From Candidatus Woesearchaeota archaeon (GTDB taxonomy: Archaea; Nanobdellota; Nanobdellia; Pacearchaeales; GW2011-AR1): DNA of 60,335 bases. The position numbers were made by a program, and so were the translations under genes. Shown here piece by piece: positions 1 to 60,335 of this stretch (position 1 is the first letter of the stretch; every line of letters starts with the position of its first letter). The stretch spans positions 1 through 60,335 of the forward strand of contig CAZSQR010000001.1 of assembly GCA_964609265.1 (NCBI GenBank), in the 5' to 3' direction. The notes below the pieces were generated by a model that was not told the DNA's origin, did no database searches, and worked only from the letters and a program-made list of their open reading frames with translations.

Positions 1-1007
1 AGGACTTTTTCAGAAAAATCTCCGTCCTCGCCGAAAGGTATTTCCCTTGCAAAAAAATACCTTAGTGCATCTAAACCATATCTCTCAACAAGATAAACAG
101 GAGAAATAGCATTTCCCAGAGATTTTGAAATTTTCTGCCTGTTTATAGTTAAAAACCCGTGTGCAAATATTTTTTTAGGTAATTCATATCCTGCTGAGAG
201 CAACATAGCAGGCCATATCACAGCATGAAATCTAAGAATATCTTTGCCGATAATATGCAAATCTGCTGGCCAGCTCTTGCTTCCTGAAATATAATTAAGC
301 AAAGCATCAAACCAGACCCAAAAAACCTGATTTTTATCTACAGGCAAATTAATCCCCCACCCATAATCTGGCCTGGATATGCTGATATCTTTAAGTCCTG
401 ATTTCAAAAAAGAAATAATTTCTTTTCTCTTGCTCTCAGGTTTAATAAAATCTTTATTTTTTTCTATATATTTCAAAACTTGATTCTGATATTTTTTAAG
501 CTTGAAAAAATAATTTTCCTCTTCTAATTTTACAGGTTTAGTTTTGTGGAATGGACACAACCCATTTACTAATTCTTTTTCAGTAATAAAAGCCTCGCAC
601 CCTTCACAATACAATCCCTTATATTTCCCTTTGTAGATATCTCCTTTCTTATTAACTTCATTAAAAAACTGCAAAACAACTTTTTTATGTCTTGCTTCAC
701 TCGTTCTGATAAATCCGTTATATTCTATTCTAAGTTTTTCCCAAACTTCCCGCCATTTTTTTGCCATGTCGTCCGTATATTTTTGGATATCTGTTCTTGT
801 TCCTTTTCCCAACTTTTGAGCAGCTTTATATGTTTTAACAGAATTTTCATCCAATCCTGTTAAAAAGAAAACATCCTCCCCGAGCAAACGATGCCACCTC
901 GAGATTATATCTGAAGAAACTATACAGTAAGCAGTTCCAACATGGGGAACATCATTCACATAATATATCGGTGTCGTAACATAAAATTTCTTTTTTTTTC
1001 CTGCCAT
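1..1007 (-). CDS. metG: Methionyl-tRNA synthetase, N-terminal part (gene continues past window start)
   Basis: Not in ORF track because it is open at the window edge. Reverse translation from ATG at 1007 gives MAGKKKKFYVTTPIYYVNDVPHVGTAYCIVSSDIISRWHRLLGEDVFFLTGLDE. It has a HIGH-type motif (PHVGTAY), a CEGC...CPFH knuckle and a KMSKS-type motif (KISKSLGN). Confidence 0.9.
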   Translation of the reverse strand, partial: MAGKKKKFYVTTPIYYVNDVPHVGTAYCIVSSDIISRWHRLLGEDVFFLTGLDENSVKTYKAAQKLGKGTRTDIQKYTDDMAKKWREVWEKLRIEYNGFIRTSEARHKKVVLQFFNEVNKKGDIYKGKYKGLYCEGCEAFITEKELVNGLCPFHKTKPVKLEEENYFFKLKKYQNQVLKYIEKNKDFIKPESKRKEIISFLKSGLKDISISRPDYGWGINLPVDKNQVFWVWFDALLNYISGSKSWPADLHIIGKDILRFHAVIWPAMLLSAGYELPKKIFAHGFLTINRQKISKSLGNAISPVYLVERYGLDALRYFFAREIPFGEDGDFSEKV

Positions 1008-1068
1008 ATTCTCTTTACAAGAAGTAAATATAAAAACTTAACTAAACTTTAAAACGAAAAATGAAGAA

Positions 1069-1139
1069 GCAGCTTTAGTTTAGTGGAAGAACACGAGATT
1101 CCCAATCTCGGAACGCGGGTTCAATTCCCGCAAGCTGCA
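1069..1139 (+). tRNA. tRNA-Gly (anticodon CCC)
   Basis: Acceptor gcagctt/aagctgc, anticodon stem cgaga/tctcg with loop ttCCCaa, T arm gcggg-ttcaatt-cccgc, discriminator A. Confidence 0.85.
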
Positions 1140-1201
1140 CTTAAACTAACCACGCCAAAAATCTCAGAAAATTATTTAAACAAGAACCTGCTTCCCTAAT
1201 T

Positions 1202-1897
1202 ATGTTCAAGAAGAAAAGATGCAGAAATTGCGGAAAAAGAATAAATAACGATTACGACTTTTGCCCTTACTGCGGAGCTCAATTAAAAGATTTATTTGAG
1301 AAAGATAGCGAAGACTGGGGCTTGCTGGGTAAAGATGACTTTAATCACGACGGGATAAAACTTCCAATGGGCTTCAACACACTGTTTAATTCTCTTCTTA
1401 AAAATCTTAACAAGCAAATAGGTGAATTTGAAGATATGAAAAAAGAGAAAACAATGAAAGAGAGAAAAGGGGGAATAGGAATAAGTATCTACACATCTGG
1501 AGACAAGCCGCCTAAAATAAAGGTAACTTCTTTTGGGAACATCCCTAAATTTAAAGAAAGAGAAAAAAAGACGGAAGAAAGTATAAAGAAGATTAAAAAT
1601 CTCCCTCAGATAAGTTCTAAAAAATTTTCAGGGCTTCCAAAAAAAGAGCCTGAAACAAACATAAGAAGGTTCTCAGACAAAATTGTTTATGAAATAAAAA
1701 TGCCTGAGGTAAAATCAATAAAAGATGTCTCTATAACCCAGCTCGAAAGCAGCATCGAAATAAAAGCACTCGCAACTCCGAAAGGCAAAAAAAATAAAAG
1801 ATATGTTTATTCCAAAATAATTTCTGTAAACCTGCCGATAAAAAAATACAATTTATCAAAAGAAAAACTTGTTCTTGAATTAGAAACGCAAGAATAA
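1202..1897 (+). CDS. Zinc-ribbon protein with C-terminal Hsp20/alpha-crystallin-like beta-sandwich
   Basis: N-terminus CRNCGKRINNDYDFCPYCG (CxxC...CxxC). The C-terminal IVYEIKMPEVKSIKDVSITQLESSIEIKA...YSKIISVNLPIKKYNLSKEKLVLELE follows the ACD pattern. Confidence 0.5.
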   Translation: MFKKKRCRNCGKRINNDYDFCPYCGAQLKDLFEKDSEDWGLLGKDDFNHDGIKLPMGFNTLFNSLLKNLNKQIGEFEDMKKEKTMKERKGGIGISIYTSGDKPPKIKVTSFGNIPKFKEREKKTEESIKKIKNLPQISSKKFSGLPKKEPETNIRRFSDKIVYEIKMPEVKSIKDVSITQLESSIEIKALATPKGKKNKRYVYSKIISVNLPIKKYNLSKEKLVLELETQE

Positions 1898-1964
1898 ATT
1901 TTTTCTAGATTTTTCAATAAACTTATAAATTATAAATTTCTGATATTATAAGGATTAAGAGGAA

Positions 1965-3686
1965 ATGTTTAGCCCATTTATACAATTTGGATTTGTAATC
2001 TTGGTTGTCTTAGGTGTTTCAATTGTGATGAGATTGCTCAAACAACCTTTGATAATTGGATATATTTTATCAGGAATTTTAGTCGGACCTTTTTTCCTGA
2101 ATTTAATTCAGAGCAATGAAACAATAAATGTTTTTTCAGAGATGGGGATTGCTTTTTTGTTGTTTATTGTCGGATTGCATTTATCTCCTAAAGTTTTAAA
2201 ACATGTCGGTAAAATTTCTTTGATTACTGGCTTAGGGCAGATATTATTTACTTCTTTAATCGGATACTTCATAGGAAAATTGTTGGGATTTTCAGTAATA
2301 ACTTCTGTATATATTGCAATAGCCCTAACTTTTTCTTCTACAATTATTATTATGAAACTTCTTTCAGATAAAGATGCTTTAGAAAAACTTTATGGAAAAA
2401 TTTCAATAGGATTTTTATTAGTCCAGGATTTAGTAGCTATTTTGATTTTAATTGTTGTTTCATCTTTGGCGAGCGGGGCAGGAGCTGGTGATATTTTATT
2501 TTCTACTATTATAAAAGGAATTATTCTTGTCGCTATTTTGATACCAATCAGTTATTACATTCTTCCTAAATTAAGTGATTTTTTCGCAAAATCGCAGGAA
2601 TTCTTGTTTGTCTTTGCTATTTCATGGGGCTTGGGATTGTCTCTTCTTTTTCTTTATGCAGGTTTTTCAATTGAAGTCGGTGCATTAATCGCAGGAGTTA
2701 TGCTTTCGATATCTCCTTATAATTTTGAAATTAGCTCAAAGTTAAAACCTTTAAGAGATTTCTTTATAATTTCCTTTTTCATTATTTTGGGAAGCCAGAT
2801 GGCTTTTGGAGACATAAGTTATTTAGTTTTGCCAGCAGTAACCTTTTCTCTTTTTATCTTGATAGGAAATCCTTTGATAGTCATGATTTTAATGGGGTTG
2901 CTTGGGTATAGCAAAAAAACAGGTTTCATGGCAGGGCTTACTGTTGCTCAAATCTCTGAATTCTCATTAATCTTGATTGCCCTTGGAGTCAAAATCGGAC
3001 ATTTGACTCAAGAGATATTATCCTTTGTTACAATGATAGGATTACTGACTATCGCAGGTTCAACATACTTAATTATTTATTCAGACGCAATCTTCAAAAA
3101 GATAGGGAAATTTTTAACACTTTTTGAAAGGAAAAAAGTTAAAGAAAAGGAGATCCCAAAAAAGAATTATAATTATATCCTTTTAGGTTATAATAGAATT
3201 GGATTTTCAGTAGTAAAATCTTTTTCAAAAATAACCAAGAACTTTTTAATTGTAGATTATAATCCCCAGGTTGTTAAAGAATTGCAAAAAGAAGGAATTG
3301 ATGCAATTTATGGTGATGTTGATGATTCAGAATTTTTAGAAAATTTAAGAATGGATAAAGCTTCTCTAATTGTTTCCACAGTTCCTGAAAAAGAAACAAA
3401 TCAATTAATTTTAGATGTTTTAGAAAGAAGCAAATCCAAGCCAGTTGTTCTTTTGACAGCAAGACAAATTGAAGATGCTCTTGAGTTATACGACGCAGGA
3501 GCAGATTATGTAATCTTGCCCCACTTTTTAGGAGGAGAGTATACTGCAAAATTAATTGAAAATGCAAAAAATAACCATAAAATATACCAAAAAGAAAAAG
3601 AAAAAGAATTAATAATTTTAAAAGAAAGATTAAAAAAAGGACAGCAGCATCCGAAGATTGAAAAAGAAAAAAAATGGAGTTATTAA
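1965..3686 (+). CDS. Cation:proton antiporter (CPA2/Kef-like) with C-terminal TrkA-N/RCK domain
   Basis: About 12 hydrophobic helices, then a Rossmann-like segment ILLGYNRIGFSVVKSF...DAIYGDVDDSEFLE typical of TrkA-N. Confidence 0.85.
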   Translation: MFSPFIQFGFVILVVLGVSIVMRLLKQPLIIGYILSGILVGPFFLNLIQSNETINVFSEMGIAFLLFIVGLHLSPKVLKHVGKISLITGLGQILFTSLIGYFIGKLLGFSVITSVYIAIALTFSSTIIIMKLLSDKDALEKLYGKISIGFLLVQDLVAILILIVVSSLASGAGAGDILFSTIIKGIILVAILIPISYYILPKLSDFFAKSQEFLFVFAISWGLGLSLLFLYAGFSIEVGALIAGVMLSISPYNFEISSKLKPLRDFFIISFFIILGSQMAFGDISYLVLPAVTFSLFILIGNPLIVMILMGLLGYSKKTGFMAGLTVAQISEFSLILIALGVKIGHLTQEILSFVTMIGLLTIAGSTYLIIYSDAIFKKIGKFLTLFERKKVKEKEIPKKNYNYILLGYNRIGFSVVKSFSKITKNFLIVDYNPQVVKELQKEGIDAIYGDVDDSEFLENLRMDKASLIVSTVPEKETNQLILDVLERSKSKPVVLLTARQIEDALELYDAGADYVILPHFLGGEYTAKLIENAKNNHKIYQKEKEKELIILKERLKKGQQHPKIEKEKKWSY

Positions 3687-3700
3687 ATAAGAACTAACAA

Positions 3701-3712
3701 AACTTATAAATA
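3701..3712 (+). promoter_or_regulatory. TATA-like box (aacttataaata) upstream of tRNA-Ile
   Basis: Centre is about 29 nt upstream of tRNA 5' end (3736). The same AACTTATAAA-type element recurs upstream of many genes here. Confidence 0.55.
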
Positions 3713-3735
3713 CATTTCTTCTTTCAGATTTTAAT

Positions 3736-3861
3736 GAGCCCGTAGCTCAGCCTGGTTAGAGCACTACTCTGATAACATCAAAAATCAGGGATTTTTGGGG
3801 TGTTCCAAAATCTTCGATTTCAGACAGGTAGGGGTCCTCGGTTCAAATCCGAGCGGGCTCA
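3736..3861 (+). tRNA. tRNA-Ile (anticodon GAU) with an intron of about 51 nt at the canonical 37/38 position
   Basis: Acceptor gagcccg/cgggctc, D arm gctc-agcctggtta-gagc, anticodon stem ctact/ggtag, loop ctGATaa. Intron is roughly 3775-3825. T arm ctcgg-ttcaaat-ccgag. Confidence 0.85.
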
Positions 3862-3903
3862 TTTTTTAACAAGTTTTAAAAACCAATTTTTTCTCAATAA
3901 AAC

Positions 3904-4476
3904 ATGACACGCGGAATGTATCATTACATAAAACAAGCCTGGAAAAAGCCAAGCAGGGAAATACTCAGAAAAAGGATGATTGATTGGAGAAAAAGTCAGG
4001 CAGTTGTGAAAGTTGACAAACCATTAAGACTTGACAGAGCAAGAGCTTTAGGTTATAAAGACAAAAAAGGTTTTGTTGTTGCCCGTATCAGGATTTTAAG
4101 AGGCGGTCATAAAAGGTCAAGACCAAACAAAGGACGCAGGAGCAAAAGGCTGCACACGAGAAAAACACTAAGGATGAACTACAAATGGATTGCAGAGCAG
4201 AGAACAGCAAGAAAATTCAAAAATCTTGAAGTTTTAAATTCATATCTGATTGGCAAGGACGGAAAACATTATTTTTATGAAGTAATTCTTGTAGACCCTG
4301 AAAGGCCTGAAATAAAAAACGACAAAACAATAAATTGGATAACAAAGAAAGAAAACAGAAAGCGCCCAATGCGCGGACTTACCAGTGCTGGAAAAAAAGC
4401 TCGTGGGCTAAGAAGCAAAAGCCGCGAAATAAAGACCAGACCAAGCCTGAGAGCAAGAGGGAGGTTGGGAAAATAA
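3904..4476 (+). CDS. rpl15e: 50S ribosomal protein L15e
   Basis: MYHYIKQAWKKP...LRLDRARALGYKDKKGFVVARIRILRGGHKRSRPNKGRRSKR is the classic L15e sequence. Confidence 0.9.
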   Translation: MTRGMYHYIKQAWKKPSREILRKRMIDWRKSQAVVKVDKPLRLDRARALGYKDKKGFVVARIRILRGGHKRSRPNKGRRSKRLHTRKTLRMNYKWIAEQRTARKFKNLEVLNSYLIGKDGKHYFYEVILVDPERPEIKNDKTINWITKKENRKRPMRGLTSAGKKARGLRSKSREIKTRPSLRARGRLGK

Positions 4477-4482
4477 TAACAA

Positions 4483-4494
4483 AACTTATAAAAA
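4483..4494 (+). promoter_or_regulatory. TATA-like box upstream of 4516 CDS (leaderless spacing)
   Basis: aacttataaaaa, centred about 27 nt upstream of ATG 4516. Confidence 0.5.
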
Positions 4495-4515
4495 CCTATT
4501 TTCCTTTTTTTCATA

Positions 4516-4797
4516 ATGCTTTCAAGCTCACCAATTGACTTGGACAAAATCCCTGAAAAAGAGATTGATAAAGAAATTCTTAGACTTGGAATGATTGCAG
4601 AACTTGACGCTGTAAATCTTTATGAGCAACTTTCAGCAAAGACAAAAAGTAAGAAAATCAAAGCTGCTCTTCTGGATATAGCAAAAGAAGAAAAAACCCA
4701 TGTCGGAGAATTCCAGGCACTGCTTCTTGAATTAGACAAAGAACAAGTTAAAGAACTTGAAGAAGGAAAAAAAGAAGTTAAAGAATTAACAGAATAA
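4516..4797 (+). CDS. Small ferritin-like / encapsulated-ferritin (EncFtn/Flp)-like protein
   Basis: AELDAVNLYEQL...DIAKEEKTHVGEFQALLLELD. The E...EExxH di-iron pattern and size (93 aa) resemble EncFtn-type ferritin-like proteins. Assigned from memory, not searched. Confidence 0.5.
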   Translation: MLSSSPIDLDKIPEKEIDKEILRLGMIAELDAVNLYEQLSAKTKSKKIKAALLDIAKEEKTHVGEFQALLLELDKEQVKELEEGKKEVKELTE

Positions 4798-4838
4798 ACT
4801 TAAAAACTTCTTTTTCTTAAAAAATTTACAAAAAAGAG

Positions 4839-5108
4839 ATGGAATCAATATATACTATAATTGGAGCAATCGGATTAATTTTAATTATAATCGGTGTTTT
4901 AATAAAAAACAAAAATAGGAAAATAAGAGATATAGTCTATATTTTTGGCGGCGCGTTTTTAGCAACATACAGTATTCACATTAAAGATATTATATTTATC
5001 ATTCTACAAATTGTATTTGTGCTTGTAGCTATCTATGATCTAAAATTGCAGATTAAAAAAACCAAAAAAGCCAAGTCAGGCGGGAAGATAATAAAAAAGA
5101 AAAAATGA
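4839..5108 (+). CDS. Small membrane protein (3 predicted helices, K-rich tail)
   Basis: Hydrophobic segments IIGAIGLILIIIGVLI, IFGGAFLATYSI and IIFIILQIVFVLVAIY. 4-nt overlap with lig start. Confidence 0.4.
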   Translation: MESIYTIIGAIGLILIIIGVLIKNKNRKIRDIVYIFGGAFLATYSIHIKDIIFIILQIVFVLVAIYDLKLQIKKTKKAKSGGKIIKKKK

Positions 5109-6835
5109 AATATCAAAAACTTGCTGAGCTTTATGAAGAGCTTTCCAGCACAACAAAAAGACTTGAGAAGATTTCGATACTTTCAAAGTTTCTGAAACAG
5201 CTTAACGAAAAAGACAGAGATGTTCTTTATCTTTTGCTTGGAGAGATTTACCCTGATTATGATGAGCGCCGCATTGGAATTTCAAATCAATTGGCAATAA
5301 AAGCAATTACAAAATCCACTGGAACAGAAAAAAGTCAGGTTATCCAAGAATGGAAAAAAATAGGGGATTTAGGAAAGGTTTCTGAAGCTTTGACACAAAA
5401 GAAAAAACAATCAACACTTCACAGGCATGTCATAACAACAGAAAAAGTCCTTGAAAACCTTAGAAAGTTACCTGAACTTCAGGGGAAAGGAACAGTCGGA
5501 AAAAAATTATCATTAATCACTGAATTATTAACTTCTGCTTCCCCGCTGGAATCAAAATATCTCGTAAGAACATTAATCGGAGATTTGAGAATTGGAGTAA
5601 AAGAAAGCACCATAAGAGATGCAATGATTTCTGCATTTTTTCCTAATAGTGACAAAAAAATTGAGGTAAGAAAGGCAATCCAGTCTGCCATAAATAATTC
5701 TAATGATATTGCTGTTACTTTCGACGTTGCAAAAAAAGGAAAGCTAAAAGATTTTGATAAAGTTAGCATAGAAGTTGGAAAGCCGGTAAAGGTAATGCTC
5801 GCACAGAAAGCAAAAACAATTAAAGAAGCATTTAAGGCAGTTGGAAAGCCGTGTGCAATTGAATACAAATACGATGGCTTCAGGCTTTTAATACACAAAA
5901 AAGGTTCTGATATCTCACTTTTCACAAGGAGCCTTGAAAATGTTACCAGGCAGTTTCCAGAAGTTGTTGAATATGTAAAAGAATATATCAAAGGAAAATC
6001 TTTTATTCTTGACTCTGAAGCTGTTGGCTACCACAAAAAGACAGGAGAGTACAGGCCGTTCCAGGAAATCAGCCAGAGAATAAGAAGAAAATATGATATT
6101 GAAAAGATGCAAAAAGAACTGCCTGTTGAAATTAATGTTTTTGATATTCTTTATTACAACGGAAAATCCTTGATTGATGAGCCGTTTGGAAAAAGAAGCT
6201 CTCTCCTCAGAAAAATAATAAAAAATCATCCTTACAAAATAATCTACTCAAAACAGATAATAACCTCGGATGAAAAAAGAGCAGAAAAGTTTTACAAAAA
6301 GTCTCTTAAAGAAAATCAGGAAGGTGTAATGTTCAAGAATCTCAAAGCAATTTATCAGCCAGGCAGCAGAGTTGGACACATGTTAAAAGTTAAGCCAGAA
6401 GAGCGTGATCTTGACCTGGTTATTACAGGCGGCGAATACGGCACAGGAAAGCGTTTTGGCTGGCTCTCAAGTTTTATTCTTTCATGCTATGACTCTAAAA
6501 ACAAAAAATTCCTTGAGGTAGGAAAAATGGGAACCGGCATTAAGGAAAAAGCCACACAAAAAACAGATATCAATATTTCTTTTAATGAATTGACAGAAAA
6601 ACTTAAACCATATTTCATTGAAGAAAAAGGGAAAAAAGTTAAAATCAAGCCAAAAATTGTAGTTTCAGTGACATACCAGGAGATTCAGCGCTCTCCAAAT
6701 TACAACTCTGGCTTTGCCTTGAGATTCCCAAGATTCACCACTCTCAGGCCAGACAAAAATCCAAGCGACACGACCACTCTTAAAGAACTTAAAAAAGACT
6801 ATGAAAATCAAAAAAGAAATTGGAGATATGGGTAA
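5105..6835 (+). CDS. lig: ATP-dependent DNA ligase
   Basis: Adenylation motif I EYKYDGFRLLIH, motif EGVMFK, LKVKPE, and OB-domain tail ALRFPRFTTLRPDK. Confidence 0.92.
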   Translation: MKYQKLAELYEELSSTTKRLEKISILSKFLKQLNEKDRDVLYLLLGEIYPDYDERRIGISNQLAIKAITKSTGTEKSQVIQEWKKIGDLGKVSEALTQKKKQSTLHRHVITTEKVLENLRKLPELQGKGTVGKKLSLITELLTSASPLESKYLVRTLIGDLRIGVKESTIRDAMISAFFPNSDKKIEVRKAIQSAINNSNDIAVTFDVAKKGKLKDFDKVSIEVGKPVKVMLAQKAKTIKEAFKAVGKPCAIEYKYDGFRLLIHKKGSDISLFTRSLENVTRQFPEVVEYVKEYIKGKSFILDSEAVGYHKKTGEYRPFQEISQRIRRKYDIEKMQKELPVEINVFDILYYNGKSLIDEPFGKRSSLLRKIIKNHPYKIIYSKQIITSDEKRAEKFYKKSLKENQEGVMFKNLKAIYQPGSRVGHMLKVKPEERDLDLVITGGEYGTGKRFGWLSSFILSCYDSKNKKFLEVGKMGTGIKEKATQKTDINISFNELTEKLKPYFIEEKGKKVKIKPKIVVSVTYQEIQRSPNYNSGFALRFPRFTTLRPDKNPSDTTTLKELKKDYENQKRNWRYG

Positions 6836-6901
6836 TGGAAAAAGAAAACTTTTAAAATTGTTAAACCAGTCTTGCTTTTTATATCTCCTTCTGAATTTTC
6901 A

Positions 6902-6920
6902 TTTATAAATCTTTATAAAG
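6902..6920 (+). promoter_or_regulatory. Tandem TATA-like boxes upstream of tbp
   Basis: tttataaat + ctttataaag. The second is centred about 30 nt upstream of ATG 6946. Confidence 0.5.
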
Positions 6921-6945
6921 GAATTTTCTCTTAATTTATAATAAA

Positions 6946-7515
6946 ATGACAAAGTCAGCAAACCAGGCAAGCAACTATAAAATCCAGAATATTGTTGCAA
7001 CAACCTCTCTTGAAAAGCTTATTCCTCTGACAAAACTGGCGAGAACACAGCCAAACACAGAATACAATCCAGAAACATTTCCCGGTCTGGTTCTTAGAAT
7101 TAAGGAGCCAAAATCAGCTGTCCTTGTCTTTTCTTCTGGAAATCTTGTATGCACCGGGACAAAATCAGTAGCCCAGGTAAAAAAAGTAATTCAGGCAGTC
7201 ATAAAGCAGCTAAAAAAAATCAATGTCAAAATAACAACAAAACCAAAAATAACTGTCCAGAACATAGTAGCTTCTGGGATGATAAATCTAAAACTTAACC
7301 TGAACTTTCTGGCTTTGGAAATGGAAAACACAGAATACGAACCAGAGCAGTTTCCAGGACTTGTTTATAAGCTGATAGAGCCAAACGCAACTTTTCTTTT
7401 GTTCAGCAACGGAAAACTTGTATGCACCGGGACAAAAAACAAGCAGCAGCTTGAATATAGCATGGATCTTCTCTTAAAAAACGTTAAGGCTGTTCTGAAG
7501 AATTACAAAAAATAA
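6946..7515 (+). CDS. tbp: TATA-box binding protein
   Basis: Two direct repeats: IQNIVATTSL...YNPETFPGLVLRIKEPKSAVLVFSSGNLVCTG and VQNIVASGMI...YEPEQFPGLVYKLIEPNATFLLFSNGKLVCTG. Confidence 0.92.
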   Translation: MTKSANQASNYKIQNIVATTSLEKLIPLTKLARTQPNTEYNPETFPGLVLRIKEPKSAVLVFSSGNLVCTGTKSVAQVKKVIQAVIKQLKKINVKITTKPKITVQNIVASGMINLKLNLNFLALEMENTEYEPEQFPGLVYKLIEPNATFLLFSNGKLVCTGTKNKQQLEYSMDLLLKNVKAVLKNYKK

Positions 7516-7597
7516 AAATCCGCTTATTTTAATTACAAAATAATTTTTCTCCCAAAAATCATCTAAATTCTAAAGCTACCCAATAGTTTACAATAAA

Positions 7598-7606
7598 GTA
7601 TAAAAA
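7598..7606 (+). promoter_or_regulatory. TATA-like box upstream of mcm
   Basis: gtataaaaa, centred 26 nt upstream of ATG 7628. This favours ATG 7628 over GTG 7622. Confidence 0.5.
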
Positions 7607-7627
7607 CAAAGTCCTTTTTGCGTGAAT

Positions 7628-9667
7628 ATGGACGAGCAAATTCAATCCGGAAAGGCAGGAAAGACAAAAAACGATGAGTTGATAATTGAAGCCAAGAACT
7701 TCTTTGATTTTCATAAAAAAGAAATTGGTGAATCTATCAGAAAAGGAAAAAATGTAATATATATTGATTTTGTAAAACTTACAGAATTCTCAAATAAGCT
7801 TGCAGAAGAATCTATAACAAACCCTGAAGAAACCATCAGAATTGTAGAACTTGCTCTTGAAGAAACAGGGCTTGTAACTGGTGTTCTTGTCAGGTTTATA
7901 AATTTCCCAAAAAGCCAGGAAATAAAAATAAGAAATATCCGTTCAAAGCATCTCAATGAAATGCTTGTTGTTGAGGGCATTGTTCGCCAGGCAAGTGATG
8001 TAAGACCTCAGGTTGTAAATGCAAAATTTGAGTGTCCTTCATGCGGCACAGTTATCTCTGTTCTCCAAATGGAAAAAAAATTCAGAGAGCCAGCGAGATG
8101 CTCTTGTGGCAGACGCGGGGGATTCAAACTTATAGGAAAAGAGATGGTTGATACCCAGAGACTTGTTGTTGAAGAATCTCCAGAATCCTTAACAGGCGGT
8201 GAACAACCAAAAAGAATGAATGCCTTCCTTAAAGAAGACCTTGTTGAGCCGAAAATGGAAGAAAAAACAACCCCTGGAAGCAGGGTTAAAATCATAGGAG
8301 TTCTAAAAGAAGTTCCTGTTCCACTTAATTCAGGAGGACTTTCCACAAGATTTGAGCTTGCTCTTGAAGTCAATAACATAATCCCTATGGAAGAAACTTT
8401 TGAAGAGCTTGATATTAATGAAGAAGATGAAAAACAAATTATTGAGCTGTCGCAGGATCCAAAAATTTTTGAAAAACTTACAAAAAGCATTATTCCAAGT
8501 GTATGGGGTTATAAAGAAATAAAACAAACTCTTGTGCTGCAGCTGTTTGGCGGAGTTAAAAAAATCCACGCTGACGGGCAAAGAAGCAGGGGGGATTTGC
8601 ATATACTTCTTATAGGAGACCCTGGTGTTGCAAAATCAGCAACTCTTAATTTTATGGCAGGTCTTTCCCCAAAAGGAAGATATGTAGTAGGAAAAAGCGC
8701 AACAGGCGCAGGACTGACAGCAACAGTTGTTCGTGATGAATACCTGCGTGGCTGGTCTCTGGAAGCAGGAGCCATGGTTCTTGCGAATAAAGGCCTTATC
8801 TGTATAGACGAGCTTGAAAAAATGGATCCTCAAGACAGAAGCGCAATGCACGAAGCAATGGAGCAGCAGACAATAACAATCAGCAAAGCAAGTGTTCAGG
8901 CAACTCTTAGGGCAGAAACATCTGTGTTGGCAGCTGCAAACCCCAAGTTCGGGAGATTTGACCCTTACCAGCCAATTGCCCAGCAAATTGACCTGCCACC
9001 AACCCTGATAAACAGGTTTGATGTTATTTTTCCATTAAGAGACCTGCCTGACAGAAAGAAAGACGAACTAATTGCATCCCATGTTCTTTATGCACACCAA
9101 AAATCAGGAAAAGAGATGCTTATTCCAAGAGAAATTTTCAGAAAGTATGTGGCTTATACAAAACAAAGAATAAATCCTGCTTTAAGTGATGAATCTGTTA
9201 ATGAAATCAAAAAATTTTATGTTGAACTGCGAAATATGCCTGTCTCTTCAGAAGGCTCAATCAGACCAATTCCAATCTCTGCACGACAACTACAGGCTTT
9301 AATTAGAATGTCTGAAGCTTCTGCAAGAATGAGACTTAGCAAAATCGTAACTGCAGAAGATTCAAGAAGAGCTATAGAAATAATGAAATATTATCTAACA
9401 CAGGTTGGCTATGACTATGAAACAAAAACTTTTGACATTGACCGTGGCACTGGCGGAATGCCTGCCTCACAGAGAAACAAAGTCTTCCTTGTAAGAGATA
9501 CAATAACAAACCTGGAAAGCAAATTAGGAAAAATGATTCCGATTGAAGAACTGGAAAAAGAACTTGAAGGAAAATTAACATCTGATGAAATCGACGAAGC
9601 AATAACAAAACTTGACATAAGCGGCGTGATATTTAAACCTAAAAAAGGATATATTGCCAAGACTTAA
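7628..9667 (+). CDS. mcm: MCM replicative helicase
   Basis: Zn motif CPSCG...CSCG, Walker A LLIGDPGVAKS, Walker B CIDELEKM, arginine finger region SRFD-like NRFDVIF, and a C-terminal winged helix. The ORF track starts at GTG 7622. Confidence 0.92.
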   Translation: MDEQIQSGKAGKTKNDELIIEAKNFFDFHKKEIGESIRKGKNVIYIDFVKLTEFSNKLAEESITNPEETIRIVELALEETGLVTGVLVRFINFPKSQEIKIRNIRSKHLNEMLVVEGIVRQASDVRPQVVNAKFECPSCGTVISVLQMEKKFREPARCSCGRRGGFKLIGKEMVDTQRLVVEESPESLTGGEQPKRMNAFLKEDLVEPKMEEKTTPGSRVKIIGVLKEVPVPLNSGGLSTRFELALEVNNIIPMEETFEELDINEEDEKQIIELSQDPKIFEKLTKSIIPSVWGYKEIKQTLVLQLFGGVKKIHADGQRSRGDLHILLIGDPGVAKSATLNFMAGLSPKGRYVVGKSATGAGLTATVVRDEYLRGWSLEAGAMVLANKGLICIDELEKMDPQDRSAMHEAMEQQTITISKASVQATLRAETSVLAAANPKFGRFDPYQPIAQQIDLPPTLINRFDVIFPLRDLPDRKKDELIASHVLYAHQKSGKEMLIPREIFRKYVAYTKQRINPALSDESVNEIKKFYVELRNMPVSSEGSIRPIPISARQLQALIRMSEASARMRLSKIVTAEDSRRAIEIMKYYLTQVGYDYETKTFDIDRGTGGMPASQRNKVFLVRDTITNLESKLGKMIPIEELEKELEGKLTSDEIDEAITKLDISGVIFKPKKGYIAKT

Positions 9668-9682
9668 ATTTTAATCATTAAA

Positions 9683-10366
9683 ATGGTTCAGGAACAACAA
9701 TTCAAAAGAAACACAGCTTACAAGTTGCGAATAGGTAATATTCTGATAGGCAAGCCTGTAATGAATTCTGTTTCAGGCACAGAAAGATTTTCTTTTCTTG
9801 AGCTTGGAAATAAAAAAATTGTCAGGGTAAATATCATAGGAAACATAGTTGACAAGTATGAAAGCAGAGGAGCAAGCGAAACTGGTGCGTCTGGCAATGA
9901 AGACAAACCAAGGAAATATGTTTTTTTCACACTTGATGATGGCTCAGGGCAGATAAGACTGAAAGTATTTGGAGATTATTATGAAAAATTCAAGGACTTT
10001 TACCAGGGACAGACAGTAGTTGTAATCGGAACCTTAAGAAACTGGAATGATGAAACATATATCTCTCCTGAAATTGTCAAAGAAACAAACCCAAAATATC
10101 TTCTTTTGAGAAAGCTTGAAACAGAAAAAGAAAAGGCTCTGACATTTGACGCATCATCAATTAAAAAAGAACAGGTTATGGCAATAAAAGACAAAATCCT
10201 TGAACTTATAAAATCCTCTGAAAGTGAAGGAGGAATTGAAACAGAAGATATCACGCAAAAATTTGTAGAAGTTTCACCTGCCCTAATTCAGCAGGAAATT
10301 CAGAAGCTTCTTGAAGAAGGAATTGCTTTTGAACCACGACCTGGTAAAATAAGATATTTAGGGTGA
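9683..10366 (+). CDS. OB-fold protein with C-terminal winged helix (RPA32/Stn1-like architecture)
   Basis: VRVNIIGNIVDKYE...YVFFTLDDGSGQIRLKVFGDY...QTVVVIGTLRNWNDETYISPE is the RPA2/Stn1-type OB pattern. The C-terminal ILELIKSSESEGGIETEDI...LLEEGIAFEPRPGKIRYL looks like a wHTH. Confidence 0.55.
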   Translation: MVQEQQFKRNTAYKLRIGNILIGKPVMNSVSGTERFSFLELGNKKIVRVNIIGNIVDKYESRGASETGASGNEDKPRKYVFFTLDDGSGQIRLKVFGDYYEKFKDFYQGQTVVVIGTLRNWNDETYISPEIVKETNPKYLLLRKLETEKEKALTFDASSIKKEQVMAIKDKILELIKSSESEGGIETEDITQKFVEVSPALIQQEIQKLLEEGIAFEPRPGKIRYLG

Positions 10367-10403
10367 TTATCTTTCCTTTTATCAACAAATTTATATTAAA
10401 AAA

Positions 10404-10910
10404 CTATTTTTTCTTTTTATTAAACCAATATGCCAGCCAAATAACCGCAATCAATCCAACTAAAGACAAAAGAAATTTCAACAAATTACTTCCGTACCTC
10501 CAATAACCGCCAACGCCCCATAAAAGAACACCAATTCCTCCTCCAGCCAAACCAGCACCAACTGTCTCAAGACCAAAGAAAGCAATTCCAGCAATAATCA
10601 AAACAATTCCCAAAGGAAGTGTAATTAAAAATATATTTCTTGAATATATTTCTTGTGCGTCATCATATTCTTCATAACAATCTTTATCAGCGTCACAGTA
10701 TCCAACTGGTTCAATCTCTGATTCACCTGATTTGCCCTCATACCAGACACCGCCAGCATTTATACATGCTGTTTCAGTTTTTATCTGATAAACATCAGGA
10801 CAAAAATCACTGTATTCTGGTCTTTCGTAAAACATTTCTATTCCATATATAACAACAAAAATAGTCAGGACAACTATTGCAATACCTATTACTACATTTT
10901 TTACTGACAT
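10404..10910 (-). CDS. Membrane protein with Cys-rich acidic extracellular loop
   Basis: ORF track extends to 10952, but a TATA-like box (plus 10931-10940, acttataaat) lies about 25 nt upstream of the internal ATG at 10910 (MSVKNVV...). One N-terminal TM and 2-3 C-terminal TMs. Loop has CPDVY...CINAGG...CDADKDC. Confidence 0.5.
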   Translation of the reverse strand: MSVKNVVIGIAIVVLTIFVVIYGIEMFYERPEYSDFCPDVYQIKTETACINAGGVWYEGKSGESEIEPVGYCDADKDCYEEYDDAQEIYSRNIFLITLPLGIVLIIAGIAFFGLETVGAGLAGGGIGVLLWGVGGYWRYGSNLLKFLLSLVGLIAVIWLAYWFNKKKK

Positions 10911-11009
10911 AACATAATTAGTAATGAAATACTTATAAATTCTTCCAATCAAAAAGTTTTCCCAAGTTCTTTTCTAAAGACTTAAAAACCAATCCTCTCT
11001 CGTTAATCT

Positions 11010-11411
11010 ATGACATATGAACAACTTTTAGAACAGGCATATAAGAAAGTAAAACAGACAGGTGTCTCTGGCAAAAGATTTGAAATTCCAAAAATAGAGG
11101 GATATTTTGAAGGGAAAAAAACAATCCTTACAAATTTTTATCAAATAGCTTCTTATTTAAGGAGAGACCCTGCACATTTCCAAAAATTTATACTAAAAGA
11201 ACTTGCAGCTTCAGGCCAAAGAGAAGGTGACAGGCTTGTTTTGAATATAAAAGTTCCAAGCACAAAAATAAATCAGAAGGTAGAGAATTATGTTAAGGAA
11301 TTTGTCCTGTGCAGGGAATGCAAAAAACCAGACACAGAAATAATAAAACAAGGCAGAATAAATTTTATCCACTGCTTGGCTTGCGGAGCCAAACATCCAA
11401 TTTCAAAATAA
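11010..11411 (+). CDS. eif2b: Translation initiation factor aIF-2 beta subunit
   Basis: eIF2beta/eIF5-type: TILTNFYQIASYLRRDPAHFQKFILKELA... and C4 ribbon CRECKKPDT...CLACG. Confidence 0.85.
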   Translation: MTYEQLLEQAYKKVKQTGVSGKRFEIPKIEGYFEGKKTILTNFYQIASYLRRDPAHFQKFILKELAASGQREGDRLVLNIKVPSTKINQKVENYVKEFVLCRECKKPDTEIIKQGRINFIHCLACGAKHPISK

Positions 11412-11462
11412 ATAAAAAATCCTAACAAGAAGCCTTAAAAACTCAAAATTCTTTTAAAAAAA

Positions 11463-11654
11463 ATGGTAAGTGGATATTGTGTAAAGTGCAGGGAAAAAGG
11501 GAGAGAAATGACAAATCCTGAAATAGCGCAAACCAAAAGAGGAGGATACATGGCAAAAGGAAATTGTTCTGTTTGTGGAACAAGAATGAGTGCTATGTTA
11601 TCTAAAGAAAATGCTGAAAAAGCGATAAAAGAAGGCGCTAAAAAATCTTTTTAA
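11463..11654 (+). CDS. Small zinc-ribbon protein (DUF5679-like)
   Basis: CVKCREKGREM...TKRGGYMAKGNCSVCGTRMS, with two CxxC pairs in the DUF5679 arrangement. Confidence 0.55.
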   Translation: MVSGYCVKCREKGREMTNPEIAQTKRGGYMAKGNCSVCGTRMSAMLSKENAEKAIKEGAKKSF

Positions 11655-11711
11655 TTATAAATGCAAAAACTTTTGGGATTTTCATATTTGTAAATAAAGA
11701 GTTATAATAAG

Positions 11712-12020
11712 ATGTTTGTAAATATAATTAAATCATATAGGGACATTGTAGCTATCTGTGACAAAGAGCTTCTTGGGAAAAAATTTGAGGAGCCTTTTGA
11801 AGGGGGTGTGAAACAGCTTGACGTAAAAGAAAACTTTTACAAGGGAGAAAAATCTGATAAAACCAATGTCAAAAAGATAATTAAAAGGATGGCAGGAGAA
11901 GATGCCACTTTCAATATTGTTGGAAAAAACTCTGTGTCTATTGCTCTTGAAGAAGGGATTATTTCTGAAGATGAGATAAATAAAGTCAAAGAAATTCCTT
12001 TTGCACTTGTGCTCCTTTAA
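11712..12020 (+). CDS. DUF424 family protein
   Basis: IVAICDKELLGKKFEE...LDVKENFYKGE is the typical DUF424 N-terminus. Conserved archaeal neighbourhood with aIF genes. Confidence 0.6.
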   Translation: MFVNIIKSYRDIVAICDKELLGKKFEEPFEGGVKQLDVKENFYKGEKSDKTNVKKIIKRMAGEDATFNIVGKNSVSIALEEGIISEDEINKVKEIPFALVLL

Positions 12021-12061
12021 TAATCATCAAATTTTATAAACTAATTATTTGTAGTATTCTT

Positions 12062-12394
12062 ATGAACAGATACAAAAAAAAGCGAAAAAACCAGGGAACT
12101 GAAGAAAAGATTACCAGAGTAAAACTTCCAAGAAATGGCGAAGTTCTGGGAATCGTGGAACAAAGGCTTGGAGGAAACAAGATGTTTGTGAACTGCTTTG
12201 ACGGAAAAAAGCGAAACTGCAGAGTTCCCGGCAGGCTCAGAAGAGCTCTCTGGCTTCGCCCAGGAGATGTTGTAATCATAGAACTCTGGGAGCTTGATAA
12301 AGAAAAGGGAGATGTTATTTTCAAATACAGAACAAATCAGGTAGAATGGCTAAAAAGAAACGGATATCTAAAAACCGAAGGGGTTGAGTTTTAA
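12062..12394 (+). CDS. eif1a: Translation initiation factor aIF-1A
   Basis: RVKLPRNGEVLGIVEQRLGGNKMFVNCFDGKKRNCRVPGRLRRALWLRPGDVVIIELWE is an S1-like OB of the eIF1A family. Confidence 0.9.
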   Translation: MNRYKKKRKNQGTEEKITRVKLPRNGEVLGIVEQRLGGNKMFVNCFDGKKRNCRVPGRLRRALWLRPGDVVIIELWELDKEKGDVIFKYRTNQVEWLKRNGYLKTEGVEF

Positions 12395-12453
12395 ATCTTA
12401 TCTTTGAGCCTTTTGCCCAACTTTCTTAATAATTTATTCTGGCTAAATCCAAA

Positions 12454-12463
12454 AACTTATAAC
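12454..12463 (+). promoter_or_regulatory. TATA-like box upstream of KH-domain gene
   Basis: aacttataac, centred 26 nt upstream of ATG 12485. Confidence 0.5.
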
Positions 12464-12484
12464 ACCTGACTGATTGATTAAAAA

Positions 12485-13015
12485 ATGCTGAAACTAATTG
12501 TAGAAAAACTGCCAAGAATAACAAAAAACAGAAAAAAACTGGAAAAAATCCTCAGTGTAAAAATTACAAATAGAGGGAAAGAAGTTTTCATCAATGGAAA
12601 TCCTAAAGACGAGTATACTGCAGAAAAAGTCATTGAAGCACTGGATTTTGGGTTTCCGTTTTCTGTGGTCCTGATAATTAAAGAGCAAGATTATATACTT
12701 GAGGTAATAAACATAAAAGATTATACGCATAAGAGAGATATGGAAAGGATAAGGGCAAGACTTATTGGAAAAAAAGGCAAAACATTGAAAACATTTGAGG
12801 AACTCACAAAATGCTTCTTTGAGCTAAAAGGTAATCAGGTAGGAATCATAGGAGACCCTGAATACATAAAAAACGCGCAGGACGCAGTTGTCTCAATTAT
12901 AAGAGGTTCAAAACAGGCGAATGTTTACAGCCACCTTGAGAAGCATCAGGTAAAGCCTATTTATGATCTTGGCCTTAGAGATAAGGATGAAGAAAAAAAG
13001 TTTGGAAAAATTTAG
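12485..13015 (+). CDS. KH-domain RNA-binding protein (Dim2/Pno1-like)
   Basis: Two KH-like units. GxxG-type motif LIGKKGKTLKTFEELT. Confidence 0.7.
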   Translation: MLKLIVEKLPRITKNRKKLEKILSVKITNRGKEVFINGNPKDEYTAEKVIEALDFGFPFSVVLIIKEQDYILEVINIKDYTHKRDMERIRARLIGKKGKTLKTFEELTKCFFELKGNQVGIIGDPEYIKNAQDAVVSIIRGSKQANVYSHLEKHQVKPIYDLGLRDKDEEKKFGKI

Positions 13016-13061
13016 GCTCGTTGATTTTTCTCTTTTTATAGTTCTTAAAATTCAAGAAAAC

Positions 13062-13071
13062 CTTTAAATAT
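13062..13071 (+). promoter_or_regulatory. TATA-like box upstream of tRNA-Asn
   Basis: ctttaaatat, centred about 27 nt upstream of tRNA 5' end 13094. Confidence 0.5.
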
Positions 13072-13093
13072 GAATCAAAATTCAGAACATTAA

Positions 13094-13167
13094 GTCCCGG
13101 TAGCTCAGTTGGTTAGAGCGAACGGCTGTTAACCGTTAGGTCGGAGGTTCAAGTCCTCCCCGGGACG
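13094..13167 (+). tRNA. tRNA-Asn (anticodon GUU)
   Basis: Acceptor gtcccgg/ccgggac, D arm gctc-agttggtta-gagc, anticodon stem acggc/gccgt-like with loop tGTTaac, T arm ggagg-ttcaagt-cctcc. Confidence 0.9.
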
Positions 13168-13201
13168 TTTTCTTTTTAAACTACAATTAACAAATAACAT
13201 T

Positions 13202-14329
13202 ATGAAAAAACAAAAAGTTTTAGTCGCGATGTCAGGGGGCGTTGATTCAAGCGTAGCAGCGTTTTTAATTAAAAATGCAGGCTACAAAGTGGTAGGCGCT
13301 TTTATGAAAAACTGGTCTGGAACAAAAAATGAATTAGGAGAATGCTCATGGAAAGAGGACAGAAAGGAAGCGATAAAAATTGCCGCTATTCTTAACATCC
13401 CTTTGATAACACTTGACTTTGAAAGACAATACAAAAAACTTGTTGTCGATGAAATGTTCAGACTTTACAGAAAGGGGGTTACTCCTAATCCAGACATAAA
13501 TTGCAATCAAAAAATAAAATTCCCGTTGCTTTGGAAGGCTGCAAGAAAACTTGGTGCTGACTTTATAGCCACAGGACACCACGCAGGAAAAAAATACAAC
13601 AAAAAAACAAAAAAGCAGGAACTTTGCAGAGGAAAAGATGAGTCAAAAGACCAGAGTTATTTTCTTTACAGATTAAGCCAAGATGACCTCAAACACAGTT
13701 TATTCCCTGTTGGCAAATATACAAAAAAACAAATCAGGAAAATTGCAAAAGAAAATGATTTTCCAAACTTCAACAGGAAAGGAACAGTTGGCATTTGTTT
13801 TATAGGAAAAGTTAACTTAAAAAATTTCTTGCAAAAAAAGATAAATCCAAAGCCTGGAAAAATCCTGGACCCAGAAGGAAATATAATCGGCCGACATGAT
13901 GGAATTTATTATTACACTATCGGTCAAAGGCTAGGGCCAAGATTTGGCATTGAAATTTCAAAAAAAAGTGATGATAGCAAAAAATTAAAAAGATGGTATG
14001 TGGCTCGTAAAAGTCTAAAGAAAAATGAAATTATTGCAGCTCCTGAAGGACATGAAATCCTCTACAGAAAAAAAATAATAATCAAAAATCCCCACTGGAT
14101 TTCTGAGACTCCAGACAGGAATAAAACACACAAGGTTCACGCAAGAATACGGCAGGTAGGAGAACTTCTTCCAAGCACCTTGTCTTACAACAAAAAGAGG
14201 AAGCAGTTTAAAGTTGAGATTAACAAAGGAAAAAAAGGAATAACAGGTGTTTCAGAAGGCCAGGCAGTTGTTCTTTACCAGCCCAGAAGCAAAAAAGTCC
14301 TCGGTGGGGGAGTTATCGGATTTGAATAA
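13202..14329 (+). CDS. mnmA: tRNA-specific 2-thiouridylase MnmA (bacterial type)
   Basis: PP-loop VLVAMSGGVDSSVAA, plus NPDINCN, ATGHHA, KDQSYFLY and GICFIG motifs. Confidence 0.88.
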   Translation: MKKQKVLVAMSGGVDSSVAAFLIKNAGYKVVGAFMKNWSGTKNELGECSWKEDRKEAIKIAAILNIPLITLDFERQYKKLVVDEMFRLYRKGVTPNPDINCNQKIKFPLLWKAARKLGADFIATGHHAGKKYNKKTKKQELCRGKDESKDQSYFLYRLSQDDLKHSLFPVGKYTKKQIRKIAKENDFPNFNRKGTVGICFIGKVNLKNFLQKKINPKPGKILDPEGNIIGRHDGIYYYTIGQRLGPRFGIEISKKSDDSKKLKRWYVARKSLKKNEIIAAPEGHEILYRKKIIIKNPHWISETPDRNKTHKVHARIRQVGELLPSTLSYNKKRKQFKVEINKGKKGITGVSEGQAVVLYQPRSKKVLGGGVIGFE

Positions 14330-14361
14330 TTTCAGAGCACTAACAATTCATAATTTAATTA

Positions 14362-14372
14362 ATTTTATAAAC
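14362..14372 (+). promoter_or_regulatory. TATA-like box upstream of nitroreductase gene
   Basis: attttataaac, centred 26 nt upstream of ATG 14393. Confidence 0.5.
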
Positions 14373-14392
14373 ATCCCCCCCTATTTGAGATT

Positions 14393-14950
14393 ATGGAATT
14401 AGACAAAGCAATTAAATCAAGGCACAGCGTAAGAAAGTTCAGTTCTAAAAAACCTGACTGGCGTGATATCATTGAAGCAATTGACGCTACAAGATATTCT
14501 CCTATGGCAGGAGGAAACTATACTGTGAAATTTATTCTTATAGACAATCCTAGAAGCATAAAAAGAATTAAAGAAGCATGCCAGCAGGATTTCGTCGAGC
14601 GGGCACATTATATTGTCGTTGCCTGTTCAAGCCCTTCAAGAACAATTAACGCCTATGGAGAAAAAGGAAAAACCTACGCAAAACAACAAGCAGGAGCTGC
14701 AATCCAGAACTTTTTTTTGAAAATAACAGAATCAGGACTTGCAACATGCTGGGTTGGTCACTTTGTTGAAGACCAGATTAAAAGCGCACTAAAAATTCCT
14801 GAAGAAATAAATGTTGAGGCTGTTCTCCCTGTAGGATTTGAATATAAAAAAAAGAAGTTACTGAAAGCAAAAACAGACCTTGATAATATTCTTTACTTTA
14901 ACGAATGGAAGCAGAAAAGAATGAAAAAGCTAAAAAAAGTGTATGCTTAA
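14393..14950 (+). CDS. Nitroreductase-family protein
   Basis: AIKSRHSVRKFSSKKP...TRYSPMAGGNY...QQAGAAIQNFFL...GLATCWVG is the typical nitroreductase fold signature. Confidence 0.75.
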   Translation: MELDKAIKSRHSVRKFSSKKPDWRDIIEAIDATRYSPMAGGNYTVKFILIDNPRSIKRIKEACQQDFVERAHYIVVACSSPSRTINAYGEKGKTYAKQQAGAAIQNFFLKITESGLATCWVGHFVEDQIKSALKIPEEINVEAVLPVGFEYKKKKLLKAKTDLDNILYFNEWKQKRMKKLKKVYA

Positions 14951-14954
14951 TGAT

Positions 14955-15299
14955 TCAAATTTTTTCAAGTCTTCTATTAATCTCTACTCTTGACCTTGTA
15001 TCTAAAGGCAATCCATTATAACCAGTTCTATAAAAGTATTCTTCCATTTCTTTTTCAGAAAAATAATTTGTTCTTTCTTTTTGGGGTTTTTTCAGAACCT
15101 TATTAATATTTCTTCTTAAAATTCTATCTTTAATGTTAAAAGAAACCTCTTCTCCAGACTCTTCAAGACTTATTTTATTCTGATTTTGGATATAAAATTC
15201 TAGTGAAATATTGTGGATTTTTAGCTTCTTAAGAATATCAATTGAAAACCCTACATCTCCCTCAATAATCTGTTCCAACTCTTTAGATAACCTAGACAT
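14955..15299 (-). CDS. Hypothetical protein (114 aa) immediately downstream of ftsZ
   Basis: Clean ORF on the same strand as ftsZ. No motif recognised. Confidence 0.4.
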   Translation of the reverse strand: MSRLSKELEQIIEGDVGFSIDILKKLKIHNISLEFYIQNQNKISLEESGEEVSFNIKDRILRRNINKVLKKPQKERTNYFSEKEMEEYFYRTGYNGLPLDTRSRVEINRRLEKI

Positions 15300-15398
15300 G
15301 CCTCAAATAAGCAGAACACTTATTTAAAGATTGTTATAAAAAAATAAAAAAATAAAAAAACCTGAGGAAAAAATCCTCAGGAAAAATTAAACAGCTGT

Positions 15399-16475
15399 TT
15401 ATCTCCAGACTTCTATACCCAAATCAGATACTTCTTTAGAAGCATATGCCTTTTGTTCAGGCTCTTTTCCAAGCAGGTAAGGGCTCTTAACGCCAGTCAT
15501 AATTGTAATGACACGGACTTTTCCCTGGAAATCCTTACTGATTCTAGCTCCAATAATCACATTTGCTTCTGGTCCAAGGTTTTCTGAAACAATTCTTCCA
15601 ATGTTGTCAAACTCTTCAAGCTTCAAATCAGGACCACAGGTCACGTGTATCAAGGCTCCGGTAGCACCCTTATAATCCACGTCAAGTAGGGGATGTGTAA
15701 GAGCTTGCTTAACAGACTGATTAACACGTTCTGAGGAGTCATCTTCACCAATACCAATAACTGAAATTCCGCCATCTTTCATGACTGCAGAGACGTCAGC
15801 ATAATCAAGATTGATTAAACTAGGCAGTGTAATTGTCTCAACAATACCTTTTATCATCGTTGAAACAAGCTCGTTTGCAACAGCAAAAGCCTGCTCAATT
15901 GGTAATTGTCCTGCAATGTCCACAAGCCTGTTGTTATCAAGAACAACACACGTATCTGTAACCTCTCTCAATTCCTGCAAACCAAATTCTGCCTTGTCAA
16001 TTCTTGCTTTTTCAGATTCAAAAGGCATTGTAACAACACCAATAACAACTGCTCCTGTCTCTTTAGCAAGCTGAGCAATAACTGGTGCTGCGCCTGTTCC
16101 TGATCCGCCACCAAGTCCTGCCAAAACATATACCATGTCTGCACCTGATACAGCTTTTTTCAGGTCTGACAAAGCTTCTTTCGCAGCTTCTCTACCTATA
16201 CTTGGCTTTCCTCCTGCTCCTAAACCACGGGTAAGTTCCTTACCAATAAGAAGCTTTTCATCTGCTTTTGAAACACTCAAGTGCAGTGCGTCTGTGTTCA
16301 TTGCATAGATAGTAGCTCCGTTAATGCTCTTGTTGTAAAGCCATGTCACTGCGTTACAACCCATACCGCCGACACCAATAACCTTAATGTTAGCTTTCCC
16401 AGCTTTCAACTCATCAAAGTTAATACTGTGGGTTTCTGAGTTCTGGATTGCTTCCTTAGCAAAATCTAATACCAT
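15399..16475 (-). CDS. ftsZ: Cell division GTPase FtsZ
   Basis: IKVIGVGGMGCNAV, tubulin signature GLGGGSGTGAAPVIA, T7 loop INLDYADV. GGAGG Shine-Dalgarno (plus 16481-16485) lies upstream of the ATG. Confidence 0.95.
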   Translation of the reverse strand: MVLDFAKEAIQNSETHSINFDELKAGKANIKVIGVGGMGCNAVTWLYNKSINGATIYAMNTDALHLSVSKADEKLLIGKELTRGLGAGGKPSIGREAAKEALSDLKKAVSGADMVYVLAGLGGGSGTGAAPVIAQLAKETGAVVIGVVTMPFESEKARIDKAEFGLQELREVTDTCVVLDNNRLVDIAGQLPIEQAFAVANELVSTMIKGIVETITLPSLINLDYADVSAVMKDGGISVIGIGEDDSSERVNQSVKQALTHPLLDVDYKGATGALIHVTCGPDLKLEEFDNIGRIVSENLGPEANVIIGARISKDFQGKVRVITIMTGVKSPYLLGKEPEQKAYASKEVSDLGIEVWR

Positions 16476-16741
16476 TTTTACCTCCTTTCATCTTTTCTTC
16501 ACGGAAATTTAATTCCGTGCTTTTTTAACAAGTCAGAAGGCTATCAATCCATCATTTTTCGCCGAAAAGCTTAAATAGTTGACAAACTTCCAACTGATAA
16601 CAAAGAATTCACCTATTAAATTACTCGACCCCCATCGAATAAATTAATATTATAAAAAAGTAAATATCTGTTTCTTTAAAAATATTTCTATGTTCCATTT
16701 TGTAGAGTTATCAGGTGGTAGAAATCAATAAAAAATAAAAA

Positions 16742-17407
16742 TTACTCTTTTTCCAGAATCTCTGCGCGAATTCCTTCCTCTTTGCACAGTTCACAAAATT
16801 CTTTAGCATCATCTTCACTTCCAATTATCGCGCCCCAATGAATTGGAACAGCAAGAGTAGGCTTGATAATTTTTGCAGCTTCTGCAGCTTCCTCAGCACT
16901 CATCGTAAAGCGACCGCCAACAGGAAGAAGTGCAACAAAATCTCTTCCAGGCTGTTTATATCCTGTGAGTTTCTGCATTTCTGGAATGATGTCTGTATCG
17001 CCAGCATGATAAATTACAACATCATCAGTTTTAATAACATATCCCACCCACCCTTCTTCCTGCGGATGAAAATGTTTATCTATATTATAAGCAGGGAAGG
17101 CATAAATTTTTACCTCGCCAAGGTCCAGCTCTTGTTCAGGCTCTATAATCTCAATCTTAATAGGAACATTAAATTTTGTTATCTTGCTCTGGCAGTCTGC
17201 AGACACAACAATCCTCGTACCTTCTTTGACAATCTTCCCTATATCAGGATAGCTGCAATGGTCATAATGGCTATGAGTAATGAGAATTACGTCTGCAGGC
17301 TCCAACCCGTCTTTTATTTTGTAAGGATCAATATAGATTACCTTTTTATTCTTAATCAAAAATCCTGAATGCCCAAGCCATTTAAGCTCAATGCCTTTTA
17401 TTTTCAT
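16742..17407 (-). CDS. Metallo-beta-lactamase-fold hydrolase (UPF0173-like)
   Basis: LKWLGHSGFLI...VILITHSHYDHC...HAGDT motif set. Confidence 0.8.
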   Translation of the reverse strand: MKIKGIELKWLGHSGFLIKNKKVIYIDPYKIKDGLEPADVILITHSHYDHCSYPDIGKIVKEGTRIVVSADCQSKITKFNVPIKIEIIEPEQELDLGEVKIYAFPAYNIDKHFHPQEEGWVGYVIKTDDVVIYHAGDTDIIPEMQKLTGYKQPGRDFVALLPVGGRFTMSAEEAAEAAKIIKPTLAVPIHWGAIIGSEDDAKEFCELCKEEGIRAEILEKE

Positions 17408-17465
17408 ATAAAAGAAAAATGGCCCAGGTTTTTAAGGATTTTTATTATAAAAAATTTGATTTGAC

Positions 17466-18383
17466 TCATTTAAAAAACTTAACTTTCTTCACTTTTCCTT
17501 TTTTCTCGTCGATTTCTATCAAAACCTGAGCATCTTTCCCAAAACCAGGATTAATCACAATTGTTTTTCCAATTCTATCTTTACCTTTTCCCTCATGAAC
17601 ATGCCCCCCAATACAAACTAATGGTTGATATTTCTGGCAGAATTTTCTTGCAATATACGAACCTAAATGTTTCCCGTGAGCATAAGATTTTTTATCTTTA
17701 ACAACATCCAACTTTGTTTTATATGGAATGTTATGTGAAATAAAAATTACGGGGAATTTTCGGTTTCTTTTTTGATAGGCAGATGAAAGTTTATTGAAAA
17801 TTTTGTTTATTGATTTTTTTAAATTCTTAAATTGCTTTTTTGAGACATTTAATTTTTTTTTCTTTTTTAACAATTCCGCTCCAGAACTCAAACCATAACC
17901 AACAAAATTCAGCTGATTAAAAACATGATTTCTATACATGCAATCTTTAATATTTTTTAAATCCTTGGTCAGTTTTGGATTTAGTTTATCTCCTAAATAC
18001 CAATCATAAAATGCTTTTCTGTAATTATAATCTGATTTGTCTAAATCTTTGATTTTTGAAGGACTATAGCTCTGGTCCCAATTTCCAGCAACCATAAAAA
18101 TTGGTTTCCCAAAACTATCCAAATATTTCAAAACTTCGCTTCCTTGTTTAAGAGACTCTTGCTCATATTTTTTTAATTTTCTTTTTCCAACTTTGTTGAC
18201 AAAAAATTCATCTGCACCAAAAATAAAATCCGCATTTTTTTTCAAAATTTCAAAATATTTTTTATATAAAGGGGCAATTTTAGAATCGTCGCAAACATCT
18301 CCCACCTGAATAATACAATCAAAATCCTTAAAGTGAATTTTGGGTTTTATTCCATGCAAATCACCAACAACTAATATTTTCAT
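17466..18383 (-). CDS. Calcineurin-like metallophosphoesterase
   Basis: ILVVGDLHG, GDVCDD, GNWD, ISHNIPY and GGHVHEG motifs in canonical order. Confidence 0.75.
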   Translation of the reverse strand: MKILVVGDLHGIKPKIHFKDFDCIIQVGDVCDDSKIAPLYKKYFEILKKNADFIFGADEFFVNKVGKRKLKKYEQESLKQGSEVLKYLDSFGKPIFMVAGNWDQSYSPSKIKDLDKSDYNYRKAFYDWYLGDKLNPKLTKDLKNIKDCMYRNHVFNQLNFVGYGLSSGAELLKKKKKLNVSKKQFKNLKKSINKIFNKLSSAYQKRNRKFPVIFISHNIPYKTKLDVVKDKKSYAHGKHLGSYIARKFCQKYQPLVCIGGHVHEGKGKDRIGKTIVINPGFGKDAQVLIEIDEKKGKVKKVKFFK

Positions 18384-18460
18384 GATCTATTTAACAAAAT
18401 TATATTTAAAAAACATACTAAAAATAAAATAAAATAAAATAAAAAAATTAGAGATAGTTT

Positions 18461-18640
18461 TTATTCTTCACTACCTTCATCAGAGCCATCTTCGCTTTCG
18501 TTATCTTTATCTTCTTCTTTATCTGTCTCTTCTTTATTTTCGCCTTCATCACTTCTGCTACTTTCACTAGTTACATCTTCTTCATTTGTCTTGTCTTCTG
18601 GGCTCTTTTCCATTTCTTCGTTCTTTTTTTCTTCTTCCAT
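18461..18640 (-). CDS. Possible small, extremely acidic protein (59 aa)
   Basis: Below the track's 60-aa cutoff. MEEEKKNEEMEKSPEDKTNEEDVTSESSRSDEGENKEETDKEEDKDNESEDGSDEGSEE. No homology recognised and it could be compositional. Confidence 0.3.
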   Translation of the reverse strand: MEEEKKNEEMEKSPEDKTNEEDVTSESSRSDEGENKEETDKEEDKDNESEDGSDEGSEE

Positions 18641-18720
18641 TTGAATAAATTTTGTTTAGATAAAAAAAGGTATTTTTCAGTGCTTTTAAAGATTTCTAAG
18701 CTTTTAAAGATGAAAACAAA

Positions 18721-20022
18721 TCAGGGTTCTGTTCTTGTAGCAGTTCTTGGAAAAGCGATTGCATCTTTTATCGTCGATAAACCACAAACCCATTTAATCA
18801 ATCTCTCTGTCCCAAGCCCATAGCCCCCGTGTGGAACAGCTCCGTATTTATTAATATCAAAATAATATTTATAGTCCTCAAGTTTCTCCCCTTTCGTTTT
18901 TAAAGATTTTTTAAGCTCTTCTATATTAGTGTCTCTTTCGCTTCCGCCGATTAATTCCCCGTTTGCTTCTGGTCCGAGCATATCAAAGCATCTTGCAACT
19001 TTTGGATTTTTAGAATCTCTTGGTTTATAAAAAGCCATTACAGATTTCGGATAATATGTCACAAAAACAGGAGTGTCATATAGCTCCATTAATTTCTCTT
19101 CTTCAATTGTCCTCAGGTCTTTCCCCCATTTAACTTTCATCTTTTTCTTATTCTTAAGAATCCTTAATGCCTTGTCATAAGTTATCCTGGGAAATTTCTT
19201 TTTCAAAGTCGGGACTAATTTTTTAGTATCCCTTCCCAAGATCTTCAGTTCATTTTTATTTTTTTCAAGAACTTTTTTAATGACATATTTAGTCATTTCT
19301 TCAGCGCAATCCATTAATTTATCTAGATTTGCCCAAGCGACTTCCATTTCAGTATGCCAAAATTCTGTCAAATGACGGGATGTCTTTGATTTCTCAGCCC
19401 TGAAACTTGGAGCAACACAATAAATTTTTTCCAAAGAATATATTGCAGCTTCTGCATAAGGAAGTTGCCAAGTCTGAGCAAGATACATTTTTTTCCCGAA
19501 ATAATTCATTTCAAAAAGAGTTGGTCCTTCTTCTGCCCCGCCTGGAATTATAATAGGAGACTGGAATTCATAAAATTCTTTGCTTCTAAAATATTCGTGT
19601 AAAGCTCCAATAACAGTGCTGCGAATTTTCAAAATAGATGTCATTTTTCGCGAGCGCAACCACAAATGACGCCTGTCCCCCAAAAGTTCTTCATTCAAAT
19701 CTTTATTAATTGGGAAATTATCACTTAGTCCAATAATGTTTATTTTATCTGAATCTATTTCATATCCTATTGGCGCTCTTTTATCCTTTTTTATCATCCC
19801 TTCAATCTCAACAGAAGATTCTATCCTAATTTTATCTATTTCGTTCCATTGCTTAGGGAATTTATCCCGTTTAAGAACGCACTGAATTATATCGCTGCTA
19901 TCCCTTAAAATAATAAATTTAAACTCGTTGCTTCCTCTTTCACGATAAACCCAGCCACGCACAGCCACCTTTCCTTTCCCTTTTTTCATTGCTTCTTTTA
20001 TAGAGATAAATTTATTTTTCAT
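18721..20022 (-). CDS. asnS: Asparaginyl-tRNA synthetase (archaeal/eukaryal type)
   Basis: RHLWLRS, YLAQTWQL, class II motif 2 SFRAEKSKTSRHLTEFWHTEME, motif 3 GGYGLGTERLIKW. The tail FPRTATRTEP parallels archaeal AsnRS. Confidence 0.88.
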   Translation of the reverse strand: MKNKFISIKEAMKKGKGKVAVRGWVYRERGSNEFKFIILRDSSDIIQCVLKRDKFPKQWNEIDKIRIESSVEIEGMIKKDKRAPIGYEIDSDKINIIGLSDNFPINKDLNEELLGDRRHLWLRSRKMTSILKIRSTVIGALHEYFRSKEFYEFQSPIIIPGGAEEGPTLFEMNYFGKKMYLAQTWQLPYAEAAIYSLEKIYCVAPSFRAEKSKTSRHLTEFWHTEMEVAWANLDKLMDCAEEMTKYVIKKVLEKNKNELKILGRDTKKLVPTLKKKFPRITYDKALRILKNKKKMKVKWGKDLRTIEEEKLMELYDTPVFVTYYPKSVMAFYKPRDSKNPKVARCFDMLGPEANGELIGGSERDTNIEELKKSLKTKGEKLEDYKYYFDINKYGAVPHGGYGLGTERLIKWVCGLSTIKDAIAFPRTATRTEP

Positions 20023-20023
20023 T

Positions 20024-21328
20024 TTAAGGAGTAATTCTTTCAGTGTCTCTTGGGAACAAAACAGCTTCTCTTATATTCTGCAAATCCAATAATACCTGTG
20101 TAAATCTTTCTATACCTAAAGCAAAACCTCCGTGAGGCGGAGCTCCGTATTTGAAAAATTTAACAAACCATTCAACAGATTTCGGCGACACTCCTTTTTC
20201 CTTAACATTTTCTATTAGTTTGTTATATCTGTGTTCTCTCTGTCCGCCCGACGACATTTCTATTCCCTTGTAATACAAATCTGTGCTGCGGGCATTTTTT
20301 TCTCCTCTCTCGCAATAAACATAAAAAGGTTTTACCTTAAAAGGAAATTTATTAATAAAATAAAATTCTGCCGCAGGGTATTTTTTTTGAACATATTCCC
20401 ATAAAATTTTCTCAGATTCTGAATCTAAATCCTGGCCCTCTATATTTTTTCCTTTCTTTTTCAAAACATCATAAATTTCAGGAAATCTTAATTCAGGAAA
20501 AGGAAACTTAGGAACTTTTAGTTTAATCTCAAGTAAATTTAATTCATTTTTGCATTTGTTTATCACATTCTTAATAGCAGAAACAATCAATTCTTCCTCT
20601 ACTTTCATAACATCTTTTTCGTCTTTTATAAAAGCCAGTTCAACTGCGCAGGTCCTGTGCTCACATAAATGTTTAACAGTATGGCTTTTTTCTGCACGCC
20701 AGCTTGGACCAATATCATATAACTTTTCTACACCCCCAAGAATTGTAAGTTGTCTGTGCAACTGAGGGTCCTGACGAAGAAATGCTTTTTTATTAAAATA
20801 TTTGAGTTCAAAAACTTCTGAGCCGGATTCAGAAGCAACACCCATAAGACAAGGAGTAAAAACCTGAACAAATCCTTCTTTATTAAGATAATCCTGCATG
20901 CCTTCAATCAAAGCAGACTGAATTTTAAAAATAGCATCAACTTTCGGCTTCCTCAAATCCAAAGAACGATTGTCCAATCTCTTGCTTAAATCTGTATTCG
21001 TCGTTTTTTCATTAACATGAATTGGAAGTTTCTCTGCTTTACTAACAACATTAACATCAGAAACCTCAACTTCGAGATCATTTCTGGCAATTCCTGATTT
21101 AATATCAGCTTTTTTTACTTTTCCGTGAATTTCAACAACACTTTCAAGAGTCAGCTCTGGAATAACATTCTTCGTATTTTTTTTGTTTTTAATAATACAC
21201 TGAACAATTCCAGAGGGGTCCCTAAGAAGAACAAACTTTAGTTTTGCCAGCTCGCGAATTTCGTGAACCCATCCTTTAAGCAAAACATCCTGCCCTCTTT
21301 TTAATTCTGAAACATAAGACCTTTTCAT
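20024..21328 (-). CDS. aspS: Aspartyl-tRNA synthetase (archaeal type)
   Basis: FLRQDPQLHRQ, SWRAEKSHTVKHLCEH, SSGGQREHRYNKL, GGFALGIERF, LFPRDTERITP. There is a 1-nt gap to the asnS start. Confidence 0.88.
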   Translation of the reverse strand: MKRSYVSELKRGQDVLLKGWVHEIRELAKLKFVLLRDPSGIVQCIIKNKKNTKNVIPELTLESVVEIHGKVKKADIKSGIARNDLEVEVSDVNVVSKAEKLPIHVNEKTTNTDLSKRLDNRSLDLRKPKVDAIFKIQSALIEGMQDYLNKEGFVQVFTPCLMGVASESGSEVFELKYFNKKAFLRQDPQLHRQLTILGGVEKLYDIGPSWRAEKSHTVKHLCEHRTCAVELAFIKDEKDVMKVEEELIVSAIKNVINKCKNELNLLEIKLKVPKFPFPELRFPEIYDVLKKKGKNIEGQDLDSESEKILWEYVQKKYPAAEFYFINKFPFKVKPFYVYCERGEKNARSTDLYYKGIEMSSGGQREHRYNKLIENVKEKGVSPKSVEWFVKFFKYGAPPHGGFALGIERFTQVLLDLQNIREAVLFPRDTERITP

Positions 21329-21336
21329 GTTACACT

Positions 21337-22788
21337 TTATTCAATATACTTTTTAATAATTTCTGAAGCATCTTTTCCCGAGATTCTTCCTTTAAATTCT
21401 TTCATTACCAGCCCCATGTAAGCTTTAAGAGAAAGTCCTGGTTTTTCTTTGATAATTTTGAGTATTTTTTCTTCAACCTCATTAACGTCTTTTTTCTTAA
21501 TTTTAATTGCTTCAGATATTTTAATTCCTTGTGCAACCCTTATCATAGCTTCCTTCATTTGGTTCGCTACAAGCTGATGTTTTTTAATCGCGTTTAGAAG
21601 AGGTTCTAAAGAATTATTAAGAATATTTGAAATCCTATCAATCTCATTTCTAACTTTACCCAATTTCCTCGCCAATTCTGTTTGATAAACCAACATAGAT
21701 TTAGCTACTAAAGAGGGCTGATTCAAAACCTTAAGTAAACTTTTAAATTCCTCCACCCTATTTTGTTTAAACAAAAGCTTAATCATCTCATTGTTTAATC
21801 CCTTCTTTGTCAATTCTTCTTCAATCTCTTTCTTTAACTTAGGCATAACCTTCTTAGTTTCATTGATTAATTTTCTTGATATTTTTAATATTGGCAAATC
21901 AGTTTCAGGATACATTCTGGAAGTCCCTGGCATCGGTCTTAAAAATTTTGTAGTTCCATCTGGTAAGACATTTCTGACTTCGGATTTTCCTTCTTTAAAT
22001 ATCTTTTTTTGTCTTTTTATTTCAAGTTTAATAACTTTAATCATTATTTTTGGATTTTGAAATCCTTTAATTTCAATTCTCGGGTGTTCTTTTATAGAAA
22101 TATTCAAATCCTGCCTTATAGTTCCCAAACCTCTCTTAACACCAACACTTCTCAAAATTTCTCCAATTTTTAATGCTGTTTCTTTAACCTGTTCAGGGGT
22201 TCTAAGGTCAGGAGATGTTGTTATTTCAACCAAGGGGATACCTAATCTATCCAATCTAAAGATTGTTTTTTTATCTCCCCTTTCAATTATCCTTGCCGCA
22301 TCTTCTTCCAAATACAGCTCTTTTATTCCGACTTTACCAAAAGAAAGTTCAATAAAACCATCTCTTGCAATAAGAACAGTTCTCTGAAATCCGCTTGTAT
22401 TGCTTCCATCAACAACTGTTTTCCTCATAATCTGAGATATAGGAATTATTTTCATGTTTAACAAAAAAGCAATTTGTAAAGCAGTTTTCAAAGCTTCTCT
22501 GTTTATCTTGTGTGGCGGTTCTTCATCAAGCTCCACAAGACAATTTGTATCATAACCCTGATAGACAAATTCCCTGCCTTTTTCTACTTCATGCATTGCA
22601 GCAACATCAACTCCGCCCTCCTCCCCGGCAACAGCATGCAACTTTCTCTTAACAGTAAAATCCGGTTCACCATATCTTAAAACAGAAGGGCAATTACAAA
22701 ATAGCTTTTTACCTCCGGCATCCAGCTGCTGATGAATTTCTAATCCGCATTTTAAACCTAGCTTCTTGTAATTGATTTCTGAACCCAT
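21337..22788 (-). CDS. gatE: Glu-tRNA(Gln) amidotransferase subunit E (short form)
   Basis: GLKCGLEIHQQLD..KLFCNC, LVELDEEPPH, VVDGSNTSGFQRT, RLGIPLVEITT, GLGTIRQDLNISI, FLRPMPGTSRMYPETDLP. 483 aa. Confidence 0.85.
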   Translation of the reverse strand: MGSEINYKKLGLKCGLEIHQQLDAGGKKLFCNCPSVLRYGEPDFTVKRKLHAVAGEEGGVDVAAMHEVEKGREFVYQGYDTNCLVELDEEPPHKINREALKTALQIAFLLNMKIIPISQIMRKTVVDGSNTSGFQRTVLIARDGFIELSFGKVGIKELYLEEDAARIIERGDKKTIFRLDRLGIPLVEITTSPDLRTPEQVKETALKIGEILRSVGVKRGLGTIRQDLNISIKEHPRIEIKGFQNPKIMIKVIKLEIKRQKKIFKEGKSEVRNVLPDGTTKFLRPMPGTSRMYPETDLPILKISRKLINETKKVMPKLKKEIEEELTKKGLNNEMIKLLFKQNRVEEFKSLLKVLNQPSLVAKSMLVYQTELARKLGKVRNEIDRISNILNNSLEPLLNAIKKHQLVANQMKEAMIRVAQGIKISEAIKIKKKDVNEVEEKILKIIKEKPGLSLKAYMGLVMKEFKGRISGKDASEIIKKYIE

Positions 22789-22813
22789 AAGTCAGGAAAG
22801 GAAAAAGAGTTTA

Positions 22814-23587
22814 TTAAATTTTGTTTACAACTTCTTTTATTGTCTCGCTGATTTCTGTCAAAGAAATATTTTTTCTTCCACTTCTCTTCAATTCTCCATA
22901 GACTAATGAAGCAAAGTAATCAGAAGAAATTTTATATTCTCTTGGTATCTGCAAACTTAAAAGAGTTTTCTTTATTTCCTTTATTAATCCTTTCTTTGTC
23001 TGGTTAACACTTGTCTCCCAGAGTTTAGCAAACTTTTGTTTTTCATAATCTTTAACAACTACCCCCTCCCTACCATAAGAGGTATATCTGCTTTCTCCTG
23101 TTGCGAGAGTTTTAATTTGGTCTAGATTTAATCTGCCTTTAGCTAAAGTTTCTAAGAAAAATATATCCTTTACACCAAATCTCTTTTCTAAATTATCTTT
23201 AGCTTTTTTATACGAGATAAATTTTTCCTTTTCTAGATCATAAATATCAATCAAAAAAAATTTATTTACAAATTTGGAAGAGTATGGAATTGTATGATGA
23301 GACATAAACTCACCATAAACTATTAAATTTTCAGGAAGATTATAAAGGCTATAATTAGATTTAGCCCATCTGTTAAAATTTTTAAACCAATCAAATCTAA
23401 AATTTTCTTCCCTATTCAAAAAATTAGCTCTGCTACCTGTAAAAATTCTTCCCTTATAATTTCTTATTTGAGTATTCCCTCCATCTAATTTCTCATACAC
23501 CTCCAAGGAATCACTATCCAAGATATTCAGAATCTCCATTAAGTGAGGAATCTCGGGAAATTTTACAAAAGCTGGCTCTGTTTTCAT
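22814..23587 (-). CDS. ATP-dependent RNA ligase-family nucleotidyltransferase (257 aa)
   Basis: Motif I YEKLDGGN (the KxDGxN form typical of RNA ligases), Ia FTGSR, III LIVYGEF, IV FFLIDIY, V REGVVVKD. The ATGA overlap couples it to the upstream gene. Confidence 0.68.
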   Translation of the reverse strand: MKTEPAFVKFPEIPHLMEILNILDSDSLEVYEKLDGGNTQIRNYKGRIFTGSRANFLNREENFRFDWFKNFNRWAKSNYSLYNLPENLIVYGEFMSHHTIPYSSKFVNKFFLIDIYDLEKEKFISYKKAKDNLEKRFGVKDIFFLETLAKGRLNLDQIKTLATGESRYTSYGREGVVVKDYEKQKFAKLWETSVNQTKKGLIKEIKKTLLSLQIPREYKISSDYFASLVYGELKRSGRKNISLTEISETIKEVVNKI

Positions 23588-24246
23588 TTTCTATACCTAG
23601 TAGAGAGATTTTCTAATTTGGGATATTTATCTGAAAAATTTTCATTGATAAATCTTACTCCTTCCTTCATATGTTGGTCTGGAGAAAAGACTATAACCGG
23701 TTTAATAGAATATTTTTTTCCTTTTTCTTCTATATAACTTCCACTAATTCTGACAGCATTAACTAAGATATCTTTATCTGCTTCTGAAAAACCTTCTTCA
23801 TGTTTTTTGTGATTGCATTTACAAGATTGCTTAGATACCCAATATACATCATACCTCGCATCATCTAAGGGAATTTCTGTTCTTGTTCTTCCTAAAAAAT
23901 CTAGAGAATCATCTACAATATCCTCAATATATTTAAAAGTTTCATGACTAATTTCTGGAACATGCCCATTGATATGACAATTCATATGTGCAGTTATCTC
24001 TGAAAAAACATAAGGAGTAACAATTAAAGGAATTTTCTTTCTTATTAAAGACAAAAAGCTAGGAGTATGATAATCTTTTGGTTCTAAATTTTTATTATGA
24101 CAAAGGGTACATCTTCTACTAGACTGTTCCAAATCAATCAAAGCACCTGTATCTAATAAAATTACTGGCAGGTTCCCACTACTAATTCTCTTATAAGAAT
24201 GGATATCTTTCTCTAAATCTGATAATTCTTTTAACTTAAATTTCAT
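23584..24246 (-). CDS. PIN-domain-like nuclease with Cys/His-rich insertions (220 aa)
   Basis: Four acidic positions in canonical PIN context and order: VILLDTGALI, YVFSEIT, SEADKDILVNAV, IVFSPDQH. Extra CTLCH, NCHINGH and CKCNHKKH clusters. Confidence 0.5.
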   Translation of the reverse strand: MKFKLKELSDLEKDIHSYKRISSGNLPVILLDTGALIDLEQSSRRCTLCHNKNLEPKDYHTPSFLSLIRKKIPLIVTPYVFSEITAHMNCHINGHVPEISHETFKYIEDIVDDSLDFLGRTRTEIPLDDARYDVYWVSKQSCKCNHKKHEEGFSEADKDILVNAVRISGSYIEEKGKKYSIKPVIVFSPDQHMKEGVRFINENFSDKYPKLENLSTRYRK

Positions 24247-24266
24247 ATATCTTCAACTCTTTTGAA

Positions 24267-24276
24267 CTTTATAAAT
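24267..24276 (-). promoter_or_regulatory. TATA-like box for the PIN/RNA-ligase pair
   Basis: Minus-strand atttataaag, centred 25 nt upstream of ATG 24246. Confidence 0.5.
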
Positions 24277-24343
24277 CTTCCCTCTTGTAACTCCTATTAA
24301 GTAGTTTTAATAAATACTTTTTCAACAGAGAAAAGCCAAAAAC

Positions 24344-24353
24344 ATTTATAATC
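24344..24353 (+). promoter_or_regulatory. TATA-like box upstream of DUF1003 gene
   Basis: atttataatc, centred 26 nt upstream of ATG 24374. Confidence 0.5.
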
Positions 24354-24373
24354 TATAAAAATTAATTAAATAC

Positions 24374-24796
24374 ATGAAAAGAGAAGAGAAAAAAGAAATA
24401 TTACGAGAAGAGGTCTTTGAAAAATTAGGCCATATAAACTTTAGACGCCCAAAAACATTTGGGCAAAAAGCAGCGGATTGGCTGACAAAATGGGCAGGTA
24501 GCTGGATATTCATTATTGGATTTCTGATTTTTATAGGACTCTGGATATATGTTAATATTTATTTTTTAATTCAGTATAAAATAGCAGAAGTATGGGACCC
24601 ATACCCATTTATTCTACTAAATCTTGTTTTGTCTTGTTTAGCTGCAATTCAAGCTCCAATAATTTTAATGAGTCAAAATAGAACAGCTCAAAGAGATAGA
24701 TTAAAAGCAGAATTTGATTACAGAATAAATAAAAAAGCGGAAAAAGAAATCAGGGAAATAAAAAATCTTTTATTAAGAAAAAAAAGAGAAAAATAA
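24374..24796 (+). CDS. DUF1003 family membrane protein
   Basis: FGQKAADWLTKWAGSW, two TM helices, WDPYPFILLNL...SQNRTAQRDR. Confidence 0.7.
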   Translation: MKREEKKEILREEVFEKLGHINFRRPKTFGQKAADWLTKWAGSWIFIIGFLIFIGLWIYVNIYFLIQYKIAEVWDPYPFILLNLVLSCLAAIQAPIILMSQNRTAQRDRLKAEFDYRINKKAEKEIREIKNLLLRKKREK

Positions 24797-24799
24797 GAT

Positions 24800-26068
24800 T
24801 TAATTTTTCAATCTGTCATTCAACTCACCAGAGATATTCTCCAGCATTTTTTCTTTAACATTCCATTCCTTATGCCCTAAAACCCACCCAAGTTTTACAA
24901 GAGATGTCTCTGAAAGCATATCTTCAAGAAAAATAACTCCTGCTTTCAAGAGCTCACGACCATTTGAATAAACAAAAGGATCAAGTCTTCCATACATCGT
25001 CTGAGAAGCAGCACAAACAACAATTCCTTTTTTCTGAATCTCCTTAATTTTTTTCAGCCAGGATTTCCTTGCTCCTCTTGCAGGAACATGCCCCAAACCA
25101 GTAACCTCAAGGACAATTCCTTTATATTTGTTTTTCATGTAATAATCAAGAATTTTAGGATCCTGCCCAGGAAAGACTTTAACAAGAGCAACTTTTTCTT
25201 CAAATTTTGCATCAAGTTTTACTTTGTTTTTGTTCCTTAAGTTCCATTCAGAGACTCTTTCAATTTTGTCAGGATAAATTTTCGCAAGAGGATTTCCATT
25301 CACAACCTTAAATGCGTTCCTTCTTGAAGTGTGCATTTTTTTGACTTTTGTTCCAGGCATTGCCATGCAGTAATCATCATTTATCGTTCCGTGTCCTACT
25401 AAAATAACTTCTGCCATATCTGAAATGGCAACAAGTGCAGCACACTGTAAATTCAAATTGGCGTCAGAGCTTGCCCTGTCTATACTTCTTTGGCTGTAAG
25501 TTAAAACAACAGGCTTATTCAGATTTTTCAGAAAAAAACTCAGGGCAGCAGCTGTATAATGCAAAGTATCTGTTCCGTGGGTAATTATAATTCCTTTGAT
25601 GTTTGAATCGTTCAGAAGCTTTTCAGTTACGCGCGCAATTTTCTGCCAGTCTTTAAAATCCATATCCTCGCTTGCTTTCATAAAAGGCACCTCAACTCTC
25701 GCCACATTGGTTTTTTCAAATAATCCAGGATAAAACCTAAAAAGTTCAGAAGGTTCTGTCAGCGGGGAAACACCTCCTGTCCTAGAATCCAGACGAGAAG
25801 CAATTGTTCCTCCAGTAATAATCATTGCAATATCTGGTTTATTAGGAGACTTTTTTATTTCGGCTTCTTCAGTTTTTTTCTGAGATTTTTTCAAAACTCT
25901 TATTTTCAAAATATCTCTTTTGCTAAAACCAATATTATAACCTGTTCCAAGTTTCAAAAGAATAATCCCTTTTTCAGATTCAGGACTTTCCAAGAGAATT
26001 CCTTCATAAATTATCTTACTAAGATGCACCTCAACCAAGTCTCCTGGTTTGGCATTTGTTTTTTCCAT
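24800..26068 (-). CDS. gatD: Glu-tRNA(Gln) amidotransferase subunit D (asparaginase-like)
   Basis: N-terminal beta-barrel GDLVEV...EGILL. Asparaginase motifs ITGGTIAS and IIITHGTDTL. Confidence 0.88.
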   Translation of the reverse strand: MEKTNAKPGDLVEVHLSKIIYEGILLESPESEKGIILLKLGTGYNIGFSKRDILKIRVLKKSQKKTEEAEIKKSPNKPDIAMIITGGTIASRLDSRTGGVSPLTEPSELFRFYPGLFEKTNVARVEVPFMKASEDMDFKDWQKIARVTEKLLNDSNIKGIIITHGTDTLHYTAAALSFFLKNLNKPVVLTYSQRSIDRASSDANLNLQCAALVAISDMAEVILVGHGTINDDYCMAMPGTKVKKMHTSRRNAFKVVNGNPLAKIYPDKIERVSEWNLRNKNKVKLDAKFEEKVALVKVFPGQDPKILDYYMKNKYKGIVLEVTGLGHVPARGARKSWLKKIKEIQKKGIVVCAASQTMYGRLDPFVYSNGRELLKAGVIFLEDMLSETSLVKLGWVLGHKEWNVKEKMLENISGELNDRLKN

Positions 26069-26127
26069 GATTAATTAAATTAAGATAGAATTAAAAAACT
26101 ATTGTTTAAAGAAAAATATGATTTATC

Positions 26128-27279
26128 TCACCACCACAAACCCCAGACTTCCCGTATAATCCCAAATAAAAAAATCAGACTCAAAAATCCAATCACCCAC
26201 CAATTAATAGGAATTGAATACTCTGGCTTTCTGTCTCCTTTCTTTTTAGAAACAATGTTCATCACCAATATAAGTATTCCTGCAACGCCCCCGGAAATCG
26301 CACCTCCAATTCCAAGAATTTTTACAAAACCCGCCAGACCAAAAAAACTGATTAAAAGATAAGCAATCAGAGGAACAATAGAGACATAAAAAAATGAAAT
26401 TTTCCTTTTTTTCAAATCAAAGATAAAATAATCTCTTAAAGCAAAACTCAGGACAAAAAAACTTGTTGACATTGTGAAAATCCCCAATAGAAATAAAAAC
26501 TTCCCAAAAGAACCTGAAAAAGAAAGAGTTGCAACCTCCGCAGCACCCCTCCCAAGAACCCCAACAAAAACAAAACTAAACAGAATATACAAAACAACTG
26601 GGATCAAAACCCCTAAAAGAATAGCGCCTTTAAGCATTTTCCTTTCATCACCAATTTCAAGTCTCATTTCAGGAACAGAATCGAAACCTAATAATGCAAA
26701 AAGCACAACACCAAAAGGAAGAAATATATTGAAAATTCCAAAAGAGTCTAAAGAGGTAATATTTTTCATCTGCACATCTGGCAAAAGAAGAAAAGACACA
26801 ATGAATATTATAAATATTACAGAAATAACCCCCCAGAACTCAAAATTTTTCAGGCGTCTTACACCGCTCTTACTTAAAAAAGAAGTCATCAAAACCCAGA
26901 AAGCAATTCCAAAAAACAATGAATATTCAAAATTTTCAAAAAGAAGTTTTGAAAGGCTTTGCCCTTCACCTATTATGTATGCGACCAAAGCAGAGTAAAT
27001 TCCAAAAACAATTGCAATTGACATGGCCTTTCTTCCCCATCTTCCAAGATATTTTGATGAATACCCAGGAAGCTGATGGGTTTCTTTTGTTCTTAATGTG
27101 ATTTCCCCCAAATACAAATTTATTAAAATCATCACAAGCCCAAGAAAAACAAGCCAGAATAAGCCGATAAAAAATCCGGCCTGCGCAAAGATATAAGGAA
27201 GCCCGAGAATTCCGGCTCCGATAATTGTTCCTGTAAGTGTGAATGCTGTTGAAAAAAACTTCCTCTTTTTTGATTCCAT
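26128..27279 (-). CDS. Amino-acid transporter (Trp/Tyr-permease/AAAP-like, about 11 TM)
   Basis: FTLTGTIIGAGILGLPYIFAQAGF N-terminal signature. Highly hydrophobic throughout. Confidence 0.75.
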   Translation of the reverse strand: MESKKRKFFSTAFTLTGTIIGAGILGLPYIFAQAGFFIGLFWLVFLGLVMILINLYLGEITLRTKETHQLPGYSSKYLGRWGRKAMSIAIVFGIYSALVAYIIGEGQSLSKLLFENFEYSLFFGIAFWVLMTSFLSKSGVRRLKNFEFWGVISVIFIIFIVSFLLLPDVQMKNITSLDSFGIFNIFLPFGVVLFALLGFDSVPEMRLEIGDERKMLKGAILLGVLIPVVLYILFSFVFVGVLGRGAAEVATLSFSGSFGKFLFLLGIFTMSTSFFVLSFALRDYFIFDLKKRKISFFYVSIVPLIAYLLISFFGLAGFVKILGIGGAISGGVAGILILVMNIVSKKKGDRKPEYSIPINWWVIGFLSLIFLFGIIREVWGLWW

Positions 27280-27293
27280 TCTTCCTTACTTAA

Positions 27294-27422
27294 TGGGTCT
27301 GCCAGGACTCGAACCTGGATCAACGGGGTTTTCCGAAGTTCGCTCGCGTTATAGTAAGGCAAAATGTCTCTCGCAAACTCCCTCGCCGAAACCCGTCATT
27401 CTATCCATTGAACTACAGACCC
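27294..27422 (-). tRNA. tRNA-Arg (anticodon UCG, tentative) with an intron of about 55 nt
   Basis: Reverse complement gggtctgtagttcaatggatagaatgacgggttTCGg...[intron]...cccgttgatccaggttcgagtcctggcagaccca. Acceptor gggtctg/cagaccc, T arm ccagg-ttcgagt-cctgg. The anticodon call assumes the canonical 37/38 intron site. Confidence 0.7.
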
Positions 27423-27472
27423 TAAAAGAAAAAATAAGTTAGCTTTTTATATGTTAAGATTTTAGTATTAAA

Positions 27473-28372
27473 ATGGTAATAAGAAAATTTCGGGAGAAGA
27501 GTAACCAGTCCGTCAATCATGCACGATTAAAAAAGCACCATAAATGGATGATTGGAAGTTTTACATCCTTGGTGATTATTTTCATGGTGATTATGGGGAT
27601 ACTCTTAAATGGTTTAATTGTAAAGCAAAGTGTTGATTATACAACCCTAACTAATAAAATTAATGAACTCCAGACAAATATTCAGAGCCAGATAAATCTT
27701 TTGTCAGGAAGTCTTGCAGACACACAACTAAATCTTGAAGAAAATCAACAACAGTTAAGTCTGTTAAAAGCGTCTGTAGGGGAGGACTTTTCAGGAATCT
27801 ACTCGAACTCTGTCGATTCTGTAGTTATTATCTCAACAGACACAGGACAGGGAACAGGATTTATAATTGATGAAGAGGGATATATTGTAACAAATTATCA
27901 TGTGATAGAAGGCGCGACAAGAGCAGGAATTTACACGTCTGACGAAGAAGGTCCTTATCAAGTCGCATTGATAGGAAAAGATGTTTTTATGGATTTAGCT
28001 TTATTGAAAATTGATGGAGATTTTGAGGAATTAGAATTAGGAGACTCTAAAAAAATCCAGGTAGGAGAGAAAGTAATTGCAATAGGCAATCCTTACGGCT
28101 TGCAGTTCTCTGCGACAAGCGGCTCTGTCTCGCAAGTTCACAGGAAAGGTCCGAACGGACTTGAAGCATATGTACAGATAGATGCTGCGATAAACCCAGG
28201 AAATTCAGGAGGTCCGTTGATAAACAAGCAGGGAGAAGTAATAGGAATTGTAAACTTTAAGATAGGAGGAGAGGCAGAAGGGCTTGGATTCGCGCTTGAA
28301 TCAAATTATATAAAAGAGACTACCAATGAAATTTCAGAAAGAGAATTAAATATCACGCTGATAGACAACTAA
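27473..28372 (+). CDS. Membrane-anchored trypsin-like serine protease (S1C/HtrA-like, no PDZ seen)
   Basis: N-terminal TM. Catalytic triad contexts are TNYHVIEGA, DLALLKI and GNSGGPLIN. Confidence 0.8.
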   Translation: MVIRKFREKSNQSVNHARLKKHHKWMIGSFTSLVIIFMVIMGILLNGLIVKQSVDYTTLTNKINELQTNIQSQINLLSGSLADTQLNLEENQQQLSLLKASVGEDFSGIYSNSVDSVVIISTDTGQGTGFIIDEEGYIVTNYHVIEGATRAGIYTSDEEGPYQVALIGKDVFMDLALLKIDGDFEELELGDSKKIQVGEKVIAIGNPYGLQFSATSGSVSQVHRKGPNGLEAYVQIDAAINPGNSGGPLINKQGEVIGIVNFKIGGEAEGLGFALESNYIKETTNEISERELNITLIDN

Positions 28373-28380
28373 ATAAAAAA

Positions 28381-29838
28381 ATGAGCAAAAAACCAGAAAA
28401 GCCAAAGACACAGGAAGGCCTGACAGCAAAAAAAACAGAGAATTTTTCAGAATGGTTTCAGCAATTGATACTTAAGGCAGACTTGGCAGATTACACTTCT
28501 GTTTCAGGATGCATTGTGTTTAAGCCAACAGCATGGGCTATCTGGGAAAAGATAAGAGACGAAGTAGATAAAAGAATAAAGAAAATGAATGTAAAAAATG
28601 TTTATTTCCCTATGTTTATCCCAGAGTCTTTGTTAGCCAAAGAAAAAGAGCACATAAAAGGATTTTCTCCAGAAGTTGCATGGGTTACTCATGCAGGTGA
28701 CACAAAGTTAAGTGAAAGGCTAGCTGTAAGACCTACGAGCGAGGCAATAATGTATGAGTCATTTTCAAAATGGATTAGAAGCTGGCGTGACCTTCCATTA
28801 AAATGCAATCAGTGGAGCAATGTGGTAAGATGGGAGTTCAGACATCCTGTTCCTTTTTTTAGAACACGTGAATTTATTTTTAACGAAGGCCATACAGTTT
28901 TCGCAACAAAAAAAGAGGCAGAGGCAGAAGAAATGCAAATAGTGAATATGTACAAAGAGATACTTGAAAAATACATGGCAATTCCAGGTGTGATAGGAAG
29001 AAAAACAGATAAGGAAAAATTCGCAGGAGCAGAATATACAACAACAATTGAGACATACCTCCCTAACGGAAGAATGATTCAAGGTCCTGATTTTCATTAC
29101 GACGGGCAGAATTTTTCAAAAGCATATAACATAAAATTCCTTGATAAGAACGGAAAAGAAGAGTTTGCATGGCAAAACACTTGGGCAATTTCTACAAGAA
29201 TGCTTGGAGTTATGTTCGCCCTTCATTCTGACAACAAAGGACTTGTCCTCCCCCCAACACTCGCTCCAAATAAAATTGTAATTGTCCCAATAAAATTTGA
29301 AAAAAACAAAGAGATTTTAAAAAAAGCCAGAGAAATTTCCAAAAAACTTTCAAGATACGATCCTTTTCTGGATGAAAGACTTGAAGTGACCCCTGGTTAT
29401 AAATTCAATGAGTGGGAACTAAAAGGCATACCTCTGAGAATTGAAATAGGGCCAAACGACTTAAAGAAGAACCAGGTAGTAATTGTCAGAAGAGATAATC
29501 AGAAAAAAACCACGGTAAAAAACAGGGATTTAAGAAAAAAAATAGATTCAGAACTTGAAGAAATGCAGCAAGAACTTTTTAAAAAAGCAAATGAACTTCT
29601 CCGGAAAAATCTTTCCAAGGCAGAAAGCCTTCAGGACGCTGTAAAAAAAATAAATCAGAAAAAAGTTGTTCTTGTTCCTCTAAAAAATTCAAAAGATATT
29701 GAAGATATTCTAAAGGAAAAAACAAAAGGGGCAAAAACACTCAACAGACCAATGAACCAGCCAAAAATAAAGGGGGAAAAGTGCATCGTCTCAGGAGAGC
29801 AGGCAGATTACTGGGTTTACATAGGGAAAAGCTACTGA
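28381..29838 (+). CDS. proS: Prolyl-tRNA synthetase (archaeal/eukaryal type)
   Basis: FSEWFQQLILKADLADY, RPTSEA, FRTREF and the C-terminal Zn-domain tail ending ...YWVYIGKSY. Confidence 0.92.
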   Translation: MSKKPEKPKTQEGLTAKKTENFSEWFQQLILKADLADYTSVSGCIVFKPTAWAIWEKIRDEVDKRIKKMNVKNVYFPMFIPESLLAKEKEHIKGFSPEVAWVTHAGDTKLSERLAVRPTSEAIMYESFSKWIRSWRDLPLKCNQWSNVVRWEFRHPVPFFRTREFIFNEGHTVFATKKEAEAEEMQIVNMYKEILEKYMAIPGVIGRKTDKEKFAGAEYTTTIETYLPNGRMIQGPDFHYDGQNFSKAYNIKFLDKNGKEEFAWQNTWAISTRMLGVMFALHSDNKGLVLPPTLAPNKIVIVPIKFEKNKEILKKAREISKKLSRYDPFLDERLEVTPGYKFNEWELKGIPLRIEIGPNDLKKNQVVIVRRDNQKKTTVKNRDLRKKIDSELEEMQQELFKKANELLRKNLSKAESLQDAVKKINQKKVVLVPLKNSKDIEDILKEKTKGAKTLNRPMNQPKIKGEKCIVSGEQADYWVYIGKSY

Positions 29839-30374
29839 ACTTTATCTGATTAAAAAAGACTTATGAATAATTGTTATAAGTAAAAAGAATCTTAATAGGA
29901 AAATAAAAACCACTAAGTCTGACAAGTATATCAGACTCCCTGTTCTCTTTTTGAATTATTTCTTTGAGTTAGCTTCCTGAAGTGTAAGCTCTAATTCATA
30001 TTCCATCTTGAAAGTAATTTCTATCAATTCATTAAGCTCTCTTTCAAGAAGCTCTTTATCGTCTTTCTCTTTTGTCTCTAAAAAGGTTTCCATTTTCTCA
30101 AAACCCAATTAATTCAGAAATCTCTTGCCAAGGCTCAAATTGATATAGAAAACACTCAATTCAATTCAAGCCCATGGAAGTGACCTGATTAAATTGAGTA
30201 GGTTTTAATTATTGTGAAAACTAGAGAACATCTTCCCACAACAGGATTTAAATGCCATTCAAAGTTTTTCTCCAGTCTTCTACTCATGCTCCCACTAAGA
30301 AAAATCGGTTTTTATATATTTCTATTTTCAATACTCATTGCGTAGTGGATAATTTTTAATTCTCTACGGCGAAT

Positions 30375-31424
30375 TTAAAATTTTTTAAGGTTTTCCCTGA
30401 ACTTTTCAATATCATCAACATTTATTTGTCCTCCAATAGCATCTTCATGCCCGCCTCCGCGCGCTCCTTCAATGTCCTTAATAACTTCCAAGAAAATTTT
30501 TCTTGATTTTTTACCACGCATTGAAATATTTGCTTTTACTCCCTTAATATAAACAACAATAATTATTTTTTCAGGAAAAATATAACTCAGCTCGTTTGCC
30601 AAATCCGCGCTAATACTTAAATCACCCCCATACTGAAAAAAAAGCATTTTTTTCTGACCCTTTCCAACCGAAACCGCCTTTGTAAAAAGTTTTTTGTATT
30701 TTGATTCTATTTGTTTGAATCTGTGATGTAAAGAACGATTCTTGCTGTTTTCCTCAAGAACCTCGTAAGGACTTTTCGCCTTAATCAAAAATCTTATCAT
30801 ATTCATCACATTTGTTGTTCTGTCTTTAAGTCCTGCCCCAATAATCCTCGCAACTCTTCCAATTTGAGACTTATAATAAACATCCATAGCATTTTTTTCT
30901 TTTCCTTTTCTTCTGATAGTTAAATCAGGATATTTTTTTTCAAACTCGCTATAAAATTTTGGGAAGAATTTGTCAGAAATACAGCCCGCAACAGAAATCC
31001 ACAAATCTTCTTTTTTTTCTGTTATCTGATAACACAAAGCTGTCACAGGCTCTGATTTTTTTGTTCTGTTAAACAAAGGATTATAATAATTAACAAAGGC
31101 AGGAATTTTTTTGGTATCTGCAAGATGATGGTCTATCCACACAACAGGCAGATTATGTCTTTCTGCCTCGGCAAAAAAATCTTCAGAGACAACAGGTTTA
31201 TCGAGAATAAAAATATAATCTGACTTAAACTCGTGAATTTTTCTGAAAAATTCTGCAGTTAACTCTGGAAAAGATTTTATTGGAACCCCTTTCCCTCTGT
31301 CAAGATACCTTCTTAATAAAAGAAAAGAACACAGTCCATCCTGATCATTATCAAAAAAGAAAACCGGATTCTGAGCGTTGTTAAGGTGCTCTTTAATTTC
31401 CCTGATTTGTTTTTTTGTAAGCAT
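30375..31424 (-). CDS. DHH/DHHA1-family phosphoesterase (NrnA/Pde2-like size)
   Basis: FFFDNDQDGLCS (DxD), VWIDHHLAD (DHH), GGGHEDAIGG (DHHA1 GGGH). 349 aa. Confidence 0.75.
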   Translation of the reverse strand: MLTKKQIREIKEHLNNAQNPVFFFDNDQDGLCSFLLLRRYLDRGKGVPIKSFPELTAEFFRKIHEFKSDYIFILDKPVVSEDFFAEAERHNLPVVWIDHHLADTKKIPAFVNYYNPLFNRTKKSEPVTALCYQITEKKEDLWISVAGCISDKFFPKFYSEFEKKYPDLTIRRKGKEKNAMDVYYKSQIGRVARIIGAGLKDRTTNVMNMIRFLIKAKSPYEVLEENSKNRSLHHRFKQIESKYKKLFTKAVSVGKGQKKMLFFQYGGDLSISADLANELSYIFPEKIIIVVYIKGVKANISMRGKKSRKIFLEVIKDIEGARGGGHEDAIGGQINVDDIEKFRENLKKF

Positions 31425-31502
31425 TGTTTATAATTAAAAAAACATGGCTTATAAATTTTTATTAAAAAATAGCATTTCATTCCCCTCATCCAAATTAACA
31501 CT

Positions 31503-32618
31503 TCAAATTTTCTTTCCCATAAGTATTTTCTCTTTCAGGTTTTTTATCTCTTCCATAAAAGATTCCACAAAATTCTCGTTCTTGAAAATACTTTTTAAAG
31601 ACTCTTTATCAATATTAAAAATCTTGTCAAGTGTTTTTAAATTATCAAGGAGGGTTTTGATATCTTTTTTAAGGAGGTTTGTTTTTTTTAGAATTCTCGT
31701 TCCCTTTGATGCAACAGGTTTGTCGTGTAACTCATCAAAAAGCATTCTCAAAACATTGGATGTCTCAAGCAAAAAATCAAAGTTCATATTACGCAGAATT
31801 TCGTCTTTTTTTGACCTGCCAGAACTGAAATAATCTTTGATTATGCTTTCTCTCTGCTTGCTAAGACTTCTTGTAAGCTCTTTAAGTCTCATGCTAACAA
31901 TCACTCCTTCTTTTCCAAGCTCAACAAGGTACTTTTTAACATTTTCAGAAATCCTTCTTATTATCTCGGCAGTCTGCAGAACATTACAGACATCACTCAT
32001 TGTAGTCAAACCTGTAATTTCAAGAACATTCAGATGAGAGAGTAATTCATCAAATATCTCTTTTTGTTTTTCAAGAATCTGGAGAGTTTCCGCAGCCCTT
32101 CTCAAAATCTCTGAAGTCTCTTCAAGATAATGGCTTTCATCTCCAAGATAAATTGTTATCTTTTTTCTTCTTTCAGAAACAGCAACGACAATTGTGTTGA
32201 ATTGTTTGGCGGTTCTTTCTGCTGCTTTATGTCTTGTTCCTGTCTCTTTTGAATTAATTTTACTGCTTGGGGTTAAAAGAGTATTTGCATACAGGATTTT
32301 TTTCAAATCTTTTGAAAGTATAATAGCTCCATCCATTTTTGCAAGTTCAATAAGCTTCTGAGGGGTAAATTTGCAATTAATTTTAAACCCTCCCTCAACA
32401 ATATCTAAGAGACCCTCTTTTTCAAAAACAATCAAAGCACCCATTTCCGCGTGGAGCATATCATCAAGAGCGGTTCTTATCGCTGCTCCAGGTGAAAAAT
32501 TTTTCAAGATGTCCGTGAGGTTTTTTTCTTCGTCAGAAACTTTTTTGCTTTTCCCTATCTGGCTCTTCACTGTCTGTTTTTCAGACTGCTCCATTGATTG
32601 AGATATTTGGTTTGTCAT
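31503..32618 (-). CDS. disA: DisA-type diadenylate cyclase (DAC domain + helical linker + degenerate C-terminal domain)
   Basis: GALIVF...GGF, LIELAKMDGAIILS, ETGTRHKAAERTAKQ..VVAVSERRKKITIY. The start was moved to ATG 32618 (MTNQ...), which is 26 nt downstream of a TATA-like box. The ORF track starts at 32657. Confidence 0.8.
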   Translation of the reverse strand: MTNQISQSMEQSEKQTVKSQIGKSKKVSDEEKNLTDILKNFSPGAAIRTALDDMLHAEMGALIVFEKEGLLDIVEGGFKINCKFTPQKLIELAKMDGAIILSKDLKKILYANTLLTPSSKINSKETGTRHKAAERTAKQFNTIVVAVSERRKKITIYLGDESHYLEETSEILRRAAETLQILEKQKEIFDELLSHLNVLEITGLTTMSDVCNVLQTAEIIRRISENVKKYLVELGKEGVIVSMRLKELTRSLSKQRESIIKDYFSSGRSKKDEILRNMNFDFLLETSNVLRMLFDELHDKPVASKGTRILKKTNLLKKDIKTLLDNLKTLDKIFNIDKESLKSIFKNENFVESFMEEIKNLKEKILMGKKI

Positions 32619-32636
32619 GTAACTAAAACAAACCAA

Positions 32637-32650
32637 ATATATATAAACTT
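32637..32650 (-). promoter_or_regulatory. TATA-like box upstream of disA
   Basis: Minus-strand aagtttatatatat, centred 26 nt upstream of ATG 32618. Confidence 0.5.
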
Positions 32651-32678
32651 TTAGCAAAAATATAAAAAAATTTCATAT

Positions 32679-33689
32679 TTAACTGAACTTGGGATTATTT
32701 CTGACAAATCCCTCGGCAACAAGAATCGGAAAGAGGATAGTCGCATCACCAAATACTTTTATTCTTTTGCTTTTCGGGGTCAGTTTTCCCCACGAAACAG
32801 CTTCTTCAGGAAGAGCTCCTGCATCGCTTCCATCAAATTCCATAGAATTATTTATATAAACAGCATAATCAGCCCCGTTCCTGTACATATTTGCATTAAG
32901 AATACTGTGCTTGATAACTCCTGAGCCAAGAGCTATTATCCCTGATTTTTTCAGTCCTATTGTTGAATTATTAAACTCGCGCGTGTCTTCTGAAATATCA
33001 ACACAGAAATCTTCTCTTTTACTTTTGAAAAAATAAATCATATCACCGAGACTTCCATCCATTATTGTCGGGCAGTGTATTTTGATTTTGTTTTTCCACG
33101 CCCAATAACAAATGCTTTTAGGGTTATCAATTTTTTCTCCAAGTTTCCATACAATTTCATAAGTTAAAACAGGTTTGTTTCTCCTTTTCTGCTCCTGGTA
33201 AAGCTCTTCTAAAAAAGGCATAACAAAATTTTCAAAGGCAACATATCTTGAATTTGAGACAAAGATATTTCCTATTCTGTTTATTGCTTTTTCTCTTAGC
33301 TCAGCCCCGTTAACTTTAAAATCACCCAAAACGAAATCGCCAAGACATTTTATTATATCTTCCTCTACGCCACCGCCGGTTGTAACACAAATGTCAACTT
33401 TTTTATGTTCAACAAGCCATCTTATCACCTCTCTTAAACCTGAACTGACCATGTTTGACGTATATCCAAAATAAATTTTTGCCTTGTCTTTCTGCATCTC
33501 TCTAACAATTTCTATCGCCTTTGATAAATTGCTTGCCTGAAAACCGCTGCCTGAAAAACTTCTTACAATTTTTTCATAATCCAGACCTTTGTTAAAATCA
33601 TATCCCTTTATGACAACTCCTGAAATTTCCTCTCCTTTTTTAAAGAGGTTTTTTCTTGCAATTTCTTCTTTTTTTGTTTGTTTTTTCAT
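32679..33689 (-). CDS. dys: Deoxyhypusine synthase
   Basis: GYTSNMVSSGLREVIRWLVEHKKVDICVTTGGGVEEDIIKC and DGSLGDM motifs. Confidence 0.9.
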   Translation of the reverse strand: MKKQTKKEEIARKNLFKKGEEISGVVIKGYDFNKGLDYEKIVRSFSGSGFQASNLSKAIEIVREMQKDKAKIYFGYTSNMVSSGLREVIRWLVEHKKVDICVTTGGGVEEDIIKCLGDFVLGDFKVNGAELREKAINRIGNIFVSNSRYVAFENFVMPFLEELYQEQKRRNKPVLTYEIVWKLGEKIDNPKSICYWAWKNKIKIHCPTIMDGSLGDMIYFFKSKREDFCVDISEDTREFNNSTIGLKKSGIIALGSGVIKHSILNANMYRNGADYAVYINNSMEFDGSDAGALPEEAVSWGKLTPKSKRIKVFGDATILFPILVAEGFVRNNPKFS

Positions 33690-33926
33690 TTTTTTCTTAG
33701 TTTAGATTAGTTTAATTTTGAGAATAAAGACAAAAGGATTGATTATTTAAGCGCAGCTAAAAAGTTCGCAGAAAAATTGGGATTGCCAAGCTTTCAGATA
33801 AATCCGCAGTTAAGTCCATACAAATAAAAAAATAGGGAACTTATAAATCTATCATTAGAATTTTGCCTAAGAAAACAGATAATCTACCACAAAAATCTTT
33901 TTAAATAGAAGAACTTAAAGATATAT

Positions 33927-34142
33927 ATGAATAAATGGTCTGAACTTATAATTGGTTTGATTCTTCTTACAGCTGTGATTATGATCGGATGGGCTTCTTC
34001 AGCATACTCATGGACATTACTTGGAAAAGACTTTAATCTTTTACATTCTGCATGGGTTTTTCTGAAGGGAGGAATTTTCTGGCTTGCTGCCATGATAGCT
34101 GTTCTTTTAATTGTTTTAGGAATAAATGATTTAAAAGATTAA
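33927..34142 (+). CDS. Small membrane protein (2 TM)
   Basis: Hydrophobic segments LIIGLILLTAVIMIGW and IFWLAAMIAVLLIVLGI. Confidence 0.4.
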   Translation: MNKWSELIIGLILLTAVIMIGWASSAYSWTLLGKDFNLLHSAWVFLKGGIFWLAAMIAVLLIVLGINDLKD

Positions 34143-34247
34143 ATAAAATAAAATTAAAGTTATTACTATTTCTGTAAATAAAGAAAATAGATTATTAATT
34201 AGTTTTTGCTAAAATTTTTCTAAATAAAAAATAAAAAAGAAAGAGTT

Positions 34248-34397
34248 TTAATCAGTAAGCAAACCAACTATTGCTGCAACTGCTCCGCCAATCAGTGGAA
34301 GGTATAAGTTAGGACTCATTCCAGGTCCACCATAAAACTGACCAACTACCGCCACAACACCTCCAAGAACAATTACTCCTTTTTTCCAAACAGCCAT
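34248..34397 (-). CDS. Small Gly-rich membrane protein (49 aa)
   Basis: Below track cutoff. MAVWKKGVIVLGGVVAVVGQFYGGPGMSPNLYLPLIGGAVAAIVGLLTD, preceded by GGAGG (plus 34404-34408). Confidence 0.4.
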   Translation of the reverse strand: MAVWKKGVIVLGGVVAVVGQFYGGPGMSPNLYLPLIGGAVAAIVGLLTD

Positions 34398-34454
34398 TTT
34401 AACCTCCTTTTATTTTTAATTAATACAAATCAGTAGAAATAGAGGTATATAAAT

Positions 34455-35093
34455 CTAATTACTTAAGAAAAAAATAAGACTTCCTTCTATAAGAGCAGCG
34501 AGAATTAAAAGTGGGATTACTACAAAAATAAAGACCCTCAGAGAATTAAAAAAATAATTTTTAAGAGATTCCCATTTACTCTCTCTAAAAATAAAACTTC
34601 CTAATTTCAGCCCAAGCCCAATAGAAACAAACAAAGCAGGAAGCTCAAAAATTCCGTGAGGAAAAAGTCTCCATAAAGTTAAAATTCCATCCGCTTCTAT
34701 GACCCTTATAGCCACAAAACCCAAAAGATATCCGTTTACAACAGCAGTCACTAATGGAAAGATTCCTAACATAACCCCCAAAACCATCCCAAAAAAGGCG
34801 CTTTGAGCATTATTCAACAAAATAAATCCCACCAACTCCCACTGAGACATCCCCTCTGTTTTCTGGAGCATTTCCTCAATAAACTCGAGAATTTTCAATT
34901 CAATTATTTCCGGTGCAGGAACAAAAAATCCAATCAAAATAAAAAATAAGAAAAAGAACACAGCAGCATAAATAAAAATCCTTGATTCTTTAAGATACTG
35001 CCAGCTTTTTCTGTAGCTCTCTTCCAGAAAATTCTTTTTTAATTTACTTGATCTATTCTTACTATGTTTTTTCTTTTTTCTTTTTCTTGGCAT
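34455..35093 (-). CDS. SpoIIM/DUF95-family membrane protein
   Basis: NNAQSAFFGMVLG...VVNGYLLG...FPHGIFELPALFVSIGLGLKLG. Confidence 0.7.
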   Translation of the reverse strand: MPRKRKKKKHSKNRSSKLKKNFLEESYRKSWQYLKESRIFIYAAVFFFLFFILIGFFVPAPEIIELKILEFIEEMLQKTEGMSQWELVGFILLNNAQSAFFGMVLGVMLGIFPLVTAVVNGYLLGFVAIRVIEADGILTLWRLFPHGIFELPALFVSIGLGLKLGSFIFRESKWESLKNYFFNSLRVFIFVVIPLLILAALIEGSLIFFLSN

Positions 35094-35096
35094 TTT

Positions 35097-35762
35097 TTAA
35101 CTGAAAACTTTTTTTAGATATTCTGTTTTTCTTTTATATTTCTTTTTCAGGTATAAGCCATAAATCAGTCCTGCCAAAAGCCCTCCAAAGTGCGCTGTGT
35201 TCCCAATAGGGATATCTCCTGCAACTGAAATAAGCCACAAAACAACCAAAATTCCTGGTCCTGCATATTTCATTTTAATTGGGATAGGAATAAACATAAC
35301 AAAAACAGGAAGATTTGGTGTCAGAAGGACAAGCAAACCAACAAGCCCAAACAATGCTCCTGACGCACCGACGGCAAAAGTGTCAAGGTCAGCTGCAAAA
35401 GCCAAAGAAGACAAAACAAAAAACAATCCTGCAAAAAGACCGGCTACCATATAAAAATAAAAATATCTTTTTCTCCCGAGAATCCTCTCAACAAGACTCC
35501 CTATAAAAAACAAAGAAAACATATTTACAAAAAGATGAAAAAACCCGGCATGCATAAACATGCTTGTAATAAAAGTCCAAATATAATCGCCTTGCAAAAT
35601 ATTTAAAGGTTTTATTGCAATATAATCAATAGGAAAATCCAACCCAATAAGAATCAAAAAAAGAATAAATGTAATAATATTAACAAAAATCAGAATAAGC
35701 GTGATACTAAACATACTGGATATACTTTTTTTCCTCGGAGAATTCCTGTAAGTTCTTGCCAT
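35097..35762 (-). CDS. Rhomboid-family intramembrane serine protease
   Basis: FMHAGFFHLFVNMFSLFFIG, catalytic GASGALFGL, AHFGGLLAG. Confidence 0.85.
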   Translation of the reverse strand: MARTYRNSPRKKSISSMFSITLILIFVNIITFILFLILIGLDFPIDYIAIKPLNILQGDYIWTFITSMFMHAGFFHLFVNMFSLFFIGSLVERILGRKRYFYFYMVAGLFAGLFFVLSSLAFAADLDTFAVGASGALFGLVGLLVLLTPNLPVFVMFIPIPIKMKYAGPGILVVLWLISVAGDIPIGNTAHFGGLLAGLIYGLYLKKKYKRKTEYLKKVFS

Positions 35763-35768
35763 TTCTGA

Positions 35769-36590
35769 TTATTTGTATTTCTTTAATTTTTTAGATTTTC
35801 TTTTTGTTTTTACTTTCTTTTTTAATGTTTTCTTCCTTGATTTTCTAGATACTTTTTTTCGCGGTTTTTTTCTCTGTTTTTTAGAGGAAGGAGATTTCTT
35901 TTTTTTGATTTTAGGTTTTTTTACTTTCTTTTTTGCTTTTTTTATTTTGGTTTTAGTTTTCTTAGAAGTCTTTTTTTCTTTTCTCCTTTTTCTTCTCATT
36001 TTTAATTTTCTTTTCCTCGCCCTCTCTTCTTTTTTTAATTCTTTTAGCTTCTTTTTCTCGATTTTTTCTGTTTCTTTCTTTATTTCCTCCTCGACAAAAT
36101 CTAAATCTCTTTTCAGCTTGTCTAAATTCTTCTTCATTTCTCTGACAACCTTGGTGTTATCTTTAAGCATCAGAACATCACCACACTCTCTGCATATAAA
36201 ATTGTGAATAAGGGCATTCTCCTCGTTTAATTCTATGTTACATCTTTTACATATGTAAAATCTTTTTGTTTCTCTTTTTTGTATCTGATTTTCTAGCTGA
36301 TTAATCTTTTTGAATATATCACTTTTCACAAACTCAAGTGACTTCAGAACTTCAATTTTCCAAAAATAAGTATACCATCCTTTTTTCTTATCTTTTTTTC
36401 TTATAGAAGAAACAAGTCCATAGTCAGACATCTTATAGAGTATATTTCTCGTTTGATTAATAGTTATATCCAGTTTCTTTGCAAGGATAAATTCATTAAT
36501 ATGGTTGTTTGTATCAAGGAGGTCAACTATTTCTTCTGCTTGTTTTCCTACAATAAGATTGACAGCATCCCTAAGAAATTTTTTTAACAT
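35769..36590 (-). CDS. tfe: Transcription factor E (TFE-alpha) with a Lys-rich C-terminal tail of about 95 aa
   Basis: N-terminal winged helix (EFILAKKLDITINQTRNILYKMSDYGLV), Zn ribbon CKRCN...CRECG, then KKKLKELKKEERARKRKLKMRRKRRKEKKTSKKTKTKIKKAKKK... Confidence 0.75.
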   Translation of the reverse strand: MLKKFLRDAVNLIVGKQAEEIVDLLDTNNHINEFILAKKLDITINQTRNILYKMSDYGLVSSIRKKDKKKGWYTYFWKIEVLKSLEFVKSDIFKKINQLENQIQKRETKRFYICKRCNIELNEENALIHNFICRECGDVLMLKDNTKVVREMKKNLDKLKRDLDFVEEEIKKETEKIEKKKLKELKKEERARKRKLKMRRKRRKEKKTSKKTKTKIKKAKKKVKKPKIKKKKSPSSKKQRKKPRKKVSRKSRKKTLKKKVKTKRKSKKLKKYK

Positions 36591-36720
36591 TTTAAGAAAA
36601 AATATTATTTAAATAAATACCTTTCGGTCTTTGCTTTTTATAAAAAATAAAAGTTTTTAAACCTGTGGTGTGTTTTGTATACATTAGAAAATCTATATTA
36701 AAGTATAATCTTAAGATAAA

Positions 36721-37296
36721 ATGGGTCTGTTTAGAAAAAAGAAAAAAGAGGTGAATAAAGAGGTTACTCCTGTTCCATCACTCCCGGGACTTCCAAAACT
36801 CCCTGAGCTTCCTTCACTGGAAAATGAGAATAAAGAGGACAAAAGCATTCATAAATTACCAAGTTATCCCTCTGGTTCTTTAGGCACAAAATTTTCTCAA
36901 AATACAATAAAAGATGCTGTTTCTGGTAGGAAAGAGAATTTCCCTGAAGATGAAAGTGCAGATGATTTTTTTCCTGATGAAGAGGAGCAAATAATGCGCG
37001 GACCCCTAAAAAAGTCAGTAACAGAAGAAATTGGCTGGGAAACTCCAAGACTCAGAAAGGAAAGAGAATTTGAAACAGGACAAGAACCTGTTTTTATAAG
37101 AATTGATAGATTCGAAGAAGCATTAAAAATCTTTAATGAAACAAAAAAGAAACTTAATGAAATTGAAAGAACCCTTGAAGACATAAAAAAGATAAGAGAA
37201 AAAGAAGAAAAAGAACTTGGCTCATGGGAGAATAAAGTCAAGTCAATCAAAGGACAGATAGAAAAAGTTGATAAAAACGTTTTTTCTAAAATATAA
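36721..37296 (+). CDS. Hypothetical protein (Pro-rich N-terminus, acidic middle, coiled-coil C-terminus)
   Basis: VPSLPGLPKLPELPSLE...PVFIRIDRFEEALKIFNETKKKLNEIERTLEDIKK. No family recognised. Confidence 0.45.
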   Translation: MGLFRKKKKEVNKEVTPVPSLPGLPKLPELPSLENENKEDKSIHKLPSYPSGSLGTKFSQNTIKDAVSGRKENFPEDESADDFFPDEEEQIMRGPLKKSVTEEIGWETPRLRKEREFETGQEPVFIRIDRFEEALKIFNETKKKLNEIERTLEDIKKIREKEEKELGSWENKVKSIKGQIEKVDKNVFSKI

Positions 37297-37297
37297 A

Positions 37298-37675
37298 ATG
37301 GCTAAAGAAAGTGTTATACATATAAAGTTTGACAATGAAGAGGCTGTCACAGCAAAGAGAGACATTCTTACATCACAGATGAATCTTTTAAAAATTGCAA
37401 AAATAATCAGAGGGTACAGCTTTTACAGACTTAAGGAACTTGAACAAAAAATAATTCTTTCCAGAAAAATGAAAGAACTAAAAACAAATATGACAAAACT
37501 CCAAAAAGTTCTTCCAGCATTGAAAGTTCCTGAAATATTAAAAAAAGAAAAAACTGAAGAAACAGGAAAGAAGTATAAAGAAGAGAAGAGAGAAAAAAGT
37601 TATGATAGAAGTCTTGAAGGCCAATTGCAGGAAATTCAGAGAAGACTTGAAAAATTGCAAAGCAGGAATTCTTAA
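37298..37675 (+). CDS. Hypothetical coiled-coil protein
   Basis: ATG lies 1 nt after the stop of the previous ORF (MAKESVIHIKF...). The ORF track starts at 37268 and overlaps the upstream gene. Confidence 0.4.
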   Translation: MAKESVIHIKFDNEEAVTAKRDILTSQMNLLKIAKIIRGYSFYRLKELEQKIILSRKMKELKTNMTKLQKVLPALKVPEILKKEKTEETGKKYKEEKREKSYDRSLEGQLQEIQRRLEKLQSRNS

Positions 37676-37709
37676 AACTTTAGGTAATTTCTAAGAAGTT
37701 AGTTAATTA

Positions 37710-39491
37710 ATGAATAAGCCAGATAATCAAATAATTTTTAAAACTTCTAATTCTAATAGATATATGAAAAGAAAAGAATTAATCAAAAAATATCTTAAAT
37801 TTTTTCAGTCAAAAAACCATAAAGAAATTCCAAATGTTTCTTTAATTCCTGAAAATGATCCTACTGTGCTTTTTACAACAGCAGGAATGCATCCATTAAC
37901 TCCATACCTTCTTGGCCAGAAACACCCCTTAGGAAAAAGATTGTGCAGTGTTCAGAGATGCTTAAGAACAAGTGATATAGAAATGGTCGGGGATGAAATA
38001 CACCACACTTTTTTTGAAATGCTCGGAAACTGGAGCTTGGGAGATTACTGGAAAAAAGAGGCAATTGAATTAAGTTTTGAATTTCTCACAAAAGTCCTAA
38101 AAATTCCAAAAGAAAAATTATCAGTTACATGCTTTGCAGGAGACGAAAATGCAAAAAAAGACGAAGAATCAGAAAAAATATGGAAATCTCTTGGAATAAA
38201 GAAAATAAAATTTCTTGGAAAAGAAGATAATTGGTGGGGACCAGCAGGAAACACTGGACCATGCGGACCAGATACAGAGATATTTGTTAATGGAGTTGAA
38301 ATCTGGAATGATGTTTTTATGGAATATGAAAAAGATATAAAAGGAAATTACAAAACTGCAGAACAAAAAAACATTGACACAGGTATGGGTATTGAGAGAA
38401 CCCTCGCTGTTCTAGATGGATTAGATGATAATTATTTAACTGAAGTCTGGAAACCAATAATAAAAAAAATAGAAAAACTTTCTGGGAAAAAATATTCAGA
38501 AAACAAAAGAGAAATGAGAATAATCGCAGACCACATCAAAGCAGCCGTATTTCTTCTTAATGATGGGATTCAACCAGGGCACAAAGAAAGAGGATATGTG
38601 CTAAAAAGATTAATAAGAAGGGCCATAGTTTATGGGAAAAAATTAGGATTAAGAGATTTTACTTTAAAAGTGGCAAAAGTTGTAATTGATATATACTCAG
38701 ATTATTTTCCTAAAAATGATAAAAGGGTTTGGTTTGTCAATAGAGATACCAAAACATTTATTCTTCAGGAGATGGATAGAGAAGAGGCTACATTTAATTG
38801 TAGAATAGAAGAAGGATTTAAGATATTAAAAAATATAATAATACATAAAAAGGAAATTTCTCCAACAGATGCTTTCTTATTATATCAATCATATGGATTT
38901 CCTATTGAATTGACACAAGAAATTGCAAAAAATGAAGGCCTTAAGATAAATATAGTTAAATTTGCAAAAGAATTTGAAAAGGAACTCAAAAAACACCAGC
39001 AACTCTCGCGAACAGCGTCGGAAGGAAGGTTCAAATCAGGTTTAGCAGATCAATCAGAAAAAACAACAAAACTTCACACAGCAACACATTTATTATTGTC
39101 AGCGTTAAGAAATATATTAAAAGATAAAAACATAATTCAAAAAGGAAGCAACATAACCCCCAAGAGATTGCGACTTGATTTTTCTTTCCCGCGAAAATTA
39201 ACCAATGAAGAGATTAAAAAAGTTGAAGATCTGGTAAATAAACAGATTAAAAATTCTTTGGAAGTTATAAGAGAAGAAATGTCTCCTGCAAAAGCAAAGA
39301 CAAAAGGAGCTATGGGGATATTTGATAAAAAATACGGAGAAAAAGTTTCAGTTTACACAATTGGAGATTTTTCCAAAGAGATCTGCGCAGGTCCTCATGT
39401 GAAAAACACACAAGAAATAGGAATCTTCAAAATTATAAAAGAAGAGTCAGTTGCAGCAGGAATAAGAAGGATTAAGGCTGTTGTTGCCTAA
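37710..39491 (+). CDS. alaS: Alanyl-tRNA synthetase, short bacterial-like form (catalytic + editing domains, no C-Ala domain)
   Basis: FFQSKNHKEIPNVSLIPENDPTVLFTTAGMHP, FFEMLGNWSLGDY, GMGIERT, editing HTATHLL...CAGPHV. The likely true start is ATG 37764 (MKRKELIKKYL...), about 25 nt after a TATA-like atttttaaaac. Confidence 0.88.
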   Translation: MNKPDNQIIFKTSNSNRYMKRKELIKKYLKFFQSKNHKEIPNVSLIPENDPTVLFTTAGMHPLTPYLLGQKHPLGKRLCSVQRCLRTSDIEMVGDEIHHTFFEMLGNWSLGDYWKKEAIELSFEFLTKVLKIPKEKLSVTCFAGDENAKKDEESEKIWKSLGIKKIKFLGKEDNWWGPAGNTGPCGPDTEIFVNGVEIWNDVFMEYEKDIKGNYKTAEQKNIDTGMGIERTLAVLDGLDDNYLTEVWKPIIKKIEKLSGKKYSENKREMRIIADHIKAAVFLLNDGIQPGHKERGYVLKRLIRRAIVYGKKLGLRDFTLKVAKVVIDIYSDYFPKNDKRVWFVNRDTKTFILQEMDREEATFNCRIEEGFKILKNIIIHKKEISPTDAFLLYQSYGFPIELTQEIAKNEGLKINIVKFAKEFEKELKKHQQLSRTASEGRFKSGLADQSEKTTKLHTATHLLLSALRNILKDKNIIQKGSNITPKRLRLDFSFPRKLTNEEIKKVEDLVNKQIKNSLEVIREEMSPAKAKTKGAMGIFDKKYGEKVSVYTIGDFSKEICAGPHVKNTQEIGIFKIIKEESVAAGIRRIKAVVA

Positions 39492-39499
39492 TTTGATTT

Positions 39500-40672
39500 T
39501 TAAGCAGTTTCATTAACTAGATTATTCTCTTGAACAGATTCAACATTATCTAAATTATAAAAATCTAAAAGACTGTACTTCTCATTAATTCTGCCAAGTT
39601 TCCATGAATTAATAATTCCTAAAAAAGTTCTCTTCCTGATTCCTTCAAGAGTTTTAGCATCTTTATATTCCTGGAGTTCTTCTGGCAAAGAGATTCCTCT
39701 TGAAATTAAAAGCATATCTGGTTTAGAATCAAGGGTTATGCCTTCTGTAAATTCCATGGAATAATCTGTAATTATTGAAGGACCACCTGTTTCGACAAAA
39801 CAATATCCACTACCATAAAAGCTTTTTTCTGCAGGACATTTAATCCCAACAGCCTCGTGATTTTCCTCTGGAAAGAAAAATATGGTAGCACCATAACCAA
39901 GCTCCCTTAACAAAAAAGCCAAGAGCTGGGATTTTCCGCTGCAAATTCCCTGATTCTCATATAAAACTTCATAAGGATATCTTGAATAATCCAATTCAGT
40001 TCCTCCTATAAAAGCACTTTTATCTGAGACTCTGTAAGGAATATTCTGAATAAGACTTACAGCAACTCTTGCCTGCTCAACCTTATTATCAGGAGCAAGA
40101 TTTTGTATTCTTTTAACTAAAGGCAAAATAGCTTCTCGCTGAACTTCGTCATTAATTATTCTTAATTTAAAGTCAACTCTAGGAGGGATATTATCACCAT
40201 CCAGAGGAATTGTCCTTGAAAGCTTTGAAACATAATCATTAACTCCCCCATAAACTGTGAAAAGAATCTTATATTCCTGGCCATTCAGATAATAACTTAA
40301 ATTAATATCTTTCATATCTGTATAATATTGTAAAAAACAAAAATCTCCTTCTCTCCAAAAAGAAAGATTGCCAGAATCAGGGCAGCCACAAACAGATGCT
40401 TTTTCAACCAAAACCCCTTCATCACAATAATAAGGTTTGTCTAATGAGCAAGTGCTATAAAATGTTCCATCACCGCATACAGGAATTTTTTCATACCTTC
40501 TTTCAGAAGCGATACTTAAAGCTAAGAAAGTCAGGACAAAGATGATAAAAAGAAGAATTAGAATATATCTCAGATTATTTTTTTTAGAGCCATACTTTCG
40601 AGAAGTATCTTTTATCTCTTTTCTTCTTGATTCTTCTTCACCTAGTCTTTTCTGTCTCTTTTCCATTGACAA
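39500..40672 (-). CDS. Membrane-anchored protein with Cys-rich region and transglutaminase-like (Cys-His-Asp) core
   Basis: N-terminal TM. QGICSGKSQLLAFLLRELGY...ENHEAVGIKC...CFVETGG resembles a transglutaminase-like cysteine-protease core. Confidence 0.5.
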   Translation of the reverse strand: MSMEKRQKRLGEEESRRKEIKDTSRKYGSKKNNLRYILILLFIIFVLTFLALSIASERRYEKIPVCGDGTFYSTCSLDKPYYCDEGVLVEKASVCGCPDSGNLSFWREGDFCFLQYYTDMKDINLSYYLNGQEYKILFTVYGGVNDYVSKLSRTIPLDGDNIPPRVDFKLRIINDEVQREAILPLVKRIQNLAPDNKVEQARVAVSLIQNIPYRVSDKSAFIGGTELDYSRYPYEVLYENQGICSGKSQLLAFLLRELGYGATIFFFPEENHEAVGIKCPAEKSFYGSGYCFVETGGPSIITDYSMEFTEGITLDSKPDMLLISRGISLPEELQEYKDAKTLEGIRKRTFLGIINSWKLGRINEKYSLLDFYNLDNVESVQENNLVNETA

Positions 40673-40712
40673 ATATAAAGAAAAATAATTATAAAAACCT
40701 AACTATAACAAA

Positions 40713-43700
40713 TTACTCCAAATAAATTCCGGGCTTACCCGGTTTAACTTTTCTTGATTTATTTTTTGGATCGTGTTTGCCTTTATCATTTACTGCATAG
40801 ATGCCCACCTGGAAGCCTGTTCTTCTCTCAATTTCTCTAAAGTAATCAACATAGATTTCTTTTTCTGAAGGAACACTATAAAGATAGATTTTATTAATTT
40901 TTTTCCCTTTATCCCTGACTATCTTGATTATATTATTTATATCATTAATCACATTGTTTATGATCTCTTCTTCTTTTTCAAGCTTTTCATCAATCTTACT
41001 CTTTTCAAATTCGGGCCAGCTTTCCAAACTTACAAAATTTTTATTGTCAATTTTCTGCCAGAGTTCTTCTGTAATATGCGGACAAAAAGGATGCAATAAT
41101 TTCAAGAAAGATTCCGCAGTTTCTTTGCTAATCTCACTCTTAAAACCATCAAACAATTTTCTAATCTTTATCACAGCAAGATTGTATCTAAAATTTTCAA
41201 TATCCAGAGTAACCTCTTTAATTGACTTATGTAATTTACTCTGAATTTTTTTGTCTGTTTTTCCAAATTTAATTTTTTCAAAATAATCCATAACTTTTTT
41301 CACAAATCTAAAACTTCCCTCAATTCCTGCATCACTCCACTCAATGTCTTTATCAGGAGAAGCTATGCTGACCAAAAACAATCTTGCGGCATCAATCCCA
41401 TATTCTTTAGAGACCTCTTCAGGTAACACAACATTTCCCCTTGACTTGGACATAACCATGCCGTCTTCTCCGTGAAGCATTCCCTGATTAAACAATTTTG
41501 TAAATGGTTCATCAAAATCTAGAAATCCTAAATCTCTTAATGCTTTTGTGAAAAACCGCGCATAAATTAAATGCATGCACGCATGTTCTGCACCGCCAAC
41601 ATATTGATTAACCGGCATCCAATAATCTATTTTTTTCTTATTAAAAGACTCTTTCTTATTTTTGCTGTCACAATATCTTAAATAATACCAGCTGCTGTCA
41701 AAAAAAGTATCCATAGTGTCTGTCTCTCTTCTTGCTTTTTTACCGCATCCCGGACATTTAACATTTATCCAGTTTTTTGCTGTTTTAAGAGGATTTCCTT
41801 TTCCAAATTTAACTTTCTCCGGAAGTTTAACCGGAAGGTCCTTTTCAGGTACAGGAACAACTCCACACTTGTCACAATAAACAATTGGAATCGGCGTCCC
41901 CCAATACCTCTGCCTTGAGACAAGCCAGTCTCTTAATTTATACTGGACAGATTTTCTTCCAAGATCTTCTCCTTCTAAATATTGCGTAATATTCCATTTC
42001 GCTTTATGATTTTCAAGTCCGTTAAATCTCCCAGAATTAATCAAAAATCCGTCGCCTGTGTAAGCTTCTTTTTTTACATTTCCCCCTTTAATCACTTGCT
42101 TAATTTTAATTCCATATTTCTTGGCAAACTCAAAATCTCTCTGATCATGCGCAGGAACAGCCATCACCATCCCAGAACCATAATCAGCAATCACAAAATT
42201 TCCAACATAAACAGGAATTTTCTCTTTGTTAATTGGATTGATTGCATAAATCCCAGTAAAAACTCCCTCTTTTTCCAATTTTCCTAACTCTCCTTCACTA
42301 ACTGATTTTATTTTTTTCAAAAATTTCTCAACTTCTTTTTTCTGCTTATTTGTAACTAACTCAAAAAGTTTTGGATGCTGTGCAGAAATCACCATAAAAG
42401 TAACGCCAAAAATAGTATCAGGACGCGTTGTGAAGATTGGCCATTTTTGTTTTGAAATTATTTTCTCAAAAAGTTCAGGGAATTCCTTAGTGCCCATACT
42501 TTTCTCTACAAAATGCCCAAATCCTTTTTCAAAACAAACAACTTTTGCAGGTAATTCCTTCTCATAGTTATATGCGTTTGTAATATGATGCGGATAGTCG
42601 TCCTTGGCTGTAAAAAGGATTATTTTTTCGTTCACAAATTCCTGAATATTCTTATATGTTTTGCTTCCGTATAGATTATCTAAGTATCTCATATGCCATC
42701 CTCCTGCTTTTCCAGGTGAAACCAAAATCAACTTCCTAATCTTCTTTTTGGTCTCTCCCAGCCAACGAACTAAGAAAGCTCCTCCTGCACTATGCCCAAT
42801 TAAAACAGAATTTTCGCCAATCTTTAATTTTTCAAGTTCCTTTTTCCAGTCCTTATATTTTGGTGCCCAGCTTGCAGGCATTAAAGGAGTCTCACATTTT
42901 ATTCCCTTTTTCCCTAATTTCTTTTTTATCCAGGGAAGCCAGTTTCTCTTATTTTGAGGAGGCGAACCTCCCTTAAGTTTTTCTTTCTCTTTTTGATTAC
43001 TCCCATGAACAATTATAACATTTGAAATTTCCTTATCAGGATTTTCAATCTCAAAATCAATCTCGGTTCCTTCGCTTCTCCCAATCCAATTCCTCTGCAT
43101 AATTTTAATTCTCTCAGGCCATTGCAACTTTTCAATATCCTGCAGAAGTTCTTCGGCATATTTTGTAGTTTTAATAAACCATTGCTCAAGTTGTTTTGTT
43201 TCCACGTCGGTATCTTCATGTCTCCAACATTTCCCTTTATGCACCTGTTCGTTTGCCAGAACAGTGCCGCATTTCCTGCACCAATTCACAGGAGATTTTT
43301 TTCTGTAAATTAAACCTTTCTCCAGAAATTTCAAAAAGAAAAACTGGTTCCATTTATAATATTCAGGGCTATGGCTCCACAAAATTCTGCTCCAGTCATA
43401 ACTCAAACCGAGCTGTTTTTGTTGCATTAAAAAATTTTTTATTGATTTTTCAGTATATCTCCTCGGATGCATCTTCGCTTTTATCGCGGCATTCTCAGCA
43501 GGCAAACCAAAACTATCATAACCCATTGGATAAAGAACATTAAAACCACTCATCCTCTTGAATCTCGCATAAATATCCCCAATTGTATAATTAAAAGCAT
43601 GTCCCATGTGCAACCCGCTTCCTGAAGGATAAGGATACATCTCAAGAACAAAAAACTTTTTTTTCTTTTTATTTTCTTTCACTTCAAAAATCTTTTTCTC

Positions 43701-43754
43701 TTCCCATTTCTTCTGCCACTTTCTTTCTATTTTTTTAAAGTTGATTGAGGACAT
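40713..43754 (-). CDS. leuS: Leucyl-tRNA synthetase, bacterial type, with an inserted alpha/beta serine-hydrolase domain of about 190 aa
   Basis: HMGHAFNY (HIGH), QRNWIGRSEG, TTRPDTIFG, AVPAHDQRDFEFA (CP1), VMSKSRGN (KMSKS). The insertion VIIVHG...LIGHSAGG...AKDD...GFGHF lies between RSEG and TTRPDT. Confidence 0.9.
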   Translation of the reverse strand: MSSINFKKIERKWQKKWEEKKIFEVKENKKKKKFFVLEMYPYPSGSGLHMGHAFNYTIGDIYARFKRMSGFNVLYPMGYDSFGLPAENAAIKAKMHPRRYTEKSIKNFLMQQKQLGLSYDWSRILWSHSPEYYKWNQFFFLKFLEKGLIYRKKSPVNWCRKCGTVLANEQVHKGKCWRHEDTDVETKQLEQWFIKTTKYAEELLQDIEKLQWPERIKIMQRNWIGRSEGTEIDFEIENPDKEISNVIIVHGSNQKEKEKLKGGSPPQNKRNWLPWIKKKLGKKGIKCETPLMPASWAPKYKDWKKELEKLKIGENSVLIGHSAGGAFLVRWLGETKKKIRKLILVSPGKAGGWHMRYLDNLYGSKTYKNIQEFVNEKIILFTAKDDYPHHITNAYNYEKELPAKVVCFEKGFGHFVEKSMGTKEFPELFEKIISKQKWPIFTTRPDTIFGVTFMVISAQHPKLFELVTNKQKKEVEKFLKKIKSVSEGELGKLEKEGVFTGIYAINPINKEKIPVYVGNFVIADYGSGMVMAVPAHDQRDFEFAKKYGIKIKQVIKGGNVKKEAYTGDGFLINSGRFNGLENHKAKWNITQYLEGEDLGRKSVQYKLRDWLVSRQRYWGTPIPIVYCDKCGVVPVPEKDLPVKLPEKVKFGKGNPLKTAKNWINVKCPGCGKKARRETDTMDTFFDSSWYYLRYCDSKNKKESFNKKKIDYWMPVNQYVGGAEHACMHLIYARFFTKALRDLGFLDFDEPFTKLFNQGMLHGEDGMVMSKSRGNVVLPEEVSKEYGIDAARLFLVSIASPDKDIEWSDAGIEGSFRFVKKVMDYFEKIKFGKTDKKIQSKLHKSIKEVTLDIENFRYNLAVIKIRKLFDGFKSEISKETAESFLKLLHPFCPHITEELWQKIDNKNFVSLESWPEFEKSKIDEKLEKEEEIINNVINDINNIIKIVRDKGKKINKIYLYSVPSEKEIYVDYFREIERRTGFQVGIYAVNDKGKHDPKNKSRKVKPGKPGIYLE

Positions 43755-43784
43755 ATTCTTTTTAACAAAACCTAATTTAAAAAT

Positions 43785-44936
43785 TTAAGTCTTAATAATT
43801 TCTAAAACATCCTCATGTTGAATTTTCTTTTTTGCATCAGCTAAATTTTTTACTTTATTTGTTATCTCTTTCAACTTTTCATCATTTACTTCAACACCAT
43901 TATCCAATAAAACTTTCTTAACAGCATTTTTTCCAGAATGTTTTCCAATAACTAAATTCTCTCCAACCCAACCAACATTCTCTGCTTTTATTATTTCATA
44001 AGTATCCTTGCAGGCAATAACCCCTGCCTGATGAACCCCCGCCTCGTGAGCAAAAGCATTCTTTCCAACTATTGCTTTATTTCTTTGAACAGCCAAACCA
44101 GTTAAATCCCTTACAAGATTTGAAACAGGACATAATAATTTTGTATTAATATTCAAATTTTTTTTATAATAATCTTTTCTGGTAACTAAATTCATCACAA
44201 CTTCCTCAAGAGACGCATTTCCAGCACGCTCTCCAATTCCATTAATTGTGCATTCAATTTGGGTTGCCCCAGCTTCAACAGCAGCCAGAGAATTTGCAAC
44301 AGCATTTCCCAAATCATTATGACAATGAGCAGAAATTTTAATATTCTTTTCTCTTATTAAATCTCCAAGAGAATCAAAAACATATTGAAACCTTTTTTTA
44401 ATTTCTTCTGGAACAGCATAACCTACGGTATCTGGAAGATTAATTATTCCTGCTCCTGCATTAATCGCTGTTTTTATTACATCAATCATAAAAGAATATT
44501 CTGTTCTGATTGCATCTTCTAAAGAAAATTCAATTTCTGGGCAGAGAGATTTTGCATATCTTATACTTTTTTTAGTTTTCTCAATTACTTCTTTAGGAGA
44601 CATCTTCAACTTTTTCTCCATATGAATTTTAGATGTTCCAAGAAAAATATGAATTCGAGGTCTTTTAGAATATTTAACGGCTTCATAACATCTATAAATA
44701 TCTTTTTCAAGTGCTCTTGCCAAACCACAAATAACAGGACCTTTTACTTTTTGTGCAATTTTTTTAACGGCGTAAAAATCATCAGCACTTGCAATAGGAA
44801 AACCCGCTTCAATAACATCCACCCCCAAATTTCTCAAAGCATAAGCTATGTCCAATTTTTCACGAGAATTAAGAGTAGCTCCTGGACTTTGCTCTCCATC
44901 TCTTAAAGTTGTATCAAAAATCTCAATAGAATTCAT
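43785..44936 (-). CDS. 2-isopropylmalate/homocitrate/citramalate synthase-family protein (catalytic TIM barrel only)
   Basis: [51 protein letters not shown]. 383 aa, with no LeuA-type regulatory domain. Confidence 0.8.
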
Positions 44937-45124
44937 TTTAAATTATAAAATTTAGTTCAATAAGATTCATCTATGATGAATCTATAATAAAATCAGCAAA
45001 GCTAAAGAATTCAAAACTTCTATTTTATTTTCTTTAGCAATTTTCATAAAATATTTAAAACCTCCAAGTATATAAATATTTTGTTCACTCACAACTTTTA
45101 AATATTCTCTTTCTCTTTTTAACC

Positions 45125-45643
45125 ATGGAAAAAATTAAGGCACATATTGCTAGCGAGACAATTTCAAGCAATTCTACAGAGGCTTTCACTTTACACAAGA
45201 AAAGTAGTTTTGGCGAACCTATAGGAGAAAAAATTCAGTATTCTCTGTCAGAAGCACTTTTCCTTGTTGAAAAGAATAAAACAGAGGTTTTTTGTGGTAA
45301 GAAAAAAATTTCGTCTGAAGAGCTTTTGAAAAAACTCCAGAAAATTGACAAGAGAATCTCGGTTAAATATCGCGTTTTTAAAGATTTAAGGGAAAGGGGC
45401 TATCTTGTAAAAACTGCTCTAAAATTCGGGGCTGACTTTAGAGTTTATGAAAAAGGAGCAAAGCCAGGAAAAAAACATGCCAAATGGATTGTATTCGCAG
45501 ACCATGAATCAAAAAAGCTTACATGGCATGAATTTTCAGCCAAGAATCGTGTTGCCCACAGCACAAAGAAAAAACTGCTCTTAGCGATTGTTGACGACGA
45601 AGGAGATGTCAGTTATTGGGAAGTAAATTGGGTGAGACCCTGA
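45125..45643 (+). CDS. endA: tRNA-splicing endonuclease
   Basis: YRVFKDLRERGYLVKTALKFGADFRVYEKG...HAKWIV is the catalytic C-terminal domain pattern. Confidence 0.85.
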   Translation: MEKIKAHIASETISSNSTEAFTLHKKSSFGEPIGEKIQYSLSEALFLVEKNKTEVFCGKKKISSEELLKKLQKIDKRISVKYRVFKDLRERGYLVKTALKFGADFRVYEKGAKPGKKHAKWIVFADHESKKLTWHEFSAKNRVAHSTKKKLLLAIVDDEGDVSYWEVNWVRP

Positions 45644-45697
45644 TACTTTACATCTAAAGATAAAAATCTTTATAACCTTTCCATTTCTCATTTGATT

Positions 45698-46519
45698 ATG
45701 CCTGCTCAAGATACATCAAAAATAAAAGAAAAAATAATTTCTGTCTTAAGAAGAAACGGTCCAAGTCTCCCGGTTCATATCGCCAGAGAAATTGATTCAA
45801 GTATACTTTTCACGTCTGCATTTCTTTCAGAACTTGTCTCTGAAAAGAAAATAAAAATGAGTAATCTAAAAATTGGAAACTCTCCTCTTTATTTAATTGC
45901 GGGACAGGAATACATGATTGAAAAATATTCCCATTATTTAAAAAGCAAAGAGAAAGAGGCTTTTCATCTTCTAAAAGAAAAAAAATTTATGAAAGACTCT
46001 GAACAGAACCCGGCAATAAGAGTTGCCCTAAAAGAAATAAAAGATTTTGCCATTCCTTTTCAAAAGCCTGATACAGGAGAATTATACTGGAAATTTTTCA
46101 CAGTACCAGAGTCTGAATTCACAGAAAAAATAAAACCAGAACCCAGAAAAGAAGAAAGAAAAAAAATAAAGAAAATTTTCAAAAATAAAACTACAAAAAG
46201 AATGTCTTCTAAAAAAGAGAATAAATTACTAAATAAAGTAAAGGAATTTTTATCCGAGAGAGAAATAGAAATTGTGGATATAATCAGTTTTGATAAAAAT
46301 GAAATAATGTTAAAAATAAAAAAGAGGGACAGCGGGACAGCGAGAATATTCATAGCGTATAAAAAAAAGAAAATTAACGAAGCAGACATTATAAAAGCTG
46401 CAAAAAAAGCTGCTGAATTTGGGCTTCCGTATATGATTGCGAATTCCGGAGGTCCTCTAAAAAAGGTGGAAGATTTAATTAATGCAACAAAAAATCTCTA
46501 CTCTTTTGAAAAACTCTAA
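45698..46519 (+). CDS. Winged-helix-like DNA-binding protein (function unknown)
   Basis: IISVLRRNGPSLPVHIAREIDSS..FLSELVSEKKIK looks like a wHTH. ATG 45698 lies 26 nt after a TATA-like tctttataac. The track starts at TTG 45692. Confidence 0.4.
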   Translation: MPAQDTSKIKEKIISVLRRNGPSLPVHIAREIDSSILFTSAFLSELVSEKKIKMSNLKIGNSPLYLIAGQEYMIEKYSHYLKSKEKEAFHLLKEKKFMKDSEQNPAIRVALKEIKDFAIPFQKPDTGELYWKFFTVPESEFTEKIKPEPRKEERKKIKKIFKNKTTKRMSSKKENKLLNKVKEFLSEREIEIVDIISFDKNEIMLKIKKRDSGTARIFIAYKKKKINEADIIKAAKKAAEFGLPYMIANSGGPLKKVEDLINATKNLYSFEKL

Positions 46520-46588
46520 AATAAAAAAGAGGGACAGATAAAAACTTTTAAAAATAGACAAAAAGATAGATTATTAACACAGGATAAA

Positions 46589-46768
46589 ATGGGAAAAATA
46601 AAAACAAAACTGATAAAGAGAACGACTAAAGAGCTAATAAAGAAAGGTATTAAATTCAGTGAGAGCTTTGAGGGAAATAAAAAAATTCTTGGGAACACAA
46701 TTCCAAGCAAGAAAATAAAAAATCAAATAGCAGGATTCATCGCAAGAATTAAGAAACAAAAGCAGTAA
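46589..46768 (+). CDS. rps17e: 30S ribosomal protein S17e
   Basis: Below track cutoff (59 aa). MGKIKTKLIKRTTKELIKKGIKFSESFEGNKKIL matches the S17e N-terminal pattern MGxIRTKxVKR. Confidence 0.75.
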   Translation: MGKIKTKLIKRTTKELIKKGIKFSESFEGNKKILGNTIPSKKIKNQIAGFIARIKKQKQ

Positions 46769-46794
46769 ATAAATGATATTAATTATCATAAAAT

Positions 46795-47019
46795 TCATTT
46801 CTTTTTCTCAGACAAAAGTCTTTTTATATCCTTAACATCATTTCTTATCTTCTTAATCTCTTTATTCTTTTTCCAGTTTATCACTACATTAATTATACTA
46901 AAAATTAAATAGAGAAGAATGATTCCGCCAAGTGCCTGAATAAGTTTTGTAATAGAAAATAGAGGGGAAGTAAGAGTATCAATAGCACCGGTAGCATTTG
47001 CAATTATTGTTTCAGTCAT
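46795..47019 (-). CDS. Small membrane protein with K-rich tail
   Basis: TM segment LGGIILLYLIFSIINVVI followed by a basic tail. Confidence 0.35.
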   Translation of the reverse strand: MTETIIANATGAIDTLTSPLFSITKLIQALGGIILLYLIFSIINVVINWKKNKEIKKIRNDVKDIKRLLSEKKK

Positions 47020-47077
47020 TTCAAATTTCTAATTTGATAACCTCAAAACTTTTAAATCAAATGCGTTTATTAATCTT

Positions 47078-47150
47078 GTCTCTGTAGCTCAGCGTCAAGA
47101 GCGCCTGTCTCATGAGCAGGAGGTCGGGGGTTAAACTCCCCCCAGAGACA
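47078..47150 (+). tRNA. tRNA with CAU anticodon (elongator Met, or Ile2 if C34 is modified)
   Basis: Acceptor gtctctg/cagagac, anticodon stem cctgt/gcagg with loop ctCATga, T arm ggggg-ttaaact-ccccc. It lacks the initiator-type GGG/CCC anticodon stem. Confidence 0.85.
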
Positions 47151-47153
47151 TTT

Positions 47154-47519
47154 TTAGATTTTATTTAAAGAAGCTCTGATTCTCTCTGCATTTCCTTTGA
47201 TATCTCTTTTATCTGCTTTTACATCTCCTGGAAAAACCCACACGTGTGCATGAGGAACTTCTTCGCCGATAATTTTAGAAATAATCCATTCGGTTCCGAA
47301 AGCTTTTTGTTGAGCCCTAGCTATTTTCTGAACCAGTTCGAAATATTCCCCTATATTTGGTACATCCCAGACCCACCTGTAATGATTTTTAGGAATAACC
47401 TGCACGTGTCCTGGCGACTGAGGATTAATATCCATAAACGCAATAAAGTTGCTATCTTCATAAACTATCTCTGTAGGAATTTCTTTAGCAGCAATCTTAC
47501 AAAAAATACACTCTTTCAT
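47154..47519 (-). CDS. HIT-family (histidine triad) protein
   Basis: CIFCKI...INPQSPGHVQVIPK...HAHVWVFP (HxHxHxx). Confidence 0.85.
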   Translation of the reverse strand: MKECIFCKIAAKEIPTEIVYEDSNFIAFMDINPQSPGHVQVIPKNHYRWVWDVPNIGEYFELVQKIARAQQKAFGTEWIISKIIGEEVPHAHVWVFPGDVKADKRDIKGNAERIRASLNKI

Positions 47520-47644
47520 GAAAGAATCAATACTTCAAAATTTAAAAACTTAATGACAAAAAAATTCTGATAAATACAATTATCAAAAAAGATGAGATAT
47601 CATAAATTAAAATCTAATAAAAAATAAAAAATAAAATAGGGAAT

Positions 47645-47740
47645 TTATCTTTTTTTCTTCTTTTTCTTTTTTGTGGTTTTCTTTTTCTTTTTCTTTTTTG
47701 TGGTTTTCTTTTTCTTCTTAGCCTTTTTTCTTTTAGCCAT
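47645..47740 (-). CDS. Possible 31-aa poly-lysine micro-protein
   Basis: MAKRKKAKKKKKTTKKKKKKKTTKKKKKKKR, with GAGGTG 7 nt upstream of the ATG. It contains a 2 x 27-nt tandem repeat. Weak call. Confidence 0.25.
   Translation of the reverse strand: MAKRKKAKKKKKTTKKKKKKKTTKKKKKKKR
47660..47716. repeat. Two tandem copies of a 27-nt unit
   Basis: cttttttgtggttttcttttt occurs at 47666-47686 and again at 47693-47713 (period 27). Confidence 0.8.
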
Positions 47741-47908
47741 TGTTAACACCTCATTTTAATTAAGAATATTATGAATTAATTGTTTATAAATTTTTTTATA
47801 AATTTTTTGGTGAGATATTCCGGAGGATTTTGTTTGTCCTTTTCCCGTCGATAAAAAAGGTATAAAAGGTTTCTTTTTTATTTTTGATCTTTTTGTAGAA
47901 AATTAAAA

Positions 47909-49609
47909 TTACTTTTTTCTTGTATCCACAAGTTTACCAAATTTTTTGATATTTTCTCCCTCTATTCCATTTTTTAGGGTTTTATTAATCTCGCTAATTT
48001 TAATTCTTACTTGCTCTGTAGAATCTCTGAATCTGATTGTTACATCTTTTTTATCCAGACTGAGTTCATCAACAGTTATGCAGAAAGGGATTCCTGTTTC
48101 ATCAGCCCGTGAATATCTCCGGCCAACACTTCCTCCCATATCAAAGACAACGTTAAAATCTTTTTTTAAAGAACTATAGATCTCTTTCGAAAGTTTAACA
48201 ATTTTTTCATTGGTTTTTACAATCGGAAATATGGCTGCTTTGACGGGTGCAAGACTTGGATGAATTTTTAACACTATATTCTCTCTCTTCTTATCAAAAA
48301 AATAAGAATCAAACATAAAAACAAGAAAAGCCCTTTCAACACCAAGGCTTGGCTCGCAAACAACATGAGGGAGAACTTTTTTTTCTGTCGCAGAGTCAAA
48401 AACCTTTAGGTCTTTTTTGGAAAATTTTTCATGCTGGCTTAAATCATAATCTCCGCGGTCTGCAATGCCTTCAAGTTCTTTCCATCCAAAAGGAAATTTA
48501 TATTCCAAATCCCAAGTATCAGTTGAGTAATGGGAAAGCTCGTATTTTTTATGCTGTCTTATCCTAAAATTTTCAGGGTTTGCTCCAAGACTTTTAAACC
48601 ATAAAAACTCTGTCGCGAGCCAGTAAGCGTGCCAGTCTTTTTTTATTATCTTTTTTTTCAGAGATTCTTTTATTTTCATTTTTACAGGCTCCTGATTTTT
48701 TTCCTGGGCTTCATCATCGTAGACCAAAATTTCCACATCAGGAATTTCATAAGGACAAACTTCTTTTTTAGGGTTTACAAAGTATTCAATTTCCATCTGC
48801 TCAAATTCTCTGGAACGGAACAAAAAATCCCTTGGAGCAATTTCGTTTCTGAATGCTTTTCCAATCTGAGCAATTCCACAGGGCAATTTCAACCTAGCAT
48901 TTTCATAAACAGATTTAAAATTAGTAAAAATCAGCTGGGCAGTCTCAGGTCTTAGATAACTCTTAGAATCTCCTCCAACCATAACCTCAAACATTAATTT
49001 GAATTCCTTTGCTGTCTTCTCGTCGTAATCTCCGCCACAAAATTCACATTTTGTTTTTCCAAGTTCGCCTTTGCTAGTCTTACTTTGTTTTTTGCATTTT
49101 TTGCAAACAACAAAAATATCGCTAAAACTTTCAACATGGCCTGAAGCTTCCCATGTTTTTGGATGTGTGATAATGCTGCCGTCAATTCCGGCAATATCAT
49201 CCCTCTGTTTTACATGGAAGTCCCACCAGGCTCTCTTAATATTATTTTTAAGTTCAACCCCTAAATGACCAAAATCCCAGAAACCTGCAAATCCCCCATA
49301 AATTTCTCCTGAAGGATAAACAAAACCTTTTCTCCTGCAAAAAGTCGCAAGTTCTTCAATTGAAATATTCTGCTTTTCCATAACTGATACCTTTTTTTTC
49401 AATTTTCCTAAATGTGAGGCAGGTTTGGTGTCTTTTGATTTTTCTTTCTTCATTTTTTCGATTATTTGTCTGGCTTTTTTCTCTGCTTGTTTTTTATCTT
49501 TTCCAAGATAACCAAGGCACTTGCTTATAACCTTTTTACCCTCTCTCACGCTTTTTCGAAGATAATAATAATCTTTTCCATGAACTTTTTGTTTAACTAT
49601 AAAAGCCAT
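47909..49609 (-). CDS. glyS: Glycyl-tRNA synthetase (archaeal/eukaryal alpha2 type) with an N-terminal extension of about 76 aa
   Basis: GFVYPSGEIYGGFAGFWDFGHLG, FRNEIAPR, LRPETAQ, EPSLGVERAF. ATG 49609 lies 27 nt after a TATA-like box. The track starts at GTG 49621. Confidence 0.9.
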   Translation of the reverse strand: MAFIVKQKVHGKDYYYLRKSVREGKKVISKCLGYLGKDKKQAEKKARQIIEKMKKEKSKDTKPASHLGKLKKKVSVMEKQNISIEELATFCRRKGFVYPSGEIYGGFAGFWDFGHLGVELKNNIKRAWWDFHVKQRDDIAGIDGSIITHPKTWEASGHVESFSDIFVVCKKCKKQSKTSKGELGKTKCEFCGGDYDEKTAKEFKLMFEVMVGGDSKSYLRPETAQLIFTNFKSVYENARLKLPCGIAQIGKAFRNEIAPRDFLFRSREFEQMEIEYFVNPKKEVCPYEIPDVEILVYDDEAQEKNQEPVKMKIKESLKKKIIKKDWHAYWLATEFLWFKSLGANPENFRIRQHKKYELSHYSTDTWDLEYKFPFGWKELEGIADRGDYDLSQHEKFSKKDLKVFDSATEKKVLPHVVCEPSLGVERAFLVFMFDSYFFDKKRENIVLKIHPSLAPVKAAIFPIVKTNEKIVKLSKEIYSSLKKDFNVVFDMGGSVGRRYSRADETGIPFCITVDELSLDKKDVTIRFRDSTEQVRIKISEINKTLKNGIEGENIKKFGKLVDTRKK

Positions 49610-49630
49610 AGAGTTATACACTACAAATAG

Positions 49631-49640
49631 ATATATAAAT
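49631..49640 (-). promoter_or_regulatory. TATA-like box upstream of glyS (positions the long N-terminal extension as translated)
   Basis: Minus-strand atttatatat, centred 27 nt upstream of ATG 49609. Confidence 0.5.
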
Positions 49641-49739
49641 CTTTGGTATTAACTACATTTAAATATTTATATACATATATAATAAGTATTCTTATAAAAA
49701 TACATACTTTTTTAAGGCTAATTACATACATGATAGGTA

Positions 49740-52700
49740 ATGGGAAGAACTCGAATAGCTAAAGCTATAATTTTGTCATTAAGGGAGAAAATAAACCTTG
49801 CTGAAAAAGGTGAAAAATATTTTTTAGATTATTTAAATAAACTAGAAGAAAAATATCAGAAGGGGGAAATTTTCTATGATTTTTATGTTGAGACTATTTA
49901 CAAACATTTCGAAGGAAGAACAATAAAAGGATGGATTGAGTATTATGATAATTACATAAAAGGATGTAAAAAAAAGATAAAAGAACAGAAAAAGACTTTA
50001 TTAAGGAAAAAAATTTTGAATAGTTTTCTTTTCTTATTTTTCTTTTCTGTTTTAACCTTAAGCATTCTTAATACATCAGTGAAATTCACTGGTTTTGGAG
50101 TGCAGGAACAGGAGAATTTGACCAAAAATATTACAGAATTTAATGAATCAGATTCAGATGAAATAAAAGGAGAGATTTCTCAAAACCAAACAAATATAAG
50201 TTCTTCCCAAGAGAAATCTCCTCCTTTTTCTGAAACAACAGAAGAATCAGCTGAAGAAAATATAACAAAATCAGAAGAGAATATAACAGAAATTTCTGAA
50301 GAAGAGGTACCAGTTAATATAACAGAAAATGAAACTGAAGTAAACATTACAGAACCAGAAGAGAATATCACTGAAGAAATACCTGAAGAACCAGAAACAA
50401 ATATAACAGAGTCAGAAGAGAATGCAACTGCAGAGGTTCCTGAAGAGATACCTGAAACAAATATAACAGAAAATATTACTGAAGAGATTACTGAAGAAAT
50501 AAATATCACTGCAAATGCAACCATCACAACAATCCAACAGCAAGCAGTTCTTGGACAGCCAGTTAAATGGAAAAAACAAATTTCTCCAGAGACCCCTGGA
50601 AATCTGACATTAAAACTGCCAAAAGAGGCAGAAAACATACAAATTAATAAAATAAAAGAAAAACAAGAAACAAAGGCAAGAGCAAGCATTACAGGAGGAG
50701 TTATTGGAACAGGAGAAAAAGAATCAATAATTTTAAAGATATTTAATTTCTTCAAAAATTTTTTAAATAAAATATTTGGAACAATAACAGGAAAGGCAAT
50801 AGCAACAGAAGGAGAAGAAAAAGAAATTGAGGTAGAGATTGATGATGAGACTGCAGAATATGAAATTGAATATGAAACTCCTGCACCTTATGCAATTGAA
50901 GAAGACTTGCAGAATGGAAAAAAGATAACTATTGTTGGCCCAGAAACAATTCACTATGAAAATGTTCTGGCTTTCACAGAGTTAAACGAAAAGCTTAATA
51001 TCAAAAATCCCTTTTCTGTAAAAATTTACTGGATTGAAAATGACTCATATATACCCATACAGAACATAAATGATTCAGACAGCAACGGAATTTATGACTA
51101 TATTGAATGGGTTGTGCCGAGTTTGTCAGAGCAAACATTTGAAATAATTGTTATAACAAAAGCAGAGCACCTTAATGAGAATAAGGAATTTATTTCTGAC
51201 ATTTATGAAGAAGTTAAGGAGTTAGATGATATATGGAGTGAGGAAATTTCAGATGGAGAGTATATAAGAGTCACTTTTGAAAGGGCACTTGATAATACAA
51301 AAGATATAACAATTTACCCCCGCATTACAAACGGAGATCCAAGAATAGAAGTTTATGAAATTAATGGCACAGAATTAATTGCAGAATTTTCTGAAATTAA
51401 TTCAAATGAATATAATACAGCTTACTTAACCAATCTCCAAGGACAAAAGGATGTTTTTGATTTAAAGATTTTAGACGGAAATATCGAAATTGATTATATT
51501 GTTGATCCTCTAGCAGAGATAACAAAAGTAGGAACAGATACATATAATTCAAGTGCAGCTTCACCATTAGAATTTTCACACACTCTTGTCGAAGGAGATA
51601 ACAGATTAGTTGTTGTTTACTTTGGTGCTGAAAATAATGGTGAAAATGATGTAACAAGTGTAACTTATGGTGGACAATCCATGACCCAGGCTGTTGAAGA
51701 TGGTGGAACAGGAACAGGATACCAAAACAGAGCAGAAATTTGGTATATTCTGGAGAATGACCTTCCATCTAATGGTGCTAATACAGTATCAGCTACAATT
51801 ACTCCAGCAAGTACATTAGATTTTAAGGCATATGCTGCTGAATATACTGGTGTAAATCAGGGAATACCTGAAGCCACAGACGGAACTTATCAAACATCGG
51901 GTTCTACAATTGAAAATACAATTAGTCCTTCTACTGATGCTTGGGTGTTTTCAGCAATGGACGAAGGAAATACAGGTTCTTGGGCACATGGCCAAAGTCA
52001 GGAAGAATTGTGGGACTTTCAAGATGCTTCTTCACAATTTGCTGTTACAGAACTTCGTGGTGCAGATGGGGAAACATCAGTAGATTCTACTTTTACAGGA
52101 ACTGCCAATCGTTTGGCAAGAGTTGCTGCATCATTTGCACCTGCAATAACCAATTCCGCACCATCAACACCAACAAACATAACTTGTGATGGGGGAAATT
52201 GTAACATAACTATTGATACTACTGTTAATATAAATGCCTCTGGCTCCGTAGACGATGATTCAGATGATATAACTTATTTCATTGAAGCTTCTTTAGAAGA
52301 TATAGTAACAAGCGAAAATTCAACAGATGTTAGTATGGCTGGGAGTGGGGGAAGTGGAGGGGGAATTGCATTATATGATGGTTTCAATGAAGGTCCGGCA
52401 GAAGGTCAAGTATCTACAAGTAATTGGGCTGATGGTGGGGGTGACTATTATTGGTTGTATGGTGATGGTAATACGCCATCAGGTACCACAGGTGACAATG
52501 TCAATGTAGAAGGTGACTATTTTATTTATATAGAGTCATCAAGTCACACTAATGAAAACAATTACCTCGTCAGTTCTGAATTCGAATTAGCTTCTAGCGA
52601 TACTTTAGTTCTTGACTTCTTGTATTATATGTATGGTGCGCATATACAAACTTTAAAAATTGAGATAGATTACGGTGGTGGTTGGGATGAACTCTGGAGC

Positions 52701-55193
52701 GCGGGTCCTGGACAGATACAAACAGGTTTTGGTCAAGCATGGTCACATGGTCTTGCATATGCATCGGATGGTGCAAACGCACCTTATACTGGAACACATC
52801 AGATAAGAATAAATGGATTATCAGGTACTAGTTATTATGGTGATATATGTGTTGATGTTGTTTATCTTAATGTTACAGGAAGTAGTGGAACCTCAAATGA
52901 AACAAACACAACAGCAATAGAATATACTGATGTTGGTGTTGATGGAGTAGGCATAACTAATGTCACGATACAAGTTGATGTTACTTCTTATGATCCAAGA
53001 GCAAGTGTGGACCAGTCAACAAATGACCCTGATTTATGGCTTGAAATGTGGAACAGCACAGACTGGATAAATATCGGAGCATTTGACTTGCCTTCAACTT
53101 ATACAGGAACAGGACTACAAACAAATAATGAGAACTTTTCCTTGAGCACAACAGATTCAGAAATACTAACTGCATGGGCAAGCTCTGTAAATCAAGACCT
53201 AAGAATAAAAGGAGTTTATATGGACCATAATGAAACTCTTCCAGACCAAATCAATTATACAAATATTTGGATAAGTATTAATGGTAAGTTATGGATAGAA
53301 ATTGGAAACCATACAGAATCTACTTTTTTAACATGGAATACAACTGATTCAGATGACCAAAATTGCATTGATTTGAGGGCAAGAGCAATTGATTTAGCTG
53401 GAAGCAATACATATTCAGGCTACTTCAACAAAAGCTGTTGCTTAAACATAAGCCACGGGGGGGGAGATACCGAAGGTCCAGCAATAAGTAATGAAGGAGC
53501 TAATGAAACTGAAATTTACCAAAATGAATATTTTTGCCTGAACATAACTGCAACAGATTCCAGCGGAGTCAGTGCTGTTTATGCAGAAATCTGGAATACA
53601 ACTGACTGGTTAAATTATACAATGACTGATGCAGGCTCCACAACCTGTGATGGGGGAAGTGATGATAACATCTATGGAGTTGAAATTCAGGGGACAGCAA
53701 CAGGATTATGGAATTATAGCAAGGTTCATGCAAATGACACATTAAACAATTGGAACTCTCATGATTTTTCTGATTTAACAATAAATGTAACATCAGTGCC
53801 AAATCAGGCTCCACAGATAACATTTGTCTCACCAATACCAAACACAGACCCGACAGAATCTTCCTCAAAGTTAATAACATTTTATGCAACAATGTATGAC
53901 GCAGATGGTGTTGGTGATTTAAATGACGCAAGTGTAAATGCAAGCTTTAGCAAATCAGGACAAACAACAAGATACAATTCAAGCTGTGTGCTAGTTGGAG
54001 ACTTAGATGCAAACTCTGCGAATTATTCCTGCACAATAACCATGTGGTATTTTGATGGGAATGGGGCCTGGACAATAACAGTTTATGGTGAAGATGATGA
54101 GCCAGCTTCTGCTACAAATGATACAGAAACTTTTACTTACAATTTATTACAGGCAATTGTAATTTCTCCAACTCAGATTTCATTAGATGTACAAACTGGA
54201 GCAAAAAACCAGACATCAGATAATGATCCTACAACAGTTAATAATACAGGAAATGCAGAAATAACGTCTGGAAATTTAAGAGTAATTGGAATAGACTTAT
54301 ACGGAGAAACTGATGATAGTGTCTTTATTGGTGTTGGGAATTTTTCTGTAGATATAGATACAGGAGGCTCACCTCCTGCAGAGTGCGACGGCACAACTTT
54401 TGTAAATGGAACAGAAACAGGCATAACCGGAGCAACATTACCGAAGGGGAATTTATCAGTAGGAGGGGGGGCAGGACAAGAACAACTTTATTATTGCATA
54501 AGACAAGTCCCCCAAATATCTTCCCAGACTTATTCAACTTCAAAAGCAGGAAGCTGGACAATAAAAATTGTTATGAGTTTCATTTTTGTATACTCTGCTC
54601 AATTAAGTAATAAAAAGACAAAACAGAAGAAGAAAAAGAAGAAGAAATTAGTAAAAGATGATAAACTTATAGGGGCATTGAATCTTATCTTAGATGAATT
54701 AAAAGAAGAATATTCATTAAATAAAAAAGAAATAATTAAAATAATACTTGAAAAATTAAAAACAAAATATAAAATAAGCAGAAGGGAAATTAATAAAATA
54801 ATTGGAGGAAAAGAATTCTTAATTCCAATAACAATTTTCTCCAAAGAACTTGGTGGTTTGGAAGCAATAACAAAATATATGAAGGAGAATTTAAATATGA
54901 ATTATAGTGACATTGCAAAAGAACTTGAAAGAAATGAAAGAACAATTTGGACAGCATATAATAAGGCAATAAATAAACAAAAAGAATCAATTAAGCCGAA
55001 AGAAACAAAAATATTCTTGCCCATTTCAATATTTGAAAATAACAAATTAACAATACTTGAATCTGTTATTATTTATCTAAAACAAAAAGGATTGAAATAC
55101 ATTGAAATAGCAAAATCATTAAATAGAGACCAAAGAAACATATGGACGATTTATTCAAGGGCTACTAAAAAAATAAAAGATAATAATATTTAA
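49740..55193 (+). CDS. Giant (1,817 aa) two-pass envelope protein: cytoplasmic N-terminus, TM, glycan-sequon-rich ectodomain with MAM-like domain, hydrophobic/poly-K segment, cytoplasmic tandem HTH tail
   Basis: Basic stretch then TM ILNSFLFLFFFSVLTLSIL. NITE repeats. MAM-like FLYYMYGAHIQTLKIEI...GDICVDVVYL. IKIVMSFIFVYSAQL + KKTKQKKKKKKK. Two repeats of ~55 aa with ...IAKxLxRxxRxIWTxY... Confidence 0.8.
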   Translation: MGRTRIAKAIILSLREKINLAEKGEKYFLDYLNKLEEKYQKGEIFYDFYVETIYKHFEGRTIKGWIEYYDNYIKGCKKKIKEQKKTLLRKKILNSFLFLFFFSVLTLSILNTSVKFTGFGVQEQENLTKNITEFNESDSDEIKGEISQNQTNISSSQEKSPPFSETTEESAEENITKSEENITEISEEEVPVNITENETEVNITEPEENITEEIPEEPETNITESEENATAEVPEEIPETNITENITEEITEEINITANATITTIQQQAVLGQPVKWKKQISPETPGNLTLKLPKEAENIQINKIKEKQETKARASITGGVIGTGEKESIILKIFNFFKNFLNKIFGTITGKAIATEGEEKEIEVEIDDETAEYEIEYETPAPYAIEEDLQNGKKITIVGPETIHYENVLAFTELNEKLNIKNPFSVKIYWIENDSYIPIQNINDSDSNGIYDYIEWVVPSLSEQTFEIIVITKAEHLNENKEFISDIYEEVKELDDIWSEEISDGEYIRVTFERALDNTKDITIYPRITNGDPRIEVYEINGTELIAEFSEINSNEYNTAYLTNLQGQKDVFDLKILDGNIEIDYIVDPLAEITKVGTDTYNSSAASPLEFSHTLVEGDNRLVVVYFGAENNGENDVTSVTYGGQSMTQAVEDGGTGTGYQNRAEIWYILENDLPSNGANTVSATITPASTLDFKAYAAEYTGVNQGIPEATDGTYQTSGSTIENTISPSTDAWVFSAMDEGNTGSWAHGQSQEELWDFQDASSQFAVTELRGADGETSVDSTFTGTANRLARVAASFAPAITNSAPSTPTNITCDGGNCNITIDTTVNINASGSVDDDSDDITYFIEASLEDIVTSENSTDVSMAGSGGSGGGIALYDGFNEGPAEGQVSTSNWADGGGDYYWLYGDGNTPSGTTGDNVNVEGDYFIYIESSSHTNENNYLVSSEFELASSDTLVLDFLYYMYGAHIQTLKIEIDYGGGWDELWSAGPGQIQTGFGQAWSHGLAYASDGANAPYTGTHQIRINGLSGTSYYGDICVDVVYLNVTGSSGTSNETNTTAIEYTDVGVDGVGITNVTIQVDVTSYDPRASVDQSTNDPDLWLEMWNSTDWINIGAFDLPSTYTGTGLQTNNENFSLSTTDSEILTAWASSVNQDLRIKGVYMDHNETLPDQINYTNIWISINGKLWIEIGNHTESTFLTWNTTDSDDQNCIDLRARAIDLAGSNTYSGYFNKSCCLNISHGGGDTEGPAISNEGANETEIYQNEYFCLNITATDSSGVSAVYAEIWNTTDWLNYTMTDAGSTTCDGGSDDNIYGVEIQGTATGLWNYSKVHANDTLNNWNSHDFSDLTINVTSVPNQAPQITFVSPIPNTDPTESSSKLITFYATMYDADGVGDLNDASVNASFSKSGQTTRYNSSCVLVGDLDANSANYSCTITMWYFDGNGAWTITVYGEDDEPASATNDTETFTYNLLQAIVISPTQISLDVQTGAKNQTSDNDPTTVNNTGNAEITSGNLRVIGIDLYGETDDSVFIGVGNFSVDIDTGGSPPAECDGTTFVNGTETGITGATLPKGNLSVGGGAGQEQLYYCIRQVPQISSQTYSTSKAGSWTIKIVMSFIFVYSAQLSNKKTKQKKKKKKKLVKDDKLIGALNLILDELKEEYSLNKKEIIKIILEKLKTKYKISRREINKIIGGKEFLIPITIFSKELGGLEAITKYMKENLNMNYSDIAKELERNERTIWTAYNKAINKQKESIKPKETKIFLPISIFENNKLTILESVIIYLKQKGLKYIEIAKSLNRDQRNIWTIYSRATKKIKDNNI
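50247..50525 (+). repeat. Imperfect tandem array encoding acidic N-I-T-E sequon repeats
   Basis: EENITKSEENITEISEEEVPVNITENETEVNITEPEENITEEIPEEPETNITESEENATAEVPEEIPETNITENITEEITEEINITANATITT. That is 11 N-x-T sequons in about 93 aa. Confidence 0.85.
53802..54563 (+). repeat. Copy A of a duplicated module of about 760 bp (C-terminal ectodomain of the giant gene)
   Basis: Shares long identical runs with 55374-56124, e.g. ataccaaacacagacccgacagaatcttc and gcagatggtgttggtgattt. The proteins align end to end (...SPIPNTDPTESSSK.ITFYA.MYDADGVGDLND...GSWTI). Confidence 0.85.
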
Positions 55194-55217
55194 AAACTAA
55201 AATAACTTAATTAAAAA

Positions 55218-56135
55218 ATGAAAAAGAGAGAGATTAACCTTTTAATTTTACTTTTAATAATAGTCTTATCTTATTCCTTTGTATCTGCAATGGATTTTTC
55301 TGATTTATGGGGAAAGATTACAGGCAAGGTAACAAGCCAGGAAACAAATATATCAATTACTGTTGCAGGTGCTAATCAAGCACAAATAACCACTGTTTCT
55401 TCAATACCAAACACAGACCCGACAGAATCTTCTTCAAAAGCAATAACATTTTACGCGATTATGTATGATGCAGATGGTGTTGGTGATTTGAATGACTCAA
55501 GTGTGAATGCAACTTTCAGCAAAGCAGGAGAGACAACAAGATATAACTCAAGCTGTGTGTTGGTTGGGGATTTAGATGCAACCTCAGCAAATTATTCTTG
55601 CTTAATAACTATGTGGTATTGGGACGGGAGTGGGGCCTGGACTATTAATGTAAGTGGAACAGATTTAGGAAACCAAACACGTGTTTATAATGATTCAACA
55701 ACTTTTACCTACAATGAATTAAAAGCAATGGCTATATCCCCCACATCATTAACATGGCCTGGTGTTTCTATTGGTGCAACAAATCAGGTATCAGATAATG
55801 ATCCTACAACAGTTAATAATACAGGAAACTATGATGGAACAATTGATTTAACAGGAATTAATCTTCTCGGTGAAACCACTGCAAGTGAATATATACCTGT
55901 TGTTAATTTCTCTGTGGATATAGATACTGGTGGGGCTGCAGAATGCGACGGCACAAATCTTGTAAATAATACAGCTACAGAAATAACAAGCAGTGATTCA
56001 AATCCAGGGAATCTATCAGCAGGAGGAGGGGCTGGACAAGAAGAACTTTATTATTGCATAGTTGAGGTTCCTTCAGACATATCTTCTCAGACTTATTCAA
56101 CATCAGAAGGAGGTAGCTGGACAATAGCTTATTAA
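55218..56135 (+). CDS. Secreted protein paralogous to residues ~1355-1609 of the giant protein
   Basis: Signal-like MKKREINLLILLLIIVLSYSFVSA. The body aligns with the giant's C-terminal ectodomain module and ends ...GGSWTIAY. It has its own TATA-like box about 26 nt upstream. Confidence 0.7.
   Translation: MKKREINLLILLLIIVLSYSFVSAMDFSDLWGKITGKVTSQETNISITVAGANQAQITTVSSIPNTDPTESSSKAITFYAIMYDADGVGDLNDSSVNATFSKAGETTRYNSSCVLVGDLDATSANYSCLITMWYWDGSGAWTINVSGTDLGNQTRVYNDSTTFTYNELKAMAISPTSLTWPGVSIGATNQVSDNDPTTVNNTGNYDGTIDLTGINLLGETTASEYIPVVNFSVDIDTGGAAECDGTNLVNNTATEITSSDSNPGNLSAGGGAGQEELYYCIVEVPSDISSQTYSTSEGGSWTIAY
55374..56124 (+). repeat. Copy B of the duplicated module
   Basis: See copy A (53802-54563). 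Confidence 0.85.
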
Positions 56136-56136
56136 A

Positions 56137-56682
56137 ATGCAAATAACTAATAATAAAATAATGAAAATTATATTACCAATTTTTCTAATAGTAATTTTAA
56201 TTAGTCTAGTTAATGCCTTTGGAGTCAGCTCTCCTTACTGGGAAGGAAATCCCCTAACATTGGCGGCAGGAGAAACAAAAACAGTTAACTTAAATTTGCA
56301 AAATATGGTGGGGGAAGAAGATGTAAATGTCAAGGTTGAAATAAAAGAGGGCTTGGAAATAGCAAGTTTGAAAGAAGATATATACACTGTTAAATCAAAA
56401 ACCTCAGATACTTTTGTTCCATTAAAAATAAAAATTCCAAGAGAGGCTGAAAATACTTCTTATAAACTTATTGCTGAAGTTAGAACTGTAACCCCTGGAG
56501 GAGAAGGCGGTGCTGTGATGTTGGGAACAGGGATGACTGTTGCATTTGATGTTTTAGTCTCAGGAAAAGTAGAAAGCAATAAATTTATTATAATTATTGG
56601 AGCATGCATAATTTTAGCAATCATAATCTTTATTATAATCATTTTAAGGAAGAAATTTGGGAAGAAAAAGAAGTCTAAATAA
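56137..56682 (+). CDS. Envelope protein: signal peptide, beta-rich domain, C-terminal TM + Lys tail
   Basis: IILPIFLIVILISLVNAFG signal. C-terminal FIIIIGACIILAIIIFIIIIL RKKFGKKKKSK. ATG lies 1 nt after the previous stop. Confidence 0.6.
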   Translation: MQITNNKIMKIILPIFLIVILISLVNAFGVSSPYWEGNPLTLAAGETKTVNLNLQNMVGEEDVNVKVEIKEGLEIASLKEDIYTVKSKTSDTFVPLKIKIPREAENTSYKLIAEVRTVTPGGEGGAVMLGTGMTVAFDVLVSGKVESNKFIIIIGACIILAIIIFIIIILRKKFGKKKKSK

Positions 56683-56721
56683 TTCTGATAAATTTAAATA
56701 TATATTATTATTCTTTGTTTT

Positions 56722-58476
56722 ATGAAAAAAAGAGAAATTTTTTTATTTATTTTTTTACTTTTTATTATATTAATTATTTTGCCAGCAACAAGTATCCTAA
56801 CAGGAAAGGTATCAGTTCAGCCGACAAACATATCAATACAAGTATTACCTACTAGCCCTACATTATCCATAATTTCCCCCCAAAATAAAACTTACTTAAC
56901 TAATATATCCCTATTATTAGATTATTCAGCAGTTAATGCTGAAAACATATGGTATAATCTCGACAATGGAGATAATACAACTATAACCTCTTCAATATAT
57001 TTCAATACTTCTCAGGGGGGACATATACTTTATTTACACGCGAATAATACTTATGGAACAACAACAGAAAATGTAAGCTTTATTGTAAATTCTACAAGAT
57101 TCATAATCTCATACAGCGAGTATAACGGCTCTACAAAAGGTAATTCAACTGATTTCATTGAGTATACTTACGAAGACTTACAAAACCTATCAGGAATAAT
57201 TTTAGAAAACACACAACATGGAAAAATAAATTTTAATGAAATTATTAATTCAACAAATGACTCTAATACTGGTGATAATAAACTTGACTTAGACACTTAT
57301 ATTAATATATCCCCAAATAGAATAGAATTAAACTCAACAGCTATCCCAAATTTCAATAAGTCAGCAACACTTTCTCTTTATAATTTAACATTTAGTAATC
57401 CTAGGATATTAAGAGATGGGAGTGTCTGTCCTTCAACTATCTGCACAGAACAGAGTTATTCTAGTGAAACCGGCACCCTTGTATTTAATGTAACACATTT
57501 TACAGTTTATTCTGCGGAAGAAACACCTGCAGGAGCTGTCATAACAGGGGGAAGTGGCGGGGGAAGAGCTGGTAAAAAGGATTTTTCTGTAGATAAAGAA
57601 ACTCTTTCAGTAACCTTAAAACAAGGAGGGACAGCAAAAGATTTCTTCATCATAAAAAATACAGGAAATAAAGTATTAAGTTTTACAATCCAAACCCAAA
57701 ACATTGAAAAATTTTTAAAGGTAGATGAATTAAGTTTCAGCTTAAATGCTGGTGAATCTAAAATGGTCATCTTAGATTTTTTAGCGAGATCTGAGGTTAC
57801 ACCTGCTTTATATCTTGGAAAACTCATCATTAAAGCAGGTGCTAGTTCTATAATTGAAAAAGAAATTTTAGTTTCAATTGAGGTTGAATCCAGAAATCCT
57901 ATTTTTGATGTTAAAGTGGAGATACCAAAAAGATTTCGATATTTAATGCCAGGAGAAGAATTAATTTCTAATATAAAAATTTTTAATTTAGAAAGAGAAA
58001 GAACTACTGACGTATTTGTAGAGTATATTATAAAAGATGAGGAAGAAAATGAAATTCTGTATGAAACTGAAACTATTTTTGTAGAAACTCAGACAAGTTT
58101 TGTTAAGAGTTTTGAAATTCCAAAAAATATAAAATTAGGCACATATATCTTTTATGTAAGAACAACTTATAATGGAGAAGTAGCAAGCTCAACTTCATGG
58201 TTTAATATTGGACAAAAATCATTGGCATCTTTTATTTTAAGAAATCTGAATTTAATAGGGATAATCTTAGGCATAATTTCAACGTTTATAATCTTAATAA
58301 TCATATTGCGTAAATTCGGGGAAAAAGAGATTAAATTTCCAAAATTAATAAAAAAGAAGAAAGAAAGAAAAGGTTTTTTTAAGTCTATTTTCAAAAAGAA
58401 AGAAGAAAAAAGAGATAGGGGACTTAAATATTATAAACAAAGAATAAGGAAGGAAATAGAAAAACATAAAAAGTGA
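56722..58476 (+). CDS. Envelope protein (584 aa): signal/anchor, sequon-rich domains, two Ig-like/CARDB-like repeats, C-terminal TM + basic tail
   Basis: MKKREIFLFIFLLFIILIIL...LTGKVSVQPTNISIQV. Many N-x-S/T sequons. VTLKQGGTAKDFFIIKNTGNKVLSF. C-terminal LIGIILGIISTFIILIIIL RKFG. Confidence 0.65.
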   Translation: MKKREIFLFIFLLFIILIILPATSILTGKVSVQPTNISIQVLPTSPTLSIISPQNKTYLTNISLLLDYSAVNAENIWYNLDNGDNTTITSSIYFNTSQGGHILYLHANNTYGTTTENVSFIVNSTRFIISYSEYNGSTKGNSTDFIEYTYEDLQNLSGIILENTQHGKINFNEIINSTNDSNTGDNKLDLDTYINISPNRIELNSTAIPNFNKSATLSLYNLTFSNPRILRDGSVCPSTICTEQSYSSETGTLVFNVTHFTVYSAEETPAGAVITGGSGGGRAGKKDFSVDKETLSVTLKQGGTAKDFFIIKNTGNKVLSFTIQTQNIEKFLKVDELSFSLNAGESKMVILDFLARSEVTPALYLGKLIIKAGASSIIEKEILVSIEVESRNPIFDVKVEIPKRFRYLMPGEELISNIKIFNLERERTTDVFVEYIIKDEEENEILYETETIFVETQTSFVKSFEIPKNIKLGTYIFYVRTTYNGEVASSTSWFNIGQKSLASFILRNLNLIGIILGIISTFIILIIILRKFGEKEIKFPKLIKKKKERKGFFKSIFKKKEEKRDRGLKYYKQRIRKEIEKHKK

Positions 58477-58487
58477 AAAAATAATTA

Positions 58488-58706
58488 ATGATTATGGAAA
58501 AAAATAAAGAGGTAAAAAGCAGTTATTTAAAAAGATTGGAAAAAAAACTTATAGGAATTGAAAAATCTGAAAATTACCTTATGGAAGAAATTTCTAAAAT
58601 CAGACAGAAAAAAGCGAAATTAAAAGAGAAAATAAAAAAAGAAAAACGAGCAATTTCTCTTATGAACAGAGCAAAAAAAATACGTGCTTCAGAAAAGGAA
58701 AGATAA
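58488..58706 (+). CDS. Small basic coiled-coil protein (hypothetical)
   Basis: Heptad-like K/E-rich sequence. No family recognised. Confidence 0.3.
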   Translation: MIMEKNKEVKSSYLKRLEKKLIGIEKSENYLMEEISKIRQKKAKLKEKIKKEKRAISLMNRAKKIRASEKER

Positions 58707-58733
58707 TTCTCACATTTACTAAGAACCTTCTCT

Positions 58734-59288
58734 TCATCGAATAAATTCTAAAATCTCTGGAATTTCTTTCACATCATTAAAATGTTTTTTATTATGCTTG
58801 ATAATTATTTTTGCATCTAAATTTTTTTTGAATTTTTCAATCTCATCCAAGTGAACATAAGGGTCATCATCTGAAAAAAGTGCCAGAAAATTATTGCAAT
58901 GGTCCAGAATTCTTTCAAAATGAATCTCGGAATTTATCCAGGGATGGGCAATTTCCATTTCTTCTGGCTCAAGATTGATTAAATCAAACCAGCCAGCAAC
59001 AAAAACACATCCTGCAATCCTTTTGTGCTTGTGCAATTTTTCCAAAAATCTCATGATAGTCTGGCATCCAATACTGTGCCCAACAAAATAAGTTTTCTCG
59101 TCGATTTCACCTGGATTAATTTTTTCCTCTAAATATCTCACCCATTCCTCAATTTTAGGTTCATCAGTATTTGGCATATCAAAAGATTCAACTTCAAAAC
59201 TTTTTTTTGGAAGTTCTTGTTTTAACCAGTCAAACCAACCTCCTTCTGAACTTCCTCCCCACCCATGAATTAAATATACTTTTCTCAT
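58734..59288 (-). CDS. YdeN/RBBP9-family alpha/beta serine hydrolase
   Basis: MRKVYLIHGWGGSSEGGWFDWLKQEL...YFVGHSIGCQTIMRFLE...FSDDDPYV...KKHF matches the B. subtilis YdeN pattern (from memory). The track's longer ORF (to 59342) runs into tRNA-Cys, so ATG 59288 was chosen. Confidence 0.7.
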   Translation of the reverse strand: MRKVYLIHGWGGSSEGGWFDWLKQELPKKSFEVESFDMPNTDEPKIEEWVRYLEEKINPGEIDEKTYFVGHSIGCQTIMRFLEKLHKHKRIAGCVFVAGWFDLINLEPEEMEIAHPWINSEIHFERILDHCNNFLALFSDDDPYVHLDEIEKFKKNLDAKIIIKHNKKHFNDVKEIPEILEFIR

Positions 59289-59300
59289 TTTATTATAAAA

Positions 59301-59373
59301 AGCGAGGACTGGGAATTGAACCCAGGAATACTCGGGCTGCAACCGAGCGCGTTAACCTCTTCGCCATCCCCGC
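59301..59373 (-). tRNA. tRNA-Cys (anticodon GCA)
   Basis: Reverse complement gcggggatggcgaagaggttaacgcgctcggttGCAgcccgagtattcctgggttcaattcccagtcctcgct. Discriminator is U, as expected for Cys. Confidence 0.88.
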
Positions 59374-59374
59374 A

Positions 59375-59449
59375 TGCCCCCGACAGGGTTTGAACCTGCG
59401 ACCTACTGCTTAGAAGGCAGTCGCTCTATCCAGGCTGAGCTACAGGGGC
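59375..59449 (-). tRNA. tRNA-Arg (anticodon UCU)
   Basis: Reverse complement gcccctgtagctcagcctggatagagcgactgcctTCTaagcagtaggtcgcaggttcaaaccctgtcgggggca. Clean cloverleaf, only 1 nt from tRNA-Cys. Confidence 0.88.
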
Positions 59450-59527
59450 CTTCAACTTATAAAAACTAAGAGAGAATTCTATTTAAAATCTTTCTATAAG
59501 GAAAAAACTGGCTTTACTCAGATCAGT

Positions 59528-60335
59528 TCAGGCACTAAAAGTATCCAAATCTTTTGGTAAATAACTATTTCTGAAAATTTTTCTAGCTTCTTTTAAAATG
59601 CCTTTCATATTTTTAGAAAATCTCTGGCTGACATGAATTAAAAAAAGATTTTTTGCTTTAGCTCTTTTTGCTATTTCTGCTGCCTGACTCGCTGTTAGAT
59701 GATGATGCCTCTTAGCCAAATTCTCTAGTTCATAAGCATACGAAGATTCACAAACCAGAACATCTGAACTTTTAACAAAAGGCACAATATTTTTATTGAG
59801 AGAAGTGTCCAACACAAAAGAGATTTTCTTATCCGGCTCTTTGTAAGTAAGTTTCTTAGCAGAATATTTTTTCCCTTTGTAAATTATGTTCTTGCCTTTT
59901 TTCAAATTTTTCAGATGTGGACCTTCAGGAATCCCTAATTTTTTCAGCTTTTTTTTGTCAATTCTTACCTGCGCTTTTTTTACAAAAGAGTATGCATTAC
60001 ATTTTATTCCATGACTCATAGCCTTAGATTCCAGATAAAAATCATCTGTTTCAAAAAATCTCCCAGAGACCTCTTTAATCTCAATAGAATAATCTTCTCT
60101 GACACCGAATAATTTTAAAAGAGATTTCATCAGAACCTTTGTCCCCTTTGGGCCATAAACAAAAAGTTTTTTATTGTAGCTGCTAAGGCCGAGTGTTTTC
60201 AGTAAACCAGGAATTCCCAAAATGTGATCTGCATGCCAGTGTGTTATCAAAATTCTCGTGAGCCGGCAAGGATTAAGACCTGCTTTCCTAAATTGTCTCT
60301 GAGTTCCTTCGCCACAATCTAAAAGAATATTTTCT
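59528..60335 (-). CDS. rnz: Ribonuclease Z (tRNA 3' endonuclease), N-terminus beyond window end
   Basis: The reading frame stays open upstream of the track's Met to the window edge (...ENILLDCGEGTQRQFRKAGLNPCRLTRILITHWHADHILGIPGLL). HxHxDH motif and C-terminal FLIHVSQRF. Confidence 0.85.
   Translation of the reverse strand, partial: ENILLDCGEGTQRQFRKAGLNPCRLTRILITHWHADHILGIPGLLKTLGLSSYNKKLFVYGPKGTKVLMKSLLKLFGVREDYSIEIKEVSGRFFETDDFYLESKAMSHGIKCNAYSFVKKAQVRIDKKKLKKLGIPEGPHLKNLKKGKNIIYKGKKYSAKKLTYKEPDKKISFVLDTSLNKNIVPFVKSSDVLVCESSYAYELENLAKRHHHLTASQAAEIAKRAKAKNLFLIHVSQRFSKNMKGILKEARKIFRNSYLPKDLDTFSA

Follow-up and report, generated by a model that had tools for sequence, protein, structure and literature searches.

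A putative PIN-like nuclease encoded together with a minimal Rnl3-like RNA ligase in DPANN archaea

We analyzed a 60,335-nt stretch of archaeal DNA (the window; contig CAZSQR010000001.1, Candidatus Woesearchaeota archaeon) in which two overlapping genes encode a protein that we call X and an ATP-dependent RNA ligase that we call Rnl. The pair looks like a new, unannotated version of the nuclease–ligase partnership known from HARP and Rnl3. The reading we put first, and judge to be evenly balanced between right and wrong, is that X and Rnl are translated together and inherited vertically, as a two-enzyme module for RNA processing in DPANN archaea of the Pacearchaeota/Woesearchaeota type.

A gene pair within a tRNA-charging cluster

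X and Rnl lie between gatD/DUF1003 and gatE, within a tRNA-charging cluster, and are present as a single copy in the window (Table 1). The two ORFs described by the first-pass annotation were verified exactly in the sequence, on the minus strand and with a 4-nt ATGA overlap, and every peptide string quoted there occurs in the two translations. This overlap suggests that translation of X may be coupled to that of Rnl. Both are real genes under purifying selection rather than chance ORFs, since Rnl matches PF09414, the X family gathers 134 profile matches, and comparison with the nearest relative (L111) yields dN/dS values of 0.15 (X) and 0.16 (Rnl). The pair had also been credited with its own TATA box, and the TATA-like TTTATAAA fits this; its distance from the X ATG would imply a leaderless or near-leaderless bicistronic mRNA, of which it would be the promoter.

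Table 1. Positions and assignments of features at the X–Rnl locus, numbered from the first nucleotide of the window
Feature	Position	Strand	Remarks
X	23584..24246	minus	220 aa; putative PIN-like metallo-endoribonuclease, predicted from sequence
Rnl	22814..23587	minus	257 aa; minimal ATP-dependent RNA ligase, PF09414 match
ATGA stop/start overlap (X end/Rnl start)	23584..23587	minus	4 nt, read from sequence
TTTATAAA	24268..24275	minus	archaeal TATA-like box; -29 to -22 from X start codon
gatE	21337..22788	minus	directly downstream of Rnl, 25-nt spacer; NF003107, 498 bits vs cut-off 456
TTTAATAAA	about 25–33 nt before gatE ATG		gatE's own motif; spans the Rnl stop codon, with the TAA inside the motif
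DUF1003 membrane protein gene	24374..24796	plus	divergent; PF06210, E 2.4e-34
gatD	24800..26068	minus	upstream of the X–Rnl pair; NF003217, 455 bits vs cut-off 310

The tRNA-charging surroundings described earlier are equally secure. GatE and GatD exceed their family cut-offs, as do a non-discriminating AspRS (488 bits vs cut-off 353), an AsnRS (460 bits vs 414) and a ProRS (571 bits vs 437) identified in the window by profile matches; the DUF1003 neighbour is found in some relatives only (L005 and L026). A canonical splicing endonuclease, EndA, is also encoded in the window, which thus has no obvious RNA-processing gap calling for X–Rnl. The window further contains a tRNA-Cys/tRNA-Arg tandem with a 1-nt spacer, the separation of which needs an endonuclease. 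A search for conserved ncRNA beside the pair gave, besides sub-threshold noise, just a tRNA with an intron at a distance of 3 kb.

Rnl is a minimal ATP-dependent RNA ligase

The sequence of Rnl is that of a genuine ATP-dependent RNA ligase, as had been proposed, and its active site is complete and invariant. It matches PF09414 with 63.8 bits (GA 27, E 2.8e-17), and the residues of motifs I, III, IIIa and IV are invariant: across 34 sequences, with identity down to 27%, E32, K33, D35, G36, R42, E93, D114, E174, G175 and K179 do not vary, and K188 of motif V is at least 90% conserved. The predicted adenylylation lysine is K33 within EKLDGG. All motif strings picked out by the first-pass annotation are present, but the assignment of FLIDIY had to be corrected to motif IIIa (D114); EGVVVK is motif IV (E174/G175/K179).

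Rnl consists of a nucleotidyltransferase domain that starts at residue 1 and a family-specific helical tail of ~60 aa. By profile comparison, its nucleotidyltransferase domain is, among solved ligases, nearest to Rnl3 and then to Rnl5; the family profile recovered from the PDB Pab1020 (Rnl3; E 4e-11), 8uce (1e-7), 3qwu (2.5e-7) and NgrRnl (Rnl5; 2.7e-7). The alignment with Pab1020 spans only residues 88–290 of its 389. Rnl also stays below the TIGR01209 cut-off (34 vs 136.9 bits), matching positions 79–248 of 375 of that profile, and PF18330 (Lig_C) has no match in Rnl.

X has an invariant acidic tetrad in a PIN-like arrangement

As a single sequence, X matched nothing in Pfam, NCBIfam or the PDB, and one of its homologs is labeled 'hypothetical protein' by NCBI. 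The X family comprises about 130 clusters, with 134 profile matches at E<=1e-3 that include at least two false positives: long matches considered as domain fusions were a protein with ankyrin repeats and a repeat protein of 3209 aa, and were rejected. Alignment of 106 members revealed an invariant tetrad, D32/E83/D157/D190, together with T33, I37, D38, H87, E98, K147, S154 and H192, each conserved at 90% or more. The extra Cys/His clusters that had been pointed out in X survive only as H87 (95%) and H192 (97%), with each Cys conserved at 30% or less; there is thus no conserved zinc site, and we rejected this idea.

An initial AF2 model from five sequences (pLDDT 59) was replaced by a model from 106 sequences with a pLDDT of 94.8. 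In the latter, D32 follows strand 28–31, E83 lies inside helix 78–88, D157 sits at the N-terminus of helix 155–168, and D190 follows strand 184–187. These modeled positions, at strand ends and a helix N-terminus, are those expected of a PIN core, and the predicted order of elements is compatible with the beta-alpha-alpha-beta-alpha… topology of PIN domains.

The first-pass reading of X as a PIN nuclease was partly sustained by profile searches. PIN_4 was matched below threshold by 13 of the 106 members and PIN_12 by 11, and nine of ten subfamily consensus or singleton sequences matched PIN-clan models in register and below threshold, many from profile positions 1–3 (best PIN_12, 2e-5). Gathering scores were not reached anywhere in the family (PIN_12, 25.5 vs 32 bits; PIN_4, 19.4 vs 21.9), and the family profile returned only noise from PDB sequences. 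A structure search with Foldseek, proposed as a check, did not confirm a PIN fold: the 94.8-pLDDT model found nothing at E<0.07 in the PDB and BFVD, with generic alpha/beta enzymes on top and scattered insignificant matches to FEN/5'-3'-exonucleases.

The absence of a PIN match for so confident a model would suit a protein that is no nuclease at all and serves the ligase as an accessory or end-modifying subunit, that is, an RNA-binding or targeting factor or an end-healing phosphoesterase with a Rossmann-like alpha/beta fold only superficially resembling PIN. The X consensus does weakly match the HAD 'Hydrolase' model (E 0.017), a partner protein could stand in for the Rnl3 N- and C-terminal domains that Rnl lacks, and the overlapping or abutting gene junctions would befit co-translated subunits of a putative complex. 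We nevertheless consider this unlikely, as the four invariant acidic residues occur in exact PIN order and secondary-structure context, the matches that recur are to PIN-clan families and not to HAD, and the X sequence contains neither the DxDxT HAD motif nor a P-loop. Given the invariant tetrad and the sub-threshold profile matches, the core of X is most likely that of a PIN-like metallonuclease.

X is not detectably a HARP protein

HARP proteins occur in extremophilic Euryarchaeota, Sulfolobales, Aquificales and similar groups. Their linkage to Rnl3 has been noticed statistically only, and archaeal HARP knock-outs are not known to show a phenotype. The first-pass annotation knew of no described PIN+Rnl system, a view that the literature has overtaken: co-occurrence of PIN_5/HARP with a TIGR01209 (Rnl3) ligase was noted in 2017 by Matelska et al. 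(PMC5499597), and the HARP–Rnl3 linkage was analyzed in 2025 by Seshadri & Gopalan (PMC12153264). The two proteins co-occur in about 700 genomes, and a trim-then-circularise role has been proposed for them (PMC12153264; PMC5499597).

X might be related to HARP, either as a functional analogue or as an extremely divergent homolog, and would then be a minimal protein-only enzyme of the RNase P type that processes pre-tRNA 5'/3' ends and is firmly tied to its ligase. The two have a common size class, partner type and tRNA-related neighbourhood, and the tRNA tandem in the window calls for endonucleolytic separation. In a by-eye alignment that has no statistical support, the HARP signature D7-T8-S9…D138-S139-x-E141-D142…D160 is paralleled in X by D32-T33-G34, S154…D157 and D190, which is to say DT[GS] after strand 1, S…D at a helix N-terminus and a late D. 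A helical insertion in X with conserved R/K before the D157 helix takes the place of the HARP spike-helix domain. However, X lacks equivalents of HARP D138 and E141, has an invariant E83 in addition to the HARP-like residues, and is aligned to HARP in a different register by HMMER than by eye.

We compared X with a set consisting of one HARP recovered via its Rnl3 neighbour and 80 further HARP loci. Alignment of the X family with HARP by hhalign gave probabilities of 2.2% and 0.7%, a weak negative because the control, HARP against PIN_2, scored only 4% and shallow alignments have little power. HMMER cross-scores were 9–14 bits with inconsistent registers, PF08745 was not among the reported matches of X members or their consensus, and no HARP structure appeared within the Foldseek top 50 for the X model. 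On the hhalign, HMMER and PF08745 results, we rejected X as a member of the HARP family. Moreover, every surveyed archaeon, DPANN included, is reported to retain one or more proteins of the RNase P RNP (PMC6380272). We regard this HARP-like role or ancestry of X as quite improbable.

The pair is conserved across DPANN lineages

The adjacency of X and Rnl is not peculiar to this contig, the outcome that the first-pass annotation had named as refuting its reading. In 31/31 DPANN loci examined, from ~18 lineages and with X identity down to about 20% (22/22 in a first set, plus distant members and L111), Rnl comes directly after X on the same strand; this includes distant X members with profile E-values from 4e-12 to 6e-4. 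The junction ranges from -11 to +13 nt, overlapping or abutting in every lineage, and L111 has retained the ATGA overlap. In pairwise comparisons, the identities of X and Rnl rise and fall together (Spearman 0.79), but their similarity rankings are discordant for the window, L005 and L011, so that the two are not strictly co-inherited. Conserved adjacency may, in very compact genomes, last even where there is no functional coupling, a general point against reading the pair as a module.

The usual setting is gatD…X-Rnl…gatE-aspS/asnS, in which GatD is 52–74% and GatE 53–74% identical among relatives. X evolves faster than these neighbours, with 20–37% identity across lineages that share the gatD–gatE position. 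Genes for DUF1003, a guanylate cyclase, a glycosyltransferase or a CBS protein are inserted beside the pair in relatives, on either side of it but never between X and Rnl. In L011 and L025, the intact pair lies outside the gatD/gatE block, in one case behind an S13-S4-S11-RpoD-L13-S9 operon and in the other behind PTH2.

Both a toxin/antidote and a defence function had been floated for the pair, and we disfavour both. In such a system, X would be a toxic PIN RNase acting on tRNA or rRNA and Rnl would undo the damage, serving addiction, abortive infection or stress dormancy. TA toxins make up roughly one-fifth of the PIN-like proteins of prokaryotes (PMC5499597), a TA function has been considered for HARP–Rnl3 itself (PMC12153264), and the tight bicistronic arrangement, the fast evolution of X and the X/Rnl discordances, which hint at occasional gene exchange, would all fit. 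Yet the single-copy pair keeps its syntenic, housekeeping position across lineages in which X has diverged widely, the partner of X is an enzyme rather than a small DNA-binding antitoxin, and X and Rnl are under similar purifying selection. True PIN_2+RHH_12 VapBC pairs exist as separate modules in the same genomes. According to a passage in PMC12153264 that cites the work, an Rnl3 knock-out in T. kodakarensis showed no growth defect. Neither X nor Rnl matched any PADLOC-DB 2.0 family at E<=1, PHROGs yielded no meaningful match for either protein, and no X–Rnl relatives were found among IMG/VR viral contigs; on these searches, we rejected a defence or mobile-element function. Taken together, we find a toxin–antidote or defence role distinctly improbable. 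Instead, we favour a vertically inherited RNA cut-and-ligate module for maturation or repair over a toxin–antitoxin pair, given the lack of an antitoxin-like partner, the lack of defence, phage or viral-contig links, and a dN/dS of ~0.15 for both genes.

That X and Rnl are functionally unrelated, their adjacency and gatD/gatE context being frozen synteny in streamlined genomes, is highly improbable: DPANN genomes are compact and have long blocks of synteny, and the variable genes inserted around the pair mean that its neighbourhood is not a strict operon, but no insertion ever separates X from Rnl although both flanks take them, the pair stays intact where it has moved, and its junction is overlapping or abutting throughout.

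A proposed RNA cut-and-ligate module

For the module that we favour, we infer nuclease activity and end chemistry of X, an RNA substrate, and functional or physical coupling between X and Rnl. X would act as a PIN-like two-metal endoribonuclease via D32/E83/D157/D190, helped by T33, S154 and H192, and would cut a precursor or damaged structured RNA to leave 5'-phosphate and 3'-OH ends. Rnl would then self-adenylylate at K33, transfer AMP to the 5'-phosphate, and join the 5'-phosphate to the 3'-OH, most likely within one molecule by analogy with Rnl3. Candidate substrates, to be circularised or resealed, may include C/D-box sRNAs and tRNA- or rRNA-related species.

In this pair a different PIN-like family shares an operon with a minimal ligase of the Rnl3-like kind, in a lineage from which HARP is reported absent, which strengthens the case that a PIN nuclease and an ATP-dependent ligase make a genuine functional unit and not a coincidence. 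It also gives a testable function to about 130 clusters that are apparently core to many Pacearchaeota/Woesearchaeota genomes, in which RNA processing is largely unexplored, and it offers a simpler pair for biochemistry, in which both proteins are small and share a single promoter and mRNA. A more far-reaching proposal, which we think rather unlikely, is that X is a third, independently recruited minimal protein-only RNA 5'/3'-end endonuclease, analogous to HARP and obligately coupled to a stripped-down Rnl3-like ligase, in a cut-and-circularise or cut-and-rejoin pathway for tRNA or other stable RNAs of Pacearchaeota/Woesearchaeota, apart from EndA/RtcB. If this proposal holds, the coupling of PIN and Rnl would be either ancient or a solution reached repeatedly, and the tightly operonic X–Rnl would be the cleanest system for learning the role of the enigmatic HARP–Rnl3 partnership.

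Comparison with known systems

Rnl shares the KxDG, GE and EGxxxK motifs with Rnl3 ligases (Pab1020, MthRnl, PpaRnl), which circularise single-stranded RNA in an ATP-dependent manner (PMC4797309). Rnl3 ligases are ~380–400 aa long, whereas Rnl lacks their N-terminal and dimerisation/Lig_C domains and differs further by its unique 60-aa helical tail and its lysine at position 33. Rnl5 ligases (nick-sealing; NgrRnl, DraRnl) belong to the same Pfam family, PF09414, and are the second-best solved relatives, but they carry an OB-like domain at the N-terminus and lack one at the C-terminal end, the opposite of the layout of Rnl. The layout of Rnl (lysine 33, nucleotidyltransferase domain from residue 1) probably resembles that of T4 Rnl2.

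On the nuclease side, VapC-group PIN proteins (PIN_4, PF13638; PIN_12, PF16289) have the best sub-threshold profile similarity to X and have in common with it the acidic tetrad and a DT after strand 1. X exceeds them by about 90 residues and carries conserved insertions (an E98 hairpin, and helices 127–151 with D128/R131/Y132/K147). VapBC systems are mobile and pair the toxin with a DNA-binding antitoxin, whereas X is paired with an enzyme at a syntenic, housekeeping position. Bacterial RNA repair operons (Pnkp–Hen1, Pnkp1–Rnl–Hen1, RtcB–RtcA) likewise combine an RNA ligase with an RNA end-processing enzyme. The partners there are kinase-phosphatases, methyltransferases and cyclases that heal 2',3'>P/5'-OH ends, and X is unlike them, being nuclease-like and devoid of a P-loop or HAD motif.

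The closest parallel in composition is with HARP–Rnl3, where a PIN-superfamily nuclease of likewise ~200 aa is linked to an ATP-dependent ligase with an Rnl3-type nucleotidyltransferase domain, also in a neighbourhood related to tRNA or translation. The components differ, as X is not detectably PF08745 and its ligase lacks the Rnl3 N-domain and Lig_C and falls far under the TIGR01209 cut-off. So do the taxa, since X–Rnl is found in DPANN archaea, from all of which HARP has been reported absent (PMC6380272). Gene orientation differs as well: HARP–Rnl3 gene pairs are described as 'typically bidirectional' (PMC12153264) and lay on opposite strands in 29/29 linked loci that we fetched, whereas X and Rnl are co-linear, nuclease first, and overlapping or abutting at every locus examined.

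Results

Linkage of X and Rnl

The strongest result of our analysis is the linkage between X, a putative PIN-like metallo-endoribonuclease, and Rnl, an ATP-dependent RNA ligase. Each gene occurs once in the window (G+C 33%), the coordinates, lengths and ATGA overlap are as the first-pass annotation gave them, and all peptide strings that it cited are found in the two translations. Given where the TATA box lies relative to the X start codon, the archaeal mRNA may be leaderless and bicistronic. X and Rnl are genuine genes under selection: dN/dS against the nearest relative, locus L111, is 0.15 and 0.16, respectively, and L111 retains the identical overlap.

Features of the X–Rnl pair, with side observations from the window and related loci
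Feature	Source	Position	Strand	Remarks
X	window	23584..24246	minus	ORF, 220 aa
Rnl	window	22814..23587	minus	ORF, 257 aa
X/Rnl overlap ATGA	window	23584-23587	minus	read from sequence
TTTATAAA box	window	22-29 nt 5' of X start codon		TATA box
GatE	window	21337-22788	minus	483 aa against 622-630 model positions; models matched in two stretches
tRNA	window	27294-27422	minus	129 nt
tRNA	window	3736-3861	plus	126 nt
EndA	window	45125-45643	plus	PF01974 1.4e-29, PF02778 1.1e-8
tRNA-Cys/tRNA-Arg	window	59301-59373 and 59375-59449	minus	1-nt spacer
DisA-type diadenylate cyclase (DAC + DisA-linker) adjoining DHH/DHHA1 phosphoesterase	window	30375-31424 and 31503-32618	minus	
1817-aa ORF	window	49740-55193	plus	
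Three ORFs following it	window	55218-58476		signal-peptide-like N-termini
LAGLIDADG homing-endonuclease-like ORFs	related loci L008; L010; L011	9972-10795; 1220-2026; 3029-3931		
VapBC-type PIN_2 + RHH_12 pairs near gatD/gatE cluster	related loci L023; L028	7136-7813; 1325-1946	minus	
Rnl3 called as two ORFs	L030, JGI metagenome contig	9372-11026		PF09414 then PF18330

Besides L111, the DPANN loci examined comprised four contigs found via ligase homologs, seven loci on contigs found via the close X homologs P0003 and P0005, eight GTDB genomes found via X patterns, and four distant X members (profile E 4e-12 to 6e-4). In all of them X is followed directly by a PF09414 ligase gene on the same strand (22/22 confirmed by tblastn, the other loci via gene calls), with the two genes overlapping by up to 11 nt or separated by up to 13 nt; the adjacency is thus not unique to this contig. 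Every named source is a MAG or SAG of Pacearchaeota, Woesearchaeota or Nanoarchaeota. Across 17 lineages, pairwise X identity correlates with pairwise Rnl identity (Spearman 0.79). The window's X is nearest to that of L005 (58%), its Rnl to those of L015 and L018 (62%) and only 43% identical to the Rnl of L005, which is itself nearest to that of L011 (61%; X of L005 and L011, 27%). These discordant similarity rankings suggest that one gene of the pair has occasionally been replaced by a homolog from another lineage.

The tRNA-charging neighbourhood described earlier was confirmed by direct profile tests of the flanks: GatE (498 bits, cut-off 456), GatD (455 bits, cut-off 310) and non-discriminating AspRS, AsnRS and ProRS each exceed their own cut-offs, and the DUF1003 gene divergent to the pair matches at E 2.4e-34. 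The window's GatE appears to be a shortened form with an internal or terminal segment missing; lengths of 472-521 aa also occur among relatives. In related genomes, LAGLIDADG homing-endonuclease-like ORFs lie repeatedly near the gatD…gatE-aspS block.

The ligase

Rnl matches PF09414 at 63.8 bits (gathering score 27). In an alignment of 34 homologs with identity down to 27%, its nucleotidyltransferase residues are invariant in motif I (E32, K33, D35, G36), at R42, and in motifs III (E93), IIIa (D114) and IV (E174, G175, K179), while in motif V K188 is conserved in at least 90% of sequences; the string FLIDIY, cited by the first-pass annotation, is motif IIIa and not motif IV. The family profile best matches Pab1020 (Rnl3, 4e-11) in the PDB, followed by the Rnl3-like chains 8uce and 3qwu and then Naegleria Rnl5 (2.7e-7). 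Because the alignment to solved ligases is limited to the nucleotidyltransferase core, the TIGR01209 score is below threshold (34 bits, cut-off 136.9), and Rnl carries neither Lig_C (PF18330) nor the Rnl3 N-domain, we classify it by sequence as a minimal Rnl3-like ligase outside Rnl3 proper. Its tail of ~60 aa is helical and family-specific.

Protein X

X alone had no match in Pfam, NCBIfam or PDB, and a homolog is named 'hypothetical protein' at NCBI. A profile built from five word-search homologs matched 134 representatives at E<=1e-3, at least two long ones being false positives; family members are nearly all 200-250 aa and single-domain. Only four columns of a 106-sequence alignment are invariant (D32, E83, D157, D190), with T33, I37, D38, H87, E98, K147, S154 and H192 at least 90% conserved; the Cys/His clusters noted earlier proved not to be conserved. 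An AlphaFold2 model from this alignment (pLDDT 94.8, pTM 0.91) puts D32 at a strand end, E83 in the helix following the second strand, D157 at a helix N-terminal cap and D190 after a strand, a predicted placement that is the PIN pattern.

Sub-threshold Pfam matches were to PIN_4 in 13/106 members and PIN_12 in 11/106, and the whole-family consensus matched PIN_4 at E 0.007, likewise sub-threshold. Of ten sequences representing subfamilies, by consensus or as singletons, nine matched PIN_12, PIN_4, PIN or PIN_3 below threshold, many from profile positions 1-3; the top match (2e-5) scored 25.5 bits where the gathering score is 32, and X reached that of no curated PIN family, so that it is not formally a member. 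Foldseek searches of PDB and BFVD with the model gave no significant match. Members of the PIN-like superfamily, namely flap endonucleases and 5'-3' exonucleases, were listed at insignificant ranks only. With the invariant tetrad and sub-threshold profiles on one side and the lack of curated membership and of a significant Foldseek match on the other, X is probably a PIN-like metallonuclease, as first proposed, and rather unlikely to have an accessory or end-healing role instead.

Other genes in the window

Rfam found two tRNA genes that ARAGORN missed. One (minus strand), ~3 kb from X–Rnl, has a ~57-60 nt insert in the anticodon-loop region and is thus intron-containing. The window encodes EndA, the canonical archaeal tRNA-intron (splicing) endonuclease, so the standard BHB-cleaving enzyme is available in this genome; its 2',3'>P/5'-OH products are not directly sealable by an ATP-dependent ligase. 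The tRNA-Cys and tRNA-Arg genes need precise endonucleolytic separation, being a single nucleotide apart. The DisA-type cyclase and its neighbouring phosphoesterase are likely a c-di-AMP synthesis/degradation pair in a DPANN archaeon.

Discussion

We see about an even chance that X and Rnl form a co-translated nuclease–ligase mechanism of RNA processing. The TATA box would drive a bicistronic message on which translation of the two genes would be coupled. X, as a two-metal PIN-like endonuclease, would cut a structured precursor or damaged RNA to leave 5'-phosphate/3'-OH ends, as HARP and PRORP-type PIN enzymes are known to do (PMC12217051). After adenylylating its own K33, Rnl would seal or circularise the product. 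From the analogy with Rnl3 and the pair's genomic company, the best guess for the substrate is a small stable RNA, either a C/D-box sRNA or a tRNA-related species.

A toxin/antidote or defence module, as the first-pass annotation also offered, is improbable. The pair has no PADLOC match and no meaningful PHROGs match, and IMG/VR viral contigs yielded no relatives; no DNA-binding antitoxin was found with it, and classical PIN_2+RHH_12 VapBC modules exist separately within the same genomes. Its syntenic housekeeping position, and purifying selection that acts alike on X and Rnl, also disfavour these readings.

Just as improbable is an RNase P-like role for X as an analogue of HARP. HARP has been reported absent from all DPANN, and RNase P RNP proteins retained by all archaea (PMC6380272). 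X was not detectable as a HARP itself, with no PF08745 among the reported matches of members and consensus sequences, hhalign probabilities of 0.7-2.2%, and HMMER cross-scores of 9-14 bits in inconsistent registers. Since a control pairing of HARP with PIN_2 likewise reached no more than 4%, a very remote kinship may exist.

Synteny alone is a most improbable account of the adjacency: the gatD … X-Rnl … gatE-aspS/asnS block does recur (identity 52-74% for GatD, 53-74% for GatE), but insertions (DUF1003, guanylate cyclase, glycosyltransferase, CBS protein and small ORFs, for example) flank the pair on either side with none between its genes, and the pair is intact outside the block in L011, behind PTH2, and in L025, behind an S13-S4-S11-RpoD-L13-S9 operon.

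The first-pass observation stands, and its interpretation is supported in part: the ligase is confirmed and a PIN-like core of X is probable. It knew of no PIN–ligase system, but one exists in PIN_5/HARP with the TIGR01209 ligase Rnl3 (PMC5499597, PMC12153264). Matelska et al. (2017) found PIN_5 co-occurring with the TIGR01209 ligase, a tRNA methyltransferase and a tRNA synthetase (PMC5499597). Seshadri and Gopalan (2025) reported HARP, a minimal protein-only RNase P, together with Rnl3 in ~700 extremophile genomes, often <=5 kb apart and 'typically bidirectional'; in their proposal, C/D-box sRNA precursors are trimmed by HARP for Rnl3 to circularise, or HARP removes adenylylated leaders, and they argued against a toxin–antitoxin role (PMC12153264). 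In our comparison set, a genuine HARP beside a split Rnl3 (L030) plus 80 further HARP loci, Rnl3 lies <=3 kb from HARP in 29/81 loci, on the opposite strand in 29/29. The two-ORF Rnl3 of L030, which may reflect a frameshift or a split gene, is convergent with a bona fide HARP (PF08745) and overlaps its 3' end; the HARP sequences there are closest to Aquificales structures, and 3 kb upstream there is an RtcA RNA cyclase.

Like HARP–Rnl3, the DPANN pair lies in a tRNA-related neighbourhood and combines a putative PIN-superfamily nuclease with an Rnl3-type ligase; the two systems differ in nuclease family, ligase architecture and lineage, and the genes of the DPANN pair are co-linear, overlapping or abutting in all loci examined. 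In DPANN archaea, an unannotated, apparently PIN-like family thus seems to be tied to a minimal Rnl3-like ligase. This adds a new lineage to an unexplained nuclease–ligase partnership and offers a simpler system for learning what that partnership does.

What the first reader, a model, noticed from the sequence alone, without database searches (positions are those of the whole stretch)
42447..43028. LeuRS with a YdeN/RBBP9-type serine-hydrolase domain inserted at the gateway to its CP1 editing domain
Seen: in the 1,013-aa bacterial-type LeuRS, the segment between ...QRNWIGRSEGTEIDFEIENPDKEIS and KWPIFTTRPDTIFG... is a block of about 190 aa (residues ~243-436). Bacterial LeuRS normally has about 15-20 residues there. 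The inserted block reads VIIVHGSNQ...NWLPWIKKKL...MPASWAPKYKDW...SVLIGHSAGGAFLVRWL...LILVSPG...LFTAKDDYPH...GFGHFVE. It matches, motif for motif, the free-standing hydrolase at 58734-59288: LIHGWGG...WFDWLKQEL...MPNTDEPKIEEW...YFVGHSIGCQTIMRFL...VFVAGW...LFSDDDPYV...KKHF. It has a nucleophile elbow GHSxG plus Asp and His, the YdeN/RBBP9 serine-hydrolase pattern. The flanking synthetase and CP1 motifs (HIGH, TTRPDT, AVPAHDQRD, KMSKS) are intact and in frame, so this is not a pseudogene or a gene-boundary artefact. No intein signatures are present. Inference: an esterase fold has been grafted onto the hinge that delivers the tRNA 3' end to the editing site. The aminoacyl-tRNA bond is an ester, so the domain could act as an extra or alternative deacylase, or moonlight in something unrelated. 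I am not aware of a described aaRS carrying this domain.
Basis: partly seen in the sequence, partly recalled or inferred. Interest (0 to 1): 0.75.

Follow-up and report, generated by a model that had tools for sequence, protein, structure and literature searches.

The report
Serine hydrolase nested inside leucyl-tRNA synthetase
A complete, apparently active small serine hydrolase sits inside the proofreading domain of this archaeon's leucyl-tRNA synthetase, and it is one case of a widespread, apparently undescribed habit of ultra-small archaea and bacteria of nesting small hydrolase domains in this one enzyme.

Summary
The 1,013-aa bacterial-type LeuRS (40713-43754, minus strand) carries about 197 extra residues (239-435) at the tip of the first beta-hairpin of CP1, six residues before TTRPDT. 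The insert is a whole YdeN/RBBP9-type hydrolase: PF06821 scores 36 bits against a cut-off of 22, the AF2 model has pLDDT 95.8, and TM is 0.76-0.82 to 1UXO/7OEX. It is not an assembly artefact. Eighty of the 120 closest LeuRS carry an insert at the same site, and Ser and His are invariant. The acid residue is Asp or Glu in 78 of 80. HIGH, KMSKS and the CP1 editing residues are intact, so the domain adds to CP1 and does not replace it.

The site is inside CP1, not at the hinge. Insert-less orthologues occupy the same locus. The same hydrolase subfamily is nested at six different LeuRS sites in DPANN archaea and CPR bacteria, often alongside NUDIX, Ham1 or ASCH. It also occurs free-standing and, rarely, in UvrB, EngA and a glycosyltransferase.

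Best reading: an autonomous aminoacyl-type hydrolase repeatedly tethered to LeuRS. Its substrate is unknown. I found no published description.

The parts
40713..43754 (-). leuS: bacterial-type leucyl-tRNA synthetase, 1,013 aa, the host of the nested domain
   Evidence: ORF. TIGR00396 scores 925 bits against a cut-off of 548. The full-length AF2 model has pLDDT 89.1 and pTM 0.78, and its best Foldseek hits are the T. thermophilus, N. gonorrhoeae and E. coli LeuRS.
42450..43040 (-). Nested YdeN/RBBP9-type serine hydrolase domain (residues 239-435). It corresponds to a whole free-standing ORF, from its N-terminus to its C-terminal EFPELL helix.
   Evidence: Supported. In the full model the flanking strands 226-237 and 436-442 form the host hairpin.
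43002..43007 (-). His250-Gly251, the HG motif that precedes the oxyanion hole in alpha/beta hydrolases
   Evidence: Conserved in 99% of 80 embedded domains and 100% of 111 free-standing ones.
42783..42797 (-). Nucleophile elbow G-H-S-A-G (residues 320-324). Ser322 is at 42789-42791.
   Evidence: Ser322 is invariant in 80 of 80 embedded domains. It aligns with the YdeN and RBBP9 GHSxG serine.
42597..42599 (-). Asp386, the candidate catalytic acid
   Evidence: This column is Asp (53) or Glu (25) in 78 of 80 embedded domains. The D/E split is the same in free-standing copies.
42513..42515 (-). His414, the candidate catalytic base (GHF motif)
   Evidence: Invariant in 80 of 80 embedded and 111 of 111 free-standing domains.
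42414..42431 (-). CP1 threonine-rich editing motif TTRPDT (residues 442-447), six residues after the insert
   Evidence: T442, T443, R444, D446 and T447 are invariant in 101 LeuRS, with or without the insert.
42135..42152 (-). CP1 editing motif AHDQRD (residues 535-540), containing the conserved Asp
   Evidence: H536, D537, R539 and D540 are invariant in 101 LeuRS.
43599..43610 (-). HIGH-type motif HMGH (residues 49-52)
41442..41456 (-). KMSKS-type motif VMSKS (residues 767-771)
58737..59288 (-). Free-standing PF06821 hydrolase, a distant paralogue of the insert
   Evidence: PF06821 scores 86.9 bits. Identity to the insert is 27%, E 5e-12. It is the only other copy in the window.

Best explanation
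Shown:
- A complete YdeN/RBBP9-family serine hydrolase ORF is nested in frame at the tip of the first beta-hairpin of the LeuRS CP1 editing domain.
- The host keeps its aminoacylation and CP1 editing motifs.
- The nested domain keeps the same constrained residues as its free-standing relatives: HG, GxSxG, acid, His.
- This is one instance of a recurrent, polyphyletic association. The same hydrolase subfamily is nested at six different LeuRS positions in DPANN archaea and CPR bacteria.

Inferred:
- The polypeptide is a working LeuRS with an extra, autonomously folding and catalytically competent hydrolase tethered to it.
- Being tied to LeuRS is what is selected, not the exact docking geometry.
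- By analogy with RBBP9, which forms acyl-enzymes with free-alpha-amine hydrophobic amino acids (Leu/Ile, Met, Phe, Tyr, Trp), the substrate is probably an alpha-aminoacyl ester or amide.
- The most likely role is an auxiliary clean-up or proofreading hydrolase. It would act near LeuRS on aminoacyl esters that CP1 does not handle: released mis-acylated tRNA(Leu), aminoacyl-adenylate, or other aminoacyl esters or thioesters made as side-products.
- It would work beside CP1, not instead of it.
For: Identity and fold.

Catalytic residues: among 80 embedded domains that average 41% identity, Ser and His are invariant and the acid is Asp or Glu in 78 of 80. No position apart from the termini distinguishes embedded from free-standing copies.

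Host intact: HIGH, KMSKS and the CP1 editing residues are invariant.

Not an artefact: 80 of the 120 nearest LeuRS, from four data sources, carry an insert at the same site. Twenty-two of 80 hits in GTDB species genomes are embedded in LeuRS-length ORFs.

Recurrent LeuRS-specific capture, six sites:
- A: the CP1 hairpin, as in the window.
- B: the CP1 loop after AHDQRD (P0155, P0165, P0285, P0245, P0438).
- D: before NWIGRS (P0261).
- E: the end of CP1 (P0387, P0390, P0418, P0427).
- F: the catalytic core about 25 residues after YKLRDW (P0446, P0454).
- C: the start of the anticodon-binding domain (P0384).
These rest. The contigs of P0387 and P0384 are genuinely bacterial. LeuRS is therefore the host in at least 6 of about 12 independent fusion or nesting events seen, and no IleRS, ValRS or MetRS host appeared among the top 150 representatives.

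Company it keeps: NUDIX, Ham1 and ASCH domains occupy the same LeuRS loops. The hydrolase is also fused to NUDIX or Ham1 outside LeuRS.

Precedent, from general knowledge: cis editing domains with free-standing homologues, such as ProRS INS and YbaK, or AlaRS and AlaX.
Against: - No activity or substrate has been measured.
- Insert-less orthologues sit at the same syntenic locus. They are as close to the window's backbone (74% identity) as any insert-bearing one apart from the 99%-identical P0121. The domain is therefore dispensable for LeuRS.
- No LeuRS column co-varies with the presence of the insert.
- The putative specificity region (residues 346-370) is not conserved.
- One MAG has both an embedded and a free-standing copy (L004 and L046), so the two forms are not simply alternatives.
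- The same subfamily is nested in UvrB, EngA and a GT2 enzyme. Several unrelated domain families share the LeuRS loops, which could simply reflect structural permissiveness.
- Site C lies in the anticodon-binding domain. From general knowledge of LeuRS structure that is far from the acceptor end, but I did not measure it.
Confidence: 0.4

Rival explanations
1. Passenger domain. The hydrolase is a functional housekeeping enzyme with no mechanistic link to LeuRS. It was inserted by chance into permissive surface loops. It is kept because only a precise deletion can remove it from an essential gene, and because the fusion gives it free, constitutive expression in a streamlined genome.
For: - Embedded and free-standing copies share the same constraints.
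- The two forms are interleaved in a neighbour-joining tree. For 22 of 80 embedded copies the nearest relative is free-standing, at up to 78% identity.
- Presence is patchy among orthologues at one locus.
- No co-adaptation of the host is visible.
- Nesting also occurs in UvrB, EngA and GT2.
- Unrelated NUDIX, Ham1 and ASCH domains use the same LeuRS loops.
Against: - At least six independent LeuRS sites, in two domains of life, were seen, against single cases in other hosts. LeuRS is only about 0.3% of a small proteome, so this is very unlikely by chance. That figure is my own rough estimate.
- No IleRS or ValRS hosts were seen, although they are similar in size and architecture.
- The nested families are all small hydrolases or house-cleaning enzymes, not a random sample of domains.
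Confidence: 0.25
2. Leucine supply. The domain is an RBBP9-like aminopeptidase or esterase that frees N-terminal leucine, or other hydrophobic residues, from scavenged peptides. Fusion to LeuRS couples amino-acid release to charging in organisms that cannot make leucine.
For: - RBBP9 is an aminopeptidase that needs a free alpha-amine and traps Leu/Ile among other residues.
- The fusion does not depend on position (six sites), which fits proximity or co-expression better than precise geometry.
- The association is specific to LeuRS.
- CPR and DPANN organisms are generally auxotrophic (general knowledge).
Against: - It does not explain the co-nested NUDIX, Ham1 and ASCH domains.
- RBBP9 prefers aromatic residues, and its specificity residues are not visibly conserved here.
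- No peptide transporter or peptidase context was seen near the free-standing copies.
Confidence: 0.17
3. The domain is a cis-acting extra or alternative deacylase, placed at the CP1 gateway so that the tRNA 3' end is delivered to it.
For: - The window's site is six residues from the T-rich editing motif.
- Four of the six sites (A, B, D, E) lie in or at the borders of CP1.
- The aminoacyl ester chemistry is plausible.
Against: - Sites C and F lie outside CP1.
- The CP1 editing residues are fully conserved, so the domain is not an alternative to CP1.
- Insert-less orthologues exist.
- The insertion is at a hairpin tip inside CP1, not at the hinge.
- The geometry was not measured.
Confidence: 0.1
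4. A non-catalytic structural or binding module. It could also be an assembly chimera or pseudogene.
For: None beyond the fact that reads could not be mapped here.
Against: - The catalytic Ser and His are invariant in 80 of 80 embedded domains.
- The ORF is intact.
- Base composition is uniform across the junctions.
- The same architecture appears in dozens of independent assemblies, including complete genomes such as CP061211.1.
Confidence: 0.03

Closest known systems
YdeN (B. subtilis, PDB 1UXO) and RBBP9 (human, PDB 2QS9/7OEX), Pfam PF06821 Ser_hydrolase
   Same: The fold is the same small, roughly 190-aa alpha/beta hydrolase (TM 0.76-0.82, rmsd 2.3-2.9 A). The HG and GHSxG motifs and the acid and His residues occur in the same order.
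   Different: Here the domain is nested inside another enzyme. Identity is only 23-24%. It belongs to a CPR/DPANN-specific subfamily with a C-terminal EFPELL motif. RBBP9's amine-anchoring and cage residues (Glu108, Tyr99, Leu103) have no evident counterparts, and that region is variable.
ProRS INS editing domain and free-standing YbaK/ProX, and likewise AlaRS editing and AlaX (general knowledge)
   Same: A hydrolytic module occurs both inserted within an aaRS and as free-standing genes, with patchy distribution.
   Different: The fold is unrelated (alpha/beta serine hydrolase). Deacylase activity is not shown. The module occupies six different positions in the host and also occurs in non-aaRS hosts.
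LeuRS CP1 editing domain
   Same: Both are hydrolytic domains inserted into the Rossmann fold of LeuRS. The new domain is nested within CP1.
   Different: CP1 has no serine-nucleophile triad. CP1 is universal and its residues are invariant here, whereas the hydrolase is optional among orthologues.
Inteins
   Same: Both are whole modules nested in frame in conserved, essential proteins. Both have patchy distribution and relatives in other genetic contexts.
   Different: There is no Hint domain and there are no splice-junction residues. Nothing indicates excision. The domain has an ordinary enzyme fold with free-living orthologues.
IleRS with an extra N-acetyltransferase domain (NCBIfam NF040702 ileS_w_GNAT)
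   Same: Both are class Ia aaRS carrying an additional small enzyme domain. NCBI recognises this one as an 'exception' family (listed).
   Different: The host is different and so is the domain (GNAT). The window protein scores far below that model's cut-off (105 against 1999 bits).

Membership tests
YdeN/RBBP9 serine hydrolase family (Pfam PF06821) | Profile match above the curated gathering score | tested here: met
   36.4 bits for the insert alone and 31.8 bits within the whole protein, against a cut-off of 22. YdeN 1uxo matches at E 3.9e-10.
YdeN/RBBP9 serine hydrolase family (Pfam PF06821) | Compact alpha/beta-hydrolase fold of about 190 aa | tested here: met
   The AF2 model has pLDDT 95.8. 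Foldseek top hits are 1uxo (E 1.8e-11, TM 0.76/0.79) and 7oex/2qs9/9fcr (TM 0.77-0.82).
YdeN/RBBP9 serine hydrolase family (Pfam PF06821) | GxSxG nucleophile plus acid and His in canonical order, conserved | tested here: met
   Ser322 and His414 are 100% conserved, and position 386 is Asp or Glu in 78 of 80 embedded domains. They align to the YdeN motifs.
YdeN/RBBP9 serine hydrolase family (Pfam PF06821) | Triad residues spatially assembled | tested here: inconclusive
   The model is high-confidence and superposes on RBBP9 at 2.3-2.6 A rmsd.
YdeN/RBBP9 serine hydrolase family (Pfam PF06821) | Serine hydrolase activity | not testable with these tools
   This needs fluorophosphonate labelling or substrate assays.
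Bacterial-type LeuRS (TIGR00396) | Equivalog model above cut-off, HIGH and KMSKS present, CP1 with T-rich and Asp motifs | tested here: met
   925 bits against a cut-off of 548. HMGH, VMSKS, TTRPDT and AHDQRD are present and invariant among relatives. The fold matches bacterial LeuRS.
aaRS editing or trans-editing modules (CP1, INS/YbaK, AlaX, DTD) | Homology to a known editing fold | tested here: not met
   The only hits are alpha/beta hydrolases.
aaRS editing or trans-editing modules (CP1, INS/YbaK, AlaX, DTD) | Occurs both within the aaRS and as free-standing homologues | tested here: met
aaRS editing or trans-editing modules (CP1, INS/YbaK, AlaX, DTD) | Deacylates mis-acylated tRNA | not testable with these tools
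   A biochemical assay is required.
Inteins | Hint domain and splice-junction residues | tested here: not met
   No Hint or intein family was hit in Pfam. The junctions read ...IEN|PDKEIS and IISK|QKWP.

The most novel reading that the evidence does not exclude
In ultra-small CPR bacteria and DPANN archaea, LeuRS would serve as a dedicated scaffold for a guild of small hydrolases: YdeN/RBBP9-type serine hydrolase, NUDIX, Ham1/ITPase and ASCH. The serine hydrolase would be a previously unknown, third kind of aaRS-associated proofreading or clean-up activity. It would hydrolyse aminoacyl esters through a covalent acyl-enzyme, acting in cis when nested and in trans when free-standing.
Probability: 0.22. 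Interest if true: 0.9.

Novelty: new variant of a known kind. Interest (0 to 1): 0.72.

Why it matters
aaRS proofreading is thought to rely on a small, closed set of editing folds. A conserved, catalytically intact serine hydrolase repeatedly captured by LeuRS would have one of two explanations. It may add a new hydrolytic activity to translation quality control or amino-acid handling in organisms with minimal genomes. Alternatively, it may show that one essential enzyme is an unusually favoured landing pad for nested enzyme domains.

Either outcome is directly testable with S322A and CP1 mutants. Either would also give a functional handle on the orphan YdeN/RBBP9 family, whose bacterial and archaeal members, as far as I know, have no assigned role.

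There is a practical point too. These proteins are inconsistently named in public records: 'leucine--tRNA ligase', 'class I tRNA ligase family protein', 'alpha/beta fold hydrolase'.

Tried and rejected
1. Insert-only search of the 5.8-billion protein set. It returned only free-standing proteins of about 190 aa and missed the LeuRS hosts, even the 99%-identical P0121. This briefly suggested a unique chimera. The full-length search and the HMMER scan of representatives corrected that.

2. Exact-sequence look-ups of the window LeuRS and of P0121 found nothing on record. The source contig and independent read support could not be obtained.

3. Mutual exclusivity of embedded and free-standing copies, as a test of a cis-or-trans model. 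At least one MAG (CAZQSV01) has both. A full genome-level test was not possible because only 80 loci and 10-kb flanks were available.

4. Co-variation between insert presence and LeuRS columns. None was found.

5. Residues distinguishing embedded from free-standing hydrolases. None apart from the termini.

6. Vertical co-inheritance. Insert identity and backbone identity are uncorrelated (rho -0.05). The window gene looks mosaic: against P0122 and P0123, the CP1+insert region is 80-92% identical while the C-terminal third is only 45-62% identical. The neighbour-joining trees are star-like and were not bootstrapped, so I do not give counts of gains and losses.

7. Target-site duplication. A 9-nt repeat, AATTTCAAA, lies at both junctions. 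It lies in the ISN and ISK stretches at the two ends of the hydrolase sequence. My rough estimate of the chance probability is about 0.1. Rejected as evidence.

8. C-terminal domain (residues 920-1013) against PDB sequences. No significant match.

9. Docking of the domain relative to CP1 and the tRNA path. AF2 coordinates and PAE are not exposed by the tools, so this was not measured.

10. Literature. Seven full-text searches found no description. The library lacks most subscription-journal papers.
Full report
**1. The observation**

The minus-strand ORF 40713..43754 encodes a 1,013-aa protein. It matches the bacterial LeuRS equivalog TIGR00396 at 925 bits against a cut-off of 548. T. thermophilus LeuRS aligns to residues 4-240 and 437-781 with a single residue of its own in between. 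Insert-less orthologues read EILFEI-EGK-KWPIFTTRPDT at this position.

By alignment the extra block is residues 239-435, window 42450-43040.

The block is a hydrolase by every test:
- Pfam PF06821 Ser_hydrolase at 36.4 bits, cut-off 22.
- B. subtilis YdeN at E 3.9e-10 and RBBP9 at 2e-4, by sequence.
- An AF2 model of the block alone has pLDDT 95.8 and pTM 0.92.
- Its best PDB matches are YdeN and RBBP9, at TM 0.76-0.82 and rmsd 2.3-2.9 A.

The free-standing gene at 58737-59288 is a true but distant paralogue (27% identity, E 5e-12). It is the only other copy in the window. No intein family is hit.

**2. Not an artefact**

Base composition is even across both junctions. Of the 120 closest LeuRS cluster representatives, from NCBI, JGI, ENA and Logan, 80 carry a 150-230-aa insert at exactly this site. 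One of them is 99% identical and comes from a contig of a different length.

A scan of GTDB species genomes returned 80 loci. Twenty-two of them lie in LeuRS-length ORFs, including the complete genome CP061211.1.

The full-length AF2 model has pLDDT 89.1 and pTM 0.78. It places the domain between strands 226-237 and 436-442, that is, at the tip of a beta-hairpin. The model matches bacterial LeuRS structures.

**3. Where it sits**

Pfam's CP1 model (PF13603) is split between profile positions 19 and 20. The insertion is therefore inside CP1, six residues before the threonine-rich TTRPDT motif. It is not in the hinge.

HMGH, VMSKS, TTRPDT and AHDQRD are present. The corresponding residues are invariant in 101 aligned LeuRS, whether or not they carry the insert. 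The host therefore looks like a fully competent synthetase with a competent CP1.

**4. Is the nested enzyme alive?**

Across 80 embedded domains that average only 41% identity to one another:
- Ser322 and His414 are invariant.
- HG250-251 and G320/G324 are 99% conserved.
- Position 386 is Asp or Glu in 78 of 80.

Apart from the termini, no position distinguishes 64 embedded from 111 free-standing domains. The insert corresponds to a whole free-standing ORF. For example, P0014 begins MKSKEISNVIIVHGSN, and the window reads DKEISNVIIVHGSN. Both end in the EFPELL helix. This is the signature of selection on catalysis, and of the same enzyme working in two contexts.

**5. Evolutionary behaviour**

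Free-standing relatives are genuine separate genes in varied neighbourhoods. They are common in both DPANN and CPR genomes.

Embedded and free-standing copies are interleaved in a neighbour-joining tree. For 22 of 80 embedded copies the nearest relative is free-standing, at up to 78% identity.

Insert identity does not track backbone identity (rho -0.05). Apart from the 99%-identical P0121, the window's backbone is closest (74%) to insert-less LeuRS. Against P0122 and P0123, its CP1+insert region is 80-92% identical while its C-terminal third is only 45-62% identical. That is a mosaic pattern.

Insert-bearing leuS genes of two sequence types, and insert-less ones, all occupy the same syntenic locus: EndA - leuS - short AlaRS, with S17e or TFIIE nearby. 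The domain is therefore an optional, exchangeable cassette among orthologues. It is not a marker of a paralogue. No LeuRS column co-varies with its presence.

**6. The wider pattern that changes the interpretation**

An exhaustive HMMER scan of 1.84 billion representatives found 1,098 relatives. Among the best 150, many are multi-domain proteins. Pfam scans and direct reading of the sequences show the same subfamily nested in LeuRS at six different places:
- Site D: before NWIGRS (P0261, Levybacteria).
- Site A: CP1 hairpin 1, as in this window.
- Site B: the CP1 loop after AHDQRD (P0155, P0165, P0285, P0245, P0438).
- Site E: the end of CP1, before VNYKLRDW (P0387, P0390, P0418, P0427).
- Site F: the catalytic core about 25 residues after YKLRDW (P0446, P0454).
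- Site C: the first loop of the anticodon-binding domain (P0384, Peregrinibacteria).

The contigs of P0387 and P0384 are genuinely bacterial. One record labelled Patescibacteria (P0168) is in fact archaeal.

Among the 120 nearest relatives of the CPR LeuRS P0387, 25 carry PF06821, 21 carry NUDIX, 2 carry Ham1 and 2 carry ASCH, in the same loops. Many are on contigs of 0.9-1.3 Mb.

Outside LeuRS the hydrolase is nested once each in UvrB, EngA/Der and a GT2 glycosyltransferase. It is also fused end-to-end to NUDIX, Ham1 or YdjC. No IleRS, ValRS or MetRS host appeared.

**7. Mechanism**

Shown:
- A working-looking LeuRS carries a catalytically conserved, autonomously folding YdeN/RBBP9-type hydrolase.
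- The association with LeuRS is recurrent and does not depend on position.

Inferred:
- Tethering to LeuRS is itself advantageous. At least six of about twelve independent events fall in a protein that makes up roughly 0.3% of a small proteome. That figure is my own rough estimate.
- The only member of the family whose chemistry I could document here is RBBP9. It forms acyl-enzymes with free-alpha-amine Leu/Ile, Met, Phe, Tyr and Trp. [quoted passage not shown] It is also cited as a valacyclovir (valyl-ester) activating enzyme (reference list of PMC7730578).

The best-supported reading (0.40) is an auxiliary aminoacyl-ester or amide hydrolase. It would act near LeuRS on products that CP1 does not clear, beside CP1 and not replacing it.

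Rivals:
- A functional passenger in permissive loops (0.25).
- A leucine-liberating aminopeptidase (0.17).
This is weakened by sites C and F, by insert-less orthologues and by the intact CP1.
- A non-catalytic module or an artefact (0.03).

**8. Comparison with what is known**

Membership of PF06821 is met for the profile score, the fold and the conserved triad. Triad geometry and activity were not measured.

The domain is not homologous to any known editing fold, and it is not an intein. It resembles the INS/YbaK and AlaX situations only in occurring both in cis and free-standing.

Seven full-text searches found no description of an aaRS carrying this domain, nor of NUDIX or Ham1 in LeuRS. 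The sequences themselves are public and are inconsistently named.

**9. Verdict**

The feature is real, widespread and apparently undescribed. It is a new variant of a known kind, namely an aaRS with an accessory hydrolytic domain.

Interest is 0.72. It is surprising to a specialist and directly testable, but the function is unresolved and a permissive-loop explanation is not excluded.

Noticed in passing
Relatives P0127, P0133, P0138, P0146, P0164, P0192, P0215, P0225, P0232 (DPANN); P0391, P0395, P0402, P0409, P0419 and others (CPR): A NUDIX domain (PF00293, about 100-150 aa) is nested in a second CP1 loop (site B, after AHDQRD..IKQVI) of many LeuRS. In DPANN it accompanies the hydrolase. 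In CPR it often occurs alone. The window's LeuRS lacks it.
   Followed up: partly
P0392, P0429 (Ham1 at site A); P0399, P0404 (ASCH at site A): In some CPR LeuRS the same hairpin that holds the hydrolase in the window holds a Ham1/ITPase-like or an ASCH domain instead.
   Followed up: partly
P0263 (UvrB), P0265 (EngA/Der), P0251 (GT2), P0270 (hydrolase-NUDIX), P0381 (hydrolase-Ham1), P0298 (YdjC-hydrolase): The same hydrolase subfamily is nested in frame inside UvrB, between the two GTPase domains of EngA, and inside a GT2 glycosyltransferase. It is also fused end-to-end to NUDIX, Ham1 or YdjC.
   Followed up: partly
window 40713-43754 compared with P0122, P0123, P0214, P0160: The LeuRS looks mosaic. 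Residues 211-660 (insert plus CP1) are 80-92% identical to P0122 and P0123, while residues 690-930 are only 45-62% identical to them. The latter region is closer to insert-less LeuRS. This suggests intragenic recombination.
   Followed up: partly
window 37710-39491 (+): The AlaRS-like gene is only 593 aa (tRNA-synt_2c plus a tRNA_SAD motif at its very end), much shorter than usual. A 569-593-aa version is conserved next to leuS in relatives.
   Followed up: no
window 43785-44936 (-): A 383-aa HMGL-like plus HCS_D2 protein (of the isopropylmalate, homocitrate or citramalate synthase type) lies directly upstream of leuS. It is absent from this position in the syntenic loci of relatives.
   Followed up: no
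window 40713-41000 (LeuRS residues about 920-1013) and residues 757-781: This LeuRS lacks the leucine-specific domain. It ends in a conserved C-terminal domain (...KPGKPGIYLE) with no PDB sequence match. Archaeal leuS models match residues 706-969. This may be a bacterial-body, archaeal-tail chimera like the Natrialba LeuRS (PMC4005665).
   Followed up: partly
window 59301-59449 (-): tRNA-Cys(GCA) and tRNA-Arg(TCT) lie in tandem. The mechanical ORF of the free-standing hydrolase (start 59342) overlaps tRNA-Cys, so its real start is probably the ATG at 59288.
   Followed up: partly
L089 (GCA_019428815.1, JAHYJW010000001.1): The record is labelled 'Patescibacteria group bacterium', but the contig is archaeal: Rad50, diphthamide synthase, S17e, EndA, TFIIE and deoxyhypusine synthase.
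   Followed up: yes
window 42450-42460 and 43025-43040: A 9-nt direct repeat, AATTTCAAA, lies at both insert junctions (codons for EISN and IISK). It is probably chance or part of the hydrolase's own termini.
   Followed up: partly
CPR LeuRS, position 442 of P0487 (e.g. P0394, P0398, P0400, P0406): Many CPR LeuRS carry a further insert of about 130 aa with no Pfam match in the catalytic core, about 25 residues after YKLRDW. In others this site holds the hydrolase.
   Followed up: no
window 49740-55193 (+) and 56722-58476 (+): There is a very large ORF of 1,817 aa. There is also a 584-aa ORF with an N-terminal hydrophobic segment and many N-x-S/T sequons, which looks like a surface protein. Neither was examined.
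   Followed up: no

What the first reader, a model, noticed from the sequence alone, without database searches (positions are those of the whole stretch)
54561..55193. Cytoplasmic tandem helix-turn-helix tail fused in frame to the giant surface protein: a possible membrane-tethered transcription factor
Seen: the paralog (55218-56135) terminates at ...GSWTIAY*. At the equivalent point (...GSWTI) the giant ORF continues without a stop. It runs through a 15-residue hydrophobic stretch (IKIVMSFIFVYSAQL) and a positive stop-transfer (SNKKTKQKKKKKKK). About 180 further residues follow, containing two copies of a ~55-aa unit. The copies are FLIPITIFSKELGGLEAITKYMKENLNMNYSDIAKELERNERTIWTAYNKAINK and IFLPISIFENNKLTILESVIIYLKQKGLKYIEIAKSLNRDQRNIWTIYSRATKK. 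The spacing L-x-x-LE-...-(Y)-x-(D/E)-IAK-x-L-x-R-x-x-R-x-IW-x-x-Y-x-(K/R)-A matches the HTH of sigma-70 region 4 / LuxR-GerE type domains. No TATA-like box sits about 26 nt upstream of the internal Met (54573), unlike nearly every independent gene here, which argues for a true fusion. With the N-terminal basic segment + TM (residues ~80-111), the predicted topology is N-in, ~1,500-aa ectodomain, C-in. Inference: an extracellular contact sensor wired directly to DNA binding. It may act at the membrane (ToxR/CadC logic) or after proteolytic release; a rhomboid protease is encoded at 35097-35762. I know of no described archaeal system of this kind.
Basis: partly seen in the sequence, partly recalled or inferred. 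Interest (0 to 1): 0.8.

Follow-up and report, generated by a model that had tools for sequence, protein, structure and literature searches.

The report
Giant surface protein carrying its own regulator
A 1,817-residue surface protein of a tiny DPANN archaeon really does end in a DNA-binding module that probably sits inside the cell. The same design recurs in hundreds of related archaea, together with a conserved candidate binding site in the gene's own promoter, so the protein probably controls its own production.

Summary
ORF 49740-55193 runs without a stop through ...GSWTI, a short hydrophobic stretch and a poly-lysine run. It ends in two 39%-identical sigma-70-region-4/LuxR-type helix-turn-helix (HTH) units (Pfam E=5e-8; AlphaFold pLDDT 95).

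The fusion is not an artefact. In about 64 of 80 species-level DPANN loci (Pacearchaeota, Woesearchaeota, Nanoarchaeota) the tail is in frame with a large open frame. Of these frames, 35 are complete at 1,207-3,456 aa and the rest are cut by a contig end. A profile of the tail finds 2,002 protein clusters at E<=1e-10.

Two new facts change the reading.
- An 18-nt box, ATACATAnATAATAAGTA, flanks the TATA box of the giant gene at fixed positions -70 and -18. It occurs almost nowhere else.
- In related lineages the same HTH module is a separate soluble protein. Its gene lies behind the same boxes, at the head of the same surface-protein operon.

The best reading is therefore a membrane-tethered, probably autoregulatory transcription factor.

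Weak points:
- The second membrane span is very short (median 12 residues) and fails a classical hydropathy test.
- DNA binding is untested.
- The sensor role and the rhomboid link have no support.

Membrane-bound archaeal regulators are already known, so this is a new variant of a known kind. I found no description of it in the paper library.

The parts
49671..49688 (+). Distal 18-nt box ATACATATATAATAAGTA, at -69 from the ATG. Candidate operator.
   Evidence: The same box sits at -69/-70 upstream of the orthologous gene in most of the 32 complete loci with usable upstream sequence. It occurs in the 60-kb window only here and at 49722.
49700..49717 (+). Half box ATACATAC (49700-49707) directly abutting the TATA-like element TTTTTTAAGG (49708-49717).
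   Evidence: Orthologs have ...TACATACATTTATAAG at the same place. The distance from the TATA element to the ATG implies a leaderless or nearly leaderless mRNA, as for many genes of the window.
49722..49739 (+). Proximal 18-nt box TTACATACATGATAGGTA. It ends exactly at the start codon and lies between the TATA element and the transcription start, a position typical of archaeal repressor sites.
   Evidence: It is at a fixed -17/-18 in orthologs, 52 nt (5 helical turns) from the distal box.
49740..55193 (+). Giant ORF of 1,817 aa, one continuous reading frame.
   Evidence: The tail is in frame with a large open frame in about 64 of 80 related loci; 35 frames are complete at 1,207-3,456 aa and the rest are cut by a contig end.
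49740..50012 (+). N-terminal basic domain of about 91 aa, predicted cytoplasmic. It has no Pfam match and is conserved across the family.
   Evidence: K+R 25%, no sequons.
50013..50069 (+). Membrane span 1 (ILNSFLFLFFFSVLTLSIL), a signal anchor.
   Evidence: 19-residue hydropathy mean 2.28. Basic residues lie on its N-terminal side.
50070..54566 (+). Ectodomain of about 1,500 aa. It is acidic and sequon-rich and contains a MAM domain. The ends are conserved and the middle is variable. The last ~300 aa are duplicated as the downstream paralog.
   Evidence: MAM, 7.8e-7; aa 136-460 and 1301-1607 are conserved in 40 and 72 loci, aa 801-1300 in only 4; 55 sequons against 24.2 +/- 4.0 expected..
54567..54605 (+). 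Short hydrophobic connector IVMSFIFVYSAQL, the putative membrane span 2.
   Evidence: In 60 fused relatives the stretch from the conserved Trp to the basic run has a median of 12 residues. It is absent from the split (standalone) forms.
54606..54647 (+). Polybasic run SNKKTKQKKKKKKK, acting as stop-transfer and cytoplasmic retention signal.
   Evidence: RRRKKKK-type run in the fused relatives examined.
54648..54815 (+). Helical linker domain (LVKDDKLIGALNLILDELKEEYSLNKKE...). It is also present at the N-terminus of the standalone homologs.
   Evidence: (three helices, pLDDT 50-70).
54816..54977 (+). HTH unit 1 (aa 1693-1746). Recognition helix ERNERTIWTAYNKA.
55011..55172 (+). HTH unit 2 (aa 1758-1811). 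Recognition helix NRDQRNIWTIYSRA.
   Evidence: best Sigma70_r4_2 stretch. (EnfR 8hno: 47 aa, rmsd 0.5 A, 36% identity).
55218..56135 (+). Secreted paralog of the membrane-proximal ectodomain, without connector or tail. Part of the conserved gene cluster.
   Evidence: A homolog is present in 71 of 80 loci, directly downstream of the giant gene in many of the best-matching loci.
56137..56682 (+). 181-aa type I membrane protein with a normal ~21-residue anchor and a basic tail. Conserved cluster member.
   Evidence: (60 loci).
56722..58476 (+). 584-aa type I membrane glycoprotein-like protein. Conserved cluster member.
   Evidence: (66 loci).

Best explanation
The tail is a genuine, conserved part of the giant protein.

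Architecture. An N-terminal cytoplasmic domain and membrane span 1 are followed by a ~1,500-aa glycosylated ectodomain. A very short hydrophobic segment and a polybasic run then bring the chain back to the cytoplasm. There a helical linker carries a compact pair of sigma-70-region-4/LuxR-type HTH units.

Origin. The module is the fused form of a DPANN-specific regulator. In related lineages that regulator is a separate soluble protein encoded at the head of the same surface-protein operon.

Proposed function. Its most likely target is the 18-nt box ATACATAnATAATAAGTA. The box is repeated 52 nt apart on either side of the TATA element of the gene's own promoter, and the proximal copy lies between the TATA element and the start codon. 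Each finished surface protein would thus place one operator-binding module under the membrane and feed back on transcription of its own operon. The position of the proximal box suggests repression.

What is shown: the fusion, the HTH fold, the conservation, the boxes and their exclusivity, and the split-gene relatives.

What is inferred: the cytoplasmic location of the tail, binding of the tail to the boxes, and the sign of regulation.
For: Fusion
- There is no stop at the junction.
- The junction motif Q.YST...G[SA]WTI[KR]-hydrophobic-RRRKKKK-linker-HTH-HTH recurs in independent contigs.
- The tail is in frame with a large open frame (>400 aa, up to 3,624 aa) in about 64 of 80 GTDB species loci.
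- A profile of the tail finds 2,213 cluster representatives, 2,002 at E<=1e-10. Many are 1,000-5,919 aa with the module at the extreme C-terminus.

HTH fold
- Pfam Sigma70_r4_2 matches above its cut-off.
- The AlphaFold model of the two units has pLDDT 95.4 and pTM 0.87.
- Single units superpose on EnfR (0.5 A), the RcsB and EsrB DNA-binding domains (0.8 A) and region 4 of sigma F, R and E (0.7-2.1 A).
- Residues of the recognition helices are invariant in the 17-18 aligned relatives.

Topology
- Sequons and charge differ sharply between the ectodomain and both termini.
- The connector is present in the fused forms examined and absent from standalone forms, which also have no signal peptide.

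Operator
- Boxes sit at fixed -69/-70 and -17/-18 upstream of the ATG in most of the 32 complete loci with usable upstream sequence.
- Of 90 matrix hits in 1.17 Mb, 75 lie within 260 nt upstream of the giant gene. About 6 more (L011, L023, L030, L078) lie at gene starts I had mis-assigned. A shuffled control gave 6 hits.
- Only 2 sites occur in the 60-kb window, both at this promoter.
- In an independent metagenome scan, paired boxes were found essentially only at family genes: 30 of 31 family-associated stretches had two or more boxes. Only 5 of 88 other stretches did; 2 of those 5 are further giant-gene promoters and 3 are simple repeats.

Split arrangement
- Boxes, then a standalone HTH gene, then an overlapping surface-protein gene with the same N-terminal domain that ends ...AWTIQVI*, then the paralog and the orf181 homolog (L147, L177, L181, L196, L065, L070, L076, L080).

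Co-variation
- A second paralog class of HTH genes has a different unit-1 recognition helix and a variant box, ATACTTACATAATAT.

Sole copy
- No other HTH-module gene lies within 10 kb in 64 fused loci, apart from one frame-broken tail (L026), or anywhere in the 60-kb window.
Against: - The putative second span is very short. There is a median of 12 residues between the conserved Trp and the basic run, with about 8-9 uncharged residues. It fails the Kyte-Doolittle 1.6 threshold (window 1.15, family median 1.07, only 5% at or above 1.6). Other anchors of the same locus score 2.3-3.7. AlphaFold confidence there is below 50. The literature shows that segments as short as 10-13 very hydrophobic residues can insert (PMC4796907), so the span is possible but unproven.
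- No experiment links the tail to the boxes. The association is genomic and partly circular, because the matrix was built from the same promoters.
- The co-variation rests on only two paralog classes.
- I could not search whole genomes, so another regulator or a standalone paralog elsewhere could bind the boxes.
- Foldseek E-values are poor (>=0.05), as is usual for a ~50-residue HTH. No solved structure matches the two-unit body as a whole.
Confidence: 0.6

Rival explanations
1. Release by proteolysis (Notch/SREBP-like). Contact or damage at the ectodomain triggers cleavage in or next to the short membrane segment. The freed tandem HTH then acts as a soluble factor on the boxes.
For: - Soluble standalone homologs exist, so the module can work untethered.
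- The connector is unusually short, and 38 of 60 relatives have Pro or Gly in the last 5 residues before the basic run, a helix-destabilising feature.
- A rhomboid protease is encoded in the window.
Against: - The rhomboid is 14 kb away, and one is within 10 kb in only 1 of 80 related loci.
- I did not look for a conserved cleavage motif, and the cluster members scanned against Pfam (paralog, orf181, orf584) match no protease family.
- There is no evidence of processing.
- Rhomboids are common housekeeping enzymes (my own knowledge).
Confidence: 0.15
2. The tail is not the box-binding factor. It is a protein-protein or general nucleic-acid-binding module, for example one contacting the transcription machinery or anchoring the protein to a cytoplasmic structure. 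The boxes are then bound by a different regulator or are a promoter-strength element.
For: - Sigma region 4 domains also make protein contacts (my own knowledge).
- Binding of the tail to the boxes is only inferred.
- Whole genomes could not be searched.
Against: - Boxes and HTH module stay together in both the fused and the split gene orders.
- A paralog class with a different recognition helix has a different box.
- The recognition helices are the most conserved part of the tail.
- A tandem HTH fits an 18-nt bipartite site.
Confidence: 0.12
3. The connector does not cross the membrane. The basic HTH tail is exported with the ectodomain and lies on the outer face, binding anionic lipids, extracellular DNA or host surface polymers.
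For: - The hydrophobic stretch fails a classical transmembrane criterion and is far weaker than other anchors of the locus.
- DPANN archaea depend on external nucleotides (my own knowledge).
Against: - A run of 7-10 Lys/Arg directly after a hydrophobic stretch is a strong cytoplasmic retention signal (positive-inside rule, established knowledge).
- The tail has 1 sequon against 55 in the ectodomain.
- Standalone homologs have no signal peptide.
- The connector appears only where the module is fused.
- The boxes persist in fused-type promoters.
Confidence: 0.08
4. Assembly or sequencing artefact. A stop codon or frameshift between 54560 and 54575 was missed, and the tail is really a separate small gene.
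For: - One related locus (L026) has the tail out of frame shortly after the basic run.
- Lysine-coding A-rich runs are prone to indel errors (my own knowledge).
Against: - The same in-frame junction occurs in about 64 independent species-level assemblies and in over 100 metagenome proteins.
- The junction residues are conserved as protein.
- There is no conserved internal start codon and no TATA element before Met 54573.
Confidence: 0.02

Closest known systems
Transmembrane transcription regulators of the ToxR/CadC/TcpP type (one-component, membrane-bound; census in PMC10269533)
   Same: One polypeptide joins an extracytoplasmic domain, a membrane span and a cytoplasmic DNA-binding domain, and is thought to act on DNA from the membrane. 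By the census's operational definition (a DNA-binding domain plus at least one membrane span) this protein qualifies.
   Different: - Those proteins have an N-terminal OmpR-type winged HTH, one span and a small periplasmic sensor.
- Here the DNA-binding module is C-terminal, is a tandem sigma-4/LuxR-type HTH, needs two spans, and follows a ~1,500-aa adhesin-like ectodomain.
- The census text does not mention DPANN.
ArnR/ArnR1 of Sulfolobus (PMC6396743)
   Same: Archaeal membrane-bound transcription factors that control genes for cell-surface structures through repeated boxes in the target promoter.
   Different: They have an N-terminal HTH, a HAMP-like and sensor domain and two C-terminal spans, with no large ectodomain. 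They were not detected as relatives, and they regulate other genes rather than being part of the surface protein.
Sigma-70 region 4 / LuxR-GerE HTH domains, and EnfR (TON_1525, PDB 8hno/8hnp; PMC10570040)
   Same: Each unit matches Pfam Sigma70_r4_2. Each superposes at 0.5-2.1 A on EnfR, the RcsB and EsrB DNA-binding domains and region 4 of sigma F, R and E.
   Different: There is no sigma region 2, so it is not a sigma factor. The two units form one compact body that has no global match among solved structures.
Membrane-tethered factors activated by regulated intramembrane proteolysis (Notch, SREBP, ATF6)
   Same: A large extracellular part, a membrane span and a cytoplasmic transcription-factor domain in one chain.
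   Different: These are eukaryotic, and cleavage and release define them. No evidence of cleavage or of a linked protease was found here.
Bipartite tandem-HTH DNA binders (Tc3 transposase 1u78, CRISPR-repeat-binding protein 2lvs)
   Same: Two small HTH domains in one chain that read a site of about 15-20 bp. They are the best, though weak, whole-module Foldseek matches.
   Different: TM-scores are only ~0.3 and the relative arrangement of the units differs. There is no sequence relationship.

Membership tests
Sigma-70 region 4 / LuxR-GerE type HTH (Pfam PF08281, HTH clan) | Profile match above the curated cut-off | tested here: met
   Tail alone scores 32.8 bits against a cut-off of 25.7, E=5.3e-8, 2 stretches. 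The whole protein scores 25.7 bits, exactly at the cut-off.
Sigma-70 region 4 / LuxR-GerE type HTH (Pfam PF08281, HTH clan) | Helical fold with an HTH that superposes on solved members | tested here: met
   The model has pLDDT 95.4. Local superpositions of 44-51 residues give rmsd 0.5-2.1 A at Foldseek probability 0.99-1.0. Foldseek E-values themselves are >=0.05.
Bacterial sigma factor | Region 2 (-10 recognition, core binding) together with region 4 | tested here: not met
   Only region-4-type matches were found. The organism is archaeal: TFE alpha and tRNA intron endonuclease are in the window.
Transmembrane transcription regulators (operational definition of PMC10269533) | A predicted DNA-binding domain and at least one predicted membrane span in one protein | tested here: met
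   HTH module. Span 1 at aa 92-110 has hydropathy 2.28.
Transmembrane transcription regulators (functional sense) | DNA-binding domain on the cytoplasmic side of the membrane | tested here: inconclusive
   This needs the short connector to span the membrane. The hydropathy test fails (1.15 against 1.6), but charge, sequons, the positive-inside rule and comparison with split forms favour a cytoplasmic tail. No DeepTMHMM or TOPCONS was available.
Transmembrane transcription regulators (functional sense) | Sequence-specific DNA binding and control of transcription | not testable with these tools
   Only a candidate operator was found.
ToxR/CadC family | N-terminal OmpR-type winged HTH, single span, C-terminal periplasmic sensor | tested here: not met
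   The domain order is reversed and the HTH is of a different type.
Factors activated by regulated intramembrane proteolysis | Cleavage in or near the span with release of the cytoplasmic domain | not testable with these tools
   No proteomic data are available.
Factors activated by regulated intramembrane proteolysis | Genomic linkage to an intramembrane protease | tested here: not met
   The rhomboid is confirmed but lies 14 kb away, and one is within 10 kb in only 1 of 80 loci.
C-terminal sorting signals (PGF-CTERM/archaeosortase, LPXTG/sortase type) | Signature motif, hydrophobic helix and basic cluster at the extreme C-terminus | tested here: not met
   About 180 folded, conserved residues follow the basic run, and no PGF or LPXTG motif is present.

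The most novel reading that the evidence does not exclude
The giant protein is a one-molecule contact-to-transcription pathway of a Notch-like kind in archaea. Attachment of the variable, adhesin-like ectodomain to a host cell strains or exposes the unusually short, Pro/Gly-terminated membrane segment. The tandem-HTH tail is then cut free (or, conversely, pulled away from the nucleoid). Occupancy of the boxes at the operon promoter changes, so the episymbiont re-tunes its surface on contact.
Probability: 0.15. Interest if true: 0.9.

Novelty: new variant of a known kind. Interest (0 to 1): 0.7.

Why it matters
- DPANN archaea are tiny, mostly uncultured episymbionts. How they regulate and use their huge surface proteins is essentially unknown.
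- This is a widespread, conserved design: 354 related stretches among the genome contigs species-representative genomes and about 2,000 protein clusters. The main giant surface protein carries a transcription-factor module, and its promoter carries a precise candidate operator. That gives a concrete, cheap experiment: test the ~180-aa tail against an 18-nt box.
- The fused and split gene orders form a natural experiment on what membrane tethering adds to a regulator.
- If tethering is confirmed, the family of transmembrane transcription regulators would extend to a very different architecture: a C-terminal tandem sigma-4-like HTH behind a 1,500-aa ectodomain and an extremely short membrane segment.
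- It would also show direct coupling between the amount of a surface protein and transcription of its own gene.

Tried and rejected
- Frameshift or missed stop: rejected by conservation of the in-frame junction.
- Internal promoter or internal start for a separate tail protein: there is no TATA-like element before Met 54573, and the Met is not conserved in relatives.
- Ribosome sliding on the lysine run: the longest A run is only 5 nt, so I did not pursue it.
- Rhomboid linkage: tested by synteny and not supported.
- Sorting-signal reading of the connector (archaeosortase-like): rejected because a folded domain follows it.
- Whole-module structural match: two Foldseek searches gave no hit at E<=0.001. 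Only single-unit local matches were found.
- PDB sequence profile: only EnfR, at E=0.014.
- Wider regulon: I looked for boxes elsewhere. None were found in the window, and only singleton, chance-like matches turned up in the metagenome scan. Whole genomes could not be searched.
- Literature: seven searches found no description of this family (with follow-up reading).
- A faithful delta-G insertion predictor could not be rebuilt from memory, so only Kyte-Doolittle hydropathy and length statistics are given.

Full report
**1. Checking the observation**

The window has 33% G+C. It carries archaeal markers: tRNA intron endonuclease and TFE alpha.

ORF 49740-55193 (+) is a single 1,817-codon frame. 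The downstream ORF 55218-56135 ends ...GSWTIAY*. It is 64% identical over 285 aa to the last ectodomain part of the giant, and the alignment stops exactly at GSWTI.

At that point the giant continues in frame with these segments:
- K-IVMSFIFVYSAQL, aa 1610-1622
- SNKKTKQKKKKKKK, aa 1623-1636
- a 56-residue helical linker
- two ~54-residue units, aa 1693-1746 and 1758-1811

The units are 39% identical to each other (E=5e-13). Pfam Sigma70_r4_2 matches the tail at E=5.3e-8, above its curated cut-off, in two stretches.

Two details are weaker than stated.
- The connector's best 19-residue Kyte-Doolittle mean is 1.15. It is 2.28 for the N-terminal span and 3.2-3.7 for the anchors of the two neighbouring membrane proteins.
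- A TATA-like hexamer at -40..-22 is present at 24 of 41 gene starts, not 'nearly every' one. It is indeed absent before the internal Met at 54573.

**2. The fusion is real and widespread**

A search with the tail returned 58 proteins from DPANN metagenome bins. Many carry the same junction...Q.YST...G[SA]WTI[KR], then 8-13 hydrophobic residues, RRRKKKK, the linker and two HTH units.

A scan of the genome-contig collection (one genome per GTDB species) found 354 stretches encoding a relative. Of the 80 loci kept (Pacearchaeota, Woesearchaeota and Nanoarchaeota bins), about 64 have the tail in frame with a large open frame. Thirty-five frames are complete at 1,207-3,456 aa. The rest run into a contig end and reach 3,624 aa.

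A profile search of 1.84 billion cluster representatives found 2,213 proteins, 2,002 at E<=1e-10. Many are 1,000-5,919 aa with the module at the extreme C-terminus. Of 196 retrieved sequences, 118 carry the Trp-hydrophobic-polybasic connector followed by the HTH module.

The ~91-aa N-terminal basic domain and span 1 are conserved across the family as well. The gene order is also conserved: divergent aminoacyl-tRNA synthetase, giant gene, ~300-aa paralog, 181-aa membrane protein, 584-aa membrane protein. The ends of the ectodomain are conserved and its middle is not. A missed stop or frameshift is excluded for all practical purposes.

**3. What the tail is**

An AlphaFold model of the whole tail is confident only from the first HTH unit onwards. 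The two units modelled alone give pLDDT 95.4 and pTM 0.87. Each unit is a short strand plus three helices, and together they form one compact body.

Foldseek finds no global match at E<=0.001. Single units superpose very well on:
- EnfR (TON_1525, 8hno): 47 residues, 0.5 A, 36% identity
- the LuxR-type DNA-binding domains of RcsB and EsrB: 0.8 A
- region 4 of sigma F, R and E: 0.7-2.1 A

EnfR is also the only PDB sequence hit (E=0.014). It is an archaeal HTH repressor (PMC10570040).

The invariant residues cluster in the recognition helices, R..RTIWT.Y and RDQRNIWTIY. This suggests one conserved target.

**4. Topology**

Evidence that the ectodomain and the tail sit in different compartments:
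- The ectodomain has 55 N-X-S/T sequons against 24.2 +/- 4.0 expected from its composition, and 4% K+R.
- The tail has 1 sequon and 24% K+R. The N-terminal domain has 0 sequons and 25% K+R.
- Standalone homologs of the module have no signal peptide or hydrophobic segment.
- The hydrophobic-plus-polybasic connector is found only where the module is fused behind an ectodomain.

These points, with the positive-inside rule, favour N-in, ectodomain-out, C-in.

The connector is nevertheless strikingly short. There is a median of 12 residues (IQR 11-13) between the conserved Trp and the basic run in 60 relatives, and only 5% reach the classical hydropathy threshold. Segments of 10-13 very hydrophobic residues can insert through the translocon (PMC4796907). 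The span is therefore plausible but not shown. I put the cytoplasmic location of the tail at about 0.8.

**5. A candidate operator**

I aligned the upstream regions of the complete orthologs with usable upstream sequence. This showed an 18-nt box, ATACATAnATAATAAGTA, at fixed positions -69/-70 and -17/-18 from the ATG. A half box abuts the TATA element TTTATAAG.

In the window the elements lie at:
- 49671-49688: distal box, perfect match
- 49700-49707: half box
- 49708-49717: TATA-like element
- 49722-49739: proximal box, two mismatches, ending at the ATG

The distance from the TATA element to the ATG implies a leaderless or nearly leaderless mRNA. The proximal box therefore lies between the TATA element and the transcription start, the usual position of archaeal repressor sites (established knowledge).

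The box is specific to this promoter.
- With up to 2 mismatches it occurs nowhere else in the 60-kb window.
- In 1.17 Mb of related loci, 75 of 90 matrix hits lie within 260 nt upstream of the giant gene. About 6 more lie at starts I had mis-assigned. A shuffled control gave 6 hits.
- An independent exact-match scan of metagenome contigs returned 119 stretches. Thirty-one were at family genes, and 30 of these had two or more boxes. Eighty-eight were elsewhere and almost all were singletons. Two of the five exceptions were further giant-gene promoters at contig ends and three were simple repeats.

**6. The split version**

In Woesearchaeota-type loci the same boxes precede a 174-237-aa standalone gene that encodes the linker domain plus the two HTH units. 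This is seen in L147, L177, L181, L196, L065, L070, L076, L080 and L075.

The stop of that gene overlaps or abuts the start of a surface-protein gene with the family's N-terminal domain. In L147 that surface protein ends ...GGAWTIQVI* with no connector or tail. It is followed by homologs of the paralog and of the 181-aa protein. In L072 and L074 an HTH gene beginning MKNKRK... or MKIKKRTRTEKK... starts immediately after the stop of a giant gene, a gene order from which the fusion could arise by loss of the stop codon.

A second paralog class of HTH genes, each again followed by a large surface-protein gene, has a different unit-1 recognition helix (RN[EQ]IALAVTYRNA). It has a variant repeated box, ATACTTACATAATAT.

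Module, boxes and surface-protein operon thus stay together through gene fission or fusion and through paralog divergence. This is the main basis for proposing that the module binds the boxes. In fused-type loci no second module gene lies within 10 kb, apart from the frame-broken tail of L026, and there is none in the 60-kb window.

**7. Most likely mechanism and rivals**

Best reading (0.6): a membrane-tethered tandem-HTH regulator that binds the boxes of its own promoter. Output of the operon would then be tied to the number of completed surface proteins, probably by repression.

Rivals:
- the same module acting after proteolytic release (0.15)
- the module is not the box binder (0.12)
- the tail lies outside the cell (0.08)
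- assembly artefact (0.02)

The rhomboid is real but unlinked.

**8. Comparison with what is known**

Membrane-bound transcription regulators are known in archaea. ArnR/ArnR1 are examples (PMC6396743), and a census found 1,384 archaeal cases in 367 of 404 species (PMC10269533). The kind is therefore not new.

The architecture is new:
- a C-terminal tandem sigma-4/LuxR-type module
- a ~1,500-aa adhesin-like ectodomain
- two spans, one of them extremely short
- a cognate operator in the gene's own promoter
- a lineage-wide distribution in DPANN archaea

Seven literature searches found no description of it (with follow-up reading).

**Verdict.** This is a real, conserved and apparently undescribed variant of a known kind of system. 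It comes with a sharply testable hypothesis. Interest 0.7.

Noticed in passing
window 50070-50105 (giant, ...VKFTGFGVQEQ), 55308-55340 (paralog, GKITGKVTSQET), 56794-56830 (orf584, SILTGKVSVQPT); also L065, L070, L076, L147: A short motif [IFL]TG[KFR].[VAT]..Q follows the signal peptide or first membrane span of several different surface proteins of these archaea. It could be a processing or sorting site. If the giant protein is cut there, only the short C-terminal connector would anchor it.
   Followed up: no
window 49740-50012: The ~91-aa N-terminal basic, helical domain of the giant (MGRTR.AKA...YL..L...Y....ISY..Y.E...DGRT..EWI.YYD.YI..C) is conserved across the family and in the split-type surface proteins. 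It has no Pfam match. Both ends of the giant protein would lie in the cytoplasm, so the two terminal domains might interact.
   Followed up: partly
L147 951-1149: Six boxes in tandem with a 32-nt period precede the standalone HTH gene. Other loci have 2-4 boxes (L051, L063, L047), so box number varies between lineages.
   Followed up: partly
L036, L039, L041, L071; proteins P0001, P0002, P0003, P0005: Some relatives carry the two-HTH module twice, giving four HTH units and tails of 267-382 aa.
   Followed up: no
L026 7856-8473: In this genome the tail is out of frame 34 residues after the polybasic run, while a near-identical metagenome protein (P0017) is intact. This is either a pseudogene or strain variant, or an indel error near the A-rich lysine run.
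   Followed up: partly
protein P0058 (191 aa, ENA contig of 3.3 kb): A response-regulator receiver domain is fused to a single HTH unit that is 71% identical to unit 2. This is either a further use of the unit as an output domain or a chimeric contig.
   Followed up: no
L008, L012, L025, L061, L068: Contigs carrying this archaeal gene cluster are filed under Patescibacteria, Bacillota or 'bacterium' bins. They are probably mis-binned DPANN contigs.
   Followed up: no
window about 49617-49660; upstream regions of L002, L010, L023, L025, L026, L036, L038, L043, L053: A second conserved motif, (G)GTAGGCACTAC, lies about 90-120 nt upstream of the giant gene in many loci; the window has a degenerate ACACTAC / TTAACTAC. 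It lies at the 5' end of the divergently transcribed aminoacyl-tRNA synthetase gene. Its role is unknown.
   Followed up: no
window 55218-56135 compared with 53757-54563: The paralog is 64% identical to the membrane-proximal part of the giant in the same genome. That is higher than the identity of either to most orthologs, which could reflect recent duplication or gene conversion.
   Followed up: no
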